Shown here: piece after piece, positions 1-64,000 of the stretch
Layout of the letters: each line of letters starts with the position of its first letter
How positions within the stretch are numbered: the first letter of the stretch is position 1
Source of the DNA: an uncultured Gemmatimonadaceae bacterium
Lineage (GTDB): Bacteria; Gemmatimonadota; Gemmatimonadetes; Gemmatimonadales; Gemmatimonadaceae
Length of the DNA stretch: 64,000 bases
Assembly: GCA_964474535.1 (NCBI GenBank)
Contig: CAYYSP010000003.1
Location: 134,999 to 198,998, forward strand
Reading direction: 5' to 3'
Translations under genes and position numbers: made by a program
The notes under the pieces: generated by a model
Seen by the model: the letters and a program-made list of their open reading frames with translations, nothing else
Database searches by the model: none
Told to the model about the DNA's origin: nothing

Positions 1-849
1 TGTTTCATCGAGCGATGGTGCTCCTACGACTTCACCACGGGCGATCCGTTCCAACCACTCGCGATATCCTTTAGTAACTGTTGCTACATACTCTGGCTTC
101 TTCTTACGCCCCTCTACCTTAAGGCATCCTACGCCGATCCTTGCTAGTTCATCCAAGTGATCATGTGCGGCCAAGTCCTTAGCAGATATAAGATATCCTG
201 AGTCGAGCGTCGCGTTGGTTTCTACATCGTTGAGAACGTAGTCCTTTCTACACGATTGGACACATGAGCCACGATTCGCCGATCGTTCGGATATCATTCC
301 GGACATGAGGCATTGTCCGGAGTACGATATGCACAGCGCACCATGAACAAACGTTTCTAGACCCAAGCTTGGCAAGGCTTCGCGAATGGCACGTACATCG
401 TCAATGGTATTCTCTCGGGCGAGTACGACGCGCTCTACACCTAGCGATTGAATAACCCGAGCGCTGGAGACATCGTGCACAGTCATTTGCGTTGACCCGT
501 GTATCTCCAACTCTGGATAAATGGCACGAATCAGCTTTACCGCTCCGATGTCTTGCACGATCGCTGCATCTATGCCGCGATCAATACATTCACCTAAATA
601 TGTTAAAGCGTCATGAAGCTCGTGTGGCTTAATAAGCACATTAAAAGTTAAGTACACGCGTACACCGCGCGCGTGCGCGATAGCGCACGCCTGTGCTAGT
701 TCGTCGAGGCTGAGTTGGGCACCTTCGTCACGCGCGTTATACATAGACGCGCCTAGGTAAACAGCATTGGCACCGTTCGCAACAGCAGCTCGCACCGCGT
801 CGATTGAACCGGCGGGCGCGAGAAGTTCAGGAACAGGCAGTCGAGTCAT
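1..849 (-). CDS. Peptidase U32 family protein (collagenase-like, YhbU/YegQ type), N-terminal part; 3' end lies outside the window
   Basis: Absent from the ORF track because it runs off the window. Hand translation from the ATG at 849-847 gives MTRLPVPELLAPAGSIDAVRAAVANGANAVYLG...VHGALCISYSGQCLMS...CLKVEGRKKKPEYV, a typical U32 N-terminal TIM-barrel pattern. The frame is open to position 1. Confidence 0.8.
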   Translation of the reverse strand, partial: MTRLPVPELLAPAGSIDAVRAAVANGANAVYLGASMYNARDEGAQLSLDELAQACAIAHARGVRVYLTFNVLIKPHELHDALTYLGECIDRGIDAAIVQDIGAVKLIRAIYPELEIHGSTQMTVHDVSSARVIQSLGVERVVLARENTIDDVRAIREALPSLGLETFVHGALCISYSGQCLMSGMISERSANRGSCVQSCRKDYVLNDVETNATLDSGYLISAKDLAAHDHLDELARIGVGCLKVEGRKKKPEYVATVTKGYREWLERIARGEVVGAPSLDET

Positions 850-857
850 TATTAATA

Positions 858-1028
858 TTATCGCGAGTTTCGCTGACGAACGCGGTCGGTAATCATCATG
901 ATTAGCGCAACTAATAGCAGTCCTATAGCCACCTTGCGTGCCGAATCTGACTCGACGCGCAACGAGTATGCGAATAGTGCTATGGCGATAACGAGCAGAA
1001 TGAGCCGAGCCTTGACTAGCGCTGTCAT
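858..1028 (-). CDS. Small (56 aa) predicted two-helix membrane protein
   Basis: Below the ORF-track cutoff. Hand translation gives MTALVKARLILLVIAIALFAYSLRVESDSARKVAIGLLLVALIMMITDRVRQRNSR, two hydrophobic stretches. It fills the gap between the DUF4387-like gene and the U32 gene on the same strand. The listed plus-strand ORF 898-1089 is its antisense. Confidence 0.35.
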   Translation of the reverse strand: MTALVKARLILLVIAIALFAYSLRVESDSARKVAIGLLLVALIMMITDRVRQRNSR

Positions 1029-1065
1029 TGTCTGCTCCTATATAAACAGTACAGGGGAGACCGCT

Positions 1066-1413
1066 TCACGATTTTATACCAAGCGCTAAAGCTTCTGCAT
1101 CGGAAACGTTTATGTACATCCGCAGCAGCGCAGTCGAATAGACTTTACCTTGCGCGTCAGTTTTAAGCGATAATGTTCCGCCTCCATCAAGTGCGCCGTG
1201 AAGCAGGAAGTTTAGCGCGCGCAAGTTAGGCAACTCAAAGCGATCGACTCCTCCCGTTATCTGACCATCGAAGTGCTCAGCAACACGTTGAGCCGTTACT
1301 TCCCTCTCAAGAAGTGGATACCACTCCGGACGAAGCGCTATAAGGCCAACGTTAGCAGTGTCACCTTTATCGCCGCTCCGCGCGTGAGCTAAGTCTAGCA
1401 ACTGAACTCGCAT
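1066..1413 (-). CDS. DUF4387-like small protein, the usual partner of AtuA/DUF1446
   Basis: 115-aa ORF located 2 nt downstream of the AtuA-family ORF. The N-terminus AHARSGDKGDTANVGLIA is as I recall for the small partner or the C-terminal part of AtuA proteins. Confidence 0.65.
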   Translation of the reverse strand: MRVQLLDLAHARSGDKGDTANVGLIALRPEWYPLLEREVTAQRVAEHFDGQITGGVDRFELPNLRALNFLLHGALDGGGTLSLKTDAQGKVYSTALLRMYINVSDAEALALGIKS

Positions 1414-1415
1414 GG

Positions 1416-2789
1416 TTACTCCGCTATTCGGACGTGGGTTGAGACAGCACGCTTATCGAGCAGCGCCGGCCAATAAGCAACGATCTCCTCAACTTTTGGG
1501 CGACCCCCAGCAAATCCAGTAACACTCGGCGGTCCATTAAGAACAAGAGGCGCGATTTCACGAGTGAAACGTTCCACCGAGGCACGATCACTGCTTCGAA
1601 CACCAATTCGGAACTGAACTTCAGGTGCAGCTTCGCCGCCACCAGCCAACGCGCCGTGTGTCGAGTTAACACCCACGAATTCAGTAAGGACTTGATCGAA
1701 GCTAAGACCCAGACGATCTAGCCGTTCACGCAAAACGCGGTCAGCACACTGTGCCTTCTCGAATGCGTCAGGCCAAGAGTAAACAAGCGTTCCAACCGCC
1801 TTGTAGCCCGCACGATACGCAATCGAAACCTTTAAGAATGGAGTTGGAACAGCACCCGTAATGCCGCTAACTCTAACTCTGTTCTCGCCGTCTTGTTCAA
1901 GTTTAATGCTTGTGAAGTCGGCGATTACATCGGGAGTTATGTAACTCTTAGGATCGCCCATTTCGTACACAAGCTGCTCAGTAACCGATGGAACAGATAT
2001 TCGTCCACCAGTGTTCGGATGCTTACGGACCACAAAAGATCCGTCCGCGCTTGCTTCGGCGATAGGATAGCCAATGTTGGCTAGGTCAGGAATGTTGCGC
2101 CAGTCGTGTAAACAATTACCTCCCGAACATTGAGCACCACACTCTAGAATATGCCCTGCAACGATCCCCGCTGCGAGCTTGTCCCAGTCGTTGTCATCCC
2201 ATCCAAACTCGTAGCGTAGCGGCGCCATAGTGAGCGCGGTATCAGTGCTACGCCCAGTCACTACAACGTTTGCACCCATTTTTAACGCCTCTACAATCGG
2301 CGTGGAACCGATATATGCGTTGGCAGCTAATACATTGTCGCGAACCGTCGAAAGCGGCTCCCCAGTATCCATATTAGAAAGCTGGTGACCGGCACTAATG
2401 AGTTCATCGAGCCTGTGCAAAATATTGTCGCCCGTAACAACACCAATACGAATTTTGCCACGGACACCACTTTTGCTAGCAGCATCAAGCACAGCGTCGG
2501 CACAAGCGTCGGGGTTAACTCCACCAGCGTTCGCAATAACTTTTACACCTTGGTTTGCTACTGCAGGAAAGACACTTTCCATAGCACCAATAAAGTCGCG
2601 TGCGTATCCCATCTGCGGGTCACGTTCCTTCTGCTTTTGCACGATAGACATCGTTACTTCAGCGAGATAGTCAAGCATGAGATAGTCGACAGGTCCGCCC
2701 TCAACTTGCCGTCTAGGTGCTTCCAACCAATCTCCCCAAAAGCCTTGTCCGCTTGCGACTCTTACAGTTCGTGAACTGTCGCGCGTCAT
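1416..2789 (-). CDS. Acyclic terpene utilisation AtuA family protein (DUF1446)
   Basis: 457-aa ORF. The patterns GFWGD...[13 protein letters not shown]...ANAGG.NP and [12 protein letters not shown] match the DUF1446/AtuA family. Confidence 0.75.
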
Positions 2790-2813
2790 GATTGCTCCGT
2801 TGTGTTTAGCACG

Positions 2814-4460
2814 TTAGGCCGACGCCATAGGCATCGGTGGCAATACGAATGCACCAAGATGTGGGCCCGGATTCCGACTAGCAGCTCGTAACGATAAAGC
2901 TAAAGTTTCGCGCGTGTTCTCCGGATACAGGATTGTGTCTATAAAACCGCGAGCGCCAGCGTAGCGCGCGTCGAGCTGGGTTTCATAGTCGGCACGCATT
3001 GCGTTAACAGCGTCCTGCACCGCGACATCAGGCTCGACTCCGGCCTTCTTAGCAGCTTCTAGCGCTGGCCCGTGAACTGCTTGAATGGCGGCCTCTCCTT
3101 CCATGACCGCCATTCTGCCGGTAGGCCACGAAAATAGAAAGTCTGGGTCGAAGCCCTGTCCTGCCATCGCGTAGTAACCTGCCCCACTCGCATGGTTAAC
3201 TGTTAAGACAATCTTGGGAACGCGCGCGCACGCCATCGCTTCAACAAAACGAGCGCCCGCACGAATAATTCCTTCATGCTCAGCGTCCGGCCCCACCATA
3301 AAACCAGAAACATCCTGAACGAAAAGAATAGGAATCCCTTGTCGTTCACATTTATCGATGAAGAACGCGACTTTGTCGGCGCTTTCCGCGTAGATAATGC
3401 CACCAAACCGAGGCCGTTCGCCCTCACGCCCTTTTATAAGTCCGCGCTGATTCGCGATAATACCAACTGGAATCCCTTCGATACGCGCATCGCCGCAGAT
3501 AATCTCTTTAGCAAGATCGCGCTGAAACTCATGTATCTCACCGTCATCGATAATAGCACGCAATAGTTCGTGCATATCGTACGACATGCGATGGTCCGTT
3601 GGCAAAATGTTGTAGAGTGCCTCTGGCCCAACCGCTGGAGGCCTGTACGCAACTGCCTTTGGTCCGTGTACTTGTTCCGGCAACCTCGCAATCATATCGC
3701 GAATTTGAGCCAGACAAGACTCGTCGTCGTCGGCTGCGTAATGAGCAACGCCGGACACTGCGGTATGAGTAGTTGCACCACCCAGCGTTTCGCCATCAAC
3801 CGACTGACCAGTCGCACCTTTCACCAAATTGGGACCACCCAACCCCATAAACGATGATCCCTTCACCATAAGGATCACATCGCTCAAGGCAGGAAGGTAC
3901 GCGCCACCCGCAACACATTGTCCCATTACGGCCGCTATCTGAGGTATTCGAAGATAGCGACGCATAATTGAATTATAGTAGAAAATACGCGCAGCGCCGT
4001 ACTGACCGGGGAAAACGCCTCCCTGATACGGCAAGTTAACTCCCGCCGAATCTACTAAGTACACAATTGGTATTCTGCAGCGCATCGCAATTTCCTGCGC
4101 TCGCAAAATCTTTGTTATCGTCTCCGGCCACCACGAACCCGCCTTAACGGTAGCATCATTTGCAACTACCACAACTTCTCTACCGTTAACTACTCCAACG
4201 CCAGTGATAACTCCGGCCGAAGGTGCCTGTCCATCGTAACGATCATGAGCAACGAGTAAACCGATCTCAAGAAATGGTTGCTTCTCATCAAGCAACTTCT
4301 CAACCCGTTCCCGTGCGGTAAGTTTGCCCTGCTTGTGCTGCCGCGCAATTTTGTCAGGTCCACCGCCCTGACGAAGCAATGTTTCAAGTTCGCGTAGTTC
4401 GGCGCTTAGCTTCTTAAGTCTCGTTGTCACGCGTCTTGCTGTTCCCTCATAGTGAACCAT
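2814..4460 (-). CDS. Acyl-CoA carboxylase carboxyltransferase (beta) subunit, methylcrotonyl-/geranyl-CoA carboxylase (MccB/AtuC) type
   Basis: 548-aa [44 protein letters not shown] and [13 protein letters not shown] resemble MCCase/GCCase beta more than PccB (which has QDFTV.GGS). No biotin carboxylase or BCCP gene is in the window. Confidence 0.85.
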
Positions 4461-4840
4461 TCGCGGATGTAGTCCACAAGATCTTGCGTACTTGTACCCG
4501 GACCAAAAAGCTTACCGATTCCCTGTTCCTGGAGGGCTTCCATGTCTTCCTTAGGGATAATCCCTCCACCAGTAACTAATACGTCGTCGCGTCCCTGCTC
4601 CGCTAACAGATCGCGAACTCGAGGGAACAGCGTCATGTGTGCACCGCTCAAAATTGAGAGGCCCACGACGTCGACGTCCTCTTGAACAGCAGCGCTAGCT
4701 ATCATCTCTGGCGTTTGGTGCAGTCCAGTGTAGATAACTTCCATACCTGCATCTCGAAGTGCGGCCGCAACTACTTTTGCACCGCGATCGTGCCCATCAA
4801 GCCCGGGCTTGGCAACCAGTACCCTAATCGGTCGTGACAT
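4427..4840 (-). CDS. B12-binding small subunit of a split acyl-CoA mutase
   Basis: 137-aa ORF with [19 protein letters not shown] (DxHxxG cobalamin-binding motif) and SILSGAH. Its 3' end overlaps the carboxyltransferase start by 34 nt. Confidence 0.9.
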
Positions 4841-4867
4841 AGACGTGTAATCTAGTAGGAAACAGGG

Positions 4868-5509
4868 TTATGAGTCGTTCTGCTCTTTTCGAGCTACCAA
4901 TAGCATCTCGCCCGACTTTCTAGTAAGCGAGCGGTCGGTCCAGCCGCTGTAGGCGCGCTCGACTGTTAGCCCCACTTCACGCATGCGAGACGCCAACTCG
5001 GACGCACTGTACAAACGTATTTTATGCGACCTCTCACCTTCACCCTCAGGGCCGCGCCACGTAGATGTAATTGACAGGAAACCCGAGAGTGGATCGAAAC
5101 TCCTCTCCTGACCGAACATGGTGCCATCGGCCGTGCTCCACCAATCTCGGCTTAAAAACCGCGACATTACACCGTCGCGACTGCCACCATGCCAAATGAG
5201 AATACCGCCGGGCCGTAATACACGAGAGAACTCGCTTAGAACCTTTAAGTCGTCGTCCGGATGATCAAAAAAACCAAACGACGTGAAAAGATTAACAACA
5301 GCGTCAAACCTGCTCGTCCATTTCGAAGGTAAGCTGCGCATGTCGCCGCGCGTATACCGAAGATTACTGCCCACTCCGCGACGCTTGGCTTGCTCAAGAA
5401 GATGAGCTGAATAATCGAGCCCATCTACGTTGTAGCCAGCTTCGGCCAACAGTTGCGAGTGCCTGCCCTGCCCGCATGGGCAGTCTAAGACGCGTGCCCC
5501 TGCTGGCAA
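4868..5509 (-). CDS. Class I SAM-dependent methyltransferase (5' end unresolved, see findings)
   Basis: VLDCPCGQGRH is motif I (GxGxG-like) and AVVNLFTSFGFF is the post-I/II region. The track start (TTG at 5509) sits only 7 codons before motif I. The frame stays open and protein-like (WWETHFDALYLQEYEPIFNLAQDRSEVARLVELLE) up to 5652, with no ATG/GTG/TTG in it. Confidence 0.8.
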   Translation of the reverse strand: MPAGARVLDCPCGQGRHSQLLAEAGYNVDGLDYSAHLLEQAKRRGVGSNLRYTRGDMRSLPSKWTSRFDAVVNLFTSFGFFDHPDDDLKVLSEFSRVLRPGGILIWHGGSRDGVMSRFLSRDWWSTADGTMFGQERSFDPLSGFLSITSTWRGPEGEGERSHKIRLYSASELASRMREVGLTVERAYSGWTDRSLTRKSGEMLLVARKEQNDS

Positions 5510-5637
5510 CTCAAGAAGCTCGACGAGACGAGCTACCTCACTCCTGTCTTGAGCGAGGTTGAATATTGGCTCGTATTCTTGGAGGTAGAGTGCATCGAAA
5601 TGCGTTTCCCACCAAGGTCTGTTAGATCGCGCCGCGC

Positions 5638-7332
5638 TCAGAAAAACACCGGTTCACGATACGCGCCGAACACATCTTCTAGTGCAGCACGAATCTCGTA
5701 AAGGGTGCAGTATGCACGCGCGCAATCAAGAATGAACGGCACTACGTTCTCACTGCTAGCTGCAGCGTTACGTAACGCTTGTAACCGCTGCTCAACAAGC
5801 TGAGAATCTCGTGTAGCACGTAAACGAGCCATGTTCTCGCGCTGCTCTTTCTCCGCCTCATCTCCAATTCTAAGAAGCGGAATTGATAGCTCTGGCTCAT
5901 CTGTGACGAAATCGTTCACACCAACTACGATTTTACGCCGCTGCTCGATCTCCCACTGCTGACGAGCCGCACTCTCCGCAATGCGCTTCTGGAACCACCC
6001 TTCCTCAAGCCCTTTCACTACGCCGCCAATTTCATCAATGCTCTCAAAGAGTGACTCAGCCTCGCGTTCTAGCGAATCTGTGAGCGCCTCTATGTAATAA
6101 GAACCACCTAGCGGGTCCATAACGTTTGGCACTCCACTCTCATACGCAAGTATCTGTTGCGTACGTAGAGCTACTTGCACCGCAGACTCAGTGGGGAGCG
6201 ACAAAGTTTCGTCCATTGAGTTCGTATGCAATGACTGAGTACCGCCGAGCACCGCTGCCATAGCCTGATACGCAACACGCACAACGTTGTTCATAGGTTG
6301 TTGCGCTGTGAGTGTCACACCAGCCGTTTGCGAGTGAAAGCGCATCATCCAAGAACGTGGGTTCTTTGCACCGTAACGCTCTTTCATGTGACGTGCCCAT
6401 ATACGTCTCGCCGCACGCAACTTCGCAATCTCTTCGAAAAAGTCGTTGTGAATGTCCCAAAAGAACGACAACCGCGGCGCAAAATCGTCGACGTTAAGTC
6501 CACGCTCTATACCGCGTTCTACATACGTGAAGCCGTCCGCAAGCGTAAACGCTAGTTCTTGCGCTGCCGTAGATCCTGCTTCTCGTATGTGATAGCCAGA
6601 GATAGATATCGTGTTCCAATTTGGGACATTCGTAGCGCACCACTCGAAACCGTCCACAATTAAACGAAGCGCTGGCTCGATTGGGAAACACCACGCATGC
6701 TGCGCCATGTACTCTTTGAGAATATCGTTTTGAACGGTACCCTGGAGTTTTGACGCGGGAACGCCCTGTTTTTCGGCAGCAGCTATGTAAAAACAGAGCA
6801 GAATGATGGCAGGACCATTTATTGTCATTGAAGTTGATACCTTGTCCAACGGTATCCCTTCAAACAAACTTTCCATGTCAGCAAGCGATGATATTGCAAC
6901 TCCGCATTTCCCAACTTCGCCTTCAGATCTTGGATGGTCTGAGTCGTAGCCCATTAGCGTGGGGAAATCAAATGCTACAGATAGCCCCGTTTGCCCCTGC
7001 GAGAGCAAAAACTTGTAACGTGCGTTCGTTTCGCGAGCCGTTGAGAAGCCTGCGAACTGACGCATCGTCCAAAGTTTACCACGGTAACCTGTTGGATGAA
7101 TGCCGCGCGTAAACGGATACTTGCCCGGCACCTCGAACGCCGATCCAGCAGTATCTGCAAGGTCAAGGGCAGAATAAAGCGGATCTATCTCACGAGCTGA
7201 GTTAGTAAAACCAATATCACGTTTACGCCCAGCGTCATAGCTTTCGCGCCAATGCTCAAGCTCCTTTCGTAAACTGTCGAGCTCGTCTTGCTGCTGCTTT
7301 ACTATGTCTTCAAGATCGCGAGTGCTGGTCAT
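5638..7332 (-). CDS. B12-dependent acyl-CoA mutase large (catalytic) subunit, isobutyryl-CoA mutase-like
   Basis: 564-aa [72 protein letters not shown] and C-terminal EPVFF match the mutase TIM-barrel domain. There is no fused B12 domain, which is encoded separately at 4427-4840. Confidence 0.9.
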
Positions 7333-8477
7333 GAGTTCGTTCCGGAAAGTTCGCCGAGCACGGGCCCGGTCATGAGGTCAGCACTCCGCGCGCGAAGTGC
7401 ATCGGCTACAAGAAACGGCGAAACGCGCCCCGACTCAATATCGGGGATTTGAGTGTTCAGCCAATCTGTGGTCTCGGTGTCCTGCCATAACTTGTAACGG
7501 AGTTGTTGTTCCACAACCTCCATTACGCGTTCTCTAAGCCTCAACCTTCTGCGCGACCGTAATTCGCCACTCTTTTCAAGATAACGAAAATGTCGGTCAA
7601 ACGAATCTACTAACTCTTCGATCCCCTCTTTCTTAGCGGCTATGGTGCGCAGAACCGGAGGGGTCCACAACTGTGCATCGTCATCTCTGGCCGCAGCTCG
7701 AGCCGCCCTAGCAGGGTTCATCGCATTCCGTAGCGCGTCTTTGTCCTCAATCGATCTGAGGTCCACGCCATGATGTGCTGGTAGGTCTTTGAGCGCAGCA
7801 CCCGCCCTAAGTCCAAGCATCAACTCTATGTCGTTGCGCAACCTGTCTGCGCCCGGACGATCAGCTTTATTAACGGCGTAAATATCAGCTATCTCCATGA
7901 CTCCAGCCTTGAGCGTCTGAATAGAATCTCCCGATTCAGGCACTAGTACAACCAAGGTGGAGTCGGCGGCACGAGCCACGTCTAACTCACTTTGCCCAAC
8001 TCCAACTGTTTCAATGAGAATTATGTCTTTCCCGAATGCATCGAGGACATCACACACTTCTCGCGTTGCCGTTGCCAAACCGCCAAGCGAGCCTCGCGTA
8101 GCCATCGACCGAATAAAGACGCCGGGATCTAGCGCTACGTCTTCCATGCGAATGCGGTCACCAAGTAACGCCCCACCGGTGAACGGCGATGTAGGGTCGA
8201 CCGCCACAATGCCGACCGTTTTGCCCTGATCACGAAAAGCGCGCGCGAGCTGCGTTGTCATTGTGCTTTTGCCAGCGCCCGGGGGACCTGTTATTCCAAT
8301 TCGACGCGCGCGGCCCAAACTGCTGTGTAAGTCAGCGAGAACAACGTCAAAGCCAACACGGTGGTTCTCAACGACGCTTACTACTCGAGCGAGAGCAGCA
8401 GGCTTGCCAGCACGAAAATCTTCAAGCAAGCGCAGCATACGCGGAGTCATGTTTCCCTGTTCCGACAATGATCTCAA
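7329..8477 (-). CDS. meaB: Methylmalonyl Co-A mutase-associated GTPase MeaB (G3E family chaperone)
   Basis: P-loop GPPGAGKST, then [18 protein letters not shown] and VNKAD (NKxD). The TTG start at 8477 overlaps the upstream stop (TTGA). An alternative ATG lies at 8450 ([12 protein letters not shown]). Confidence 0.9.
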
Positions 8478-9445
8478 GACTCGGCCTCCTGCTCACGCGG
8501 AGCTGGTTCGTCGTGCTCGTCTCGTATGTCACCTACGAGCTCTTCAAGAAGGTCTTCCAACGTTACCAACCCAACTACAATTCCGCTCTCGTTCTTAACA
8601 ATTGCGAGCTGACGGCGCGCACGCAACATCTCAAACAACAGCTCGTTAGCAGCCCTGTCAGCAGGAGTAATAGTAACTTGGCGTACCGGAGGTAGGCGTT
8701 CACCTGCTTCGCGAAACACGTCGAAGGCGTGAAGCATACCTACAATGTTATCAAGAGATCCATGATAAATCGGGACTCTGCTATATGCAGCTGCAGCTAC
8801 CTGCTTAGCTACTTCATCAGGGGCTAGCGAGCCATCGAGTGCAAAAATGTCGTCCCGAGCTGTCATTACATCGGTCACTACCTTGTCACCGAACTGAACG
8901 ACCCCCGATATAATCGCCATTTCTTCAGTCGCTCCTATATCCTCAAGAGCTCCTTCTCTAAGCATGTCTTCGATTCCTTCTCTTGCGTCTGCACCCTGAA
9001 CAGGTCTTCTACGCAATATTTGATTTACTACGAACTTCGCGAACGCAAGAAATGGCGATACAAGAATGTCGACGAAGCGCAGCAACGGCATTGATGCCGG
9101 AAACACCTTTGTAGACCATCTGCGCGCGATGGCTCTAGGTAATAGCTGCCCCACCACCACAACGAGCAGTAAAAAAAGTGTTGTGCTGGCGATGAGCTGA
9201 AGTGATGTAATGTTCTCCTGCATAGCGATAGAAGCACCACCCGTAAAAACGAGCAGCGTAATCGCGGTGCCAGCCGCATGAATCAATCTTACTGGTTTCT
9301 CTAGGTAACTAGAGAGGATGTCGCCACTACCCTTTCTTTCAACCCAATGGCGCATCCATACACGACCAACTGCACGAACGCTCGTCGCCCCTAGGGTAAG
9401 AAGCGCAACAAGAATAACGATAACCAACATCGCGAACAGTGACAT
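8474..9445 (-). CDS. CNNM/DUF21 membrane protein with a CBS pair and no CorC_HlyC C-terminal domain
   Basis: 323-aa ORF with an N-terminal multi-TM DUF21-like region followed by a CBS pair (VMTARDDIFAL..., LAIVKNESGIVVGLVTLEDLLEELVGDIRDEHD). It ends right after the CBS pair. Confidence 0.8.
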   Translation of the reverse strand: MSLFAMLVIVILVALLTLGATSVRAVGRVWMRHWVERKGSGDILSSYLEKPVRLIHAAGTAITLLVFTGGASIAMQENITSLQLIASTTLFLLLVVVVGQLLPRAIARRWSTKVFPASMPLLRFVDILVSPFLAFAKFVVNQILRRRPVQGADAREGIEDMLREGALEDIGATEEMAIISGVVQFGDKVVTDVMTARDDIFALDGSLAPDEVAKQVAAAAYSRVPIYHGSLDNIVGMLHAFDVFREAGERLPPVRQVTITPADRAANELLFEMLRARRQLAIVKNESGIVVGLVTLEDLLEELVGDIRDEHDEPAPREQEAES

Positions 9446-10707
9446 TAGTTGGATTCTCCTTCGTGGCTATCTGAGACTACCAACCGCTCGAGATAGACGC
9501 GTTGAATTTTCCTTCGTATCACCCGTTCAACAATTACTCGGAACGGGCCGATAGTTAGCGATTCTCCCGATCTAGGTACTCTACCGAGTACTTCAAGTAC
9601 CAAACCACCAACAGATGTAACGTCGTCGCGAACAAAGTCGTAACCCGTTAGCTCGGATAGGTCGTCTAGCGTAAGTCGACCATTAACCCAAAAACGAATA
9701 TTATCTTCGCTCTCTATCTGCTTCTCTTCCTCGTCGTACTCATCGCGTATCTCACCCACCAACTCCTCGATAACATCTTCTATTGTTACTAGGCCAGCGG
9801 TTCCTCCGTACTCATCGGCGACAATCGCGATATGTTTTCCACTTTGCCTGAACTCATGCAACAAATCGGCGATGCGCTTACTCGCTGGGATGAAGGTTAC
9901 AGGCCGAACAAGTGATTGCCAGCCACCGACCGGTTCGCTGTCTGCGATAACCGATGCAAGTAAATCTTTAGCGTAAAGAATACCTGTAACTTCGTCGACA
10001 GTTTCCTCAAAAACAGGCATACGCGAATGCCTAGCACTTCGCACGCGATCAACCATCTCGGACCAGTGTGTGCCATGCTCAATACCAACTATATCTACGC
10101 GAGGAACCATGACCTCTTCAGCGGTTGTTTCTCCAAAGGAGAATACACCAAGTAAAAGATCGCGCTCCTCTCCTGAAACGTCAGACTCTGCACTTACTAC
10201 CTCCCGGAACTGCGCCGCAGCCTCTTCCCTTCTTTCGAGGGTTTGTTCCGGTGGAGTTATGGCTTGAGCAAATGCTCGATCTAACTTCTCTCCGACCTGT
10301 ACAACCGGCATAAACACAAACTGAGAAAACGATGTAAACCAGTCTAGTTTCTCTGAAACCTCGTCGTCGAGTGCATCACCAATTGCGCGCGCTACACTTT
10401 CTGCTACGACAACTGTTAATAATCCAGTCGCGATAAGTATAGCTACGTCGGAAAGCGAATAGCTTACCTTAAGCCCCAGTGCGGTTGCTACAGCTGCACC
10501 AGCGATACAGTGTCCCAAAACGCGCCCAAATGAAAGCGCTCGGTGAGCTCTTTCCCTATCGGTGCGAAAGCGAGATTCGGTCCCGCTTGCATTACGTGAA
10601 GCGGCACCTAACGATGGCGCATCAGATAGCAAAGCTCCGTCGGCTGCTGCCGATGTAGCAGCGAATAAGGCTCCAGTAGACGCAACTACCCAAGAAACGA
10701 TACTCAT
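9445..10707 (-). CDS. HlyC/CorC family transporter (DUF21 + CBS pair + CorC_HlyC domain)
   Basis: 420-aa ORF with VMVPRVDIVGI, HIAIVADEYGGTAGLVTIEDVIEELVGEIRDEYD and a C-terminal GRLTLDDLSELTG...VGGLVLEVLGRVPRSGE (CorC_HlyC). It sits in the conserved phoH-ybeY-corC context. Confidence 0.85.
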   Translation of the reverse strand: MSIVSWVVASTGALFAATSAAADGALLSDAPSLGAASRNASGTESRFRTDRERAHRALSFGRVLGHCIAGAAVATALGLKVSYSLSDVAILIATGLLTVVVAESVARAIGDALDDEVSEKLDWFTSFSQFVFMPVVQVGEKLDRAFAQAITPPEQTLERREEAAAQFREVVSAESDVSGEERDLLLGVFSFGETTAEEVMVPRVDIVGIEHGTHWSEMVDRVRSARHSRMPVFEETVDEVTGILYAKDLLASVIADSEPVGGWQSLVRPVTFIPASKRIADLLHEFRQSGKHIAIVADEYGGTAGLVTIEDVIEELVGEIRDEYDEEEKQIESEDNIRFWVNGRLTLDDLSELTGYDFVRDDVTSVGGLVLEVLGRVPRSGESLTIGPFRVIVERVIRRKIQRVYLERLVVSDSHEGESN

Positions 10708-11237
10708 AGTGGTTGCGAGCTAACGGCTGTGAACTTTCTCAGCAACTTTTCTTGCCTACGCCACATTGGTGATTGTTCACGAGCATCTTCTGGGTGCTCA
10801 TATCCACAGGCATGTAAGACACCGTGAACCACCAGCCTGCACAGCTCTTCGCCTACAGATACACCTTGTGCCTTAGCCTGCTTACTAGCGACATCGGGGC
10901 AGATGTAAATATCGGCGACCAAAACACCACGCGGATCTAAACCCATTGCAAATGTTATAACGTCAGTCGAACCTTTGTGTCCCAAATGCTTTAGGTTTAA
11001 CGAAGCAATTGAACGCGGTGAGACTAGTGATATCGACAGCATCGCGCGCTTTACCTTTTCTGCTTTTAGAACGCCGCGAGCAAGCGCTTCAAGCTTATAC
11101 ATGGCGACAGGTGCTTTTACGGATGCGGTACGCTGTATATCAACAGCGTATGCGTCGACTTTGCTAAGCCGACGCGCGCTTCGCAATCGATCGTCAGACT
11201 CCTGCGGCATCGTTGTTATAAGCTCGGATAATGTCAC
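10704..11237 (-). CDS. ybeY: rRNA maturation endoribonuclease YbeY
   Basis: The motif HGVLHACGYEH (HGxLHLxGYDH zinc site) and its position between phoH and corC support the call. The true start may be internal (for example MPQESDD at 11210), because the long ORF overlaps phoH by 44 nt. Confidence 0.85.
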   Translation of the reverse strand: MTLSELITTMPQESDDRLRSARRLSKVDAYAVDIQRTASVKAPVAMYKLEALARGVLKAEKVKRAMLSISLVSPRSIASLNLKHLGHKGSTDVITFAMGLDPRGVLVADIYICPDVASKQAKAQGVSVGEELCRLVVHGVLHACGYEHPEDAREQSPMWRRQEKLLRKFTAVSSQPL

Positions 11238-12150
11238 GTACTAGGCGATGCCGTACTACGTCGGCCTCACTAAAGTAGTGGAATGCTATTCCTTCGATGC
11301 CATGCAGAATACGCTCTACCTGCATGAGCCCCGACTCTTCTCTTCGCGGAAGATCAACCTGTGTCTTGTCGCCTGTGATAACAATTTTTGAGTTAACACC
11401 TAAACGCGTGAGAAACATTTTCATTTGAAGACCGGTAGCGTTCTGAGCTTCGTCAAGTATTACAAAGGAGTCTCCTAACGTACGCCCACGCATGAACGCA
11501 AGCGGTGCCACTTCAATGGTGCGCGACTCGATAAGCTTTTGGATACGCTCAAAGGGCATAAAGTCGTCGAGCGCGTCATATAATGGGCGTAGATATGGAT
11601 CTACTTTTGCTTGCATGTCGCCGGGTAGGAAGCCCAAGCTTTCTCCTGCTTCGACAGCGGGACGTGCAAGTACGATTCTTCTAACTCGCTTGCGCATAAG
11701 CGCATCAACAGCGGCTGCTACAGCAAGATACGTTTTACCGGTACCAGCGGGACCAATTCCGATAACGATATCGTGCTCCGCAATCTGTTTCAAATACTCT
11801 GCTTGCCCCGGAGTCTTGGCTTGAATAGCACGACGCGCGCCTGGCAGTATTAGTGAGCCCGCGGCTGCTGCACCCGGCGCATCGGCTGGCTTGTCCGCCA
11901 GCGAAAGCCTCAAGACATCATCTGGCGAAAGTGTATGACCTTCGCGTGCCTGAGCGATCATTGCAAAAGCAATAGACTCTGCTCGCGCAACAGAATCAGC
12001 GTCGCCGGTTACCGAAAGCGAGTCTCCGCGCAGCGCAACGCGTGCGCCAGTTATGCGTGAAAGCTCAACTAAGTTGGTGTCGTTTACGCCTGCGAGCGAA
12101 AGAAGGTCTGCACCTTCAACACTTAAACGAGTTGTAACCGGTTCTGTCAT
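11194..12150 (-). CDS. phoH: PhoH-like ATPase (PhoH/YbeZ)
   Basis: Walker A GPAGTGKTYLAVA, then FLPGDMQAKVDPYLRPLYDAL and VILDEAQN. There is a 4-nt overlap with the aspS stop. Confidence 0.9.
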   Translation of the reverse strand: MTEPVTTRLSVEGADLLSLAGVNDTNLVELSRITGARVALRGDSLSVTGDADSVARAESIAFAMIAQAREGHTLSPDDVLRLSLADKPADAPGAAAAGSLILPGARRAIQAKTPGQAEYLKQIAEHDIVIGIGPAGTGKTYLAVAAAVDALMRKRVRRIVLARPAVEAGESLGFLPGDMQAKVDPYLRPLYDALDDFMPFERIQKLIESRTIEVAPLAFMRGRTLGDSFVILDEAQNATGLQMKMFLTRLGVNSKIVITGDKTQVDLPRREESGLMQVERILHGIEGIAFHYFSEADVVRHRLVRDIIRAYNNDAAGV

Positions 12151-13946
12151 GAAGCCGATAAAGTGTGAGAAGAGTCTTGGTTGCTCACGGTCAAACCAAG
12201 CTCTAATAAATCGTTCGGAGAAACAGCGACCGGCGCGCCTTCGAAGAGAGCGCGCGCAGCAGTCGTTTTGGGAAATGCGATAACATCGCGCAACGACGCA
12301 GCCCCCGAAAGCAGCATCGCTATTCGGTCGAAACCGAACGCGATACCACCATGTGGCGGCGCTCCCGCGCGCAACCCTTCTAGCAGAAAGCCAAAACGTC
12401 GTTCTTGCTCGTCAACGTCTGCGATCCCCAGTAGCGCAAACATTTTGGATTGTACAGCGGGGTCGCTAGTACGAATGCTACCGCCACCTAATTCAGTACC
12501 GTTAAGTACTAGGTCGTAAGCTTGGGCGCGCCACTTGCCAGGACTATCAGGGTAGTCGCTCATATCGGCTACAACTGGCGATGTGAACGGATGGTGTACT
12601 GCCGCAAGCGCACCACTTTCTGGGTCTTCATCAAACATCGGGAAGTCTACGACCCAAACAAACTTCTGATCGCCCTCGCGAATAAGCCCGAGTCTCTGCG
12701 CGCACTCCTGTCGAACGCGATCTAGCGCTGGGCTACTGACTCTATCCGCTGCAGCCACCATAAGCGCCAGATCGCCGTTCTGCATGGCGAATTCATTGCC
12801 TGACTTATCATCTAACAGCTTTCCCAGCGGACCGTCGAAGCCGGCATCAGTACGCTTCATGCGTAAAAGACCAGCAGCCCCAGCCCCTTTTGCAATCGCT
12901 TCAAGCTCGTCGACTTGCTTTCGGCTCCACGAAGCACCACCAGGCACGACTATTCCTCGCACCCTTCCGCCCAACGCGATAGCGTTTCGTGTGACACCGA
13001 AATCGAGAGGCGCAACTACCTGAGTAAAATCACGAATACGCAAATCGTATCTGAGATCAGGGCGATCTATCCCGTAACTCTCAAGCGCCTCCGCGTAAGT
13101 AATTCTAGGGATGTCGGTCGGCGCCTGCGATCCTGCCTCCTGCCAAATAGCTCTAATCAACCCTTCTGCCATCGAAAGAATATCGCTCTGTTCAACGAAC
13201 GAAGCTTCTATGTCAATCTGAGTGAACTCAGGCTGTCGATCGGCACGCAAATCTTCGTCACGAAAGCAACGAGCGATTTGGAAGTACCTGTCGAAACCAG
13301 CGCACATAAAGAGCTGCTTGTAAATCTGAGGCGATTGTGGAAGTGCATAGAACTCTCCGTTATGTACACGACTCGGCACGAGATAATCGCGTGCACCCTC
13401 AGGCGTAGGCTTCGTAAGAATTGGCGTTTCAATTTCTAGATAACCAGCGTCAGAAAGAAACTTTCTGGTGGTTTGCATTAGGCGATGCCGAAGGATCAAC
13501 TTCTCCTGTAGCTCTGGACGTCTTAAGTCGAGATATCTGTGTTTAAGACGTAGCTCTTCGGCGGGCGGCTTTTCATTTCGCCCACGCGCTACAGGTATAG
13601 CTGGCGTAATCGCAGGGCCAACGACTCGTAGTGAAGTAACCTGCACCTCAATGTCGCCGGTTAGCATTTCAGGGTTAACCTTATCGTCGTCGCGACTAAC
13701 AACCACACCTTCGCATAGCACTACGCTCTCTACGCCGACGGCCGCGGCCAGCGCAAGAACGTCTGCTTGCGACCACGCGGGTCCAAATGCGAGCTGCACA
13801 ATTCCGGAGCGATCACGCAAATCGATAAACACTAAGCCGCCTAGGTCTCGACTGCGATGAACCCATCCGCCGAGTCGAACCGTGCGCCCTATGTCGCTAC
13901 GAGTAAGACTACCGCATGTTTGAGATCTTAAACTGGTAGCTAACAC
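12147..13946 (-). CDS. aspS: Aspartate--tRNA ligase
   Basis: GWVHRSRDLGGLVFIDLRDRSG (OB fold), FRDEDLRADRQPEFTQID (class II motif 2) and GGIAFGFDRI (motif 3). The ORF is open to 14033, but the GTG at 13946 (VLATSLRSQTCG...) gives the usual ~600-aa length. Confidence 0.9.
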   Translation of the reverse strand: MLATSLRSQTCGSLTRSDIGRTVRLGGWVHRSRDLGGLVFIDLRDRSGIVQLAFGPAWSQADVLALAAAVGVESVVLCEGVVVSRDDDKVNPEMLTGDIEVQVTSLRVVGPAITPAIPVARGRNEKPPAEELRLKHRYLDLRRPELQEKLILRHRLMQTTRKFLSDAGYLEIETPILTKPTPEGARDYLVPSRVHNGEFYALPQSPQIYKQLFMCAGFDRYFQIARCFRDEDLRADRQPEFTQIDIEASFVEQSDILSMAEGLIRAIWQEAGSQAPTDIPRITYAEALESYGIDRPDLRYDLRIRDFTQVVAPLDFGVTRNAIALGGRVRGIVVPGGASWSRKQVDELEAIAKGAGAAGLLRMKRTDAGFDGPLGKLLDDKSGNEFAMQNGDLALMVAAADRVSSPALDRVRQECAQRLGLIREGDQKFVWVVDFPMFDEDPESGALAAVHHPFTSPVVADMSDYPDSPGKWRAQAYDLVLNGTELGGGSIRTSDPAVQSKMFALLGIADVDEQERRFGFLLEGLRAGAPPHGGIAFGFDRIAMLLSGAASLRDVIAFPKTTAARALFEGAPVAVSPNDLLELGLTVSNQDSSHTLSAS

Positions 13947-14234
13947 TGACCCCGATGTTACAACATCGCTCACAAAAAGCGCTCCTGATGACCGTGCGCG
14001 GAGCGGCATGCAACAACACTCGTTCCGCAGCAATCAACAAAGTGAATCAGCAGTCTGCTCGCAAAAAGCGTCACCGCATTGGTACGAGTGCGGGGACGGT
14101 TAGTTAGCTTGAGGATAGTGGCCTGCTGAGTGAAAAGAATTCCTGAAATCACGACTCTTCAAGTTAGTTGCCATATGCCCTCACTGCTAGCGACATCGCT
14201 TGTCAGCTTTAGCGAAAATCGTTACACTCAAGCA

Positions 14235-15135
14235 TATGCGCCGCAAGTTCTTATGCGGGCTTGCCGCGTGGCTCGGGGGGGTGTCGCTCCAAGCGCAGTC
14301 GGTACCTGCCCGTGACCTATGGGAGTTTCCTCTCGGTATTATCCTGCAACCAGCGGCACTTACAGCCGACCCAGCAGGTGGCCTTTGGAATCCGGCCGTC
14401 AATGGGCTGCTTAAAGGGCAGCAGATAAGGGTAGGTGTGGTCTCTTTGTCAGCCCCTAGCGATATAGGCGTTGAAGGGCTTGCTGTTGGCGCCGCCTATA
14501 GGCGCGACGATAATAGAGTTTTCAGTGTGTCAATCGCGAGGAATGCAATCGGCGGTATAGTCAGGACGGAGTTCGACCCGCAGGTGGTTGGAGAAATTCC
14601 ATACAGCTCCCTCATGCTAACAGCAGGCGCCTCCGCCGAGCTTCTTCCTAACGTCAGATTCGGCGCCGCGCTCCGCTGGCGGGAAGGTCGAATGGACACA
14701 GAAACTCGACACGCTCTAGCTGCCGACGTTGGAATACAGGCAGAGGTACCTTCGTTCCGAAAACTCAGAATCGGTGTTTCAAGTTTCTTATGGCGTCCGG
14801 GACGTGAAATTGACGATCGGCCTTCATTTTTGGCCGCTGCTGACGCCGTTTTATTGTCGTACACAGATCTAGCATCCCTGCGTGCCGGCTATTCGCTAAA
14901 CGCCGTTAACAGAGGGTCTAGGGAACAGGGTCCATATGCTCAAGTGCAACTCGACCGATTAGAAGCAAGCGTCTCTTACGTAACCATGCGCACCAACAAC
15001 TCGTTCCAGAACTACCGAATCCGTTCGGGAATTGCCATGCGATACGCCAAATACCTCGTTGGAGTAGGACGCGAGGAAGGTGTTTCTGGATTAGGACCTA
15101 TGTATCAGTTCACCTTGAGTTCGGTACTGCGATGA
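14235..15135 (+). CDS. Hypothetical secreted protein, probably an outer-membrane beta-barrel (weak PorP/SprF-like resemblance)
   Basis: The internal ATG at 14235 gives MRRKFLCGLAAWLGGVSLQAQ (signal peptide). The rest shows alternating hydrophobic beta-strand-like periodicity and a WNPAVNG motif. The family call is tentative. Confidence 0.5.
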
Positions 15136-16241
15136 TAGTTTCAGCACTCTCAAGTACAGACGTACGAGAGAACCTACTCGATCTTGATCCAGATGCTGCG
15201 ATCGCAAAACTAATGAGTTGGTTTGCTGAGCGCGGCCAACCTGCATACCGTGCTACGCAGCTCTTCAGGCGTCTTTGGGAAGCACCGGTGTCATCTTTCG
15301 ATGAAGTAACCGAATTGTCGGTGCCCATTCGAGAAGAGTTAGCTAAGCACTTTGTCATTCCATCCCTAGAGCTGGCAGACAGACAGAAGTCGAAGGACGG
15401 AACGGAAAAGTTTCTATTCAAACTTAACGACGGGCAGTTAATTGAAACTGTGGCGATACCGGACGGTAAGCGACTTACGCTTTGCATATCGTCACAGGCA
15501 GGATGTGCGCTACAGTGTGCTTTTTGCGCTACCGGTGCTATGGGCTTTCAACGCAATCTCACGCCCTCAGAAATCGCAGGACAGGTTCGTGCATTAAGAA
15601 TGTTAGAGCCACCGATTCATGCAACGAATATCGTTTTTATGGGAATGGGTGAGCCACTTATGAATTGGAAGGCGGTGTCGGTTACTCTCACGTTGCTTAA
15701 CGACGCACGCGCGTTGGGGATCGGAGCACGACACATAACGATATCAACTGTTGGGGTACTGCCAGGGATCGTGGCACTCGGCGAACGCAATGAACAGTTC
15801 AGACTCGCTATTTCAATTCATGCGCCGTCGGACGAGCTACGCAAAACGCTTATGCCCGTTAATACAAAGTACCCGTTGCGCTCAGTTATAGACGCAGCAC
15901 GTACCTTTGATAGGCGCGTTACCTTTGAGTACGTAATGTTGGCAGATACAAATGATCAACCTGAACATGCACACCAACTTGCTGAACTTGCGCGCGATTG
16001 TCGTGCGTTCGTGAACTTGATTCCACTTCATCCTGGTGGCTCAATGGGGTTCAATCCATCTTCTGCTCAAACCATAGCTTCCTTTGCAAACGTCTTGCGT
16101 AACTACGGAGTGGAAACGGCTGTACGACGTTCGCGCGGGCTAGATATTGCTGCTGCGTGCGGGCAGTTACGGACGGAGCGGTTGGGACGTAGGCGGTTGC
16201 CAGTTTCTTCCAACGACGACAGTAACATCAACGAATCGTGA
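15132..16241 (+). CDS. rlmN: 23S rRNA/tRNA (adenine-C2)-methyltransferase RlmN (radical SAM)
   Basis: YRATQLFRRLWE at the N-terminus, a radical-SAM cluster GCALQCAFCATG, GMGEPLMN and C-terminal AAACGQL. The start overlaps the upstream stop (ATGA). Confidence 0.9.
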   Translation: MIVSALSSTDVRENLLDLDPDAAIAKLMSWFAERGQPAYRATQLFRRLWEAPVSSFDEVTELSVPIREELAKHFVIPSLELADRQKSKDGTEKFLFKLNDGQLIETVAIPDGKRLTLCISSQAGCALQCAFCATGAMGFQRNLTPSEIAGQVRALRMLEPPIHATNIVFMGMGEPLMNWKAVSVTLTLLNDARALGIGARHITISTVGVLPGIVALGERNEQFRLAISIHAPSDELRKTLMPVNTKYPLRSVIDAARTFDRRVTFEYVMLADTNDQPEHAHQLAELARDCRAFVNLIPLHPGGSMGFNPSSAQTIASFANVLRNYGVETAVRRSRGLDIAAACGQLRTERLGRRRLPVSSNDDSNINES

Positions 16242-16667
16242 CGTATCGTCGCTAATTGCTATCGAATCAATGCTCAACGCGAGCGCGAGCTTTTCGGCCC
16301 ACTCTCGTTGGCCCGAGTGAAAAGTTACAGTCGAAATATCAGTAGGTTCGCGCGCACTATCGTAGTCGACGACGTCAAAACCCAAGTCTCTTATGTAGTT
16401 CGTAACACGCCTAGCAAGGCCTCGAGTTTGCGTTCCGTTTAGAACGCGCACACGTATGCGAACATCTGCTGGAGCTCTCCAATCGGGATCAATGTACTCA
16501 ACTGCTTCTGACGTTGTTACGACCTCTGCTTCATCGCGAGTCATCCACCAAGAAAGAAGCGAAACAGCAGCTACTACAGCTGCCATGAGCGCTATAACAG
16601 AACCTCGTCGAGTGGCGCGAGGCTCGGGGGCTAATGGTTCAGGAACTGTCACCGTACAGTATTCCAA
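16167..16667 (-). CDS. LytR_C domain-containing membrane-anchored protein
   Basis: 166-aa ORF with one N-terminal TM helix (VIALMAAVVAAVSLLSWW), then RVRVLNGTQTRGLARRVTNYIRDLGFDV, typical of the LytR C-terminal domain. Confidence 0.6.
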   Translation of the reverse strand: MEYCTVTVPEPLAPEPRATRRGSVIALMAAVVAAVSLLSWWMTRDEAEVVTTSEAVEYIDPDWRAPADVRIRVRVLNGTQTRGLARRVTNYIRDLGFDVVDYDSAREPTDISTVTFHSGQREWAEKLALALSIDSIAISDDTSRFVDVTVVVGRNWQPPTSQPLRP

Positions 16668-17215
16668 AGAAGCACGGTTTCCGGTTCGATCCCTTTTCCG
16701 TCACGCACTGCCCACTCTATTCGCATGCGTACTACCTGACGAAAGACATCGTCAAACTGAACGGGAACTAACTGAGAAAGAAAAGCGCGATCCTCACGCA
16801 TAAAGTTACGTCCAGGCTCCAAAAAATCTGCCATGTAAAGCGCGCGACCTGTGCGCGACCACTCAGCGTTACCTATCGTGTGCCACCTAATTGCTTCAAG
16901 AACATCAGCTCTCGTTTCCCCGTCCGCCTCAAGTCGAATAGCTGCTGCGAATCCATGCAGCATTCCGGTTGGGCGGACATAATCGCCGGTAACTGCGCGC
17001 AGTGATGTCTCGTCGGCGTCGCGCAACGCATCGTGCCATGCACCCGCGTCACGCCAAGCCTGCTGCTCTGCCGCAGACAAGCGTAAAGCGTCGGCCCATG
17101 AATCCAATAGCGTAACAACTCGCTGTATATGTTCGGCACGCTTTGGAGTTACGACTGTCCAGGACGGCATTACCTGAACAATGGCGGGTACCGAATCACG
17201 CTGCTTTCCACTCAT
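16649..17215 (-). CDS. HD-superfamily hydrolase, YqeK-like
   Basis: 188-aa ORF containing HIQRVV...AGAWHDALRD...LHGFAAA...AIRWHTIG...LYMADFLEPGR, which resembles the YqeK (Ap4A hydrolase) HD pattern. Called by eye only. Confidence 0.5.
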   Translation of the reverse strand: MSGKQRDSVPAIVQVMPSWTVVTPKRAEHIQRVVTLLDSWADALRLSAAEQQAWRDAGAWHDALRDADETSLRAVTGDYVRPTGMLHGFAAAIRLEADGETRADVLEAIRWHTIGNAEWSRTGRALYMADFLEPGRNFMREDRAFLSQLVPVQFDDVFRQVVRMRIEWAVRDGKGIEPETVLLWNTVR

Positions 17216-17243
17216 ACGATACTTAAACTCAGCTTACTCATGA

Positions 17244-18050
17244 TTAAGCAGCTGAATCAGCGTCTAAAGCGTCTCGCATCTCGCGCACCAACTCAATAGC
17301 GCTGTTAATAGACACGCCTGCTGCGCGAACTATTGCACTTCCAACTATCACTCCGTCCGCATACCGCGAAGCTTCAACTGCTTGCTTGGCAGAAGAAATA
17401 CCAAAGCCAACGCAAATAGGAAGTGATACTGCAGTGCGCAAACGAGAAACTGTATCGGGGAGCTCCGCTGCCAATGAGCTTTGCTCGCCGGTTACGCCGA
17501 GCCTACTAATTAGATATACAAAACCACCACCGCGACCTTCGGAACCAATGTCCTTCATCCTCTGCAAAGGAGTCGTTGGTGCAACAAGACGGATTAGATC
17601 TAACCCTTGAGAGCCCAGCCATGACTCCCGCTCTGGGTCGGCACCAACTGGAAGGTCGGTTATAAGAAGACCGCTAATTCCACTAGCAGCGGCCTTGGCA
17701 GTGAGGGTAGTTCCTGCAGCCAGAATAGGGTTGAGATAACTAAAGAGAACAACAGGAATTGTTAGCGACGCACGTTGCAAAATGGCAAATGTTTCGTTCA
17801 GCGTAATGCCCTGTTCAATGGCGACCTGTGAACTACGCTGAATAACTGGCCCGTCAGCCATTGGATCTGAGAACGGAACGCCAACCTCAACGATATCCGC
17901 ACCTGCACTCTCCAACCCTTGCAGCAACTCTACCGACTGTTCAGCTGAGGGATAGCCGGCAGTTACATAGCAGATAAGGGCTTTACGCCTTTCTGCCTTT
18001 AGCTTCTCAAAGCGGCGAGATATCGGAGACAGCGTCACGTTAGGCATCAC
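17244..18050 (-). CDS. trpA: Tryptophan synthase alpha chain
   Basis: YVTAGYP, VEVGVPFSDPMADGPVIQ and GFGIS motifs. The start (GTG 18050 or ATG 18047) overlaps the stop of the HD-GYP ORF. Confidence 0.9.
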   Translation of the reverse strand: MMPNVTLSPISRRFEKLKAERRKALICYVTAGYPSAEQSVELLQGLESAGADIVEVGVPFSDPMADGPVIQRSSQVAIEQGITLNETFAILQRASLTIPVVLFSYLNPILAAGTTLTAKAAASGISGLLITDLPVGADPERESWLGSQGLDLIRLVAPTTPLQRMKDIGSEGRGGGFVYLISRLGVTGEQSSLAAELPDTVSRLRTAVSLPICVGFGISSAKQAVEASRYADGVIVGSAIVRAAGVSINSAIELVREMRDALDADSAA

Positions 18051-19501
18051 GCAAAGTAATCGCTAACTCGGATACCGTAACGGTCAGGATCTTCGGTGCG
18101 GGTAATCGTCTTTACATAGCCGCCATCTGAGTTTCTGTCGGCGAGACTAAAAGGTTGCCCATCAAAGCGGTTACCGCGATCATCAAATAGTACGCGAACG
18201 ATCGGTCGAGCAAGCGTTCCCGAATCAGAGTTTGCAGCCACCACGATCGCGATTTCGCCGGTATCAAGCCCGACAACCGTACCTACTGGGTAAATGCCAG
18301 TAAGATTGATAAATGCTTTGACGATCACTGGATCCATTCCTAGGCGCTTGTTCTCGCGCATACCTCTAACGACATCTGCTGGCGTCCAAGGTTTGTCTTG
18401 ATACACTCTCGTTGAGGTAGCCGCGTCAAAGCCGTCTACGATTGCCACTATTCGACTAAAAAGAGATGGAGAACGCAGACGCACCGGCGCCGGGTAGCCT
18501 GACAGATCTATTCGCATATGGTGTTCATATGCGGTGGTCATGGCACGCCACGCACGCGCGGCGCTACCGTTCATTGCGAACAGAGCCAGAACACCGCGCC
18601 AAGTATGGGTTTTGAGCATGCGGAACTCATCTTCGCTTAACCCTGAACGTTTATTCAACAGTTCAATAGGAACGCGTGATTTCCCTATATCGTGCATAAG
18701 TGCGGCAAGTCCCAAATCGAACAACTGCACTTTAGACAAGCCTATACGGCGTCCTAACGCTACCGACAGGATACACACATTCACGCTATGTACAAAAGTG
18801 TAATCATCAAATTCACGCAGTGTCGTGAGACCAATAAGCGATACTGAGTCGCTCATTATGGAGTCGACGATACCCTGCACCGCACGCTTTGCTTGTTTAA
18901 GTGCAGGGCTGCGTCCCATGCGTGCGCCAGTGAGAAGCTCTCTCGTAACATTAAGTGAGCGCATATAAGTTTGACGAGCGCGCTCATGCTCATCTTCCTC
19001 TTCATCGTCTAGGTCATCATCGTCTGACATTGGTTCAATTACAATATTGTCTACATGCTCCGCCTCCAAATGCGCAATTAAACGATCGGCACATTCAGCG
19101 CGCGTAAGTTCCCCTTGAGGTAACAAAAGTGCGTTTAGCAAAGAAACCCAGCTGCTTGTTAAGGGAACTGCAGTCCAAACAATGCCTCCGGCACCAGACG
19201 CACGCATTCTCCCTAGCAGGTGAGCTACCGCGGCGTAACTGTCCAACTGAAGCCGTAGTCGAATTCCGTTAACAAACAGAGAGTCGCCTGCTGTTCGCAG
19301 TTCGCACTGTCCGGACTGTTCAAACAGTTTCGTCGTCGCACTCTCCAACTCATTAAGTGCGTTTCTTACGGCCGCGTTCTCTATGGGATAGAGACGTACT
19401 GAACGCAGCGCTGAGTGAAGCGAGGTTACAAAAGTACGAACAGCTTGCTGAACGCCCGCTCCGTCCTGTAGTCCAGCACCTTCACGCGCGGCAGCTTTCA
19501 C
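18047..19501 (-). CDS. HD-GYP domain protein (predicted cyclic-di-GMP phosphodiesterase) with an uncharacterised N-terminal domain
   Basis: 484-aa ORF with ALMHDIGKSRVP (HD) and YEHHMRIDLSGYPAP (HH...GYP). An acidic linker DDDDLDDEEEDEHE separates the N-terminal domain from the HD-GYP domain. The GTG start overlaps the upstream stop (GTGA). Confidence 0.85.
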   Translation of the reverse strand: MKAAAREGAGLQDGAGVQQAVRTFVTSLHSALRSVRLYPIENAAVRNALNELESATTKLFEQSGQCELRTAGDSLFVNGIRLRLQLDSYAAVAHLLGRMRASGAGGIVWTAVPLTSSWVSLLNALLLPQGELTRAECADRLIAHLEAEHVDNIVIEPMSDDDDLDDEEEDEHERARQTYMRSLNVTRELLTGARMGRSPALKQAKRAVQGIVDSIMSDSVSLIGLTTLREFDDYTFVHSVNVCILSVALGRRIGLSKVQLFDLGLAALMHDIGKSRVPIELLNKRSGLSEDEFRMLKTHTWRGVLALFAMNGSAARAWRAMTTAYEHHMRIDLSGYPAPVRLRSPSLFSRIVAIVDGFDAATSTRVYQDKPWTPADVVRGMRENKRLGMDPVIVKAFINLTGIYPVGTVVGLDTGEIAIVVAANSDSGTLARPIVRVLFDDRGNRFDGQPFSLADRNSDGGYVKTITRTEDPDRYGIRVSDYFA

Positions 19502-21195
19502 GAACCACTCCTAAGTGCACGAGACACCGCGCTGCGCACTACAATATCCTGGGCATCCGCTCCCTTCCTAAGAGCCGCCACCGCTAATGGGGAGCCAATT
19601 ACTCCTAAAGCGTGAGCGGCGCAAGCGCGAATATCAGATGCTTCACGGTGACCCAACAACCCGCGCCCGTTTAGCATGCTATCGAGAATCGTTACTCCTG
19701 CATCTCCCGACACCGATCCAAACGCCTCAAAGAACGCCATTTTCTCACTAAGATCAGCGTGCTTAAGTGAGCGTTTCTGCAACAAGTTCTTAAGCCGAGG
19801 AAATGCGCCAGCGTATCCATGCGTCGAAACTGCACGAAGTGCCAAAATACGCACGTCTCGGTCGGCATCCTCGATAGCGCGCTCGATGGCCTGAAGCGCA
19901 CCGGGCGACGCTATCGCGTTTAGCGCTGCCAATGTATCAGCACGCAATGAAGAATCGCCAGTTGATAACAGCCTAGTAAGCGGCGCAACGAAGGGCGGTG
20001 AAGGAATTGCTCGCGCAATAAAAACAGCGCCATGCACGACAGATGAATCGTGGTGGTCAAACATACGAGCAAGTTCCGCGGTGTGTCGCGCGCCTAGTCG
20101 GGCAATGGCACCTTCAATCGGAGCCCGCACCGGCGATGACTGCGACGTACCATACCACCCCAACAATGGCACCATTGCAGAAGGACGCAACTCAGCAAAC
20201 AGGTCGTCAAGAAGTGGCGCAAGCAAAGCATGATCGCCCGCATCTACTGCGTGCAGAATTTGCGCGATTACATCCGCAGATGAGAGTCGAGCTGAAAGTG
20301 ATTCTAACGCCACTCGCGCCGCATCATCAATGCGGTCACTAGCGCGCGACAGCGTGACACGAGCCTCGCGCAAAATTGTGGCAGCAATAGGAAACGAACC
20401 CTCTGACAAAGCTTCCGCAATAAGCCTATCTAATACCTCACATGCTTCGCATTGCGCCGCTGCTTCGTCTTGACCTTCCACGATGTCAAAGAGTGCAGCA
20501 ACAACCTGAATTCTTCCGTCAGTCGCATACTCACGACGCAGCTCTTCCTGGAGATGTGAAACTTCTTCAGGATTAAGAAAGTGGAGCGTTGATTCGAACG
20601 ACTCCATATCAAGAAAGGCGGGAGCTGGACCGTCTCCCGGCATATCCGTTTCAACCAACTGTGCAGCAGCTGGTAAAGAACGGTCAAAATCGCCACCATC
20701 TCCATCAGTGGCCACTCCATTCATGCTATCAAAATCTAAAGCGAGCTCGACGTGACGATACTGCAAACATTGAAAGTCGGCTATCCACAATAAAGTTACA
20801 AGATCGTCGTCTTCCGCAGGCGCAGTCTTGCTCCTAAGTAGAATATCGAGAAACGAGTCTAGCTCGTCAGTTTCGAATCCGTCAGTTAGAGTTAAACGCC
20901 GCAAACCGTCGCGGTATAAAAGCCACGGAAGCCCTGCCGCGCCACGTTCCTCATCCTGATATACGACAATGTTGTCAGCGTGAAATGCAGTTTCAGTAAT
21001 TGATACTGAAACAGATGGAACGACCGTCCATAAAGCAGAAAACGCTGCACGCGCGCGTTCTAGATTTGAGGTGCGTGATGGATTGTTCGGTAGATACAAT
21101 TGAAATGCACGAAAGGTACGCGCAAGCGCACCTAGCGCGTCTTCCAGACACTTAACAGCTACTGGCGAAATGGGATCGTCAGTGGTCGTTTGCAT
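19498..21195 (-). CDS. HEAT-repeat (PBS-lyase HEAT-like) protein with an uncharacterised N-terminal domain
   Basis: 565-aa ORF. The C-terminal third has repeated D.D..VR..A..AL..IG units (EDADRDVRILALRAVSTHG, SDIRACAAHALGVIGSP, QDIVVRSAVSRALRS). The ATG overlaps the trpB stop (TAATG). Confidence 0.7.
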   Translation of the reverse strand: MQTTTDDPISPVAVKCLEDALGALARTFRAFQLYLPNNPSRTSNLERARAAFSALWTVVPSVSVSITETAFHADNIVVYQDEERGAAGLPWLLYRDGLRRLTLTDGFETDELDSFLDILLRSKTAPAEDDDLVTLLWIADFQCLQYRHVELALDFDSMNGVATDGDGGDFDRSLPAAAQLVETDMPGDGPAPAFLDMESFESTLHFLNPEEVSHLQEELRREYATDGRIQVVAALFDIVEGQDEAAAQCEACEVLDRLIAEALSEGSFPIAATILREARVTLSRASDRIDDAARVALESLSARLSSADVIAQILHAVDAGDHALLAPLLDDLFAELRPSAMVPLLGWYGTSQSSPVRAPIEGAIARLGARHTAELARMFDHHDSSVVHGAVFIARAIPSPPFVAPLTRLLSTGDSSLRADTLAALNAIASPGALQAIERAIEDADRDVRILALRAVSTHGYAGAFPRLKNLLQKRSLKHADLSEKMAFFEAFGSVSGDAGVTILDSMLNGRGLLGHREASDIRACAAHALGVIGSPLAVAALRKGADAQDIVVRSAVSRALRSGS

Positions 21196-22421
21196 TAGAC
21201 TTCGGGTATCGTGTGCTTACTGATAGTACCCATATCTTTGTCACCGCGACCGCTTACACAGAGCAGCACATCGTCATCCGCACTCCAGCGACCCGGTGAT
21301 TTAGCAATCCATGCGACCGCGTGTGCAGTCTCGAGCGCAGGAATAATTCCCTCGAGCTTGCTTAGTAGTGCAACACCGAACAGTGCCTCATCATCTGTAA
21401 TAGACACGTATGACGCACGCTTGCTGTCCTTAAGCCAAGAGTGCTCTGGGCCTACACCGGGGTAGTCGAGTCCTGCGGAGATCGAGTGAGCAGGATGAAC
21501 TTGACCGTTCTCATCTTGAAGCAGATAGCTTAGGGCACCATGGAGCACGCCAGCTTTGCCACATGTAAGTGAAGCGCTGTGTCGGTCGGTGTCGATACCA
21601 TCGCCAGCCGCTTCAACACCTATAAGCTGAACCGATGGATCATCGGTAAAGGCAGCAAACACACCCATTGCGTTTGAACCTCCACCTACACACGCCACCA
21701 CGGCAGCGGGTAGCTTGTTGTTCTCCTTTAACAGCTGAGCGCGCGCCTCCTTACCAATTACAGACTGGAACTCACGAACCATCGACGGATAAGGGGACGG
21801 CCCAACCACTGAGCCAATTATGTAGTGGCTTGTATTCACCGTAGACACCCAGTCTCGAATTGCCTCGGTGGTAGCGTCCTTTAGCGTTCTAGTACCAGAG
21901 GTAACAGGAACGACAGTAGCGCCAAGTAGCTTCATTCGAAACACATTAAGCTCTTGACGACGCATGTCTTCCTCGCCCATATACACAACGCATTCCAATC
22001 CGAACTTTGCACAAATTGTTGCGGTTGCAACGCCATGTTGACCAGCACCTGTTTCCGCAATAATACGTCGCTTGCCCATTCGCATTGCAAGCAGCGCTTG
22101 GCCAACTGTGTTGTTAATCTTGTGTGCGCCTGTGTGATTCAGATCTTCGCGTTTAAGCCAGACTCGAAATCCTACACGTTCGCTTAAACGTGGAGCAAAT
22201 GTTAAAGGAGTTGAACGACCAACGTAGTTGATAAGCAAAGAATTGAGTTCTGAACGGAACGAAGCGTCATTACACGCTGCGAGAAACGCGTCACTCAGCT
22301 CCTCTAATGCAGGGATTAAAGTCTCGGGAACGTACCTACCGCCAAATGGTCCGAACCGTTCTTCGACAATCGCTCTCCCGCTGTCCTCACCAAACGCTAC
22401 CTTCGCTTCCTCTAACGACAT
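21195..22421 (-). CDS. trpB: Tryptophan synthase beta chain
   Basis: [21 protein letters not shown] (PLP lysine) and GGGSNAMG motifs, 408 aa. Confidence 0.95.
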
Positions 22422-22438
22422 CTGTTATCTGTATCCCG

Positions 22439-23101
22439 TTATCCGTTAACTAGCTGAACTTTATCGATGAAGGAACGGACCTTGGAATGGTCCTTAACCC
22501 CCGGTGACAACTCAACACCGGAAGATACGTCGACGACGTCAGGAGAAAGCACCCTGATAGCCTCAAGGACGTTATCTGCTTGGAGCCCTCCTGCCAGAAC
22601 GATACGAACAGTCGGAACTGTTTCGCGCAGCAGTCGTAATTGTTCAACTACGGCCTTCCAGTCGAAGGTTCTTCCGGTGCCACCCAATTGACCAACGGCG
22701 CCACTATCCAGCAACAACCAGCCTGTAGTGCGGGCCAGATCTAAAGCAGTGGCTGGCACACCGCTGGCACCAACCCGCACAACTGGCCACAGCTCGGCGG
22801 CGGTTAGAGCTGTGATTTGAGTCACCTCATCGATGTCACGTTCTTCATGCAGTTGCAAAACATCGAGCGATAGCTCCTGCTGCATATCTACGATCTCGTC
22901 TACAGACTGCTTTCCAATTACCGCCACCTTCTTAGCGCCGAATACTTCTGCGAGTATCAATTTCGCGTTAGCAACCGAGATATTTCTCGGGCCGCCTGCA
23001 AAGATTACACCTAAGTATTTCGCGCCAGCATCCGCAGCGTAAAGCACGTCATCACGTGTAGTTAGGCCGCAAACTTTTACTGTAACCTTGTCTTTGGTCA
23101 T
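22439..23101 (-). CDS. trpF: Phosphoribosylanthranilate isomerase
   Basis: The internal ATG at 23101 gives MTKDKVTVKVCGLTTRDD... (the usual KICG start). GGTGRTFDW and LAGGL follow. The longer ORF to 23227 overlaps trpC and is not needed. Confidence 0.85.
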   Translation of the reverse strand: MTKDKVTVKVCGLTTRDDVLYAADAGAKYLGVIFAGGPRNISVANAKLILAEVFGAKKVAVIGKQSVDEIVDMQQELSLDVLQLHEERDIDEVTQITALTAAELWPVVRVGASGVPATALDLARTTGWLLLDSGAVGQLGGTGRTFDWKAVVEQLRLLRETVPTVRIVLAGGLQADNVLEAIRVLSPDVVDVSSGVELSPGVKDHSKVRSFIDKVQLVNG

Positions 23102-23153
23102 GCTAAGTGCTCTAAGGAAGAAGCTCCTAACTGAACGCAGCGGTGTGAAGACC

Positions 23154-23942
23154 TCATCGATTGCAGCGCGTAAGGCTTGCGAACTTTTCCAGTTCGCTTC
23201 GCGGATTAGTGGTCGCACTAAGCGCACTTCCGATTAGCAGCGCATCGGCGCCCGCTGCGACTGCTGGCATCGCATCGGCTGTTGTATTCATACCGCTCTC
23301 CGCCACTGCAGCAATGTGACGAGGAATGCTTGCCATTAAACGAGACGCGTTATTTGGGTCGATTTCGAGTGTTTCCAGGTTCCTGTTGTTGACTCCAACA
23401 ATTGTCGCGCCAGTGCTAATTGCCACCGCAAGCTGCGCCTCATCGCGAACTTCGAAGAGTACTTGTAACTGAGCCTTACGCGCTGTTTCGGCGAGTAATC
23501 GTAAACGATTGGGCTCTATTGCTCTAACAATAAGAAGTACTGCGGACGCGCCATGTAGTCGCGCCTCCCATATTTGCACAGGGTGCACAATGAAATCCTT
23601 TCGCAGCACCGGAATTTTCACCGCGCTTGTTACTTGGGCCAAGTCGTGCAGCGAACCTCCAAACCTATCGGGTTCAGTAAGCACGGATATGGCCGCAGCT
23701 CCGCCGTTTTGATAAGCAATTGCCTGAGCGACGGCGTTTAGCATGGGGGCAATCGCTCCCTTAGATGGAGACGATCGCTTCACTTCGGCTATTACGCCGA
23801 CTTTACCACCGTTGTGTTGTGCAGACAACGCTTCAAAAAAGTCGGGAGGGACAGCTGTTAACAATGCAGCTTCCTGAATCTCCACCTCCCTATGTGCAAC
23901 AGACTCTGCCCGAAGATACGAGGCCGCTGTTAATTCGCCCAA
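23154..23942 (-). CDS. trpC: Indole-3-glycerol phosphate synthase
   Basis: IAEVKRSSPSKG, RKDFI and VGVNNRNLETLEID motifs. The ORF is open to 24128, but that would overlap lexA. The in-frame TTG at 23942 (LGELTAASYLRAE...) gives the usual ~262 aa. Exact start uncertain. Confidence 0.85.
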   Translation of the reverse strand: MGELTAASYLRAESVAHREVEIQEAALLTAVPPDFFEALSAQHNGGKVGVIAEVKRSSPSKGAIAPMLNAVAQAIAYQNGGAAAISVLTEPDRFGGSLHDLAQVTSAVKIPVLRKDFIVHPVQIWEARLHGASAVLLIVRAIEPNRLRLLAETARKAQLQVLFEVRDEAQLAVAISTGATIVGVNNRNLETLEIDPNNASRLMASIPRHIAAVAESGMNTTADAMPAVAAGADALLIGSALSATTNPRSELEKFASLTRCNR

Positions 23943-24066
23943 TGTACCAGATGGAGGAAGCCATTCACCCGCCCCCGCCCCTGCCTCACCCCTTCGTTGC
24001 TCTGCTTCTTGCACTTCGGCCTGTCTTCGGTTAGTGTTAGTTCGGTACTTTTTCGGTTGGCGCCGT

Positions 24067-24085
24067 CCGCGCCAATCGCTCTCAC
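24067..24085. promoter_or_regulatory. Perfect palindrome TTGGCGC-N5-GCGCCAA upstream of lexA; candidate operator or hairpin
   Basis: ttggcgccgtccgcgccaa lies 23-41 nt upstream of the lexA ATG, inside the lexA/trpC divergent region. It matches no LexA box consensus that I know, so the function is a guess. Confidence 0.2.
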
Positions 24086-24107
24086 TGCTCGTCAGGGCGG
24101 AGATACT

Positions 24108-24716
24108 ATGCCTCTTACCAAACGACAACGCGAAATCCTTTCCTTCCTTTCGGACTACGCCGGAAACAACGGTTACGCCCCAAGTTTCGAGGAAATCGCG
24201 TCACAGTTCAACTATAACTCGCTGGCAACGGTGCACGAGCACCTTACCAACCTTGAGCGTAAAGGGTATATCCGGCGCACTTTCAATGAGAGCCGCGCCA
24301 TAGAAATTCTCCCCTCCGATGTTATTCAGCGGTCTGTAGAGCTTCCGATATTGGGGCGAGTCGCGGCCGGTGCTCCCATTGAGTCGTACATGTCAGGCGA
24401 GACAATGTCTGTGCCCGACGGTTTCTTAAGGCGAAATGGCAGCCACTATGTTTTGCAGGTAAAGGGAAACTCAATGATTGACGACCAAATACGCGATGGC
24501 GACTACGTCGTGATTAACGACCGAAAAGCAGTTGATAACGGAGAGATGGTGATAGCGCTTGTTGACGATGGCGGCGCTACCGTTAAACGCTACTATAGAG
24601 AGCGCGACGGCCGCATTAGGCTTCAGCCATCCAACGATCTTATGTCACCCATATATGTACACGAAAACGACGTTCACATTCAAGGCATAGTTGTTGGAGT
24701 GCTTCGCCGCTACTAG
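24108..24716 (+). CDS. lexA: LexA repressor (S24 peptidase)
   Basis: The internal ATG at 24108 gives MPLTKRQREILSFL... (winged HTH). The cleavage region VAAGAP and the catalytic VKGNSM ... VKRY follow. 202 aa. Confidence 0.9.
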   Translation: MPLTKRQREILSFLSDYAGNNGYAPSFEEIASQFNYNSLATVHEHLTNLERKGYIRRTFNESRAIEILPSDVIQRSVELPILGRVAAGAPIESYMSGETMSVPDGFLRRNGSHYVLQVKGNSMIDDQIRDGDYVVINDRKAVDNGEMVIALVDDGGATVKRYYRERDGRIRLQPSNDLMSPIYVHENDVHIQGIVVGVLRRY

Positions 24717-24787
24717 CAGTAGGCAACAGTCCAGCATCGTCTGCTTGTCGCGTCCTCAACGCGCCACCCACAGCGTTAGCTGCCGTG

Positions 24788-25843
24788 CTAGCTGCCCAGC
24801 GCACTCTTTAATTTTTGCAGCGCCGCGTAACCCCGACCCTCGTGAAGCGCTCGCTTCGCGATTTCTAACGCGCCTGCGTAATCGTTAGCTGCGTCCGCCA
24901 CAAGAATCGCGGCAGCTGCATTCAATAAAACAGCAGCACGAGCAACGTCTACACCCCTGCCACCGTTATCGCCGCCGCCGCCGCCGCCCTTCAATACATC
25001 CTCTATTATCTGTGCGTTCGCCGCTGGAGTACCGCCAGCCAGCCCACTTATCTCATAATCAGCAAACCCGTAGTCGGCAGGATCTATCATCCAACTCGAC
25101 AGCTGTCCACCTCTTACTTCGACAACCTGAGTTCTGCCGACCGGAGAAATCTCGTCTAGCCCCAATTCACCGTGAACAACCATAGCACGTACCGCTCCAA
25201 GCCTTGCAAGCGCCTCGGCTAACAGCTGAAGCCTAGCCGCTTCGGCAACACCAACCACCTGTCTACCAGCACGCGCCGGGTTTGCTAGCGGACCCACAAT
25301 GTTCATTACAGTTGGTATTGCCAACTCTCTTCTTATCGGGCCCACATGGCGTAGTGCTGGATGCATAAGTGGCGCAAACATAAACACTATACCCGCGCTC
25401 TCAAGCGCCTTCGCCATTTGCTCAACCGATATCTCAATGGGAACGCTCAACGCTTCTAGAACGTCGGCGCTACCAGACTTAGACGTAAACGACCGGTTGC
25501 CATGCTTCGCGATACGCACGCCAGCGCCAGCAGCCAAGAATGCCGCAGCAGTAGAAATATTAAACGTGCCAATAGCACCGCCGCCGGTGCCGCACGTATC
25601 TACCAAATTGTCAGCTTCGGAGGCAGGAAGAACAACCATTACCTCGCGCAACGCTTCAACAACGCCTGCAATTTCTTCTGACGTTTCGCCTTTCACACGA
25701 AGCGCCATTAATAGAGCCGCTACCTGAGCATCGGTGCCCTCACCTCGCATAATCACACGAAAAGCATCGGCGATCGCTTCGCGGCTAAGCGAAGAGCGAG
25801 CAGCTAATGTGCGAACCGCGATCTTTAATGCGCTATCCGACAC
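24788..25843 (-). CDS. trpD: Anthranilate phosphoribosyltransferase
   Basis: ALLMALRVKGET, DTCGTGGG and KHGNRSFTSKSGSADVLEAL motifs, 351 aa. Confidence 0.9.
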   Translation of the reverse strand: MSDSALKIAVRTLAARSSLSREAIADAFRVIMRGEGTDAQVAALLMALRVKGETSEEIAGVVEALREVMVVLPASEADNLVDTCGTGGGAIGTFNISTAAAFLAAGAGVRIAKHGNRSFTSKSGSADVLEALSVPIEISVEQMAKALESAGIVFMFAPLMHPALRHVGPIRRELAIPTVMNIVGPLANPARAGRQVVGVAEAARLQLLAEALARLGAVRAMVVHGELGLDEISPVGRTQVVEVRGGQLSSWMIDPADYGFADYEISGLAGGTPAANAQIIEDVLKGGGGGGDNGGRGVDVARAAVLLNAAAAILVADAANDYAGALEIAKRALHEGRGYAALQKLKSALGS

Positions 25844-27140
25844 GCGGCGTCTCCAACAAACGAGTAGATAGCTGATTGGCTGTCGCGATAAGCGAAATAA
25901 CTAGGCTGAGCAAACGCACTCGTTCTACATCTTCATCCGTAAACACACCGCGCTGAGCACGGTTCGTAAGGTTAACTACGCCAACAAGCTGATCGTGGTG
26001 AAGGAGTGGGAAACTTATGAAACTGCCGGTTGTGAAATACTGATCTCGTAACAAAGGATGTTGTGAAGCATCGCGAACATCCTGCACTAGCAACGGCTGC
26101 TTTGCTGCAGCAACACGCCCTGCGACGCCTTCACCAATTCTTATACGCATCCCCTCGGTGATGTGAGGGGCAACGCCGCGAGCGGCGGCAAGGTACAAAT
26201 GGTCCGGCTCAGGAGCACGCAGCATTAGCGAGCAACGTTGCGCCTGCATGTCATCACCTACGAGCGCTAACAAGCCATCTACCATTGCACGCGCATCAGA
26301 TGTACCCGCGCCCAAAGTCAGAACTCTGTCAACCAAGTACAATGTGCGCGTTCGTTGACGTAACGACTCGCTACGCCTGTGCAACTCAACGTGTGCTTGC
26401 TCCAACTGCCCAATAGCTGCGGTTAGCTGTTGGTCAGAAAGATCGGCGCGACGTATAGCGCGGCGCGCATCCTCAGACGCGCGGGCCGCCTCAGCTTGCA
26501 GCGCTACGGCCTCTGCCGCAACAACTGCATTTACTGACGGCGTAGTTCGCGCTTCACGCAGTTCACGTTCGAGTGCACCCAGCTTCCTAACGTACTCGCC
26601 ATGAACCCGCTGAGTTACATCTTCGAGAGTCCGAACGGCCTCCTCTCGCGCGTCGCGCTCAGCGATTCGTCCAAACGCCAAATCAAAGAGCGCGACCGCA
26701 GGCGCTAGTCGGTCGCTAGTTCGACTACCAAAAATCTTCCGAGGCTCGTATAGCGCCAGCACCGCCGCGAGATACCCTTCGACTCGCAGCCCTCGTACCG
26801 CCAACATACCACCGTCTAGGCTGCTGGAAAAACCAAACAATCGCGCATAGTCTGCCGACCTGTCACTTACGTCAACAAATTGACCGCCCGCTGTAACGCG
26901 CGCACGAATCGCTTCTGGTAAATGGTCGAACGTGGTTTCAATGGTGGTCTTTACAACAGTTCCCTGCACCGGCGCCAATCGGTCGCTAAGCATGTCTCGT
27001 CTGCCGTCATAGCTCAGAAGAGCAATGCCTGCGCCTCTATCGAGCTCGGCGAGACCTTCACCAAGCGCTACGAGAGCGCCTTCAATGTCGGGTGCTACGC
27101 CCAGGGCGTGAGCTAACGAAGCCAGCGATCGAGGAGCCAT
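25833..27140 (-). CDS. GAF - coiled coil - GAF protein with no recognisable output domain
   Basis: The start is taken at the internal ATG 27140 (MAPRSLASLAH). The C-terminal GAF domain is clear (IGEGVAGRVAAAKQPLLVQDV...SFISFPLLHHDQLVGVVNL). The central ~90 aa is Ala/Arg/Glu/Gln-rich and helical. The N-terminal half is GAF-like by eye. The stop overlaps the trpD start by 11 nt. Confidence 0.7.
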   Translation of the reverse strand: MAPRSLASLAHALGVAPDIEGALVALGEGLAELDRGAGIALLSYDGRRDMLSDRLAPVQGTVVKTTIETTFDHLPEAIRARVTAGGQFVDVSDRSADYARLFGFSSSLDGGMLAVRGLRVEGYLAAVLALYEPRKIFGSRTSDRLAPAVALFDLAFGRIAERDAREEAVRTLEDVTQRVHGEYVRKLGALERELREARTTPSVNAVVAAEAVALQAEAARASEDARRAIRRADLSDQQLTAAIGQLEQAHVELHRRSESLRQRTRTLYLVDRVLTLGAGTSDARAMVDGLLALVGDDMQAQRCSLMLRAPEPDHLYLAAARGVAPHITEGMRIRIGEGVAGRVAAAKQPLLVQDVRDASQHPLLRDQYFTTGSFISFPLLHHDQLVGVVNLTNRAQRGVFTDEDVERVRLLSLVISLIATANQLSTRLLETPRVG

Positions 27141-27246
27141 GAATAAAGATAGGGACGGGATACACGAGACATCAAAATAGACGTCGCGCGTAACGCGCAA
27201 TGTGGAAACACTCGCACCTTCATGTCAAACTATTTAGCTTGCGCTA

Positions 27247-28026
27247 GTGAGCGACGTGCACCGGATTCTTCTAGTAACTCAGTATGATGGCGGAAATTTT
27301 TCCGGATGGCAGCGCCAACCCAATGTCCGCACCGTTCAGGGCGAGATTGAGACCGTCTTAGGCAAACTTTGCGGGCAGCCGGTTTCAGCCACAGGTGCCG
27401 GCCGAACCGATGCTGGGGTTCATGCTCGCGGCCAAGGGGTGGGTGTCCAGCTCCCTGTAAAGTGGACGCCAGCGGCAGTTAGAAGGGCCATGAATGCGCT
27501 TCTGCCGCGCGACATTTGGGTACAGAGTGCTCACCAAATGACAGACAATTTTCACCCTCGCAGAAGCGCAACATCGCGCTCATATCGTTATCTTTTAGGG
27601 ATAGACGAAGAGGCGTGGTCCCCATTTCGTCGCCGCTATGAGTGGGCGATTAGACGCACACTGAGCGTGGCCCTACTGCACGAAGAGGCTAGCGTGCTAA
27701 TAGGTGATCATTCGTTTAGAGCATTTGCGGTAGCCAATACGGCGCCTGCGGACGACCACCACCGCTGCATTATCAAGCACGCAGCGTGGGTCGAGCGCGA
27801 CGGAGGTTGGGTCTTTGAAGTTGAGGCGAACAGGTTTCTCCATCATATGGTTCGGTTCCTGGTAGGCACGATGATAGAGGTAGCTTCCGGTGCTCGACCA
27901 CCGGGAACTGTCGCACGTTTACTATTGCGACACGACAACAGCGAAACCTCCGCGCCCGCGCCCGCTCATGGACTGTCGCTTCACTCGGTCCAGTACCCAC
28001 CCGAGCTTTACTGTCCCGCTTCATGA
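27247..28026 (+). CDS. truA: tRNA pseudouridine(38-40) synthase TruA
   Basis: YDGGNFSGWQRQ, GAGRTDAGVHARGQ (catalytic Asp) and FLHHMVR motifs. GTG start. Confidence 0.9.
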   Translation: MSDVHRILLVTQYDGGNFSGWQRQPNVRTVQGEIETVLGKLCGQPVSATGAGRTDAGVHARGQGVGVQLPVKWTPAAVRRAMNALLPRDIWVQSAHQMTDNFHPRRSATSRSYRYLLGIDEEAWSPFRRRYEWAIRRTLSVALLHEEASVLIGDHSFRAFAVANTAPADDHHRCIIKHAAWVERDGGWVFEVEANRFLHHMVRFLVGTMIEVASGARPPGTVARLLLRHDNSETSAPAPAHGLSLHSVQYPPELYCPAS

Positions 28027-29447
28027 TGTCGAGATTGTACATAGTATTGGGCGTTCTTTTAGTAGCCGCAGGTTGTGAGGGAGCAAACCCAACGCCGTCC
28101 GCAGCGCAAACCAGCCAGGCACCGCCGCCAGCAAGCCAGCTACCACCGCCGGTTCAGTCGGTCGCTGAGTCACGCAGAACAGCTATTACAACAGCCGCCG
28201 AACGCGTCGCGCCCGCTGTTGTAACTGTTCAAACGGAAACGGTTCAAACAGGCGTACCAGTCGACTTTTTTGAGTATTTCTCAGGACGCGGAAGTGGACA
28301 ACGCAGAAGCGCAGGCATTGGATCTGGCTTCGTTGTACGCTCAGACGGTGTTATTGTCACCAACGCGCACGTTGTAGGTGGCGCCACTGCTGTAAGTGTT
28401 GCGATGCGTGACGGAACTACATACTCGGCGAAAATTGTCGGTGTAGACGAAGCCAACGACTTAGCAGTTTTAAAAATTGAAGCTGTCAACCTACCGGTCG
28501 CCCCACTCGGCACATCAACCAACCTCGTGGTTGGGGAATGGTCGATTGCCATTGGTAATCCTTACGGATTCGTGCTAGGAAATACCGAGCCGAGCGTTAG
28601 CGTTGGTGTGATAAGCGCCGTTGGTCGAAATTTGGCTGGGCGTCCCGATGGCGGCGGAGTGTTTGTGGATATGATACAGACAGACGCAGCAATTAATCCG
28701 GGTAACTCAGGTGGACCTCTGGTAAACGCATTGGGCGAAGTAATTGGTGTGAACAGCTCGATTTACTCGCCTACCGGTGGAAACATAGGTTTAGGCTTTG
28801 CGATCCCAATTGATCGCACAATGCGAATCGCAGAAGACCTACTTGAGCACGGCACTGTGCGCCAGTCGTGGGTGGGGGTGCGCTTAAATACACCCGACGC
28901 TCGCAACCTTCGCGAAGCAGCGAGCGCTGGCGCAATTGTCGAACGTATAGTGTCCGGATCGCCAGCAGAGCGCGCGGGAATTCGTGCAGGTGACCAGATA
29001 GTTCAGGCAGGTGGACGCACAGTTCGGAACACATTCGACTGGGAAGCGCGCCTTTTGGATGTGCGCGTTGGGCAGACACTTCCTGTTGTAGTACGTCGTG
29101 ATGGACGCGACGTATCTGTTACGCTGCAGGCCACTATTGCGCCTGAGTTTACGCAACCGCGAGTAACAGTTCTAAGTCAAATCGAACTCGTTACACTTAC
29201 AGCTGCTATACGCCAAGAGCGCGGCGTGTCGTCCGCTGCAGGTGCGTTAGTAATGAGAACAAGTGAACAGGTCACAGACAGGATCGGCTTACAAAGTGGT
29301 GACGTAATAGTTCAGGTTAACAACACTCGCGTTAATTCAGCAGAAGATGCTTCGCGCGCTATAGATGCAGCGGCTTCACGAGGAGCTGTTGTACTAACAT
29401 TCGAACGCGCGCGGCAACTTATGCAAACGCGTTTCTATCTCCGTTAA
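28023..29447 (+). CDS. HtrA/DegP-family serine protease lipoprotein with two PDZ domains
   Basis: Lipobox LLVAAGC, catalytic triad context TNAHVV / NDLAVLK / GNSGGPLV, then two PDZ-like regions (GAIVERIVSGSPAERAGIRAGD and GLQSGDVIVQVNN). Confidence 0.85.
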   Translation: MMSRLYIVLGVLLVAAGCEGANPTPSAAQTSQAPPPASQLPPPVQSVAESRRTAITTAAERVAPAVVTVQTETVQTGVPVDFFEYFSGRGSGQRRSAGIGSGFVVRSDGVIVTNAHVVGGATAVSVAMRDGTTYSAKIVGVDEANDLAVLKIEAVNLPVAPLGTSTNLVVGEWSIAIGNPYGFVLGNTEPSVSVGVISAVGRNLAGRPDGGGVFVDMIQTDAAINPGNSGGPLVNALGEVIGVNSSIYSPTGGNIGLGFAIPIDRTMRIAEDLLEHGTVRQSWVGVRLNTPDARNLREAASAGAIVERIVSGSPAERAGIRAGDQIVQAGGRTVRNTFDWEARLLDVRVGQTLPVVVRRDGRDVSVTLQATIAPEFTQPRVTVLSQIELVTLTAAIRQERGVSSAAGALVMRTSEQVTDRIGLQSGDVIVQVNNTRVNSAEDASRAIDAAASRGAVVLTFERARQLMQTRFYLR

Positions 29448-29453
29448 TAGTCG

Positions 29454-30950
29454 ATGACACACAGCAGTAACACAGAAACAGAAGGTACCATCGAAAGCTT
29501 CGAATCGCTTTTTTCTAAAAGTGGGCATACACCGTACACGTCCCCACTAGGGCAACGCTATGCGAGCACCGCTATGCTTAATTTGTGGGGTCCAGAGGCG
29601 CGCTACGGTTTATGGCGAAGACTTTGGATTGTACTAGCGGAGAATCAACGCAAGCTTGGCATCGACATACCGGAAACTGCCATCGGTGAGATGAGAGCCC
29701 AAGTTGATAACTTTAACTTTGCGGCAGTTGCTGATTACGAACGTCGTTTTCGACACGACGTAATGGCGCACGTTCACGCCTTTGGCGACGTCGCGCCTGC
29801 GGCTAAAGCATTTATTCATTTGGGTGCGACTAGCTGTTACGTAACAGACAACGCTGAGCTCATTCTTATGCGAGAAGGGCTCATTCTAATTCGAAACAAG
29901 CTGTTAGCTATACTCGATTCACTTTCCAAGTTTGCGTATGCATGGAAAGACTTGCCCGCGCTCGGCTACACACACTTGCAACCAGCTCAGCTAACAACAG
30001 TGGGCAAACGCGCAACTTTGTGGATGCAAGATTTGGTGTTAGACATTGAGGATATCGAACATCGAATCGCGACCCTTCCGTTTAGAGGAGTGAAGGGAAC
30101 AACTGGGACACAAGCCAGTTTCCTTACTCTATTTGAAGGTAATCATGCCAAAGTGAGAGAGTTGGATAGGCGTGTGGCCACAGCGATGGGTTTCGAACGG
30201 CTGATTCCAGTTACCGGTCAAACCTATTCGCGCAAGATTGACGCCCAAGTTTTGTCGGTCGTTGCTGGAGTTGCTGCGTCAGCATCCAAGTTTTCGGGCG
30301 ACATTCGCATGTTGCAATCATTTGGCGAAATAGAGGAGCCATTTGAGAAAGATCAGATAGGCTCATCTGCTATGGCTTACAAGCGCAACCCTATGCGTTC
30401 TGAGCGTATAGCAGCGCTTGCCCGCTTTGTTTTGTCGCTAGAACCCAATGCAAATCAAACGCATGCGGTTCAGTATTTTGAACGAACGCTCGACGATTCG
30501 GCAAACCGACGTTTATCCATACCAGAGTCGTTTCTTGCTACTGACGCGATACTTGTGCTAATGCAGAACATCGCTGGTGGATTAGAAGTGCACCCAGCGC
30601 GCATTCGCCGCCGTATTAACGACGAGCTTCCTTTCATGGCAACAGAGGAACTCATAGTTCGATTTGTGAAAGCTGGCGGCGATAGACAAGAGGCACATGA
30701 GATTATTCGTGGTCACAGTATTGCTGCAGCACGTGCGGTTAAAGACGGCGCTGAGAAGAACGATATGTTAGAGCGTTTAGCTGCCGACCCTGCGTTTACG
30801 GTATCATTACAAGACATACAGGCTGCGGCCGATCCGACGCGTTTCACTGGACGCGCGCCGGCGCAAGTCGAAGAGTTTATTAGCGAAGTTGTATCGCCTT
30901 TGCTTAGTACGCCCAGAGCTGCGGTTGAGCACGAAGAGGTACGCGTATGA
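29454..30950 (+). CDS. purB: Adenylosuccinate lyase (long form)
   Basis: [17 protein letters not shown] and [15 protein letters not shown] (signature loop), 498 aa. Confidence 0.9.
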
Positions 30951-31894
30951 CGGCATCGTTGCGTGAGACATCGTTGCCATTAGCGCTATTGCGACGTGGC
31001 AAGGTTCGCGATGTTTATGAAGTCGATACCGACAGACTGCTGTTGGTTACTACCGATCGCATCAGTGCCTTCGATGTGGTAATGAACGAGGCAATACCAT
31101 ACAAGGGAATCGTTTTAACACAGCTATCATCGTGGTGGTTCAAGCAGCTTGGAAGCATCGAAGGTGGCGCCGCAGTTAAGCATCACCTTATTAGCGCGGA
31201 CATTAACGAGATCGTATCGGAGTTACCCGCGCTTGCACCATACAAAGACATGCTCGCGGGGCGCACAATGTTGTGCATTCGCACAGAGGTTGTGCCAATA
31301 GAGTGCGTAATTCGCGGTTACATAACCGGGTCCGCCTGGAAAGAGTATAGTGCAACTGGCACACTAGCTGGCGAGCTACTCACTTCGGGGTTGCGCGAAA
31401 GCGAGAAGCTCAGGCCGGCAATTTTTAGTCCGGCAACAAAGGCTGAAACGGGACACGATGAGAACATCACAGTTGACACAGTTATTGCTCAAGTAGGAGA
31501 GGAGACAGCAGCAACGCTCGAGCGGCTCGCGCGCAAAGTGTACGACTTTGGATGTGCTCGCGCAGAACCACGAGGTATTATTGTCGCCGACACGAAGTTT
31601 GAGTTTGGTTGGCGCAACGGTGAGTTGTTGCTAATTGACGAAGTACTAACCCCAGACAGCTCGCGATTCTGGCCGGCGAACGTGTACGAGCCTGGCCGTA
31701 CTCAGCCAAGCTTTGACAAACAGCCACTACGTGACTGGTTGGAAGTTGAACGTAAGGCAGGTCGTTGGAACGGTGACGCGCCTCCTCCTACGTTGCCTGA
31801 AGAAGTTGTTAACGAGACTAGCACTCGCTACCAAGACGCATATCGCCGCATAACGGGCGAAGACCTTCCGTACATCAACTCCTACAACAGCTAA
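30947..31894 (+). CDS. purC: Phosphoribosylaminoimidazole-succinocarboxamide synthase
   Basis: [23 protein letters not shown] and [14 protein letters not shown] motifs. ATGA overlap with purB. Confidence 0.9.
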
Positions 31895-32544
31895 TGTTTG
31901 CGCGTGAAGGTTACCCGTTCATGTTTGGCGCGGCCGCGCTAGCTGCCCTTGTTTTCGTTTTGGCACTTAAGCTTAGGTCGTGGCCGTTATGGCTGCTTGC
32001 CTTCACGTTAACAATCGTGGCCCTATGGGTGGCTTGGTTTTTTCGTGATCCGCTTCGCGCAGGTGAGCGCGGTGACAATATCGCGATATCGCCAGCAGAC
32101 GGACGCGTCGTTCTTATTACAAACATTCACGAGCCAACTTTTGTAAACGGCAATACACAGCGTGTATCCGTTTTTATGAACGTGTTTGATGTTCACGTTA
32201 ACAGATATCCTGTTAACGGAGCTGTGCAGCATGTTGTACACAAAGCTGGTAAGTTTTTGAACGCCGTTACAGAAGAATCGAGCACCGATAACGAGCAATC
32301 GTCGGTTGGAATTGACACCGGCAAACACAGGATCCTTGTAAGGCAGATAGCAGGCTTAATAGCCCGTCGCATTATTACCGACAGCGCTATTGGTGACAAC
32401 GCTAAACAAGGCGAACGTATGGGGCTTATTCGCTTCGGTTCACGCGTCGACATTTTTCTGCCTCCCGATGCGCAGTTACATGTAACAATAGGTGAGCGCG
32501 TGAAAGCTGGCCAAACCGTACTGGCTACACTTCCGCTATCGTGA
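31894..32544 (+). CDS. psd: Phosphatidylserine decarboxylase family proenzyme (short form)
   Basis: N-terminal TM helices, VNRYPVNG, and the self-cleavage context GLIRFGSRVDIFLP (G-S). 216 aa. Confidence 0.8.
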   Translation: MFAREGYPFMFGAAALAALVFVLALKLRSWPLWLLAFTLTIVALWVAWFFRDPLRAGERGDNIAISPADGRVVLITNIHEPTFVNGNTQRVSVFMNVFDVHVNRYPVNGAVQHVVHKAGKFLNAVTEESSTDNEQSSVGIDTGKHRILVRQIAGLIARRIITDSAIGDNAKQGERMGLIRFGSRVDIFLPPDAQLHVTIGERVKAGQTVLATLPLS

Positions 32545-33482
32545 ACAACGATCACTCGCCGCGGAGACGTTTGCGCCCACAGTCTGCGGTGCTCGCCCTT
32601 CCCAATGGTTTCACGCTAGCGAACCTGTTCTTTGGGATATTTGCTATAGTTGCAGCTGCGCGAGGCGAGCCAGATGCTGCAGCACGTTATATCGTGTTTG
32701 GTGCTATCGCAGATATGCTTGACGGGCGTATAGCACGAGCAACAAAGTCTGGGAGCAAGTTTGGATCCGAGCTAGACTCGCTTGTAGACGCGATATCTTT
32801 TGGTACTGCTCCAGCCCTTATCATGTACTTTGTTGTCTTTAATCGTACAGGATGGGATTGGATATTTTGCTTCTTGTTCACCGCCTGTGCCGTTATTCGT
32901 TTGGCACGTTTCAACGTTGAGCAAGCCGGCAAAGCAAAGACACATTTCACGGGGCTACCAAGTCCTGCTGCAGGTATGACGTTGGCTACGTACTATTGGT
33001 TTAGCCAAACGTCGTTGTACACCGAAACGATGATTGCCGACCTGCCTTGGCACCAAATGCTGCGTTTTGTAATGCTAGGGCTAGGCATGCTTATGATAAG
33101 CAACGTCCAGTATGCCGCTGTACCTACCGTTGGTTTTCGATCGGTGCGTGGTGTTTTAGGAACGCTATTAGTAATTGGTACCATTGCAGGGGTGATTTTC
33201 TTACCCAAAGAGTTCTTCTTCCCTGCTCTTATGTCATACGTGCTGTTTGGTATTGTTAGAACCGTTTTTCTAGGGCTGTTAGAGCGATTACCGTCGCGCG
33301 ATGACGATATCGATCATGACATAGACGATGATGGTTCTCACGATATTGATAACGATGGCTATGCGCGCGCGTCGACGGCTGCTGCAGGTGCCGCTGTCGC
33401 TTCGCGTCGTCGTAGGAAACGAAGACGCAACACATCAAACGATCCCGGTAAAAACCCCGACCGAAGGAAGAACATAGAATGA
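32541..33482 (+). CDS. pssA: CDP-diacylglycerol--serine O-phosphatidyltransferase with a charged C-terminal tail
   Basis: CDP-alcohol phosphatidyltransferase motif DGRIARATKSGSKFGSELDSLVDAISFG, multiple TM helices and a 64-aa acidic-then-basic tail. Confidence 0.85.
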   Translation: MNNDHSPRRRLRPQSAVLALPNGFTLANLFFGIFAIVAAARGEPDAAARYIVFGAIADMLDGRIARATKSGSKFGSELDSLVDAISFGTAPALIMYFVVFNRTGWDWIFCFLFTACAVIRLARFNVEQAGKAKTHFTGLPSPAAGMTLATYYWFSQTSLYTETMIADLPWHQMLRFVMLGLGMLMISNVQYAAVPTVGFRSVRGVLGTLLVIGTIAGVIFLPKEFFFPALMSYVLFGIVRTVFLGLLERLPSRDDDIDHDIDDDGSHDIDNDGYARASTAAAGAAVASRRRRKRRRNTSNDPGKNPDRRKNIE

Positions 33483-33736
33483 GTCGCTACCGCCTAGCTG
33501 TTCACATCGTCCCGCGACGTGGCATACTTGACCCGCAGGGCACCGCTGTTGCTCATGCATTGCATTCGTTGGGTTTCGCAAACGTAGGAGACGTACGTGT
33601 AGGGCGACACATTGTACTCGACATAGAAGCAGCGACAGCCGATGATGCGCGCGCGGCAGCGCGTTCTATGTGCGAGAAGCTGTTAGCAAATCCCGTTACT
33701 GAAGATTTTGAGATCGCATCCGTGGAGGCGCTGTGA
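33479..33736 (+). CDS. purS: FGAM synthase subunit PurS
   Basis: 85-aa ORF in the purS position ahead of purQ and purL. GILDPQG and NPVTEDFEI patterns. Confidence 0.85.
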   Translation: MSRYRLAVHIVPRRGILDPQGTAVAHALHSLGFANVGDVRVGRHIVLDIEAATADDARAAARSMCEKLLANPVTEDFEIASVEAL

Positions 33737-34434
33737 GAATTGGCGTAGTCCAGTTCCCTGGCTCTAACTGCGACGAAGACGCGTTTCGTGCAGCTCGCAT
33801 TATGGGTCAGGACGCCACGTACTTATGGCACAAAGATCACGACCTTAAGGGCAGTGATATTGTCATTCTTCCGGGCGGATTCAGTTACGGCGATTACTTA
33901 CGCGCAGGCGCTATCGCTCGATTCAGCCCGATTATGCAAGAAGTAGTTGCACACGCACGACGGGGCGGTCCTGTTTTAGCCATATGCAACGGTTTTCAAA
34001 TTGCGTGTGAGGCTGGCCTTTTGCCGGGTGCGTTGCTGCGCAATACATCGTTGCGTTTCATAAGTGCTCCCGTACACCTGCGAGTTGAAACAATCGCTAC
34101 ACGATTCACATCGCAGTACCACATTCACCAACTTCTTACGGTTCCAGTTGCGCATGGCGACGGTCGTTACACTGCCGACGCAGATGTCCTTGAACAGCTA
34201 GAAGGAAACGGTCAAGTTGTTTTCCGCTACGTTGACGAACATGGTGTCGCAGCTGAGAGTGCAAATCCAAACGGCTCGCTGCGAAACATCGCAGGAATCA
34301 TCAACTCACAGGGTAACGTGCTAGGAATGATGCCCCATCCTGAGCGCGCTATGGAAAGCGTACTTGGCTCTACCGACGGAATACCTCTTTTTGCTTCGCT
34401 AATAGAATCTATGGCGGCGGAGGTAGGAGCATGA
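33733..34434 (+). CDS. purQ: FGAM synthase glutaminase subunit PurQ
   Basis: [10 protein letters not shown], catalytic ICNGFQ and MPHPER motifs. Confidence 0.9.
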
Positions 34435-36755
34435 GCAACATCAACAATAGCAGCGTTGAGCCGCGTCATGGCGATCCGGAGATTACTCCGCAGCTTGTAG
34501 CCGAACATGGCATTACTGAGTTTGAGTTCGAGCGCGTTAAAAGCATGCTTGGGAGAACACCAACTCACACAGAGATTGGAATCGTAAGCGCTCTATGGAG
34601 CGAGCATTGTTCGTATAAGCACTCGCGTCCATTGCTCAAAACTCTTCCAACTCGCGCCGACTGGGTGCTACAAGGGCCGGGCGAGAACGCAGGTGTCATT
34701 TCAGTAGGAGATGGACTCGCAGTTGCGTTTAAGGTTGAGTCGCACAACCATCCGTCGGCTGTTGAACCTTACCAAGGTGCTGCAACAGGCGTTGGTGGAA
34801 TACTGCGTGACGTATTTACAATGGGAGCTCGCCCAATAGCACTTCTTAACTCACTGCGCTTTGGTCCGCTAACTTCACCTCGAGTTAGATGGCTATTTGC
34901 GGGTGTGGTAAAGGGTATCGGCGACTATGGCAACTGCGTTGGTGTTCCTACAGTTGGTGGCGAAGTGGTGTTCGATCCATCGTACGAAGGGAATCCGTTG
35001 GTTAACGCGATGTGCGTTGGCATTATGCGCGAAGACGAACTAATGCGCGCAGTTGCTGCAGGTGTTGGAAATCCAATCATGGCAGTTGGTGCGCGTACAG
35101 GCCGTGACGGCATTCATGGAGCATCGTTCGCTTCAGAGGATCTTTCTGAAGAGAGCGAAGCAAAACGTCCTATGGTGCAAGTTGGTGATCCATTCACTGA
35201 GAAGTTGTTGCTAGAGGCGTCACTTGAGTTAATTCGCAGCGGTCATATCGTAGCAATCCAAGATATGGGCGCGGCTGGGCTTACGTCTTCGTCTGCAGAA
35301 ATGGCGGAGCGTGGTGATGTTGGTGTTACCATCGACGTTACCAAAGTACCTGTTCGCGAAGAGGGGATGACGCCGTACGAGATACTGCTATCTGAATCGC
35401 AAGAGCGCATGCTAGTTGTTGCAAAGCGTGGGCATGAGAACGAAGTACGCGCAATTCTGTCGCGATGGGACTTAGAAGCCGCCGTTATCGGTGAAGTTAT
35501 TGCAGAGCCTGTTTATAGGGTAACCGAGGGCAGCAAGGTAGTTGCTGAGTTTCCTGGATCGCGCTTAGTAACCGAGTGTCCGCAGTACACTATAGAAGCA
35601 GAAGAAAGTGTGGCATTGCGCGATGCACGAAATACCGATCCGCATAAAGTTGCAGAGTTGCCAGAAGAAAGTGATCCTGCTTGGACGTTGGAGAAACTTT
35701 TGTCTTCGCCAACAATTGCAAGTAAGGCGTGGGTTTGGCGTCAGTACGACTCGACCGTTCGCACAAGCACAGTAGTTGGGCCCGGCTCTGATGCGGCTGT
35801 TGTTAGATTGCCAGATACGAACAAGGCAATTGCTTTGTGTATAGACGGCAACGGGCGTCATGTCGCGCTTAATCCGCGTAACGGTGGCAAAGCTGCGGTG
35901 TGTGAAGCGGCGCGTAACGTTGCTTGCTCAGGTGCGCGTCCTAAAGCCATTACCAACAACCTCAACTTTGGTAACCCTAAGAAGCCTGAGGTGTATTTCC
36001 AGTTACGTGAGTCAATTGCTGGAATGGGTGAGGCCTGCAACGCACTTGAAACGCCTGTTACAGGAGGCAACGTGTCGTTGTACAACGAGAACCCAATGGG
36101 AGCAATTCATCCAACACCTACAATCGGCATGGTAGGAGTTATTGAGTCGCTCTCGCACGTAACGCCTTCCTGCTTTCAGCAGGAAGGAGACACAATTGTA
36201 CTACTTGGCGAACCAACCAACGAGCTGGGCGCAAGCGAGTATTTGCTTCACATACATGGCCTAGCAATTGGTGAGCCGCCTGAGTGTGACGTTGCTAAAG
36301 AGCGTTCGCTTATTGATGCGCTACTCTCCATGATTCAGGCCGGACACATTCGGTCGGCGCACGACTGTAGTGACGGCGGGCTAGCTGTTGCGCTCGCAGA
36401 GTGTGCTATTCTTAACAAAAGCAATCAGCACGGCTTTAACGTAAAGTTATCGCGCTGGTCGCAGCTCGCTAAGCGTGCGCTTCTGTTTGGTGAAGCACAC
36501 GGCCGAGTTATTGTTACAACGCGCGATAGTTCCGCAATTGAAAAGATTGCGGCGCAGCATAACGTTCCAGCGCATGTAATTGGAACAGTAACATCACCTA
36601 ACTCTAGAGCTCATTTCGACGTAGGTGACTACTCATTCGACATTTATGTGCAACAAATGGCGCGGGCGTTCCATGAAGCCATTCCTAGCATCATGGATGG
36701 TAACGCCCCTGCAGGCGGCAGCATAGCGTCTGCGAGCGAACCACTTAACAGCTGA
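34431..36755 (+). CDS. purL: FGAM synthase subunit PurL
   Basis: [17 protein letters not shown] and QDMGAAGL motifs, 774 aa. Confidence 0.95.
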
Positions 36756-36771
36756 CCGGGAGTTTCCCGTC

Positions 36772-38151
36772 ATGTGCGGCATATTCGGAGTTTACGGCCA
36801 CAACAACGCAGCGGCACTAACGCAGCTTGGTCTCTATTCATTACAGCATAGAGGTCAAGAGTCTGCTGGTATAGTTGCTGTTGACGAACGTGGCTTAGCG
36901 CGCGCCAGTCGAGCGATGGGGCTTGTATCAGAAGCCTTTAGCGACAGCGGCATGAGCAAGCTTAAAGGTGCAATAGCGATCGGCCACACCCGCTATAGCA
37001 CCGCCGGTTCATCTGCAATTGAGAACGCGCAGCCTATTTTGGCGCGCGTTCGTACAGGTCACATTTCGCTCGCACACAACGGTAATCTTACAAACGCTGT
37101 TGAGTTGAAGCGCGAGCTAGAAGAAGAAGGCGCAATTTTCAATAGCACGATGGATTCGGAGATCATCGTTCATAGGATAGCGCGTGCAACCGGAGACACA
37201 CCAGAAGAGCGAGTTGCTAGCGCACTTAACGGAGTGGAAGGTGCATACTGTCTTATTGTACTCATCGACGAAACACTTGTTGTTGCGCGCGATCCGCTAG
37301 GTCTACGTCCACTGGTTGTTGGTAAGTTAGGCGACGGTTGGGTATTTGCTTCCGAGTCATGTGCACTTGATATAGTTGGCGCTACGCTAGAACGCGAAGT
37401 TCAACCTGGCGAGATTGTTTCGCTTGATGCACGAGGTTTACGTAGCTGCAACTTGCTGCCCCCTGCACCGCTACACCGTTGTGTATTTGAGCACGTGTAC
37501 TTCGCGCGTCCAGACAGCACCATTTTTAGTGGTAGCGTGAACGAGTCGCGGCGCCGACTAGGTAAACAGTTGGCAATAGAGCAACCTGCACCAACCGCAG
37601 AGATGGTTTTTTCGGTGCCGGATTCATCTAACTCTGCTGCATTGGGTTACGCAGAAGAGTCTGGTTTGCCATTTGAGCTTGCTCTTATACGTAACCACTA
37701 CATTGGGCGCACCTTTATTCAGCCTACACAAGAAGGGCGCGACGCTAAAGTGAAGGTTAAGTACAACCCAGTTCGCGAACTGTTGGCAGGTAAAAGCGTT
37801 GTTATGGTAGACGACTCCATCGTACGTGGAACCACCACACGTGGACTAGTTGCTTTAGTACGTGCAGCTGGCGCGCGTGAAGTGCATATGCGTGTGAGTA
37901 GCGCACCTATTATTAGCCCCTGCTATTACGGTATAGACACACCACGTCGTGAAGAGCTAATAGCTGCGACAATGAAGCACGACGAGATGGCGCGTCATCT
38001 GGGAGTAGACTCACTTGGCTACCTTTCCATTGACGGCATGTTGTCGGCAATGCCGAGTGGTCCTAGCGGATACTGCCACGCCTGTTTTTCGGGTAAGTAC
38101 CCAACGGAGGTCCCTGCTATGCCTGAACTACTTCGTGCTGGTGGCGTGTAG
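36772..38151 (+). CDS. purF: Amidophosphoribosyltransferase
   Basis: N-terminal MCGIFGV (Ntn Cys), HTRYSTAG, the PRPP loop VMVDDSIVRGTT and C-terminal Cys residues. Confidence 0.95.
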   Translation: MCGIFGVYGHNNAAALTQLGLYSLQHRGQESAGIVAVDERGLARASRAMGLVSEAFSDSGMSKLKGAIAIGHTRYSTAGSSAIENAQPILARVRTGHISLAHNGNLTNAVELKRELEEEGAIFNSTMDSEIIVHRIARATGDTPEERVASALNGVEGAYCLIVLIDETLVVARDPLGLRPLVVGKLGDGWVFASESCALDIVGATLEREVQPGEIVSLDARGLRSCNLLPPAPLHRCVFEHVYFARPDSTIFSGSVNESRRRLGKQLAIEQPAPTAEMVFSVPDSSNSAALGYAEESGLPFELALIRNHYIGRTFIQPTQEGRDAKVKVKYNPVRELLAGKSVVMVDDSIVRGTTTRGLVALVRAAGAREVHMRVSSAPIISPCYYGIDTPRREELIAATMKHDEMARHLGVDSLGYLSIDGMLSAMPSGPSGYCHACFSGKYPTEVPAMPELLRAGGV

Positions 38152-38295
38152 CGAGTGTTGCGTGGTTGGCAACCTACGTTACCGTAGTAGCGGTATCAGG
38201 TTGCGCAGTTCGTAAGAGTGTCGTCGGCTGGATAGTGCGTCTTTGCGGGCGCACTAATCTGTTGCAACCACCGGCCACTTTATAGCGGAGTAAAG

Positions 38296-38760
38296 ATGCA
38301 GGCACTCGTTAACTACGCAGCAGTAATTGCGCTTTCGGCAGGATTAGCTACAGCGGCCGGCGTGAGCGATGAAGTAGTAAATGCCGGTGAGACTATTGGT
38401 AATTCAAAGAGTGAAGCAGTCATTGGTAGTTCAAAGCGTTCACCGGTGAAACTAATTGAACAACGTCTAAAGGATTTGGTTGGCCAGCAAGAGAGCTGGT
38501 ATGTTAAGGAAGCGCGGTACGGTCGAGACGCGTACAAGATTGGAATGAACCGCCCTGGCGACAGCGTAGCGTTCGCCGAAGTTCAGGTAGAGATACTGTT
38601 TGCGAGCAAGCGCGGCTGGACAGCAATAGGCGCACACCCTGCAGCACCTGGCAAAACGTGCGTTGTATTTGTTGGGTTTAGAGATAAGCTGCCGGTGTTG
38701 CCGCGCACGCATGAGAGCGCGAAGGAAGCGATGTTGGAGGGGCGACCGGAGTGTGATTAG
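38296..38760 (+). CDS. Hypothetical exported protein (pilin-like globular part by eye)
   Basis: 154-aa ORF with a hydrophobic N-terminus AAVIALSAGLATAAG, then QQESWYVKEARYGRD and a C-terminal Cys pair (GKTCVVF...GRPECD). No family is recognised with confidence. Confidence 0.45.
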   Translation: MQALVNYAAVIALSAGLATAAGVSDEVVNAGETIGNSKSEAVIGSSKRSPVKLIEQRLKDLVGQQESWYVKEARYGRDAYKIGMNRPGDSVAFAEVQVEILFASKRGWTAIGAHPAAPGKTCVVFVGFRDKLPVLPRTHESAKEAMLEGRPECD

Positions 38761-39827
38761 GTGCGGAGATATCTACCGACACAACGGTTAATAGATTCTT
38801 CCAGCTCACTAACACGATTCAATATGTCGTCGAACGTCGGCGTAGTATTGAAGAACATTCCCGACGCAATCATACTATTGAGGTCTACTCTAAGCGCGTT
38901 CAAAGACTCGTCGCTGCTCGGTACTAGCTTAAATTCGCCACCAAGGCACGCGCCATAATTAGCATGTTTACTCGGGAAGAATACTTCTTTATGCTTTACT
39001 ACATCTTTTAGCAAGGTGATATCCATTTTACTTCCATCCCCAAATAGATAGTCACCAAGTTTGGCAATATCATACCAATGCCGTGAGAGTCGCTCAGCGT
39101 TCGCACTAATTTTATTACTTTGACACTTCTCATGAATTAGAGTTGCTTTTTCCCAAAACGTACGTTCAGCTGATAGCACTGGTGCTTCCGCTTCGGGGAA
39201 CTTTAGCTCTGGTACATGAGTTGATATATCAGGTGATATACGAATGATTTCACTAGGATTGACAGTGTTCCGACCACCGAACTCTATCAGGATACTGCTG
39301 TCAACATAATCTTTCGAAGTTCCTTCTGATACTAGAACGCTTGGATAGTACAGCCTGAGACTCTCATTCTTTGCGTTAAGATCAATTCTGGCTTCGCGCG
39401 AACCAATTTCACGTTGAAGCTTGCTCTCAAGGTGAGGTTTCACAGTGCTCTCAACATAACTATTCACGCATTCCTTAATTTCTTTCCTTCTCCTTTCAAG
39501 GCGACTACGCGACATTCCTTTCTCGAATGGATTCATTGGCATGCCTAAAGATTGATGGTCGATAGTTACATCTACATCCTCCGAGAATCGCTCAATAATA
39601 TTGTACGCCTTTGATAGCGACGTGCCTCCTTTAAAGACCATTGGCAAGCGCGCCTGCATAGTAAAGAGCTCCTCCAATGCCCAGCAAACCCAAATATCCT
39701 TTTCCAGTATTACAGGACGTAGTCCAATGTCAGACGCGACTCTCCTAATAATTCCCGATTGCTCTGTTGGATCTAACTGCAGGAAAGACTCACTCACTTG
39801 TGATTGTCGGCTTGCATCGTATGACAA
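38757..39827 (-). CDS. Nucleotidyltransferase AbiEii/AbiGii family toxin (type IV TA / abortive infection)
   Basis: 356-aa ORF with VFKGGTSLSKAYNIIERFSEDVDVTI (pol-beta NTase GG/S...DxD signature of DUF1814/AbiEii). It overlaps the upstream AbiEi-like ORF by 38 nt. A hand-counted sample at 39001-39100 is 42% GC. Confidence 0.8.
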   Translation of the reverse strand: MSYDASRQSQVSESFLQLDPTEQSGIIRRVASDIGLRPVILEKDIWVCWALEELFTMQARLPMVFKGGTSLSKAYNIIERFSEDVDVTIDHQSLGMPMNPFEKGMSRSRLERRRKEIKECVNSYVESTVKPHLESKLQREIGSREARIDLNAKNESLRLYYPSVLVSEGTSKDYVDSSILIEFGGRNTVNPSEIIRISPDISTHVPELKFPEAEAPVLSAERTFWEKATLIHEKCQSNKISANAERLSRHWYDIAKLGDYLFGDGSKMDITLLKDVVKHKEVFFPSKHANYGACLGGEFKLVPSSDESLNALRVDLNSMIASGMFFNTTPTFDDILNRVSELEESINRCVGRYLRT

Positions 39828-40398
39828 CGTCGCTCATCCATGCAGGCATTGAACCTGCGGCTGACCTTAACACATTGAACTCCTCCGCACCGATTCTGTG
39901 GTATATCTGTCTAACTAATAAAGGGGTCACTTGAGTTTTGCCTAGGTACCACATTGCAGTTAGTGCCAGTCCGGCGGGACGTCCTGAGAGTGCCAGTTTC
40001 CTTTGACTAACGCGCTTTAGTTGTATTTCCATGTTCCCCAAACGCATTGACCTAGAAGGTCCGGAGGTAAGGTATATAACTCGGGTAGGTACCTGAGTAG
40101 TTAGCTCGAGCCTCCGCGCTGCCTCTGCACCATGCACTTGAATTTCAGCACCCAAACTTTTTACAACTGCTTCAGCGACCTTATACGGCTCAGGCGGGAC
40201 CAAACCAACAAACCGGTTTATCTCCGGACGTACAAAAACGCCGTGTAGAACGCGAACGATAGAACCCTCCTGAACCAACCGTGATAATGATTTATCAACG
40301 GACGCGCGCGTGCCGTACTCCAGAAACTGTTTCGATGTAAAAGGAGTGCCGCTGGCGTATCCTTGAACCTTCTCCCGGACAAGCTGATGTGTGCTCAT
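39790..40398 (-). CDS. AbiEi-like antitoxin/transcriptional regulator (DUF6088-like winged-helix protein)
   Basis: The start is taken at ATG 40398 (MSTHQLVREKV...). FTSKQFLEYGTRASVDKSLSRLVQEGSIVRVLHGVFVRP is the usual N-terminal wHTH pattern of AbiEii partners. Its position immediately upstream of, and overlapping, the NTase gene supports the call. Confidence 0.6.
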   Translation of the reverse strand: MSTHQLVREKVQGYASGTPFTSKQFLEYGTRASVDKSLSRLVQEGSIVRVLHGVFVRPEINRFVGLVPPEPYKVAEAVVKSLGAEIQVHGAEAARRLELTTQVPTRVIYLTSGPSRSMRLGNMEIQLKRVSQRKLALSGRPAGLALTAMWYLGKTQVTPLLVRQIYHRIGAEEFNVLRSAAGSMPAWMSDVVIRCKPTITSE

Positions 40399-40586
40399 GT
40401 CAGAAATATTAATATATTTTCGGACATAATGCAATGAAGACTATTGAGCCATGTGTTAAGTTTTGTTAATTTTACTATCTCAACGATCCCTATTTTAGTC
40501 CTTTAACAACAATTGACTCGAGGTTAAAAGAAATGGGTGACTTTCTATGAACTATCTGTTTCTACTGATTGAGAAGCTTGAAACCT

Positions 40587-41258
40587 TTAACTACCAGAGT
40601 CCACCACAGGATAAACCGCCTCACCCCATTCAACACCCGGATTACTCATCATCACGGAAATAATCAAAGGAGCTAGCTTCGCCAACAGTCTTGTACAATC
40701 GCGTAGCTGATCGCGGTTGACACTTCCATCCCAAGTTGCTCCACCATGTATTAGCTGATTTCTCAACGTATACATCCTATTGAAAATGATAGACAAAACA
40801 ATAGTAGTATTACCGTCTGCGAGTGCACGTTGCGCAGACTTTTTCGCGCCATCGAACCTACTTATCCACTCACCTTCGTTAATGCGGCCCCGCCGATACT
40901 CCCAGTAGTGATGAAACACGAACGGATTGTCCAAGAGTACTCGAATACTCCCGGAGAACTCATTCCAAACTAGGTTCTCAATGACATTGTCTGTATCAAG
41001 CTCACATATTTTATCGAGAAACACATTGAAGGTTGCCTTATCAGACGCACGCTCAATATCGTCGAACTCTTGAGCGTATGCAGCATTGAATGCGATCCAT
41101 AAAAAGATAAACTTGCCATCGATATCTTCGGCCTGCTCTGCCCTATTCAGCCAGCTAAGAGATCTGTGAATGCGAAGGGTTAGTGCGGAAGGGTGATCGT
41201 TACGCACAACTCGGTGTTGCTGCTTTAGGGATGCATGGGAGAGGGGTATCGTTGTCAT
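40587..41258 (-). CDS. Stand-alone HEPN-like protein (Rx4H motif)
   Basis: The track ORF runs to 41363 but would cover the tmRNA 3' end and terminator, so it is trimmed to ATG 41258 (MTTIPLSH; alternative 41288). All-helical by eye, with FIFLWIAFNAAYA and YTLRNQLIHGGATW (R-x4-H, the HEPN RNase signature). The subfamily is not identified. Confidence 0.55.
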   Translation of the reverse strand: MTTIPLSHASLKQQHRVVRNDHPSALTLRIHRSLSWLNRAEQAEDIDGKFIFLWIAFNAAYAQEFDDIERASDKATFNVFLDKICELDTDNVIENLVWNEFSGSIRVLLDNPFVFHHYWEYRRGRINEGEWISRFDGAKKSAQRALADGNTTIVLSIIFNRMYTLRNQLIHGGATWDGSVNRDQLRDCTRLLAKLAPLIISVMMSNPGVEWGEAVYPVVDSGS

Positions 41259-41288
41259 ATCATGTCTTAATAAGAGTGTCCTAGACAT

Positions 41289-41317
41289 AAAAAGGCCCCA
41301 GCTTATCAGCCGAGGCC
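41289..41317 (-). terminator. Rho-independent terminator of ssrA
   Basis: The minus strand reads GGCCTCGGC-TGATAA-GCTGGGGCC followed by TTTTT. This is a 9-bp stem (two G-U pairs) starting 10 nt after the tmRNA 3' end. Confidence 0.6.
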
Positions 41318-41327
41318 TTTTACTAAG

Positions 41328-41683
41328 TGGAGGTGAGGGGAATCGAACCCCTGTCCGAGACAAGATCGACCACAGCGTCTACGTGCGTATTCTGCTGATT
41401 GATGTCTCCGTCTGCTGGCCAACAGAAAGCCCACATCCGGACAAGCCTGCTTTAACTTCGCCTAACGGTCACAGACGTACCGCTAGACTAGCCCAACTTT
41501 TCGATACTCACGTGCCGCCTCGGGCGGGCTGCCTCGTGAGCACTGCCGGGGTAACCCTAAGGTTACGCGGCGAGCGCCAGGTTGTTGTTGGCGATTGTGA
41601 TTTTCCCGAGTGTTTTACCAGGTGCTCGAGGACCTGGGCACGCAGCCACGGCTTCACCAACCCCGTCGAAGCCAGTCACCCCC
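41328..41683 (-). ncRNA. ssrA: tmRNA (SsrA), tag peptide ANNNLALAA
   Basis: The minus strand begins GGGGGUGACUGGCUUCGACGGGG and ends GGACAGGGGUUCGAUUCCCCUCACCUCCA. The acceptor stem has the G3-U pair. The internal reading frame GCC AAC AAC AAC CUG GCG CUC GCC GCG UAA lies at 41592-41563. Length 356 nt. The 3' CCA is not fully encoded (genome reads A-CTT). Confidence 0.92.
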
Positions 41684-41813
41684 TAATTACTGCTCTTCCT
41701 ATACACTACACGCTTGAATCCAGTTCCGGCAACCTCCTGCACCTCTTTTAACTCGCCAGTTTCTCTCTTACCTATCACCGCCGCTCATTCCTACGTCTAC
41801 CGCCAACCTACCC

Positions 41814-42806
41814 CTACCCCTCCACAGCCACCGACTCCGTCTCCTCCAAATACCGCTCGAATATCTCCGGAACCTCGTTAAAGCTACGCACTTGATGCAG
41901 CTGCTTCCTCAACTCCGCTGAGTTATACAACCCTTTTACGTACCACCCCAAATGCTTTCTAAACTCCATTGCCGCGCCATCAGGGTCGGGCTCGTATTGC
42001 TGAACCATTCGAACATGACTTAACGCTATCTCGAAACGCTCACGAACTCCCGGTGTAGCCGGCATCTCCTCACCGTTTAGCAACGCTCTCGTTTGACGAA
42101 ATATCCACGGCTGCCCAAACGATCCGCGACCAATCATTATCCCGCCACAGCGGGTGTGCTCGTACATACGAACTGCGTCGTGCGCGTTCTTTATATCACC
42201 GTTGCCCAGCACTGGCACACTAACCGCTTCCGCAACGGCCGCTATCTCGTCCCAGTTTGCGTTGCCACTATACATCTGCGTTCTTGTGCGTGCGTGAAGC
42301 GCTATTACACGCGCACCAGCGTCCTGACACCTAAGAGCAATTCCCACTGGGTCGCGCATTTCTTCGCTCCAACCGCTGCGAATCTTGCACGTTACGGGCA
42401 GCTCAGTAGCGCGAGATACAGCTCTAATAATGTCTTGCACTAACCCCAAATCTTTAAGGCACCCCGAGCCGCCGTTGCGTCGCACGACTTTCTTTACCGG
42501 ACAGCCGAAGTTTATGTCGACAAAGTCTGGGTGAAATAGGTCGGTGACAAGCGCGGCCGCGTCGGCCATGGAACTGGGGTCGGACCCGAATATCTGGACC
42601 CCGACCGGGCGCTCGTCGGCCCCAAATCTTAGCTTCTCCAATGTGGCCGGGTTCTCGCGCCTTATACCCTCGGCGGACAAGAACTCCGTCACCACAACGT
42701 CGGCACCATGCGCGTGGCACAGGCGCCTAAATGGCGACTCCGATACACCGGCCATTGGCGCCAGATATAGCGGAACAGAATGCTGGGTTGGGAATGGAAA
42801 GGTCAT
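41814..42806 (-). CDS. dusB: tRNA-dihydrouridine synthase (DusB-like)
   Basis: The start is taken at ATG 42806 (MTFPFPTQHSVPLYLAPMAGVSESPFRRLC). INFGCPVKKV (catalytic Cys) and HARTRTQMYSG follow. Confidence 0.85.
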   Translation of the reverse strand: MTFPFPTQHSVPLYLAPMAGVSESPFRRLCHAHGADVVVTEFLSAEGIRRENPATLEKLRFGADERPVGVQIFGSDPSSMADAAALVTDLFHPDFVDINFGCPVKKVVRRNGGSGCLKDLGLVQDIIRAVSRATELPVTCKIRSGWSEEMRDPVGIALRCQDAGARVIALHARTRTQMYSGNANWDEIAAVAEAVSVPVLGNGDIKNAHDAVRMYEHTRCGGIMIGRGSFGQPWIFRQTRALLNGEEMPATPGVRERFEIALSHVRMVQQYEPDPDGAAMEFRKHLGWYVKGLYNSAELRKQLHQVRSFNEVPEIFERYLEETESVAVEG

Positions 42807-42898
42807 GTTTGCCCTATCATTAAAAGCTACTGGGTTCTGGTGCGCAGAGCAACGTAAAATGTTTGACAGAGTCAGTTTTGGAGTTATCATGAAGGGCT

Positions 42899-43351
42899 AT
42901 GGAACTACGCGAGTTCTTTTCCGAAGATGCAGTCCAGCTTGAGCTTCAGGGCACAACCAAGGACGAAATTCTCAGAGAACTCATCGGCCTACTTGGCCTA
43001 GATGAGAAGTCTGAAAGCATGCTGTACAAGATGCTTAAGCGCAGGGAAAACCTGGGCTCTACTGGCATTGGCCGCGGCATCGCTATCCCCCACTGTCGCT
43101 CGCTGGTCGTTAACAGGCTGCGCGTTGCTTTTGGACGCAAAAAGTCTGGTGTCGACTTTAAAGCTATCGACGACAAACCCGTTCAGTTTTTCTTCCTGAT
43201 TGTCGCACCACCACTTGAGGTGTCCAATCAGTATCTACCAGTACTCGGCAAAATTGCTCAGTTCTCTAAAGAGTCTGACGTGCCAGGGAGACTGCTCGAG
43301 ATGACTGAACCTGCTCAGTTTATGGCGCTTCTCGAAGAGAAGAATCTGTAG
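42899..43351 (+). CDS. ptsN: PTS EIIA type-2 domain protein (PtsN/EIIA-Ntr-like)
   Basis: 150-aa ORF with LGSTGIGRGIAIPHCRS (phosphorylatable His context) and FFFLIVAP. No other PTS gene or rpoN gene is in the window. Confidence 0.7.
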   Translation: MELREFFSEDAVQLELQGTTKDEILRELIGLLGLDEKSESMLYKMLKRRENLGSTGIGRGIAIPHCRSLVVNRLRVAFGRKKSGVDFKAIDDKPVQFFFLIVAPPLEVSNQYLPVLGKIAQFSKESDVPGRLLEMTEPAQFMALLEEKNL

Positions 43352-44714
43352 CAACTGTTGGCGCGCGTTCGTCGTCAATACGAACGCGCGTAATGTCTTT
43401 ACGTAGTCTAAACCACGCCCTAAGGCTTTGAAGTATCGCAGCTACTGCTAGTCCAACAACTAGCCCCCACCATAGCCCACTTTCACGGAGTTCGGTGCGA
43501 AAGCCTAGCCACATGCCAAGCGGTATTCCAAAACCCCAAAATGCTAAGATGTGAAGTAACGCAGGTATTCGCGTATCACCCGTAGCTCGCAACACTCCAC
43601 TTGTAACTGCTTGTGTACCGTCAAATATCTGAAACACACCCGCTAATGGTATTAACGATGTAGCCACCGCTAATGTCGCCGCTTCTTTTGTATAAAGACC
43701 AGCAAGGAAATTGGGAAATAGAATGAACACTGCCGCGCTTGCAGACATGAATCCGACGCCGCATGAAATGGCCAGCAACGCGTCGCGTCTAGCAGCTACC
43801 ATATCGTTGCGACCTATCGCACGACCAACAACTGCTGCAGCAGCACCAGAGATACCTAATGGTACCATGAACGTTAGCGCCGCCATGTTGAGCGCTATTT
43901 CATGTCCCGCGAGCGACGCCGTGCCCATCCAACCCATGAATACCGCAGTTATCCCAAAGGCGAAGCTCTCAAAAAACCACTGAGTGCCTATTGGTATACC
44001 GATCCACGATATTCGACGAAGCGCGACCCAATCGAGTACACGAGAGCTCCAAGGCGTTAAAGTGGGACGCAAATAGCGCCACGATATGAAAAGCAGTACC
44101 GCCGCCATAAACCACATTGACAGCGCAGTTGCCACGCCAGAACCAACCACTCCGTAAGCAGGAAAACCAAACTTACCAAACACCAATACCCAGTTAGCAA
44201 CAAGGTTAACAACGTTTGCTAACAACACCGCGACAACTATAGGGCGCACGCGTCCCATTGCTTGCAACGTCTGACGCATAACGTTGAAGTACATAAAGGG
44301 CAACGCACCTAACAGTCGACGCCGCGTGTACTCCGCAGTTGGAGTAACCACCTCGTCGGGCTGATTAAGGAAGGACAACACTAACTCGCCCGGTGTTAGT
44401 GCAATCATTACAACAATCGCAACTATGGTAGCAAGAACAAATCCTCGTTGCACTCCAAGTGCAACCGCTGGTCTGTCACCCGCACCAACAGCTTGAGCAA
44501 TTATTGGATCGAGTGCAAACAGCAGCCCCATACCGAAGGCCGCAACGTTGAAGAAATAGAAGTTTCCAAGCCCAACTGCAGCGATGGCCTCCCCACCCAA
44601 ACGTCCAACCATGAAGATGTCAACGACACCCATGGCTTGCACTCCAACGTTCACCAAAACAATTGGCGCGGCAAAGCGCGCCATGTCACGTAGGTCAGCT
44701 GCGAAGGCCTTCAT
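43320..44714 (-). CDS. MATE family efflux transporter
   Basis: 464-aa polytopic ORF (about 12 TM helices) with the N-terminal pattern PIVLVNVGVQAMGVVDIFMVGRLG typical of MATE/NorM. Its 3' end overlaps the ptsN-like gene convergently by 32 nt. Confidence 0.85.
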   Translation of the reverse strand: MKAFAADLRDMARFAAPIVLVNVGVQAMGVVDIFMVGRLGGEAIAAVGLGNFYFFNVAAFGMGLLFALDPIIAQAVGAGDRPAVALGVQRGFVLATIVAIVVMIALTPGELVLSFLNQPDEVVTPTAEYTRRRLLGALPFMYFNVMRQTLQAMGRVRPIVVAVLLANVVNLVANWVLVFGKFGFPAYGVVGSGVATALSMWFMAAVLLFISWRYLRPTLTPWSSRVLDWVALRRISWIGIPIGTQWFFESFAFGITAVFMGWMGTASLAGHEIALNMAALTFMVPLGISGAAAAVVGRAIGRNDMVAARRDALLAISCGVGFMSASAAVFILFPNFLAGLYTKEAATLAVATSLIPLAGVFQIFDGTQAVTSGVLRATGDTRIPALLHILAFWGFGIPLGMWLGFRTELRESGLWWGLVVGLAVAAILQSLRAWFRLRKDITRVRIDDERAPTVATDSSLREAP

Positions 44715-44782
44715 ACTCTAAAGATATACGCACTAACTCTGTTATCGACTCTAACTTTGAAATGAGCCGAGGAACGACTACT

Positions 44783-45334
44783 TCAATAAATCAAAGATCT
44801 TAACTCCCTTACTGCCATCGCCTTCGGATGCCGCATGCCCTGCTTCGCTAAGTTCACCTGCAGAGCAACTAACGCAACATCCAAAATATTCTTTGTAATC
44901 ACGTAACTACCCTTGGCCTGCAACCAATCCAGCACATCCGCCAAATGCCAGATAGACGTACTACCCTCATGCACTGGCACCGGGAAGCTATCCGAGTGAA
45001 CCAACATAAGCTTACGCATGTTCTGTCGCGACACGCCAACTATCTCCGCCACGTCTGTCAAACCAACTAGATCAGGCGCCACCTCAATAAGTCGTGCCAA
45101 GGGAATTGCAGTGCGTACGTCCGCCAGAGCACTGCGCACTGCCTCATCCGCGCTGAATGCCTCTCTTGTGAACTCCATAGCTAAACGGCCAGACTGACCA
45201 ATGCCCACCAACGCATCATCACACCCGGCCTCACCAAGACGTTCAACCAACGCATCCAAATCGTCATCGTCGTTCGCAAGCTGGTACTTCAATGTGAACA
45301 TGAACTCCATCGCGCTATCCGTGGGCTTCATCAT
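44783..45334 (-). CDS. HTH DNA-binding protein, HicB-like antitoxin candidate
   Basis: N-terminal FMFTLKYQL...ALVERLGEAGCDDALVGIGQSGRLAMEFTREA, then the HTH LTDVAEIVGVSRQNMRKLM. I recall this architecture as a common DNA-binding partner of HicA-like genes. The start may be ATG 45310 (MEFMF). Confidence 0.5.
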   Translation of the reverse strand: MMKPTDSAMEFMFTLKYQLANDDDDLDALVERLGEAGCDDALVGIGQSGRLAMEFTREAFSADEAVRSALADVRTAIPLARLIEVAPDLVGLTDVAEIVGVSRQNMRKLMLVHSDSFPVPVHEGSTSIWHLADVLDWLQAKGSYVITKNILDVALVALQVNLAKQGMRHPKAMAVRELRSLIY

Positions 45335-45647
45335 CGATCTCCGTCAGTTTGCGATGCGCTGTGCATCTATCCACCACGCGTCTAAGGGCACGTGCGTGGT
45401 TGGTGGGACTTCTCGGCGTACTCCACACACTGGTGATGCAGAACTCGCCACAACGGCACTCGCTGTCGTCGTACGGGCAATAGATCCGTCCCCACGCATG
45501 ACTACCTCCGACCGCAACACGCCAACCTTGCTCCTCAGCGTGCCTCAAAGCCTCCTCGATCTCCTTCTTAGAATGACGAGGGCGCGCCACCAACGTCTCC
45601 AGTATACCTGCGTCGGAAACGGTTGTCAAGCGACAACCACGCCCCAC
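45315..45647 (-). CDS. Small Cys-rich protein with a HicA-like core (toxin candidate)
   Basis: SKKEIEEALRHAEEQGWRVAVGGSHAWGRIYCP resembles the HicA dsRBD-like core (K.E...L...GW....GSH). A CPx5CxCx3C cluster and WSTPRSPTNHARALRRVV follow. The likely true start is GTG 45590 (VARPRHSKK). Family call by eye only. Confidence 0.35.
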   Translation of the reverse strand: MGRGCRLTTVSDAGILETLVARPRHSKKEIEEALRHAEEQGWRVAVGGSHAWGRIYCPYDDSECRCGEFCITSVWSTPRSPTNHARALRRVVDRCTAHRKLTEIDDEAHG

Positions 45648-45653
45648 CCTGCA

Positions 45654-47207
45654 TCACTCCCACTCGATCGTCGCAGGTGGCTTCGAACTGATGTCGTAAA
45701 CAACCCTATTCACACCATCAACTTCGTTGATAATGCGGTTCGAAATGCGGGCCAACACCTCATGCGGGAACGCAAACCAATCGGCGGTCATTCCATCGGT
45801 ACTCGTTACCGCGCGAAGCGCTATCACATTCTCATACGTGCGTCCGTCGCCCATAACTCCTACCGACCGAACCGGCAAAAACACTGCGAACGCTTGCCAT
45901 ATGTTTTCATACAAACCGGCAGCGTGAATTTCTTCCAAGTATATCGCGTCCGAGCGACGAAGTACGTTAAGCGCATGCTCTGTAACCTCGCCCAATATGC
46001 GTATCGCCAACCCCGGTCCAGGAAACGGATGACGATCAACCATTTCTTCGGGAAGACCCAACTCGCGACCCACGTTGCGAACTTCGTCTTTGAATAGTTC
46101 GCGCAATGGTTCAATAAGTTTGAACTTCATGTCGGGCTTTAACCCGCCCACGTTATGATGTGTTTTTATAGTGGCGCTTTTACCACCTTTTGCACTAACT
46201 GACTCGATTACGTCTGGATACAATGTACCCTGCACCAAAAACTCAGCGCCGCTTCCGGCTTCTGCCGTTGCGTCTTCGAATACGTCTATAAACGTATGAC
46301 CAATTATCTTGCGCTTGGTTTCAGGCTCGGATACAGAAGCAAGTGCGTTTAAGAAGCGACCTTCTGCGCGAACTGTAACGAGCTTAATGCCGAGGTGAGC
46401 TTGCATTGTTCGCTCTACCTGCTGGCGTTCGTGCAAACGCAACAAGCCGGTGTCGACAAAAATGCATGTTAACTGATCACCAATTGCACGGTGTACAAGT
46501 GCCGCTGCAACGCTAGAATCTACGCCGCCAGAAAGCCCGCATATAACCTGCTTATTGCCTACAACTTCACGTATGCGCGCAACTTCCTGATCTATGAAAT
46601 GACCAGCTGTCCAGTCGGGCTTGCAACCGCAAATGTTAAACAGAAAGTTCTCGATTATCTCAGCGCCACGAACTGTGTGCGCGACCTCTGAATGAAACTG
46701 CACTGCATGAACTGGTCGTGTCGAATGCCTAAACGCTGCAACAACATTACCGCTACGTGCGGTTGCAACAAACCCAGCGGGGACCTGCTCTACATGGTCG
46801 GCATGACTCATCCATACAACAGTCTGCTCGTCCTTATCGAAGCCAGCAAACAAACCAGAGTTGTCAACAACTTGCACCTCAGCTCTTCCGTACTCGCGCT
46901 TACCAGTTTTTACAACTTGTCCGCCCTCTAGATGAGCTATGAGTTGCATGCCGTAACAAACACCAAGCACTGGAGCTTCATTAAGTAGCTCCCTTGGCAC
47001 TGTTGGCGCATCAACGTCGGTGACAGAACTGGGACCGCCCGACAACACTATTCCATCGGGTTTCCAATCCCGAATGAACTCCAGTGACTTGTCGGCTGGA
47101 TGAATCTCGCAGTACACTTTCGCTTCACGCACGCGACGCGCTATTAGCTGAGTGAACTGCGAACCGCAGTCGAGTATTAGTATGCGACTTCCGGTTACCA
47201 TTGCCAC
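45654..47207 (-). CDS. guaA: Glutamine-hydrolysing GMP synthase
   Basis: GATase GVCYGMQ, ATP-PPase SGGVDSS and C-terminal KPPATIEWE, 517 aa. Confidence 0.95.
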
Positions 47208-47707
47208 TCTGCTCCGTTCAGCTTAATGAACTCTACTGCTCGTGTGTCTAAGTCGAGTATCGCACCGCATGGTGAACCGTACAACCAGCCACACGATTCA
47301 CCAGGATTAACGAGCAAAGAATTGCCGCGTGTTTTCATTTCAGTTACGTGAGTATGGCCGTGCACAATTATGTCGTGTCTGTCTACACTTCGTTGATGTA
47401 CGTCGGCGATGTCGTGAACAAGCAGTACGCTCTTTCCACCCAACTCAAAGCTGTGTGGAGATTCAAAAATCTCCATTGCACCAAAGCCCGATTGTGCAGC
47501 AGCGCTTAGCGCATCTGTGTCGCCATCGTTTTTTCCAAATATGCCGATAGCTGGTACTGACAGATCATGAAACGGCTTGAGTGAGAACGGCGAACAGTAG
47601 TCGCCGGCATGCAAAACCAACGAAACACCACCAGAAACCATCTGCGAAAGCAACTCGCGGATTGCAGGTACCCGGTCGTGAGAATCAGATAGAAGACCGA
47701 TGCGCAT
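47195..47707 (-). CDS. Metallophosphoesterase, YfcE/MJ0936 family
   Basis: The start is taken at ATG 47707 ([11 protein letters not shown]). HAGDY and GHTH motifs follow. The start overlaps the lysA stop (TGATG). Confidence 0.8.
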
Positions 47708-49002
47708 CAGTATTGCCTCCACTGCGGTGTCGCCTGCTCTAGTCTAACTAGGTCGGCGTAATCTTCTCGCGCGGTAACGACGGCGAACTGGCTACCGTTA
47801 ACCAGTACCTCCGCAGGGCGCGGGCGTGAGTTGTAGTTTGACGACATCGAGTATCCATACGCGCCAGCTGTTCTGACAACGAGAAGATCTCCAACGTCTA
47901 CATCAGGAATGTCTCTATCGAGTGCGAGAAAATCTCCTGACTCGCACACTGGCCCAACAACGTCAGCTACGTGTGACGCACGCTCCGACCTTACAACTGG
48001 CTCTATGTGATGATACGCTTCGTAAAGCGCAGGACGAATAAGATCGTTCATCCCTGCATCTACGATTACATAATTCTTGCCGCCACTTCGTTTACGAAAA
48101 AGTACACGCGTTAACAACACGCCTGCGTCAGCAACGAGGTACCTGCCGGGCTCAAGAACAATTGTTACGCCAAGTCCGTTTGTTGCCTTAAGCAAACCTT
48201 GTGCAAACTGTTCTAAATCTGTTGGTTGCTCGTTGTCATACGTAACGGCTAAGCCACCGCCAATATCTAAGTAGCGAAGCGAAGTGGCACCCATTTCTCG
48301 TATAGAGTGAACAAATGGCGCGATTCGGTCAAACGCGGCAGCGAAAGGCTCGAATGTAGAAAGCTGCGAGCCAATGTGCATATCCAAACCAACCAACGAC
48401 ACATTGGGTAGCTCAATAGCCATCTTCGCTACATGCAGCACATCGTCGAAAGGAATGCCGAACTTGTGCCCTTTCTCGCCAGTGCGAATGTACTCGTGAG
48501 GACTGTCTACAGTTACTTCAGGGTTAACTCGCAAAGCAATAGGTGCAACTTCACCACGCTTTGCGGCAACATGATTAAGCAACTGCAGCTCACCTTCTGA
48601 CTCTACGTTGATAAAGAGCACACCAGCCGAAAGCGCCTCTTCAAGTTCGCGCGCGCTTTTTCCGACGCCACTAAACACGACGTGCTTGCCACTATATCCC
48701 GCTAGCTGCGACCGATACAGTTCACCACCTGATACGATATCCACACCCGCTCCTAACTCTCGTAGCAACTTTAGCAGAGCGAGGTTAGAGTTGGCTTTCA
48801 CAGAGTAGTGAATGTGGTGCGGAACCGCAGCAAGAGCTTGGCTTAACCGCGTATACTGAGAACGAATAGTGCTGCTAGAGTAAACGTACGATGGCGTGCC
48901 AACCGCTAAAGCAATTGCTTCTAGCGATACATCATCCATGTAGGCAGTGCCGTTCTCATAGCGCAGTGGTGCGCTAGTAGTAGTTAGTACGCCCGCGCCC
49001 AT
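47707..49002 (-). CDS. lysA: Diaminopimelate decarboxylase
   Basis: HYSVKAN (PLP Lys), DIGGGL, EPGRYLV and CESGD motifs, 431 aa. Confidence 0.9.
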   Translation of the reverse strand: MGAGVLTTTSAPLRYENGTAYMDDVSLEAIALAVGTPSYVYSSSTIRSQYTRLSQALAAVPHHIHYSVKANSNLALLKLLRELGAGVDIVSGGELYRSQLAGYSGKHVVFSGVGKSARELEEALSAGVLFINVESEGELQLLNHVAAKRGEVAPIALRVNPEVTVDSPHEYIRTGEKGHKFGIPFDDVLHVAKMAIELPNVSLVGLDMHIGSQLSTFEPFAAAFDRIAPFVHSIREMGATSLRYLDIGGGLAVTYDNEQPTDLEQFAQGLLKATNGLGVTIVLEPGRYLVADAGVLLTRVLFRKRSGGKNYVIVDAGMNDLIRPALYEAYHHIEPVVRSERASHVADVVGPVCESGDFLALDRDIPDVDVGDLLVVRTAGAYGYSMSSNYNSRPRPAEVLVNGSQFAVVTAREDYADLVRLEQATPQWRQY

Positions 49003-50453
49003 ATAACCTCATGTACTGCGGGTTCACCTGTAACCATGCATTTTGTTGGCGCCGTTGGCGAACGGAACTCTGCGTCTGGAATGCATCGAATAGTTGCCTT
49101 CGTCTCTTCCTTAACACGTGCCTCAACTGCAGGATCGCCGTTCCAACCAGCGTAAACAAAACCGCCTTCTCCTTCCATAACTTCGCGAAAACGATCGTAC
49201 GAAATGGGCTCCCGAATTGAGTTTGCTTCAAGCCGCTCGCGCGCCGCAGCAAACATCTCGTTCTGAATGGTATCTAGAATAACCGGAAGCTCTGTGCGTA
49301 GTGACGCAAGCGACACAGACTGCTTGACACGGTTATCGCGACGTACAAGTACGCCGGTACCAGATGCAATGTCTCGAGGCCCAATTTCTAAGCGTAGTGG
49401 AATGCCGCGCAGCTCCCAATGATAGTACTTAGCGCCAGGCTTAATCCCTACACGGTCGTCTACATGAACACGAATACGCTCGTGGTCTGGACGCTTAAAG
49501 CTCCCTAACTCCTCAGCAATGCGGTGCGCCGTTTCAAATGTTGCAGCGCGCTCTTCTTCCGACCTCCAAATTGGCACTATTACTACTTGGATCGGAGTAA
49601 GCCTTGGTGGTAGTCGCAGTCCAGCGTCGTCGCCATGCGTCATCACTAAGCCACCGACCATGCGCGTTGATACACCCCAACTGGTGTTCCACGCGTACGC
49701 CTGTTCACCAGCTTCGTTCTGGAATGTGAGATCAAAAACTTTGGAGAAGTTTTGACCCAAGTTGTGCGAAGTACCAGCTTGAAGAGCCTTGTTGTCCTGC
49801 ATCATTGCTTCGCAGGAGTATGTACGCAAAGCACCTGCAAACTTTTCCGACTCCGACTTGAGGCCAGTAATGACAGGCATTGCCATGTACTGCTCCATGA
49901 ACTCACGGTACACGCCCAACATTCGACGCGCCTCTTCTTCAGCCTCGTCGTGAGTGGCGTGCGCAGTATGTCCTTCTTGCCACAAGAACTCCATTGTGCG
50001 TAAAAACAGGCGTGTACGCATTTCCCATCTAACTACGTTCGCCCACTGGTTGTAAAGCAACGGCAAATCTCTGTAGCTTTGCACCCACTTGGCAAACATG
50101 GAGTAAATAATTGTTTCTGATGTAGGGCGTACTATCAGGTTTTCTTCAAGTTTCTTGCCGCCACCGTGTGTAACTACAGCAAACTCATGCGCGAAACCTT
50201 CAACGTGTTCTTTCTCCTTAGACAGAAAGCTCTCAGGAATGAACAGTGGAAAGTATGCGTTTACATGCCCAGTTGCTTTGAACATGTCGTCCAATGCACG
50301 CTGCATCCTTTCCCATATGCCATAGCCATGCGGGCGAATAACCATGCTACCGCGAACGGGCGAGTAGTCGGCAAGTTCGGCACGCAACACAAGTTCGTTG
50401 TACCAATCGCTGAAGTTTTCAGCGCGCGTAGTGAGGTTCTTATCGTCGGCCAT
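48984..50453 (-). CDS. proS: Proline--tRNA ligase, archaeal/eukaryote-like type (no INS editing domain)
   Basis: FSDWYNELVLRAELADYSPVRG at the N-terminus, class II motifs (RPTSET, FLWQEGHTAH) and a C-terminal domain ending in ...WARAY (terminal Tyr). 489 aa. Confidence 0.9.
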   Translation of the reverse strand: MADDKNLTTRAENFSDWYNELVLRAELADYSPVRGSMVIRPHGYGIWERMQRALDDMFKATGHVNAYFPLFIPESFLSKEKEHVEGFAHEFAVVTHGGGKKLEENLIVRPTSETIIYSMFAKWVQSYRDLPLLYNQWANVVRWEMRTRLFLRTMEFLWQEGHTAHATHDEAEEEARRMLGVYREFMEQYMAMPVITGLKSESEKFAGALRTYSCEAMMQDNKALQAGTSHNLGQNFSKVFDLTFQNEAGEQAYAWNTSWGVSTRMVGGLVMTHGDDAGLRLPPRLTPIQVVIVPIWRSEEERAATFETAHRIAEELGSFKRPDHERIRVHVDDRVGIKPGAKYYHWELRGIPLRLEIGPRDIASGTGVLVRRDNRVKQSVSLASLRTELPVILDTIQNEMFAAARERLEANSIREPISYDRFREVMEGEGGFVYAGWNGDPAVEARVKEETKATIRCIPDAEFRSPTAPTKCMVTGEPAVHEVIWARAY

Positions 50454-50460
50454 GGTTCGT

Positions 50461-51816
50461 TCAGAAGGTATCAGCGCGGTTTTTTAGCATTCCGCGCAAT
50501 GCTGCAATACAAGAGGCGTCTGATGTCGCCTGAAGTAGTTCCTGCAAAGTTGCGAGAGTTGTCGTGCCCTGCGAGCTGCTATCTGCCAAAATAATTGCAT
50601 CTACCGTTGAATCGTTTCTGCACACCAAAGCAACTTGAGCATGCGCTTTTCCTGCATCGCCTATCTGCTGATTGGTACGCCTGCTCGATAGTCGCGAATA
50701 GTTAGGTGTATACTCAACGGAAAAACTCAAAGCGCGCAGTTTGGTGGCGAGTTGTAGTACAGTAGTGGCACTAACGCCTTCTGCAGGAACAATCCACAGC
50801 TCTGGCGAAGGTGCAGCAATGTCGGACATAAGCCCTCGCGCCCGCAGTAGCTCGCCTAGTACTACGTCTCCCATACCAAACCCTAAGGCCGGTAGCGACA
50901 CACCGCCCAAAGCACCAAGCAGATTGTCATATCTTCCACCACCACAAATTGCTCGGAACTCGGACTTTTTGTCGAATAGTTCGAACACTATTCCCGTGTA
51001 ATAGGCAAGACCGCGCACGATTGTAAGATCGAAACGCATAAAGCTTAGAATACCAAGAGCTTCGAGATGGCTTACGTACTCACCGAAACGCTCGACATGA
51101 GGTGCAACGACAGGCGAACTACCATACTTCGCTTTTACGTCATCGAAGGTTAGTTGAGCAAAGCCAAGCACTTCTTCTGCTACCGATGCGCTAATACCTG
51201 CGGCAAGCAGCTTCTCGCGTGACACATCAACCGGCTGGCGTTCAGCTTTGTCGAGTACTGCGTATAGTTCGGTATGCGCAGATTCTGGAATTGCAAGCTG
51301 TTCAAGCAGTGCGTTTAGCAAACGCCTATCTGACACTCTTGCAACTACGTCGTCATGCGTAAGCCCAAGCTCCCGCATGATATCAACGGCAACTGATAGA
51401 AGCTCTGCATCTGCTAACTCGTCTGCCTCACCTACAATATCAACATTGAGCTGAAAGTGTTCACGTAACCTTCCCTTTTGCGTTCTTTCGTAACGAAACA
51501 GCTGAGGTAGTGAAAACCATCGCACTGGTTTACGTAACGCCTGTGCCTTTGCCGCAACCATGCGTGCAAACGTTGGCGTCATTTCTGGTCGCAGTGACAC
51601 CTCGCGTCCACCTTTATCGGTGAAGGCGTAAAGCTGTGTTACAATTTCTTCGCCGCTCTTTTGTGTGTACAGATCGAGCGGTTCAAGGGGAGGTCCGTCG
51701 TACTCCATAAATGCGTAGCGCCGCACAACACGTCGCCACGCGTTAAAAATGTGGGAGCGTTCAGCACACTGTTCGGGATAGAAGTCCCGGAATCCGGGAA
51801 GTGACTTTGGAGGCAT
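50461..51816 (-). CDS. hisS: Histidine--tRNA ligase
   Basis: GFRDFYPE, LRPEMT, FRYERTQKGRLREHFQ (motif 2) and GGGRYDNL motifs. Confidence 0.9.
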   Translation of the reverse strand: MPPKSLPGFRDFYPEQCAERSHIFNAWRRVVRRYAFMEYDGPPLEPLDLYTQKSGEEIVTQLYAFTDKGGREVSLRPEMTPTFARMVAAKAQALRKPVRWFSLPQLFRYERTQKGRLREHFQLNVDIVGEADELADAELLSVAVDIMRELGLTHDDVVARVSDRRLLNALLEQLAIPESAHTELYAVLDKAERQPVDVSREKLLAAGISASVAEEVLGFAQLTFDDVKAKYGSSPVVAPHVERFGEYVSHLEALGILSFMRFDLTIVRGLAYYTGIVFELFDKKSEFRAICGGGRYDNLLGALGGVSLPALGFGMGDVVLGELLRARGLMSDIAAPSPELWIVPAEGVSATTVLQLATKLRALSFSVEYTPNYSRLSSRRTNQQIGDAGKAHAQVALVCRNDSTVDAIILADSSSQGTTTLATLQELLQATSDASCIAALRGMLKNRADTF

Positions 51817-51825
51817 CTTTGCAAG

Positions 51826-53148
51826 CTACCGGGCCAACGGATCGACCTGCAAGCGTGCCATTGCATCGCCTACAGTATGAAAGGAGCCGGTAATGAGTAC
51901 GGTATCACCCAGCGAGCTCGCGCGCTCGAGCGCTGTATTGAAGGAAGGCTCAATTATAAGCTCTATTCCGACAGACTCACCCCACTCAGCTACCTCTTCA
52001 AGCTGCCACACGCGCTGGGCAGGAGCGGTGGGAGCAACTGACACAACTATCGAACTAGATATTGCCGACAGTTCCGTAAGAATTCCTCGCCAGTCCTTGT
52101 CTCTAAGGATTGTGACCAGCGACGACACCGACCCAGTGGGCAGAAACTCTTTGATATTAGCAACTAGTGCGCGCGCGCCATCAGGATTGTGCGCGACGTC
52201 AAACAAAAACCGTCCAGCACGATGGAAACGTCCAGAGAGCCTGATGTTCTGCAGGTGGCGCTGCGCGTCGGCGGCTATTGCTGCGTAGTGTGGGCCGGCC
52301 GCACGCAACATTGCTAACGCAGTAGCCGTGTTGTGCGCTTGAAACTCACCCACTAATGGAGTTGAGAGAACACGTTCGCTCTGTACCGTATTGTCTGCAA
52401 AGTTGAACGTAGTGCCGTTACCGCTAACAACTACGTTACTAACGCTCCAATCGGCCGAAGTTATAACTGGAGTCGCTCCGGCTTTAACTGCTAAAGCGGC
52501 GAGCAGCTCTCTAATAACGGGGTCGAGTTCACCAATTACAGCCGGAACGCCCTTCTTGAAAATGCCAGCCTTCTCAGCAGCGATTTCTTGAAGCGTACTT
52601 CCTAAAAACTCCATATGATCGAAACCTATTTGGGTAACAGCAGAGGCAATTGGAGTAATTACGTTCGTAGCATCAAGACGTCCGCCTAAACCTGTTTCTA
52701 TTACTGCAACATCAACGTTCGATTCTCTAAAGAAATCGAATGCCATTGCTGTTGTAGTTTCGAAAAACGTAGCGCCGTGTCGAACCGCAACAGGATCCCA
52801 GCGTTCAAGCCAAGCAGTAACTGCTTCGGCAGACATAGCGCTGTCGTTTACTACAATGCGCTCTCTAAAGTCGACCAAGTGTGGCGATGTATACCGTCCT
52901 ACACGAAGTCCAGAACCTTGTAGTAGTGCTGCAAGCGTAGCCACTGTGCTGCCTTTTCCATTGGTACCGGCTACGTGAAACATTGGGTACTTAAGCTGCG
53001 GATTGCCGATGTCGCGCAATAAAGCTTCGACTCTTTCAACGCCTAACTTCCAAACCCCACTGGTCCGCGAATACAGCCTTTCCAGCGCTTGCTGGTATGC
53101 TGCATTACTCAACGAGTCGGGATCTGACGGCGCGATTTCTAGCGCCAT
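51826..53148 (-). CDS. folC: Bifunctional folylpolyglutamate synthase / dihydrofolate synthase
   Basis: Mur-ligase P-loop HVAGTNGKGST, then ETGLGGRLDATN. 440 aa. Confidence 0.85.
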   Translation of the reverse strand: MALEIAPSDPDSLSNAAYQQALERLYSRTSGVWKLGVERVEALLRDIGNPQLKYPMFHVAGTNGKGSTVATLAALLQGSGLRVGRYTSPHLVDFRERIVVNDSAMSAEAVTAWLERWDPVAVRHGATFFETTTAMAFDFFRESNVDVAVIETGLGGRLDATNVITPIASAVTQIGFDHMEFLGSTLQEIAAEKAGIFKKGVPAVIGELDPVIRELLAALAVKAGATPVITSADWSVSNVVVSGNGTTFNFADNTVQSERVLSTPLVGEFQAHNTATALAMLRAAGPHYAAIAADAQRHLQNIRLSGRFHRAGRFLFDVAHNPDGARALVANIKEFLPTGSVSSLVTILRDKDWRGILTELSAISSSIVVSVAPTAPAQRVWQLEEVAEWGESVGIELIIEPSFNTALERASSLGDTVLITGSFHTVGDAMARLQVDPLAR

Positions 53149-53159
53149 AATACTCGCGC

Positions 53160-54026
53160 TCAGCTTTCCTGCTCGTAGCCGGCAGCAGCAGGACGCCCGG
53201 TCATATGGCGTAAAAGTCGCGACAGTGTTGACCGCAACTCTTTCCTGTGCACCACTCTGTCGACCATTCCCTTTTCAAGCAAGAACTCAGCTGTTTGAAA
53301 ACCTTCAGGGAGGTCTTGTCCCAGCGTTTGCTTAATAACGCGCGGCCCTGCGAAACCAATTACAGCACCTGGTTCAGCAATGATCGCATCGCCTAACATC
53401 GCAAAGCTTGCGCTAACACCGCCGGTGGTGGGGTTGGTAAGAACTGAAACGTATGGAATGCGCCGCTCTGCCAACTGAGAAAGCACGGCCGACGCTTTAG
53501 CCATTTGCATGAGCGACAAAACGCCTTCCTGCATACGTGCGCCGCCGGAGGCAGAAATAATTACCAGTGGATGCTTCTTCTCGAGCGAACGCTGCCCCAG
53601 GCGTGCTATCTTCTCGCCAACAACGGAGCCCATCGAGCCGCCCATAAATGCGAAATCCATAATGCCTATCCCAACCGACATCTCTTCCATTCTTCCCATA
53701 ACCGTAAGAATGGCGTCAGCGTCGCCTGCATTGGTAAGAGCCTTACGTAAGCGGGCTGGGTAGTCTGGGAAGCCGAGTGGGTCTACCGACTTGAGATCGG
53801 AACCAACTTCAATGAGCGTGCCTTCGTCGAGCAACATTTGCGCGTAGTCCCACGCACGTAGTCGACGATGGTAATCGCAGTTTGGGCAAACGTTGTGGTT
53901 GCGAAGGAAACCGTCGCGTATATCAGTGTGGCCGCACGCCTCGCACTTCTCCCACGTATCGGGGGGAATTTCGAGTCGCTCGCGACGTGGCTGTCTCTGT
54001 TTCTTTTCCTTCCTGAACCATGCCAT
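53160..54026 (-). CDS. accD: Acetyl-CoA carboxylase carboxyltransferase beta subunit
   Basis: N-terminal zinc ribbon CEACGH...CPNCDYH, then FMGGSMGSVVGEK and SGGARMQEG. Confidence 0.9.
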   Translation of the reverse strand: MAWFRKEKKQRQPRRERLEIPPDTWEKCEACGHTDIRDGFLRNHNVCPNCDYHRRLRAWDYAQMLLDEGTLIEVGSDLKSVDPLGFPDYPARLRKALTNAGDADAILTVMGRMEEMSVGIGIMDFAFMGGSMGSVVGEKIARLGQRSLEKKHPLVIISASGGARMQEGVLSLMQMAKASAVLSQLAERRIPYVSVLTNPTTGGVSASFAMLGDAIIAEPGAVIGFAGPRVIKQTLGQDLPEGFQTAEFLLEKGMVDRVVHRKELRSTLSRLLRHMTGRPAAAGYEQES

Positions 54027-54137
54027 AGACTGTTAAAGATCGACAAAATTATCCCACTCGGCTAGTGCCTTCCCGCTGCTCTTACATCATTTCGTCAACG
54101 AAATCTTGTTTAAATGTTGGGCTTACCACCCGGACCG

Positions 54138-55394
54138 CTATAGCCCTATAGACTCGGGCTGCCCCCTGCCCTCACTAGAAACTCTTAGCAGCACACCAAT
54201 ACAAAGCCAGCTTACCAGCAAAAACGACCCGCCATAGCTAAAAAATGGCAAAGGAATGCCTGTAACTGGCATGAGGTTAAGGGTCATTCCCACGTTAACC
54301 ACGACGTGAACCAGCCAAGCCGACGCGATACCAAAGGCAACTAGGCTCGGGAACGGATCGGGAGCGCGCGTGGCTATGCGAGTACACCTAAGGAAAAGCG
54401 CCAAGAACAGCCCCAACGCTGCCGACACGCCTACAAATCCAAGCTCTTCGCCGAGTACCGAGAAAATGAAGTCGGTATGTCGCTCTGGAATGAAGGCCAG
54501 CCGCTTCTGACTTCCCAGAGTAAAGCCTTTGCCAAAGAGTCCGCCTGATCCTATCGCTACCTTGGACTGGATTACGTGATAGCCTGACGCTCGTGGGTCG
54601 ATAGACGGGTCTAGAAATACCAGCAGCCTTCGCTGCTGATAAGGCGCCAGCCCACCCCACAGTGTAGGAGCGGCCGCGCCGAGCACGAGGTTAGAAACGA
54701 TAACCGCTGTTTTTTCAAACCACGCAATGCGCGACCAAAACACGAGTGCCGCAAGAATGAAAAACCAAGCCCCCCAAATCTCGGTGCTAAAAGCCAAAAT
54801 AAGGCTTATTGCGGGACTGGCCAAAAGCAAAAGCAGCTGCCAAGGTACCCCGGACCAAAACAACATGGCAAAGCAAATTCCTATAAACACGATGCCCGTG
54901 CCCAAATCTGGTTGCGCCATAACCAACAGCCAAGGTACCGCAACTATTAGCAGAGGTCGCCACAGCTCAACTAGCGATGACGGCGCAACTCTTCTGTCGG
55001 CTAGCACGCGCGCCAACATGAGAAGCGTGGCCAACTTAGCAATTTCTGCAGGCTGGCCTATTCGCATTCCACCAATTGTAAGCCAGCCTTTAACTGATGC
55101 AGCGGTACCAGCGCCGGTCCCGGTAAACAACACCAATACCAAAAGCGCGCAGCTAAAAACGTAAAGTGGCCAAGCAGCCCACTCTATGAGTCGAACTGAA
55201 GCTCTGCTAACAACCCAGCAACCGACTAGCGCTACACCAAACCACGCGAGTTGACGCTTCCATGCGTTTACAATGAATCCTGACGGTACGTCAACTTGTC
55301 CCGCAGAAAATACCATTGCGATACCAAACGCGGTTAAAAGCAGTGCGACTGCTAGTAACGGAAAGTCGATCCCCTGCTTACGAAGCAACGACAC
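54138..55394 (-). CDS. rodA: Rod shape-determining SEDS protein RodA
   Basis: Polytopic FtsW/RodA/SpoVE pattern (QPAEIAKL, PDLGT, HTDFIFSVLGEELG, TGIPLPFFSYGGS). It lies immediately downstream of mrdA. Confidence 0.85.
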   Translation of the reverse strand: MSLLRKQGIDFPLLAVALLLTAFGIAMVFSAGQVDVPSGFIVNAWKRQLAWFGVALVGCWVVSRASVRLIEWAAWPLYVFSCALLVLVLFTGTGAGTAASVKGWLTIGGMRIGQPAEIAKLATLLMLARVLADRRVAPSSLVELWRPLLIVAVPWLLVMAQPDLGTGIVFIGICFAMLFWSGVPWQLLLLLASPAISLILAFSTEIWGAWFFILAALVFWSRIAWFEKTAVIVSNLVLGAAAPTLWGGLAPYQQRRLLVFLDPSIDPRASGYHVIQSKVAIGSGGLFGKGFTLGSQKRLAFIPERHTDFIFSVLGEELGFVGVSAALGLFLALFLRCTRIATRAPDPFPSLVAFGIASAWLVHVVVNVGMTLNLMPVTGIPLPFFSYGGSFLLVSWLCIGVLLRVSSEGRGQPESIGL

Positions 55395-57176
55395 TTACTG
55401 AGTAGCCGACGAATTGTTTGCGTTGACGAGCGATGTCTTGAGATATCGCTCCATTACCTTTGTCGCGATTCGCGCAGCGAAGTAACCGTGCTCTCCAAAC
55501 TCAAGCATCACGGCAACAACAATTTTGGGCTCATCAACAGGCGCAAACCCGACAAACCACGCATGATCGGGGTTGGGCGCATTCTGCGCCGTTCCTGTTT
55601 TGCCAGCAACAGTTAGTCCCGCAATTGCTGCACTACCCGCAGTTCCTCGCCCTGAGACTACATCTGTCATGGCAACTCGTACCTGCATTAGCTGTTCGTT
55701 AGTAAGATTGAACAGCTGTTTACGCTCGAGCGCCGAATCGGCGACAATGCGCGGATCGACCGTGCTGCCGTCGTTAGCAATGGCCGCATAGAAACGTGCC
55801 ATGTTAATTACAGTTTGTGTGTTCTCACCTTGCCCAATGGAAAGGTTAAGAGTAACCGCATTCGTCCACCGGTTTTTCCCAAACTTTTTGTCGTAATACT
55901 CCGCAGGCGTGGGGTTAGGAAACTCCGATTTTGTTTCATATGGTAAATCAAGTCCGGTGCGTTCCGCGAATCCCATGCGAATTCCGCCAGCGACTAGATC
56001 CTTAAGTCCCAACCTTAGGCCGAGTTGGTAGAAGTACACGTTGCATGATTGAGCAATCGCTTGCGCAAGTGTTGAATGTCCATGTCCGTTCCTGTTCCAA
56101 CATCTAAAATACCTACCGCCATATGTATATCCTCCAGTGCACGGCAAAGGCATGCGACTATTAATGTCTACATGTCCCAACTCAAGTCCTATTATTGCCG
56201 TAGCTAACTTCCATGTTGAAGCTGGCGGATAAAAACCCTTAAACGCTTTCTGATAAAGTGGCTTCCTAGGGTCTGTATTTAAGCTGTCAAAATATCTTTG
56301 CGAAACGCCGCCGGTGAATCTATTAGGATCGAACGTCGGGCCACTAAACAGTGCTAACACATCGCCCGTACCTGGCTCCAACGCAACAACCGCGCCTTGC
56401 AACGAATCGCCAAACAGTGAGTAAATGTACCTTTGTAAGTCGAGGTCGATGGTTGTTACCAAGGGTGCCGGAGTTGACGCTGCAATATCAGGGCGCACGC
56501 CTGCATCTCTAACAACACGGTTGCGCGCGTCTACTTCGACGAAGTGTACTCCTTCAATGCCTCGCAAACGGTGCTCGTACTGTCGCTCTAGTCCGTCACG
56601 CCCAATAACCTGCCCCATTTTGTAGTCGGAAAACTCCGGCAAGCGAAGCTCAGTGTCGCGAATTTCACCAGTGTATCCCAGTAGCGCTGACAGAGCAGAA
56701 CCGTCTGGATACCATCGTTTAGGCGACGACTGAATAATTAGTCCAGGAAACTCGACGCGTCGTTCTTCAAGTACTGACACGTCTGCAAAACGAGCATCGT
56801 TAAAAATTACTGCCGGGCGTTGAGGAGATGCCCGAAAGCGCCGAACGACTAACTCACGTTGCGCTGAATCGATGGTGATTACGTTAGCTAGCGCAGCTAA
56901 GGCCGTGCGTAGGGAATCCTCGTTGGGAGTAAGAAGTGAAACAGAGTAACCGGGCAAATTCTCCGCAACTATTTCGCCATTTCGATCTAGTATCGTACCT
57001 CGAGCTGCAGGAACTGGTACCTCTCTAAGCCTGTTCCCTTCGGATTGTATTACGTATTCGGCACTTTGCAGTACCTGCGTTCGAAAAAATGCGACTCCTA
57101 GTGCGGCGAACACCACAACGAACAGCGCGCGAGCGAACCGAGCCCGTCGTATCACGTCATTGGGATGATAGCTCAC
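55395..57176 (-). CDS. mrdA: Penicillin-binding protein 2 (elongasome transpeptidase)
   Basis: RG.I.DRNG near the N-terminus, SxxK (PASTWK), SCN and KTGTAQ motifs. 593 aa. Confidence 0.9.
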   Translation of the reverse strand: MSYHPNDVIRRARFARALFVVVFAALGVAFFRTQVLQSAEYVIQSEGNRLREVPVPAARGTILDRNGEIVAENLPGYSVSLLTPNEDSLRTALAALANVITIDSAQRELVVRRFRASPQRPAVIFNDARFADVSVLEERRVEFPGLIIQSSPKRWYPDGSALSALLGYTGEIRDTELRLPEFSDYKMGQVIGRDGLERQYEHRLRGIEGVHFVEVDARNRVVRDAGVRPDIAASTPAPLVTTIDLDLQRYIYSLFGDSLQGAVVALEPGTGDVLALFSGPTFDPNRFTGGVSQRYFDSLNTDPRKPLYQKAFKGFYPPASTWKLATAIIGLELGHVDINSRMPLPCTGGYTYGGRYFRCWNRNGHGHSTLAQAIAQSCNVYFYQLGLRLGLKDLVAGGIRMGFAERTGLDLPYETKSEFPNPTPAEYYDKKFGKNRWTNAVTLNLSIGQGENTQTVINMARFYAAIANDGSTVDPRIVADSALERKQLFNLTNEQLMQVRVAMTDVVSGRGTAGSAAIAGLTVAGKTGTAQNAPNPDHAWFVGFAPVDEPKIVVAVMLEFGEHGYFAARIATKVMERYLKTSLVNANNSSATQ

Positions 57177-57182
57177 GTGGTA

Positions 57183-57698
57183 TCAGGAAGAACGTGGTCG
57201 GAATATGGGGCGGAAAAGTGTCAGAAGCAGAATAGCGAGTAGTGCCGTAAACGCTGAGGCCAACGTCGACCACAGTAGTAGTTGCACGACAAGCTCTGAC
57301 CCACGAATCTCACGCCCTACTACCATGTATATGGCGTCGAACGTCCACTTGCCAAGAAAGATAAAAACACCGGTAAGTGCAACATGTTCTGCGAAGAAAA
57401 TCGCTCTTAACCAAGAAGCAGCGTATGCAACGAACGTAAAAGCGAGAGTAGCTGCCCCGAACGATGTTGGAGTAAGCGAATCGACGATCACACCGGCAAC
57501 AAAACCGATAATCGCCGCGACACCGGGACGCACTCCGACAGCGAGAAATAGCACAGCTATCGCAATGAAATCTATAGGCGCGGGCCCGCCAATTACTGTT
57601 CGAATGGAGAAGTGCGCGATAAGTAGCAGCAGTACACCAACGCCCGCAAGAAAGAAGCTTGCGGCACCAGATGATGCAGGGCGCGGACGATGTCTCAT
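57183..57698 (-). CDS. mreD: Rod shape-determining protein MreD
   Basis: 171-aa polytopic ORF in the mreD position between mreC and mrdA. 4-nt overlap with mreC. Confidence 0.7.
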   Translation of the reverse strand: MRHRPRPASSGAASFFLAGVGVLLLLIAHFSIRTVIGGPAPIDFIAIAVLFLAVGVRPGVAAIIGFVAGVIVDSLTPTSFGAATLAFTFVAYAASWLRAIFFAEHVALTGVFIFLGKWTFDAIYMVVGREIRGSELVVQLLLWSTLASAFTALLAILLLTLFRPIFRPRSS

Positions 57699-58828
57699 GG
57701 TGGCGGCGGACCCGTCATAGACGCAGGTGGTGGACCAGGAGGTCTGCGTAAGCTGTCAGCACGTTGACGTGCACTTCGAAGTGAATCAGCGCGTCTAACG
57801 CTATCTCGCCTAATAGAATCAGCTCGTGCACCTACAGTGCGACCAATAACTCGACCTGTGGAATCGCGCACGAGTGTATCTGCTGCTGTCGAATCGATAG
57901 CAGCGCGTCTTGCTGCTAGCTCGTCTAGTGCCGCCTTACGCGCCAACGAATCACCAGCTTCGGCTACTGAACGCGCGGCACTTTCAGCGGACGCAGCGTC
58001 GGTCCAAACGCCGCCCACACCCTGCGAAACTCTACCGGCCAATAGTACCATTACAGGACCAATTGACGAAGGCAGTACGGCAGGGCGCAACAAATAGGTG
58101 CGAGCCCACTTTTCTGTAGTAGCCAGCTCTCCTATTACAGTTCCTATACGTACACCTCGCGGATACGTAGGCCCAAGACCGGCACTAACAATTACTGTCC
58201 CTGTATCCAAGCTTGTGCGGAACGCTACACCGCGCATTTCTAACAGCCATCGTTCTGATCCACTGCCCAAATGTGGTTTAACAATTCCAAGCGCTTGTTG
58301 ATCGACGCTCATCGCTGATACCGCAAACTCCGGATGTGCCCACGTAATCGCATAGCTCGTGGTGGCGTCGACGGTTTGCACCATACCAACCAAACCATCG
58401 GCAGTAACAACTGGAGTAAAGGGTTCAATACCAGCTGCTGAGCCAGCGCTAAGCACAATAGAGTATTGATCGTCGTTGCCGCGCCCAGGTATTACTTCAG
58501 CAACCACAAACCCTTGTTGAAGTCTAGCACCCAAGTGTAAGAGTCCGCGCAGACGTTCGTTCTCGTCTCGAATCTCACTAGACACCAGATTCTCGGAAAC
58601 TGTTTTACCGCGTGTTTCTAGTACTTGTGAACGAGTATCAATTGAGGCACGAACTGACGCAGACTTGCGCTCCAATTCTACCAAAGGCGCGAGCACCGTT
58701 TTGCGTAACGCCGACGATATCGAATCTCGAATATGCGACGGCATTACCAGCGCGAACAGCGCGAGTGCTACGCACCCAACAAGTATTCCGGTGTCCAGAC
58801 GGCTGGCGCCTGCTGATGCGCGCGCCAC
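57695..58828 (-). CDS. mreC: Rod shape-determining protein MreC with an Arg/Ser/Asp-repeat and Pro-rich C-terminal tail
   Basis: N-terminal TM helix, a coiled-coil region with ENERLR, beta-barrel repeats (GLVGMV) and the tail RADSIRRDSVRRADSLRSARQRADSLRRPPGPPP. Confidence 0.85.
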   Translation of the reverse strand: MARASAGASRLDTGILVGCVALALFALVMPSHIRDSISSALRKTVLAPLVELERKSASVRASIDTRSQVLETRGKTVSENLVSSEIRDENERLRGLLHLGARLQQGFVVAEVIPGRGNDDQYSIVLSAGSAAGIEPFTPVVTADGLVGMVQTVDATTSYAITWAHPEFAVSAMSVDQQALGIVKPHLGSGSERWLLEMRGVAFRTSLDTGTVIVSAGLGPTYPRGVRIGTVIGELATTEKWARTYLLRPAVLPSSIGPVMVLLAGRVSQGVGGVWTDAASAESAARSVAEAGDSLARKAALDELAARRAAIDSTAADTLVRDSTGRVIGRTVGARADSIRRDSVRRADSLRSARQRADSLRRPPGPPPASMTGPPPP

Positions 58829-58835
58829 GAAAACC

Positions 58836-59873
58836 TCAGGACGTTAGCACAGACCAATACTTCTCTTCGTCATCCAGGATTTTACCGGTGCCGCGAACAA
58901 CGCAGGTGAGAGGGTCCTCGTCTACGTGAATAGGCAACCCAGTTTCCTGACTGAGCAACACATCTAGCCCGCGAATAAGTGCACCACCACCGGTCATTAC
59001 TATTCCACGATCGACGATGTCTGACGCGAGTTCCGGTGGGGTTATTTCAAGAGCGCGACGAACAGCATCTACTATTTGCTGAATCGGCTCTTGAACAGCT
59101 TCTCTTATTTCACTGGAATGAACGCGAACTGTTTTGGGAATACCTGACACAAGGTCGCGCCCCTTAACTTCCATCTCACGTTCGTCACCTACAGGATAGG
59201 CTGAACCAATCTGAATCTTTATCTGCTCAGCAGTAGGTTCGCCAATAAGCAAGTTGTAATTCTTGCGCATGAACTGAACGATGCTGATGTCCAACTCGTC
59301 GCCACCTGTACGAATAGAGGTGTCGCTAACTAAACCTGACAGCGCGATAACCGCGATTTCTGTAGTGCCACCGCCGATATCGATGACCATGTTACCCGTT
59401 GGAGACTCTACGGGTAAACCAACACCGATAGCAGCAGCCATAGGCTCAGTAACCATGAACACCTCCTTAGCACCAGCACCCAAAGCGGAATCGCGTACAG
59501 CACGCTTCTCAACCTCTGTGATACCTGACGGTACACAAACGATAACGCGCGGCTTGACCTTAAATACGTGCTTGTCGATAACGAGCGTGAGAAAATAACG
59601 CAGCATTTTCTCAGTCACGTCGAAGTCGGCAATTACGCCGTCCTTCATTGGACGCACAGCCATAATTCCATCGGGCGTGCGTCCAAGCATACGCTTGGCC
59701 TCAAGACCCACGCCCTTGATTTTCTTTGTCTCCCTATCGAGCGCCACTACAGATGGCTCGTTAAGTACGATCCCCTCACCCTTCACGTAAATGAGGGTGT
59801 TGGCCGTACCTAGGTCAACAGCGATGGCGTTCGCGGGAAACAGCGAATTGCCTTTCTTAAATGGCCAGAACAT
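58836..59873 (-). CDS. mreB: Rod shape-determining actin homologue MreB
   Basis: [15 protein letters not shown] and [15 protein letters not shown] motifs, 345 aa. Confidence 0.95.
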
Positions 59874-59899
59874 CAGGGCGTGTGTACTCGTGCAGCACG

Positions 59900-59930
59900 A
59901 AAAATGGCGACAACAGATGATCGGTTGTCG
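59900..59930 (-). terminator. Terminator-like hairpin with a U-run between ald and mreB
   Basis: The minus strand reads CGACAAC-cgatcatct-GTTGTCG-cca-TTTTT. It lies 85 nt after the ald stop and only about 27 nt before the mreB ATG. Confidence 0.35.
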
Positions 59931-59984
59931 TTGCGATCCTGTGGGCGAAAACTACCAGACACGGGCGTACCTAACAAGGCGCCC

Positions 59985-60008
59985 AAAGAGTGACCTAGAG
60001 CACTCTTT
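59985..60008 (-). terminator. Perfect 8-bp inverted repeat directly after the ald stop
   Basis: AAAGAGTG-N8-CACTCTTT lies 7 nt downstream of the ald stop codon. There is no extended U-run beyond the stem. Confidence 0.3.
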
Positions 60009-60014
60009 ATGTGG

Positions 60015-61130
60015 TTAACCAATGAACGATGAGGGTTCGTGATACTCAATGCCGAATGCGTCAGCCACACCACGATACGTGACTTTCCCTTCGGTCATGT
60101 TTAACCCTAGCGCTAGCGCCGGATTCGATCTCAACGCCTCTCTCCAACCTTTGTTTGCCAACTGCAAGGCATACGGCAAGGTGGCGTTTGTAAGCGCGAG
60201 CGTGGACGTGCGCGGTACAGCACCAGGCATGTTAGCAACCGCGTAATGCACGATGCCATCAACTATGTACGTTGGGTTCTCGTGGGTCGTAGGCTTGCTG
60301 GTTTCAATGCAACCACCCTGATCGACTGCCACGTCAACAACAACAGTGCCCGGACGCATACGGGCAAGATCGTCTTTGCGGACGAGCTTGGGCGCTTTAG
60401 CACCCGGTATTAGAACGCCACCGATTACCAAATCGGCGTTACTAATGTGCTCGAGAATGTTGTAGCGGTTGGAATACACCAACTGCACGTTGGCCGGCAT
60501 TACGTCTGATAGGTAACGCAAGCGTTCTAGTGACAAGTCGATTATCACGACGCTAGCGCCTAACCCAGCGGCCATTTTCGCAGCGTTAGTTCCAACTACA
60601 CCGCCGCCGAGTATGACAACTTTAGCAGGGGCCACGCCGGGCACTCCGCCGAGCAGCATTCCTCGGCCGCCGTACAGTCGCTCTAAGTACTTAGCACCCT
60701 GCTGAACCGCCATACGCCCCGCCACTTCGGACATGGGCGTGAGCAGCGGTAGTTCACGCGACTTAAGCTCAACGGTCTCATAGGCTATACATGTTGCACC
60801 ACTAGCCAAATGAGCGCGCGTTAGCTCTTCGTCGGCAGCAAAGTGAAAGTATGTGAAAACCGTAAGGTCGCTGCGAAGGTACTGCCATTCCGCGCGAATC
60901 GGCTCCTTAACTTTTAACAGAAGATCAGCGTTCCCCCACGCGCTTGCCGCGTCTGGTACGATCTTCGCTCCTGTTTGACGATAGTCATCGTCTTCGAAAC
61001 CGCTGCCAAGACCGGCGCCAGTTTCTATAAACACCTCGTGGCCTGCGGAGATCATCGCCTCTGCTCCAGCTGGAACAAGCGCGATACGATTCTCGTTTGT
61101 TTTGATCTCCTTCGGGACGCCGATGCGCAT
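60015..61130 (-). CDS. ald: Alanine dehydrogenase
   Basis: MRIGVPKEIKTNENRIALVP at the N-terminus and the NAD fold VVILGGGVVGTNAA. 371 aa. Confidence 0.9.
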   Translation of the reverse strand: MRIGVPKEIKTNENRIALVPAGAEAMISAGHEVFIETGAGLGSGFEDDDYRQTGAKIVPDAASAWGNADLLLKVKEPIRAEWQYLRSDLTVFTYFHFAADEELTRAHLASGATCIAYETVELKSRELPLLTPMSEVAGRMAVQQGAKYLERLYGGRGMLLGGVPGVAPAKVVILGGGVVGTNAAKMAAGLGASVVIIDLSLERLRYLSDVMPANVQLVYSNRYNILEHISNADLVIGGVLIPGAKAPKLVRKDDLARMRPGTVVVDVAVDQGGCIETSKPTTHENPTYIVDGIVHYAVANMPGAVPRTSTLALTNATLPYALQLANKGWREALRSNPALALGLNMTEGKVTYRGVADAFGIEYHEPSSFIG

Positions 61131-61167
61131 TTCTGATGCTCTGCCGTTTGAAGGTGTAAGGACTGCG

Positions 61168-62436
61168 CTAGCGAACGCCCTTGGGGCCTAGGCTAACGAT
61201 TGTCCACTTTGATGGATCGAAAAAGTCGTGCGCGACAGATCGTACTGTTTCTCCACTAACGGAGTTAATCAGTGAACTGATCTCGTCGATGCTACGGGGA
61301 GGTTCACTGTAAAGTGCAGAAACAGCCGCGCGATACATACGTGAAGATACCCCTTCCAACGAAAGAACCAACTGTCCGCGAAGCTGCTTTCGCCCCGCCT
61401 CCAGCTCCGGCTCTGGAATTCCTTGCTCCACCACCGTTAGCAACACCTCTCTAACGGCGTCTAATGCTTGCTGAGCCGATTCTGGCGCACTAGCAAGGTA
61501 TACACCATGGGAGCCCGTGTCCGCGTAGCTGCTTTGGAAGCTGTGCACGCTGTAAGCTAGCCCTAACTCCTCGCGCACACGCTGAAACAGACGCGAACTC
61601 ATGCCTCCGCCCAACAACATTGAAAGTAGCGCAAATGCGTAGCGACGATCGTCAGCGTACGAAATTGCCGAACTACCCATAACTATATGCGTTTGCGCAA
61701 TATCTTTGCGCGTTATATGTGCGCAAGTCGCAGGAAGTGGCGAAGCGGCTGGCACAACAAAGCTCTCAGATGCGCCCGCCGCTCGCGTGCTCCACCCGGC
61801 CTTCTCAAGCGTATCGAGAAGTTGCTCGTGCGTAAGTGCGCCCGCTGCAGCAACAACAATTCGCCCAGGGTGATACGCCCTATTTAGCAGCTCCTTCAAA
61901 TCCGCGACACCCAATGAACTCACCGTTTCCCGCGTGCCCAGTATCGGAAATCCGTGGGGATGCTCGCCCCAAAGGAGGCTATTGTGATGATCGAAAATAA
62001 CGTCGTCGGGTGTGTCGTCAACCATGCTGATTTCTTCCAATATCACTTTGCGTTCCGGAATTAGATCGGATTCGCGTAGCGCAGGACGAAATATTAGGTC
62101 GCCAATTACATCAACGGCCTCGAACAAATTCTCATCGAGTACGCGCGCCTGAAACGATGTATGCTCCCGCTCTGTGTAGGCGTCGAGCGAGCCACCAAGC
62201 GATTCGAGCGACAGTGCTATTTCTTGAGCGGATCGCGTTTCTGTTCCCTTGAACACCATGTGCTCAAGCATATGCGAAACGCCCATTTGTGCTGCACTTT
62301 CATGCACGGTCGCAGCCTTTACCCACGCACCAAAAGCAACAGACCGCACACCCGGAACTGTTTCCGAGAGTACGGTCAGGCCGTTCGGTAAATCTGTGCG
62401 CTTTATGTTGAGCGGTGCACCAGATCGGTGCACCAT
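61168..62436 (-). CDS. M16 family (pitrilysin/insulinase-like) zinc peptidase
   Basis: HMLEHMVFKG (HxxEH), two M16 halves. The start is taken at ATG 62436 (MVHRSGAPLNIKRTDLPNGL). The longer ORF to 62580 would overlap pnp by 80 nt. Confidence 0.85.
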   Translation of the reverse strand: MVHRSGAPLNIKRTDLPNGLTVLSETVPGVRSVAFGAWVKAATVHESAAQMGVSHMLEHMVFKGTETRSAQEIALSLESLGGSLDAYTEREHTSFQARVLDENLFEAVDVIGDLIFRPALRESDLIPERKVILEEISMVDDTPDDVIFDHHNSLLWGEHPHGFPILGTRETVSSLGVADLKELLNRAYHPGRIVVAAAGALTHEQLLDTLEKAGWSTRAAGASESFVVPAASPLPATCAHITRKDIAQTHIVMGSSAISYADDRRYAFALLSMLLGGGMSSRLFQRVREELGLAYSVHSFQSSYADTGSHGVYLASAPESAQQALDAVREVLLTVVEQGIPEPELEAGRKQLRGQLVLSLEGVSSRMYRAAVSALYSEPPRSIDEISSLINSVSGETVRSVAHDFFDPSKWTIVSLGPKGVR

Positions 62437-62500
62437 CGCATCAGCGCTCAGAACTGAAATTCGGAGTGAAGAGCTTGCGTTAGGAGGGAGAGCTGACGGA

Positions 62501-64000
62501 TCACCGTCTGCCACGACCGCCACCGTTGCGCCCACCACGTCCTTCGCCCTCTTCACCTTCACTGCGGCTGGGGCGCTCACTACGCGGCTGCTCTTCTGGC
62601 ATTCCTTCGGGACGCGGAAGCAACGCCTTTACTGACAGACGTAAACGCCCACGCTCGTCGCGGTCGATGAGCTTAACCGTAACCTTGTCACCCTTCTTGA
62701 CAACATCTTCGGTTTTCTCAACACGCTCGTGACGCATTTCCGAAATATGCAGCAGAGCTTCTGTGCCCGGCATAATCTCGATGAACGCTCCGAAGGCGGT
62801 GATGCTCTTTACCGTGCCCTCGTATGTCTCACCAACCACCGGCTCTGCGGTAATTGACATGACCATTTGACGAGCGCGCTCCATTGATTCGCCACCAACG
62901 GCCGCGATTGTAACTGTACCGTCATCATCGACCGCGAGCTCAGCACCAGTTTCTTCCTGAATGCCGCGGATATTCTTGCCCTTAGGACCGATGAGCTCAC
63001 CGATCTTGTCGACAGGGATCTGTACGGTAACAATGCGGGGCGCATACTTCGAAAGATCTGAACGTGGCTCAGCGAGCGCTTTGTCCATTTCGCCGAGAAT
63101 ATGCATACGTCCTTCTCGCGCCTGCGAAAGGGCCTCCTCCATGATTCCAAGATCAAGCCCTTCGATCTTGATATCCATTTGGATGGAGGTAATTCCCTGC
63201 TTGGTACCAGCGACTTTGAAATCCATGTCGCCCAAATGGTCTTCGGTGCCGAGGATGTCGGTTAGAATGGCGTAGCGCTCACCTTCTTTGATGAGCCCCA
63301 TAGCGACACCAGCAACCGCGCCTTTCATTGGAACGCCAGCATCGAAAAGTGCCAACGAACCACCGCACACAGATGCCATCGACGACGATCCGTTTGATTC
63401 CAACACGTCGGAAACGATGCGAATCGTGTACGGGAAGTCAGCGAAATCTGGCAGCACACCCTGAAGCGCACGTTCAGCCAAATTGCCGTGTCCAATTTCT
63501 CTGCGGCTCGTACTGCGCACTGGCCTAACTTCACCCGTCGAGAACGGCGGGAAGTTGTAGTGCAGCATGAACGACTTAGTTGTCTCGCCAGCTTCGTCGA
63601 TGGTATCTAAACGCTGCGCGTCCTTAGCGGTGCCGAGTGTTGCGGCGACTAGGGCTTGCGTTTGTCCACGTGTGAAGAGTGCGGAGCCATGTGAGCGCGG
63701 CAATACCGTCGTATCGATCGAGATATTACGCACTTCTGTTGGAGAGCGACCGTCTACACGGAAGCCTGTATCCAATACCTGAGAACGCAACTCTGTGTAC
63801 TCAACGTCACCCAAAATTGTTTGGATGTCTTTTGCGTTGTCGGGGAACTCAGCAAGCAAACCTTCGGCGAGTTCGTTTTTAGCGCGCTCAACCGACTCAA
63901 TACGCGTGTGCTTGTCTTTCTGGTTGAGTGCTTCACGGATCTTGCCGGAAGCAAGCTCTTTGGTACGAACGACGATACCTTCTGGAGTTTCGGCCTTCGT
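62501..64000 (-). CDS. pnp: Polyribonucleotide nucleotidyltransferase (PNPase), C-terminal ~499 codons; 5' end lies outside the window
   Basis: Second RNase PH domain (RVDGRSPTEVRNI, HGSALFTRGQTQ), KH (IGELIGPKGKNIRGIQE) and S1 (GETYEGTVKSITAFGAFIE) domains, plus an RGG-rich tail. The frame is open to position 64000 (hand-checked), beyond the track start at 63859. Confidence 0.9.
   Translation of the reverse strand, partial: TKAETPEGIVVRTKELASGKIREALNQKDKHTRIESVERAKNELAEGLLAEFPDNAKDIQTILGDVEYTELRSQVLDTGFRVDGRSPTEVRNISIDTTVLPRSHGSALFTRGQTQALVAATLGTAKDAQRLDTIDEAGETTKSFMLHYNFPPFSTGEVRPVRSTSRREIGHGNLAERALQGVLPDFADFPYTIRIVSDVLESNGSSSMASVCGGSLALFDAGVPMKGAVAGVAMGLIKEGERYAILTDILGTEDHLGDMDFKVAGTKQGITSIQMDIKIEGLDLGIMEEALSQAREGRMHILGEMDKALAEPRSDLSKYAPRIVTVQIPVDKIGELIGPKGKNIRGIQEETGAELAVDDDGTVTIAAVGGESMERARQMVMSITAEPVVGETYEGTVKSITAFGAFIEIMPGTEALLHISEMRHERVEKTEDVVKKGDKVTVKLIDRDERGRLRLSVKALLPRPEGMPEEQPRSERPSRSEGEEGEGRGGRNGGGRGRR

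What the first reader, a model, noticed from the sequence alone, without database searches (positions are those of the whole stretch)
18047..21195. A HEAT-repeat / HD-GYP gene pair is translationally spliced between trpB and trpA
Seen in sequence:
- The trpB stop overlaps the ATG of a 565-aa HEAT-repeat ORF (TAATG, 21193-21197).
- That ORF's TGA overlaps the GTG of a 484-aa HD-GYP ORF (GTGA, 19498-19501).
- The HD-GYP ORF's TGA overlaps the trpA start (GTGATG, 18045-18050).
- There is no intergenic space, hairpin or promoter room anywhere along the four genes.

Established knowledge: trpB and trpA are normally adjacent and translationally coupled because their products form the alpha2-beta2 tryptophan synthase. 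HD-GYP domains hydrolyse cyclic di-GMP (some hydrolyse cGAMP).

Inference: a 3.15-kb second-messenger module is co-transcribed and stoichiometrically coupled with the two tryptophan synthase subunits. This suggests a physical or regulatory link between cyclic-dinucleotide turnover and Trp/indole synthesis. I do not know of a described example.
Basis: partly seen in the sequence, partly recalled or inferred. Interest (0 to 1): 0.72.

Follow-up and report, generated by a model that had tools for sequence, protein, structure and literature searches.

The report
Signalling genes wedged between trpB, trpA
In this bacterium and almost every sampled member of its phylum (Gemmatimonadota), a HEAT-repeat gene and an HD-GYP cyclic-dinucleotide phosphodiesterase gene sit between, and overlap, the two tryptophan synthase genes; this old arrangement, which I could not find described, ties breakdown of a second messenger to expression of the tryptophan operon.

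Summary
On the minus strand, trpB (22421-21195), a 565-aa HEAT-repeat ORF (21195-19498), a 484-aa HD-GYP ORF (19501-18047) and trpA (18050-17244) abut through the overlaps TAATG, GTGA and GTGATG.

It is neither an assembly artefact nor a one-off.
- **HEAT-anchored loci:** 84 of 89 informative loci show the same trpB-HEAT-HDGYP-trpA core. They include the complete genome of the isolate Gemmatimonas phototrophica and a Longimicrobiales MAG.
- **TrpA-anchored sample:** 12 of 14 loci with TrpA at least ~47% identical carry the insert. None of the more distant loci does.
- **Junctions:** 4- or 1-nt overlaps are kept at trpB->HEAT in 76/77 loci and at HEAT->HDGYP in 78/80.
- **Selection:** both inserted genes are constrained about as strongly as trpA (median dN/dS ~0.08-0.10).
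- **Proteins:** the HD-GYP catalytic residues are invariant, and the two proteins share a ~130-aa N-terminal domain that matched no Pfam model or PDB entry.

Paralogous HEAT+HD-GYP pairs exist at non-trp loci (once behind a receiver gene), so the pair is an autonomous signalling module.

Most likely it is a two-protein phosphodiesterase module whose dosage is tied to trp-operon expression. A physical link to tryptophan synthase is untested. I found no prior description. I rate it a new variant of a known kind, with moderately high interest.

The parts
21195..22421 (-). trpB, tryptophan synthase beta chain, 408 aa
   Evidence: Matches PALP at 2.8e-46 and TIGR00263 trpB at 607.6 bits against a cutoff of 392.
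21193..21197 (-). Junction 1: TAATG, where the trpB stop overlaps the HEAT-ORF ATG by 1 nt
   Evidence: Read directly from the sequence. A 4- or 1-nt overlap is present at this junction in 76 of 77 related loci.
19498..21195 (-). HEAT-repeat partner gene, 565 aa
   Evidence: Matches Pfam HEAT_2. The AF2 model has pLDDT 84. The family contains more than 130 full-length clusters at 50% identity, and every named member is from Gemmatimonadota.
20746..21195 (-). HEAT protein N-terminal alpha/beta domain, residues ~1-150, shared with the HD-GYP protein
   Evidence: hhalign on sub-alignments gives probability 85%, E=6.2e-6 over 124 columns, against E=0.11 for the reversed control. The predicted secondary-structure order is the same in both models. 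There is no Pfam or PDB match.
19501..20598 (-). HEAT/armadillo-type alpha-solenoid, residues ~200-565. It is preceded by a low-confidence, Asp/Gly-rich linker (residues 152-201).
   Evidence: The AF2 model is all-helical with pLDDT mostly above 90. Foldseek and HMM searches hit alphaRep / PBS-HEAT proteins.
19498..19501 (-). Junction 2: GTGA, where the HD-GYP GTG start overlaps the HEAT-ORF TGA stop by 4 nt
   Evidence: Read directly from the sequence. A 4- or 1-nt overlap is present at this junction in 78 of 80 related loci.
18047..19501 (-). HD-GYP phosphodiesterase gene, 484 aa
   Evidence: Matches HD_5 at 3.5e-16 and HD at 1.1e-09. PDB sequence matches are 5z7c V-cGAP3 at 4e-23 and 4mcw PmGH at 2.3e-20. 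Foldseek hits are HD-GYP structures.
19031..19459 (-). HD-GYP protein N-terminal alpha/beta domain, residues ~15-157, homologous to the HEAT protein N-domain. An acidic linker (DDDDLDDEEEDE) follows it.
   Evidence: Supported by the hhalign comparison and the two AF2 models. There is no Pfam match apart from a sub-threshold DUF3391 hit at residues 162-204.
18302..18814 (-). HD-GYP catalytic domain, residues ~230-400
   Evidence: H238, H270-D271, K274, H299, H327-H328, D332, G335-Y336-P337 and D356 are invariant in 20- and 32-sequence family alignments.
18050..18289 (-). C-terminal small beta-strand domain of the HD-GYP protein, residues ~405-484
   Evidence: The AF2 model shows strands at 409-469 with pLDDT ~85. 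G407, T408, L412, D413, R432, P433 and R436 are conserved. Its function is unknown.
18045..18050 (-). Junction 3: GTGATG, where the HD-GYP TGA stop overlaps alternative trpA starts (GTG or ATG)
   Evidence: Read directly from the sequence. In relatives, the candidate trpA start nearest the HD-GYP stop lies from -35 to +30 nt of it in 65 of 66 loci.
17244..18050 (-). trpA, tryptophan synthase alpha chain, 268 aa
   Evidence: Matches Trp_syntA at 1.3e-77 and TIGR00262 at 223.3 bits against a cutoff of 102.
22439..24128 (-). trpC (23154-24128 as a maximal ORF) and trpF (22439-23227 as a maximal ORF), the upstream genes of the same transcription unit. True starts are probably internal to these ORFs.
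   Evidence: Matches IGPS at 7.7e-72 and PRAI at 2.4e-38. The same order is seen in relatives.
16649..17215 (-). YqeK-like HD hydrolase gene, 28 nt downstream of trpA, possibly the last gene of the unit
   Evidence: Matches TIGR00488 YqeK at 1.6e-12, below the family cutoff. It lies directly after trpA in the Gemmatimonas-like clade and 0.6-3 kb away in other clades.
24788..27200 (-). GAF-domain protein gene (27200-25833) overlapping trpD (25843-24788). This is the upstream trp unit, separated from trpC by a divergent lexA on the plus strand (ORF 23997-24716, probable ATG at 24108).
   Evidence: Identified by Pfam and by reading the sequence. The arrangement is conserved in most relatives but is absent in L086 and L168.

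Best explanation
**What it is (high confidence).** A two-gene signalling module lies exactly at the trpB|trpA junction. It encodes a catalytically intact HD-GYP cyclic-dinucleotide phosphodiesterase and a non-enzymatic HEAT-repeat partner. It was inserted in an ancestor of the phylum Gemmatimonadota and has been kept there.

**How it most likely works (inferred).**
- The two proteins share a ~130-aa N-terminal alpha/beta domain followed by a linker. They therefore probably act as a hetero-complex. The HEAT solenoid would provide a docking or regulatory surface and the HD-GYP protein the catalysis.
- The module is transcribed as part of one trpC-trpF-trpB-HEAT-HDGYP-trpA(-yqeK) mRNA.
- It is translated by termination-reinitiation at the overlapping stop/start sites.
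- The amount of phosphodiesterase made therefore follows trp-operon expression.
- Whenever the cell raises or lowers tryptophan biosynthetic capacity, it also shifts its capacity to degrade c-di-GMP (or a related cyclic dinucleotide).

No direct contact with tryptophan synthase is required for this model.
For: **Shown**
- Geometry and domain identities are as described.
- 84 of 89 informative HEAT-anchored loci have the same core. They include G. phototrophica AP64 (CP011454.1) and deeply divergent members.
- The core is also present in a 'Longimicrobiales bacterium' MAG and in a related 849-kb contig. It therefore spans two classes.
- In a TrpA-anchored sample, which is unbiased with respect to the insert, 12 of 14 loci with TrpA at least ~47% identical carry the insert. 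None of about 52 more distant loci does.
- Overlapping junctions are conserved: 76/77 and 78/80.
- The flanks vary while the four-gene core stays. Variations include GAF present or absent, yqeK adjacent or 3 kb away, an NFACT gene inserted, and HmuY upstream of trpF.
- HEAT and TrpB NJ trees both resolve the same two main clades, which indicates vertical co-inheritance.
- Median dN/dS is 0.097 for HEAT and 0.077 for HDGYP, against 0.073 for TrpA and 0.044 for TrpB.
- The HD-GYP metal-ligand and signature residues are invariant.
- The fold and sequence match HD-GYP enzymes.
- The two proteins share an N-terminal domain.
- Base composition is the same as in the neighbouring genes.
- There is no excess of promoter-like or terminator-like sites, and no Rfam element.

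**Inferred**
- Co-transcription, translational coupling, hetero-complex formation and the physiological consequence are all inferred.
Against: - There are no transcript, protein or enzymatic data.
- How the trp operon is regulated in this phylum is unknown. 'Tracks tryptophan demand' therefore assumes Trp-responsive control that I could not find: there is no leader or riboswitch and no conserved palindrome in the lexA-trpC spacer.
- If translational coupling were strict, a signalling enzyme would be made at levels similar to an abundant biosynthetic enzyme, which is unusual.
- Paralogous pairs work at unrelated loci (L001, L040, L063, L087, L169), and one lineage has lost the insert (L093). 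The linkage is therefore not obligatory.
- The HD-GYP signature deviates from the consensus: HHMRxDLSGYP instead of HHExxDGxGYP.
- The PmGH E185-equivalent third-metal ligand is Tyr. Activity and substrate are therefore uncertain.
Confidence: 0.55

Rival explanations
1. Functional passenger (a frozen accident). The HEAT/HD-GYP module is a working signalling unit whose role has nothing to do with tryptophan. It landed between trpB and trpA once. It stays because any imprecise excision or rearrangement would cut trpA off from its promoter and its translational coupling.
For: - The same module occurs at unrelated loci with other neighbours: beta-lactamase/HlyIII in L001 and L040, and a receiver gene in L087.
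- One lineage removed it cleanly and kept trpB-trpA (L093).
- No Trp-related ligand domain is recognisable in either protein.
Against: - The core is retained across two classes while the flanking gene order changed repeatedly.
- Conservation of the 4-nt overlaps themselves suggests that the coupled expression is maintained, not merely tolerated.
- Among the best 80 species-representative genome loci, the trp-embedded copy is by far the commonest: 76 embedded, 3 at non-trp loci and 1 uninformative.
- Where a paralogue exists, the embedded copy is still kept (L010 with L040, L006 with L063).
Confidence: 0.25
2. Physical partnership with tryptophan synthase. The HEAT solenoid docks on TrpB and/or TrpA, or the shared N-domain binds indole, Trp or serine. 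Phosphodiesterase activity would then report the state of the enzyme, or the pair would regulate or scaffold the alpha2-beta2 complex.
For: - Deep conservation of gene order inside an operon is a classical indicator of physically interacting products. This is established comparative-genomics knowledge, recalled rather than tested here.
- The pair sits exactly between two subunits that must assemble, with conserved translational-coupling geometry.
- HEAT repeats are protein-protein interaction modules.
- In L087, the position occupied by trpB is taken by a stand-alone receiver protein, a typical protein partner or input.
Against: - There is no direct evidence of any kind.
- Paralogous pairs function away from the trp genes.
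- L093 shows that tryptophan synthase does without the pair.
- TrpA and TrpB here are ordinary by sequence, scoring well above the equivalog cutoffs.
- No complex prediction could be run.
Confidence: 0.15
3. The HD-GYP protein is not a c-di-GMP phosphodiesterase. It might degrade 3'3'-cGAMP or pGpG, or act mainly as a nucleotide-binding or protein-binding switch. This concerns the substrate and is compatible with any of the genomic explanations above.
For: - The best solved-structure match by sequence is the cGAMP-specific V-cGAP3 (5z7c, 4e-23). It shares Tyr at the position of the third-metal ligand E185 of PmGH.
- The signature differs from the consensus at two positions.
Against: - All other metal ligands and the GYP motif are invariant.
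- c-di-GMP-active HD-GYPs (PmGH, PA4781, DvhD) are almost equally good matches.
- I know of no sequence rule that assigns HD-GYP substrate.
Confidence: 0.3
4. Assembly artefact or strain-specific oddity.
For: None was found.
Against: The same order is present in about 98 independent loci from genomes and metagenomes, including a closed isolate genome. Base composition is identical to that of the flanking genes.
Confidence: 0.01

Closest known systems
Canonical trpB-trpA gene pair (e.g. E. coli trpEDCBA), with overlapping stop/start and translational coupling of the two tryptophan synthase subunits
   Same: The genes and the trp(D)CFBA order are the same, with the same style of overlapping stop/start junctions. 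In about 52 non-Gemmatimonadota loci sampled here, trpB lies upstream of trpA with no HEAT/HD-GYP insert, in most of them directly adjacent.
   Different: Here the coupling chain runs through two unrelated cistrons (3.15 kb), so trpB and trpA are no longer adjacent. The E. coli details come from my own knowledge and were not tested here.
HD-GYP phosphodiesterases: RpfG (Xanthomonas), PmGH (PDB 4mcw), PA4781 (4r8z), DvhD (9rbz), Bd1817 (3tm8), V-cGAP3 (5z7c)
   Same: The catalytic HD-GYP fold and the residues H..HD..H..HH..D..GYP..D are the same.
   Different: - The N-terminal domain matched no Pfam model or PDB entry, in place of the usual REC, PAS or GAF. REC is the commonest partner domain according to PMC2952852.
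- There is an extra C-terminal beta domain.
- Tyr replaces the third-metal Glu of PmGH.
- It is encoded with a dedicated HEAT-repeat partner.
- It is embedded in a biosynthetic operon.
REC-HD-GYP response regulators of the RpfG type
   Same: In L087 the module is immediately preceded by a stand-alone receiver gene. This suggests that the same kind of phospho-relay input can feed the module.
   Different: The receiver is a separate protein, not a fused domain. The trp-embedded copies have no receiver at all.
PBS-type HEAT-repeat proteins (CpcE/NblB lyase-type, MTH187, designed alphaRep)
   Same: The C-terminal ~200 residues match these repeats by sequence and predicted structure.
   Different: Scores are far below the CpcE/NblB equivalog cutoffs (about 21 bits against 300-330). 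The protein has an extra N-terminal alpha/beta domain and a long helical region (residues 200-370) with no sequence match. It is not a bilin lyase.
trp operons carrying foreign or extra genes (e.g. Streptomyces trpC-trpX-trpB-trpA; the Bacillus aro supraoperon). These are recalled from memory and were not checked here.
   Same: They are a precedent for non-trp cistrons being tolerated inside trp transcription units.
   Different: Those inserts do not split trpB from trpA and are not second-messenger enzymes.

Membership tests
HD-GYP domain phosphodiesterases | HD superfamily fold with a match to the HD_5/HD profiles | tested here: met
   HD_5 scores 59.8 bits against a cutoff of 27.2, and HD scores 39 bits against a cutoff of 22. 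All 32 family members scanned match. Foldseek top hits are HD-GYP structures.
HD-GYP domain phosphodiesterases | Metal-binding residues H, HD, H, HH, D | tested here: met
   H238, H270-D271, H299, H327-H328 and D356 are invariant.
HD-GYP domain phosphodiesterases | Signature HHExxDGxGYP, including the GYP triplet | tested here: inconclusive
   GYP and the preceding D are invariant. However, the motif reads HHMRxDLSGYP, with E changed to M and G changed to L. The motif filter used in PMC2952852 would miss it.
HD-GYP domain phosphodiesterases | Third-metal ligand (Glu, E185 of PmGH) of the trinuclear subclass | tested here: not met
   The aligned residue is the invariant Y234, as in V-cGAP3. This predicts a binuclear-type site. 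It does not exclude membership of the wider family.
HD-GYP domain phosphodiesterases | Hydrolysis of c-di-GMP or another cyclic dinucleotide | not testable with these tools
   This needs an enzyme assay.
HEAT-repeat (PBS/alphaRep-type) alpha-solenoid proteins | Match to a HEAT repeat profile, and a predicted helical-repeat solenoid | tested here: met
   HEAT_2 scores 44.5 bits against a cutoff of 27.7. The AF2 model is all-helical over residues 200-565 with high pLDDT. There are alphaRep hits.
Phycobiliprotein lyase / NblB family | Equivalog-level match to CpcE or NblB | tested here: not met
   About 21 bits against cutoffs of 300-330.
Single operon with translational coupling | Same strand, with stop/start overlaps or gaps too short for a promoter plus terminator | tested here: met
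   Shown, and conserved in relatives.
Single operon with translational coupling | Gene order conserved across distant genomes | tested here: met
   84 of 89 HEAT-anchored loci and 12 of 14 close TrpA-anchored loci, across two classes.
Single operon with translational coupling | One transcript spans all the junctions, and downstream translation depends on upstream translation | not testable with these tools
   This needs RNA-seq or RT-PCR, and stop-codon insertion or ribosome-profiling experiments.
DUF3391-type HD-GYP proteins | N-terminal DUF3391 domain above the Pfam threshold | tested here: not met
   17.4 bits against a cutoff of 27.8, covering only residues 162-204 (the linker). This sub-threshold match is seen in 11 of 32 members.

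The most novel reading that the evidence does not exclude
Tryptophan synthase itself is the sensor. The HEAT-repeat protein docks on TrpB/TrpA, in the way that it may dock on a phospho-receiver in the paralogous REC-HEAT-HDGYP module. It then gates the HD-GYP phosphodiesterase according to the catalytic or ligand state of the enzyme. Flux through the last step of Trp synthesis (or free indole) would be converted directly into a cyclic-dinucleotide signal. This would be a metabolic enzyme hard-wired into second-messenger signalling throughout a phylum.
Probability: 0.12. Interest if true: 0.85.

Novelty: new variant of a known kind. Interest (0 to 1): 0.62.

Why it matters
- **An exception to a rule.** trpB-trpA is one of the most widely conserved adjacent gene pairs in prokaryotes, and it is a textbook case of translational coupling between subunits of one enzyme. 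A whole phylum has kept a 3.15-kb signalling module inside that pair, under purifying selection and with conserved overlaps. This is a clear exception.
- **An unusual link.** It is a rare hard-wired genomic link between amino-acid biosynthesis and cyclic-dinucleotide signalling.
- **A new protein pair.** It defines a two-protein HD-GYP system, consisting of an enzyme and a HEAT partner that share an N-terminal domain matching no Pfam model or PDB entry.
- **It is testable.** The cultured, fully sequenced Gemmatimonas phototrophica AP64 carries the arrangement.
- **If the link is only regulatory,** it still gives a handle on how these abundant soil and freshwater bacteria couple nutrient status to lifestyle decisions.

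Tried and rejected
- **Pairwise BLASTP of the two proteins** gave nothing significant. Full-length profile comparison was only weak (E=0.0043, probability 8%). The shared N-domain became convincing only with deeper N-terminal sub-alignments and a reversed control.
- **Foldseek on the full-length models** returned only HD-GYP and HEAT/ARM matches. The N-terminal domains found no PDB counterpart in the top 50 hits shown. I could not search the domains alone.
- **Pfam scan of the 32 HD-GYP-family members** found no known N-terminal domain.
- **RNA and promoter scans** of the operon region found nothing: Rfam and the promoter/terminator scan.
- **Search for a conserved gapped palindrome** (a candidate LexA box or operator) in the lexA-trpC spacer of 68 loci found nothing shared by more than 14 loci.
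- **The source organism of the window** could not be named. The exact-protein look-up failed and the clusters carry no names. Its placement in Gemmatimonadota rests on its homologues.
- **In the codon-usage table**, the trpF and aspS rows are invalid, because my trimmed coordinates broke the reading frame. Only the other rows are used.
- **Six literature searches** found no description of the arrangement. The mBio paper on Gemmatimonadota chromosome architecture does not mention the trp genes.
- **Misassembly and recent horizontal transfer** were considered and rejected.

Full report
**1. The observation**

On the minus strand, four ORFs abut without spacers: trpB (22421-21195), a 565-aa ORF (21195-19498), a 484-aa ORF (19501-18047) and trpA (18050-17244).
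- Pfam and NCBIfam confirm TrpB (TIGR00263, 607.6 bits) and TrpA (TIGR00262, 223.3 bits).
- The 565-aa ORF matches HEAT_2 at 1.9e-11.
- The 484-aa ORF matches HD_5/HD at 3.5e-16 and 1.1e-09, and carries the motif HHMRIDLSGYP.
- Upstream on the same strand lie trpF, trpC, then a divergent lexA, then trpD overlapped by a GAF-domain gene. Downstream lies a YqeK-like HD hydrolase gene.
- Consensus promoter-like and terminator-like sites are not enriched, and no Rfam family matches.

**2. Recurrence**

*HEAT-anchored loci.* The HEAT protein has a deep family. The word-indexed search returned 217 hits. The exhaustive search returned more than 130 full-length clusters at 50% identity. Every named member is from Gemmatimonadota, apart from one protein that carries both a Phycisphaerae and a Gemmatimonadaceae label.

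A scan of species-representative genomes found 577 encoding stretches, and the best 80 were fetched. Adding ten loci obtained by exact look-up gives 90 HEAT-anchored loci:

| Context | Loci |
|---|---|
| trp genes on both flanks | 68 |
| trpB upstream, downstream runs off the contig | 14 |
| trpA downstream, upstream runs off the contig | 2 |
| non-trp locus | 5 |
| uninformative | 1 |

The embedded set includes three notable cases:
- the closed genome of the isolate Gemmatimonas phototrophica AP64 (L085);
- three of the most divergent family representatives (L086, L168, L170);
- a 'Longimicrobiales bacterium' MAG and a related 849-kb contig (L171, L172).

Gemmatimonadales and Longimicrobiales belong to different classes, so the arrangement spans the cultured breadth of the phylum.

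*TrpA-anchored loci.* This test is unbiased with respect to the insert. I anchored on TrpA in metagenome contigs.
- Among loci whose TrpA is at least ~47% identical to the window's, 12 of 14 have the HD-GYP gene immediately upstream of trpA.
- Among about 52 more distant loci with an identifiable upstream gene, none has the insert. TrpB lies upstream of trpA, usually directly adjacent.

*Exceptions.* L112 has a TrpB only 55% identical and probably comes from another phylum. L093 is informative. It has trpF-trpB-(75 nt)-trpA-yqeK-LytR_C-S26 peptidase-rlmN. This is the clade's own downstream synteny, but without the insert. Its TrpA relatives are marine and Longimicrobiales-type Gemmatimonadota, and two of those relatives carry the insert. 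A clean secondary loss is therefore the most parsimonious reading. L093 also marks the insertion point exactly.

**3. Quality of the conservation**

- The candidate start closest to the upstream stop gives a 4- or 1-nt overlap at trpB->HEAT in 76/77 loci and at HEAT->HDGYP in 78/80. At HDGYP->trpA it lies between -35 and +30 nt in 65 of 66 loci.
- The flanks are not constant. The GAF gene upstream of trpD is absent in L086 and L168. yqeK is adjacent to trpA in the Gemmatimonas-like clade but 0.6-3 kb away elsewhere, behind GAF-MCP, folB and folK. An NFACT gene follows trpA in the Longimicrobiales-type loci. In L170, trpF is preceded by HmuY/TonB genes. The four-gene core is thus more stable than its surroundings.
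- HEAT and TrpB NJ trees both recover the same two main clades.
- Median pairwise dN/dS is 0.097 for HEAT, 0.077 for HD-GYP, 0.073 for TrpA and 0.044 for TrpB.
- GC and GC3 of the insert equal those of trpB and trpA.

The insert is therefore ancient, vertically inherited and functional.

**4. The proteins**

*HD-GYP protein.* H238, H270-D271, K274, H299, H327-H328, D332, G335-Y336-P337 and D356 are invariant.
- By sequence, the best solved relatives are V-cGAP3 (3'3'-cGAMP phosphodiesterase, 5z7c, 4e-23), PmGH (4mcw) and PA4781 (4r8z).
- The AF2 model (pLDDT 74) matches only HD-GYP structures at significant E-values.
- The Glu that binds the third metal in PmGH is Tyr here, as in V-cGAP3.
- The signature deviates from HHExxDGxGYP at two positions.
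- A small C-terminal beta domain of unknown role follows the catalytic domain.

*HEAT protein.* The model has pLDDT 84. It has an N-terminal alpha/beta domain (~1-150), a low-confidence linker (152-201) and an all-helical solenoid (200-565). The last ~200 residues of the solenoid resemble PBS-HEAT/alphaRep repeats.

*Shared N-terminal domain.* The N-terminal domains of the two proteins have the same predicted order of secondary-structure elements. They align profile-to-profile with probability 85% and E=6.2e-6 over 124 columns, against E=0.11 for a reversed control. No Pfam or PDB match exists for this domain. In both proteins a linker follows the domain (clearly acidic in the HD-GYP protein). 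This is what one expects of a cognate pair that associates through, or receives the same input through, that domain. This last step is inference.

**5. Paralogues**

Five loci carry the pair away from the trp genes.
- L001 (G. groenlandica) and L040 have it between a beta-lactamase-family gene and an HlyIII gene.
- L063 and L169 have other contexts.
- In L087, a 139-aa stand-alone receiver gene ends one base before the HEAT start codon.

Two MAGs hold both an embedded copy and a non-trp copy (L010 with L040, L006 with L063). The pair is thus an autonomous signalling module that can be wired to different inputs. The trp-embedded copy is the widespread one.

**6. Mechanism**

*Best-supported explanation (confidence 0.55).* The module is a two-protein cyclic-dinucleotide phosphodiesterase. 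It is transcribed within the trpCFB-HEAT-HDGYP-trpA(-yqeK) unit and translated by termination-reinitiation. Its dosage therefore follows trp-operon expression.
- Shown: the geometry, conservation, purifying selection, catalytic residues and shared domain.
- Inferred: the single transcript, the coupling, the complex, the substrate and the physiological outcome.

*Rivals.*
- A functional passenger trapped in an essential operon (0.25).
- A physical partnership with tryptophan synthase (0.15).
- A substrate other than c-di-GMP (0.3). This is a separate question and is compatible with any of the genomic explanations.
- An artefact, which is excluded.

**7. What is known**

Full-text searches that combined Gemmatimonas/Gemmatimonadetes, trp operon, trpA/trpB, tryptophan synthase, HD-GYP, HEAT repeat and c-di-GMP found no description of this arrangement. 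A 2010 census of c-di-GMP proteins defined HD-GYP domains by a motif that this family does not fully match. That may have helped it escape notice.

The components are members of known kinds (an HD-GYP enzyme and a HEAT-repeat protein). Three things appear to be new: their pairing through a shared N-terminal domain, their fixed position inside trpBA, and the phylum-wide conservation of that position.

**8. Verdict**

I rate it a new variant of a known kind, with interest 0.62.

Noticed in passing
window 23997-24716 (+), probable ATG at 24108; same position in L002, L004, L085, L086, L168, L172: A lexA gene lies on the opposite strand between trpD and trpC, splitting the trp cluster into GAF-trpD and trpCFB...A units. 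This is conserved across the phylum. A crude search found no conserved palindrome (candidate LexA box) in the lexA-trpC spacer.
   Followed up: partly
window 25833-27200 (-): A 455-aa protein has a C-terminal GAF domain and a long N-terminal region with no Pfam match. Its gene overlaps the start of trpD by 11 nt. It is conserved in most Gemmatimonadales-type loci but absent in L086 and L168. It is another signalling-type gene welded to a trp gene.
   Followed up: partly
L004 10024-12102; L170 8896-10983: In one large clade, trpA is followed, within 0-20 nt, by a ~690-aa GAF + MCPsignal (chemoreceptor-type) gene. In L004, folB and folK follow it.
   Followed up: no
L087 5581-9089: A stand-alone receiver (REC, 139 aa) gene abuts a HEAT + HD-GYP pair at a non-trp locus, between PEP carboxylase and a glutamate-synthase-like gene. 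This is a three-gene REC-HEAT-HDGYP module.
   Followed up: partly
L168 7725-9196: In this divergent trp-embedded locus the HD-GYP gene is called as two overlapping ORFs of 284 and 210 aa. This is either a frameshift error or a decaying copy.
   Followed up: no
L093 773-2845: A marine Gemmatimonadota-type contig has trpB and trpA separated by only 75 nt with no insert, yet has the clade's downstream synteny (yqeK, LytR_C, S26 peptidase, rlmN). This is probably a precise secondary loss of the pair.
   Followed up: partly
window 16649-17215 (-): A YqeK-like HD-domain hydrolase gene (Ap4A hydrolase family, below cutoff) lies 28 nt downstream of trpA, followed by a LytR_C-domain gene (16167-16667). 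It is a second HD-superfamily nucleotide hydrolase, possibly in the same transcription unit.
   Followed up: partly
window 38757-40434 (-): An AbiEii-type nucleotidyltransferase toxin gene (type IV toxin-antitoxin, 2.3e-37) has an overlapping upstream 214-aa ORF that could be its antitoxin. It sits next to an otherwise housekeeping purine-biosynthesis cluster (purB, purC, purQ, purL and purF at 29454-38151, interrupted by psd and pssA-like genes).
   Followed up: no
P0082: The same protein is labelled 'Phycisphaerae bacterium' in one NCBI record and 'Gemmatimonadaceae bacterium' in another. This is probably a mis-binned contig and not a genuine occurrence outside the phylum.
   Followed up: no
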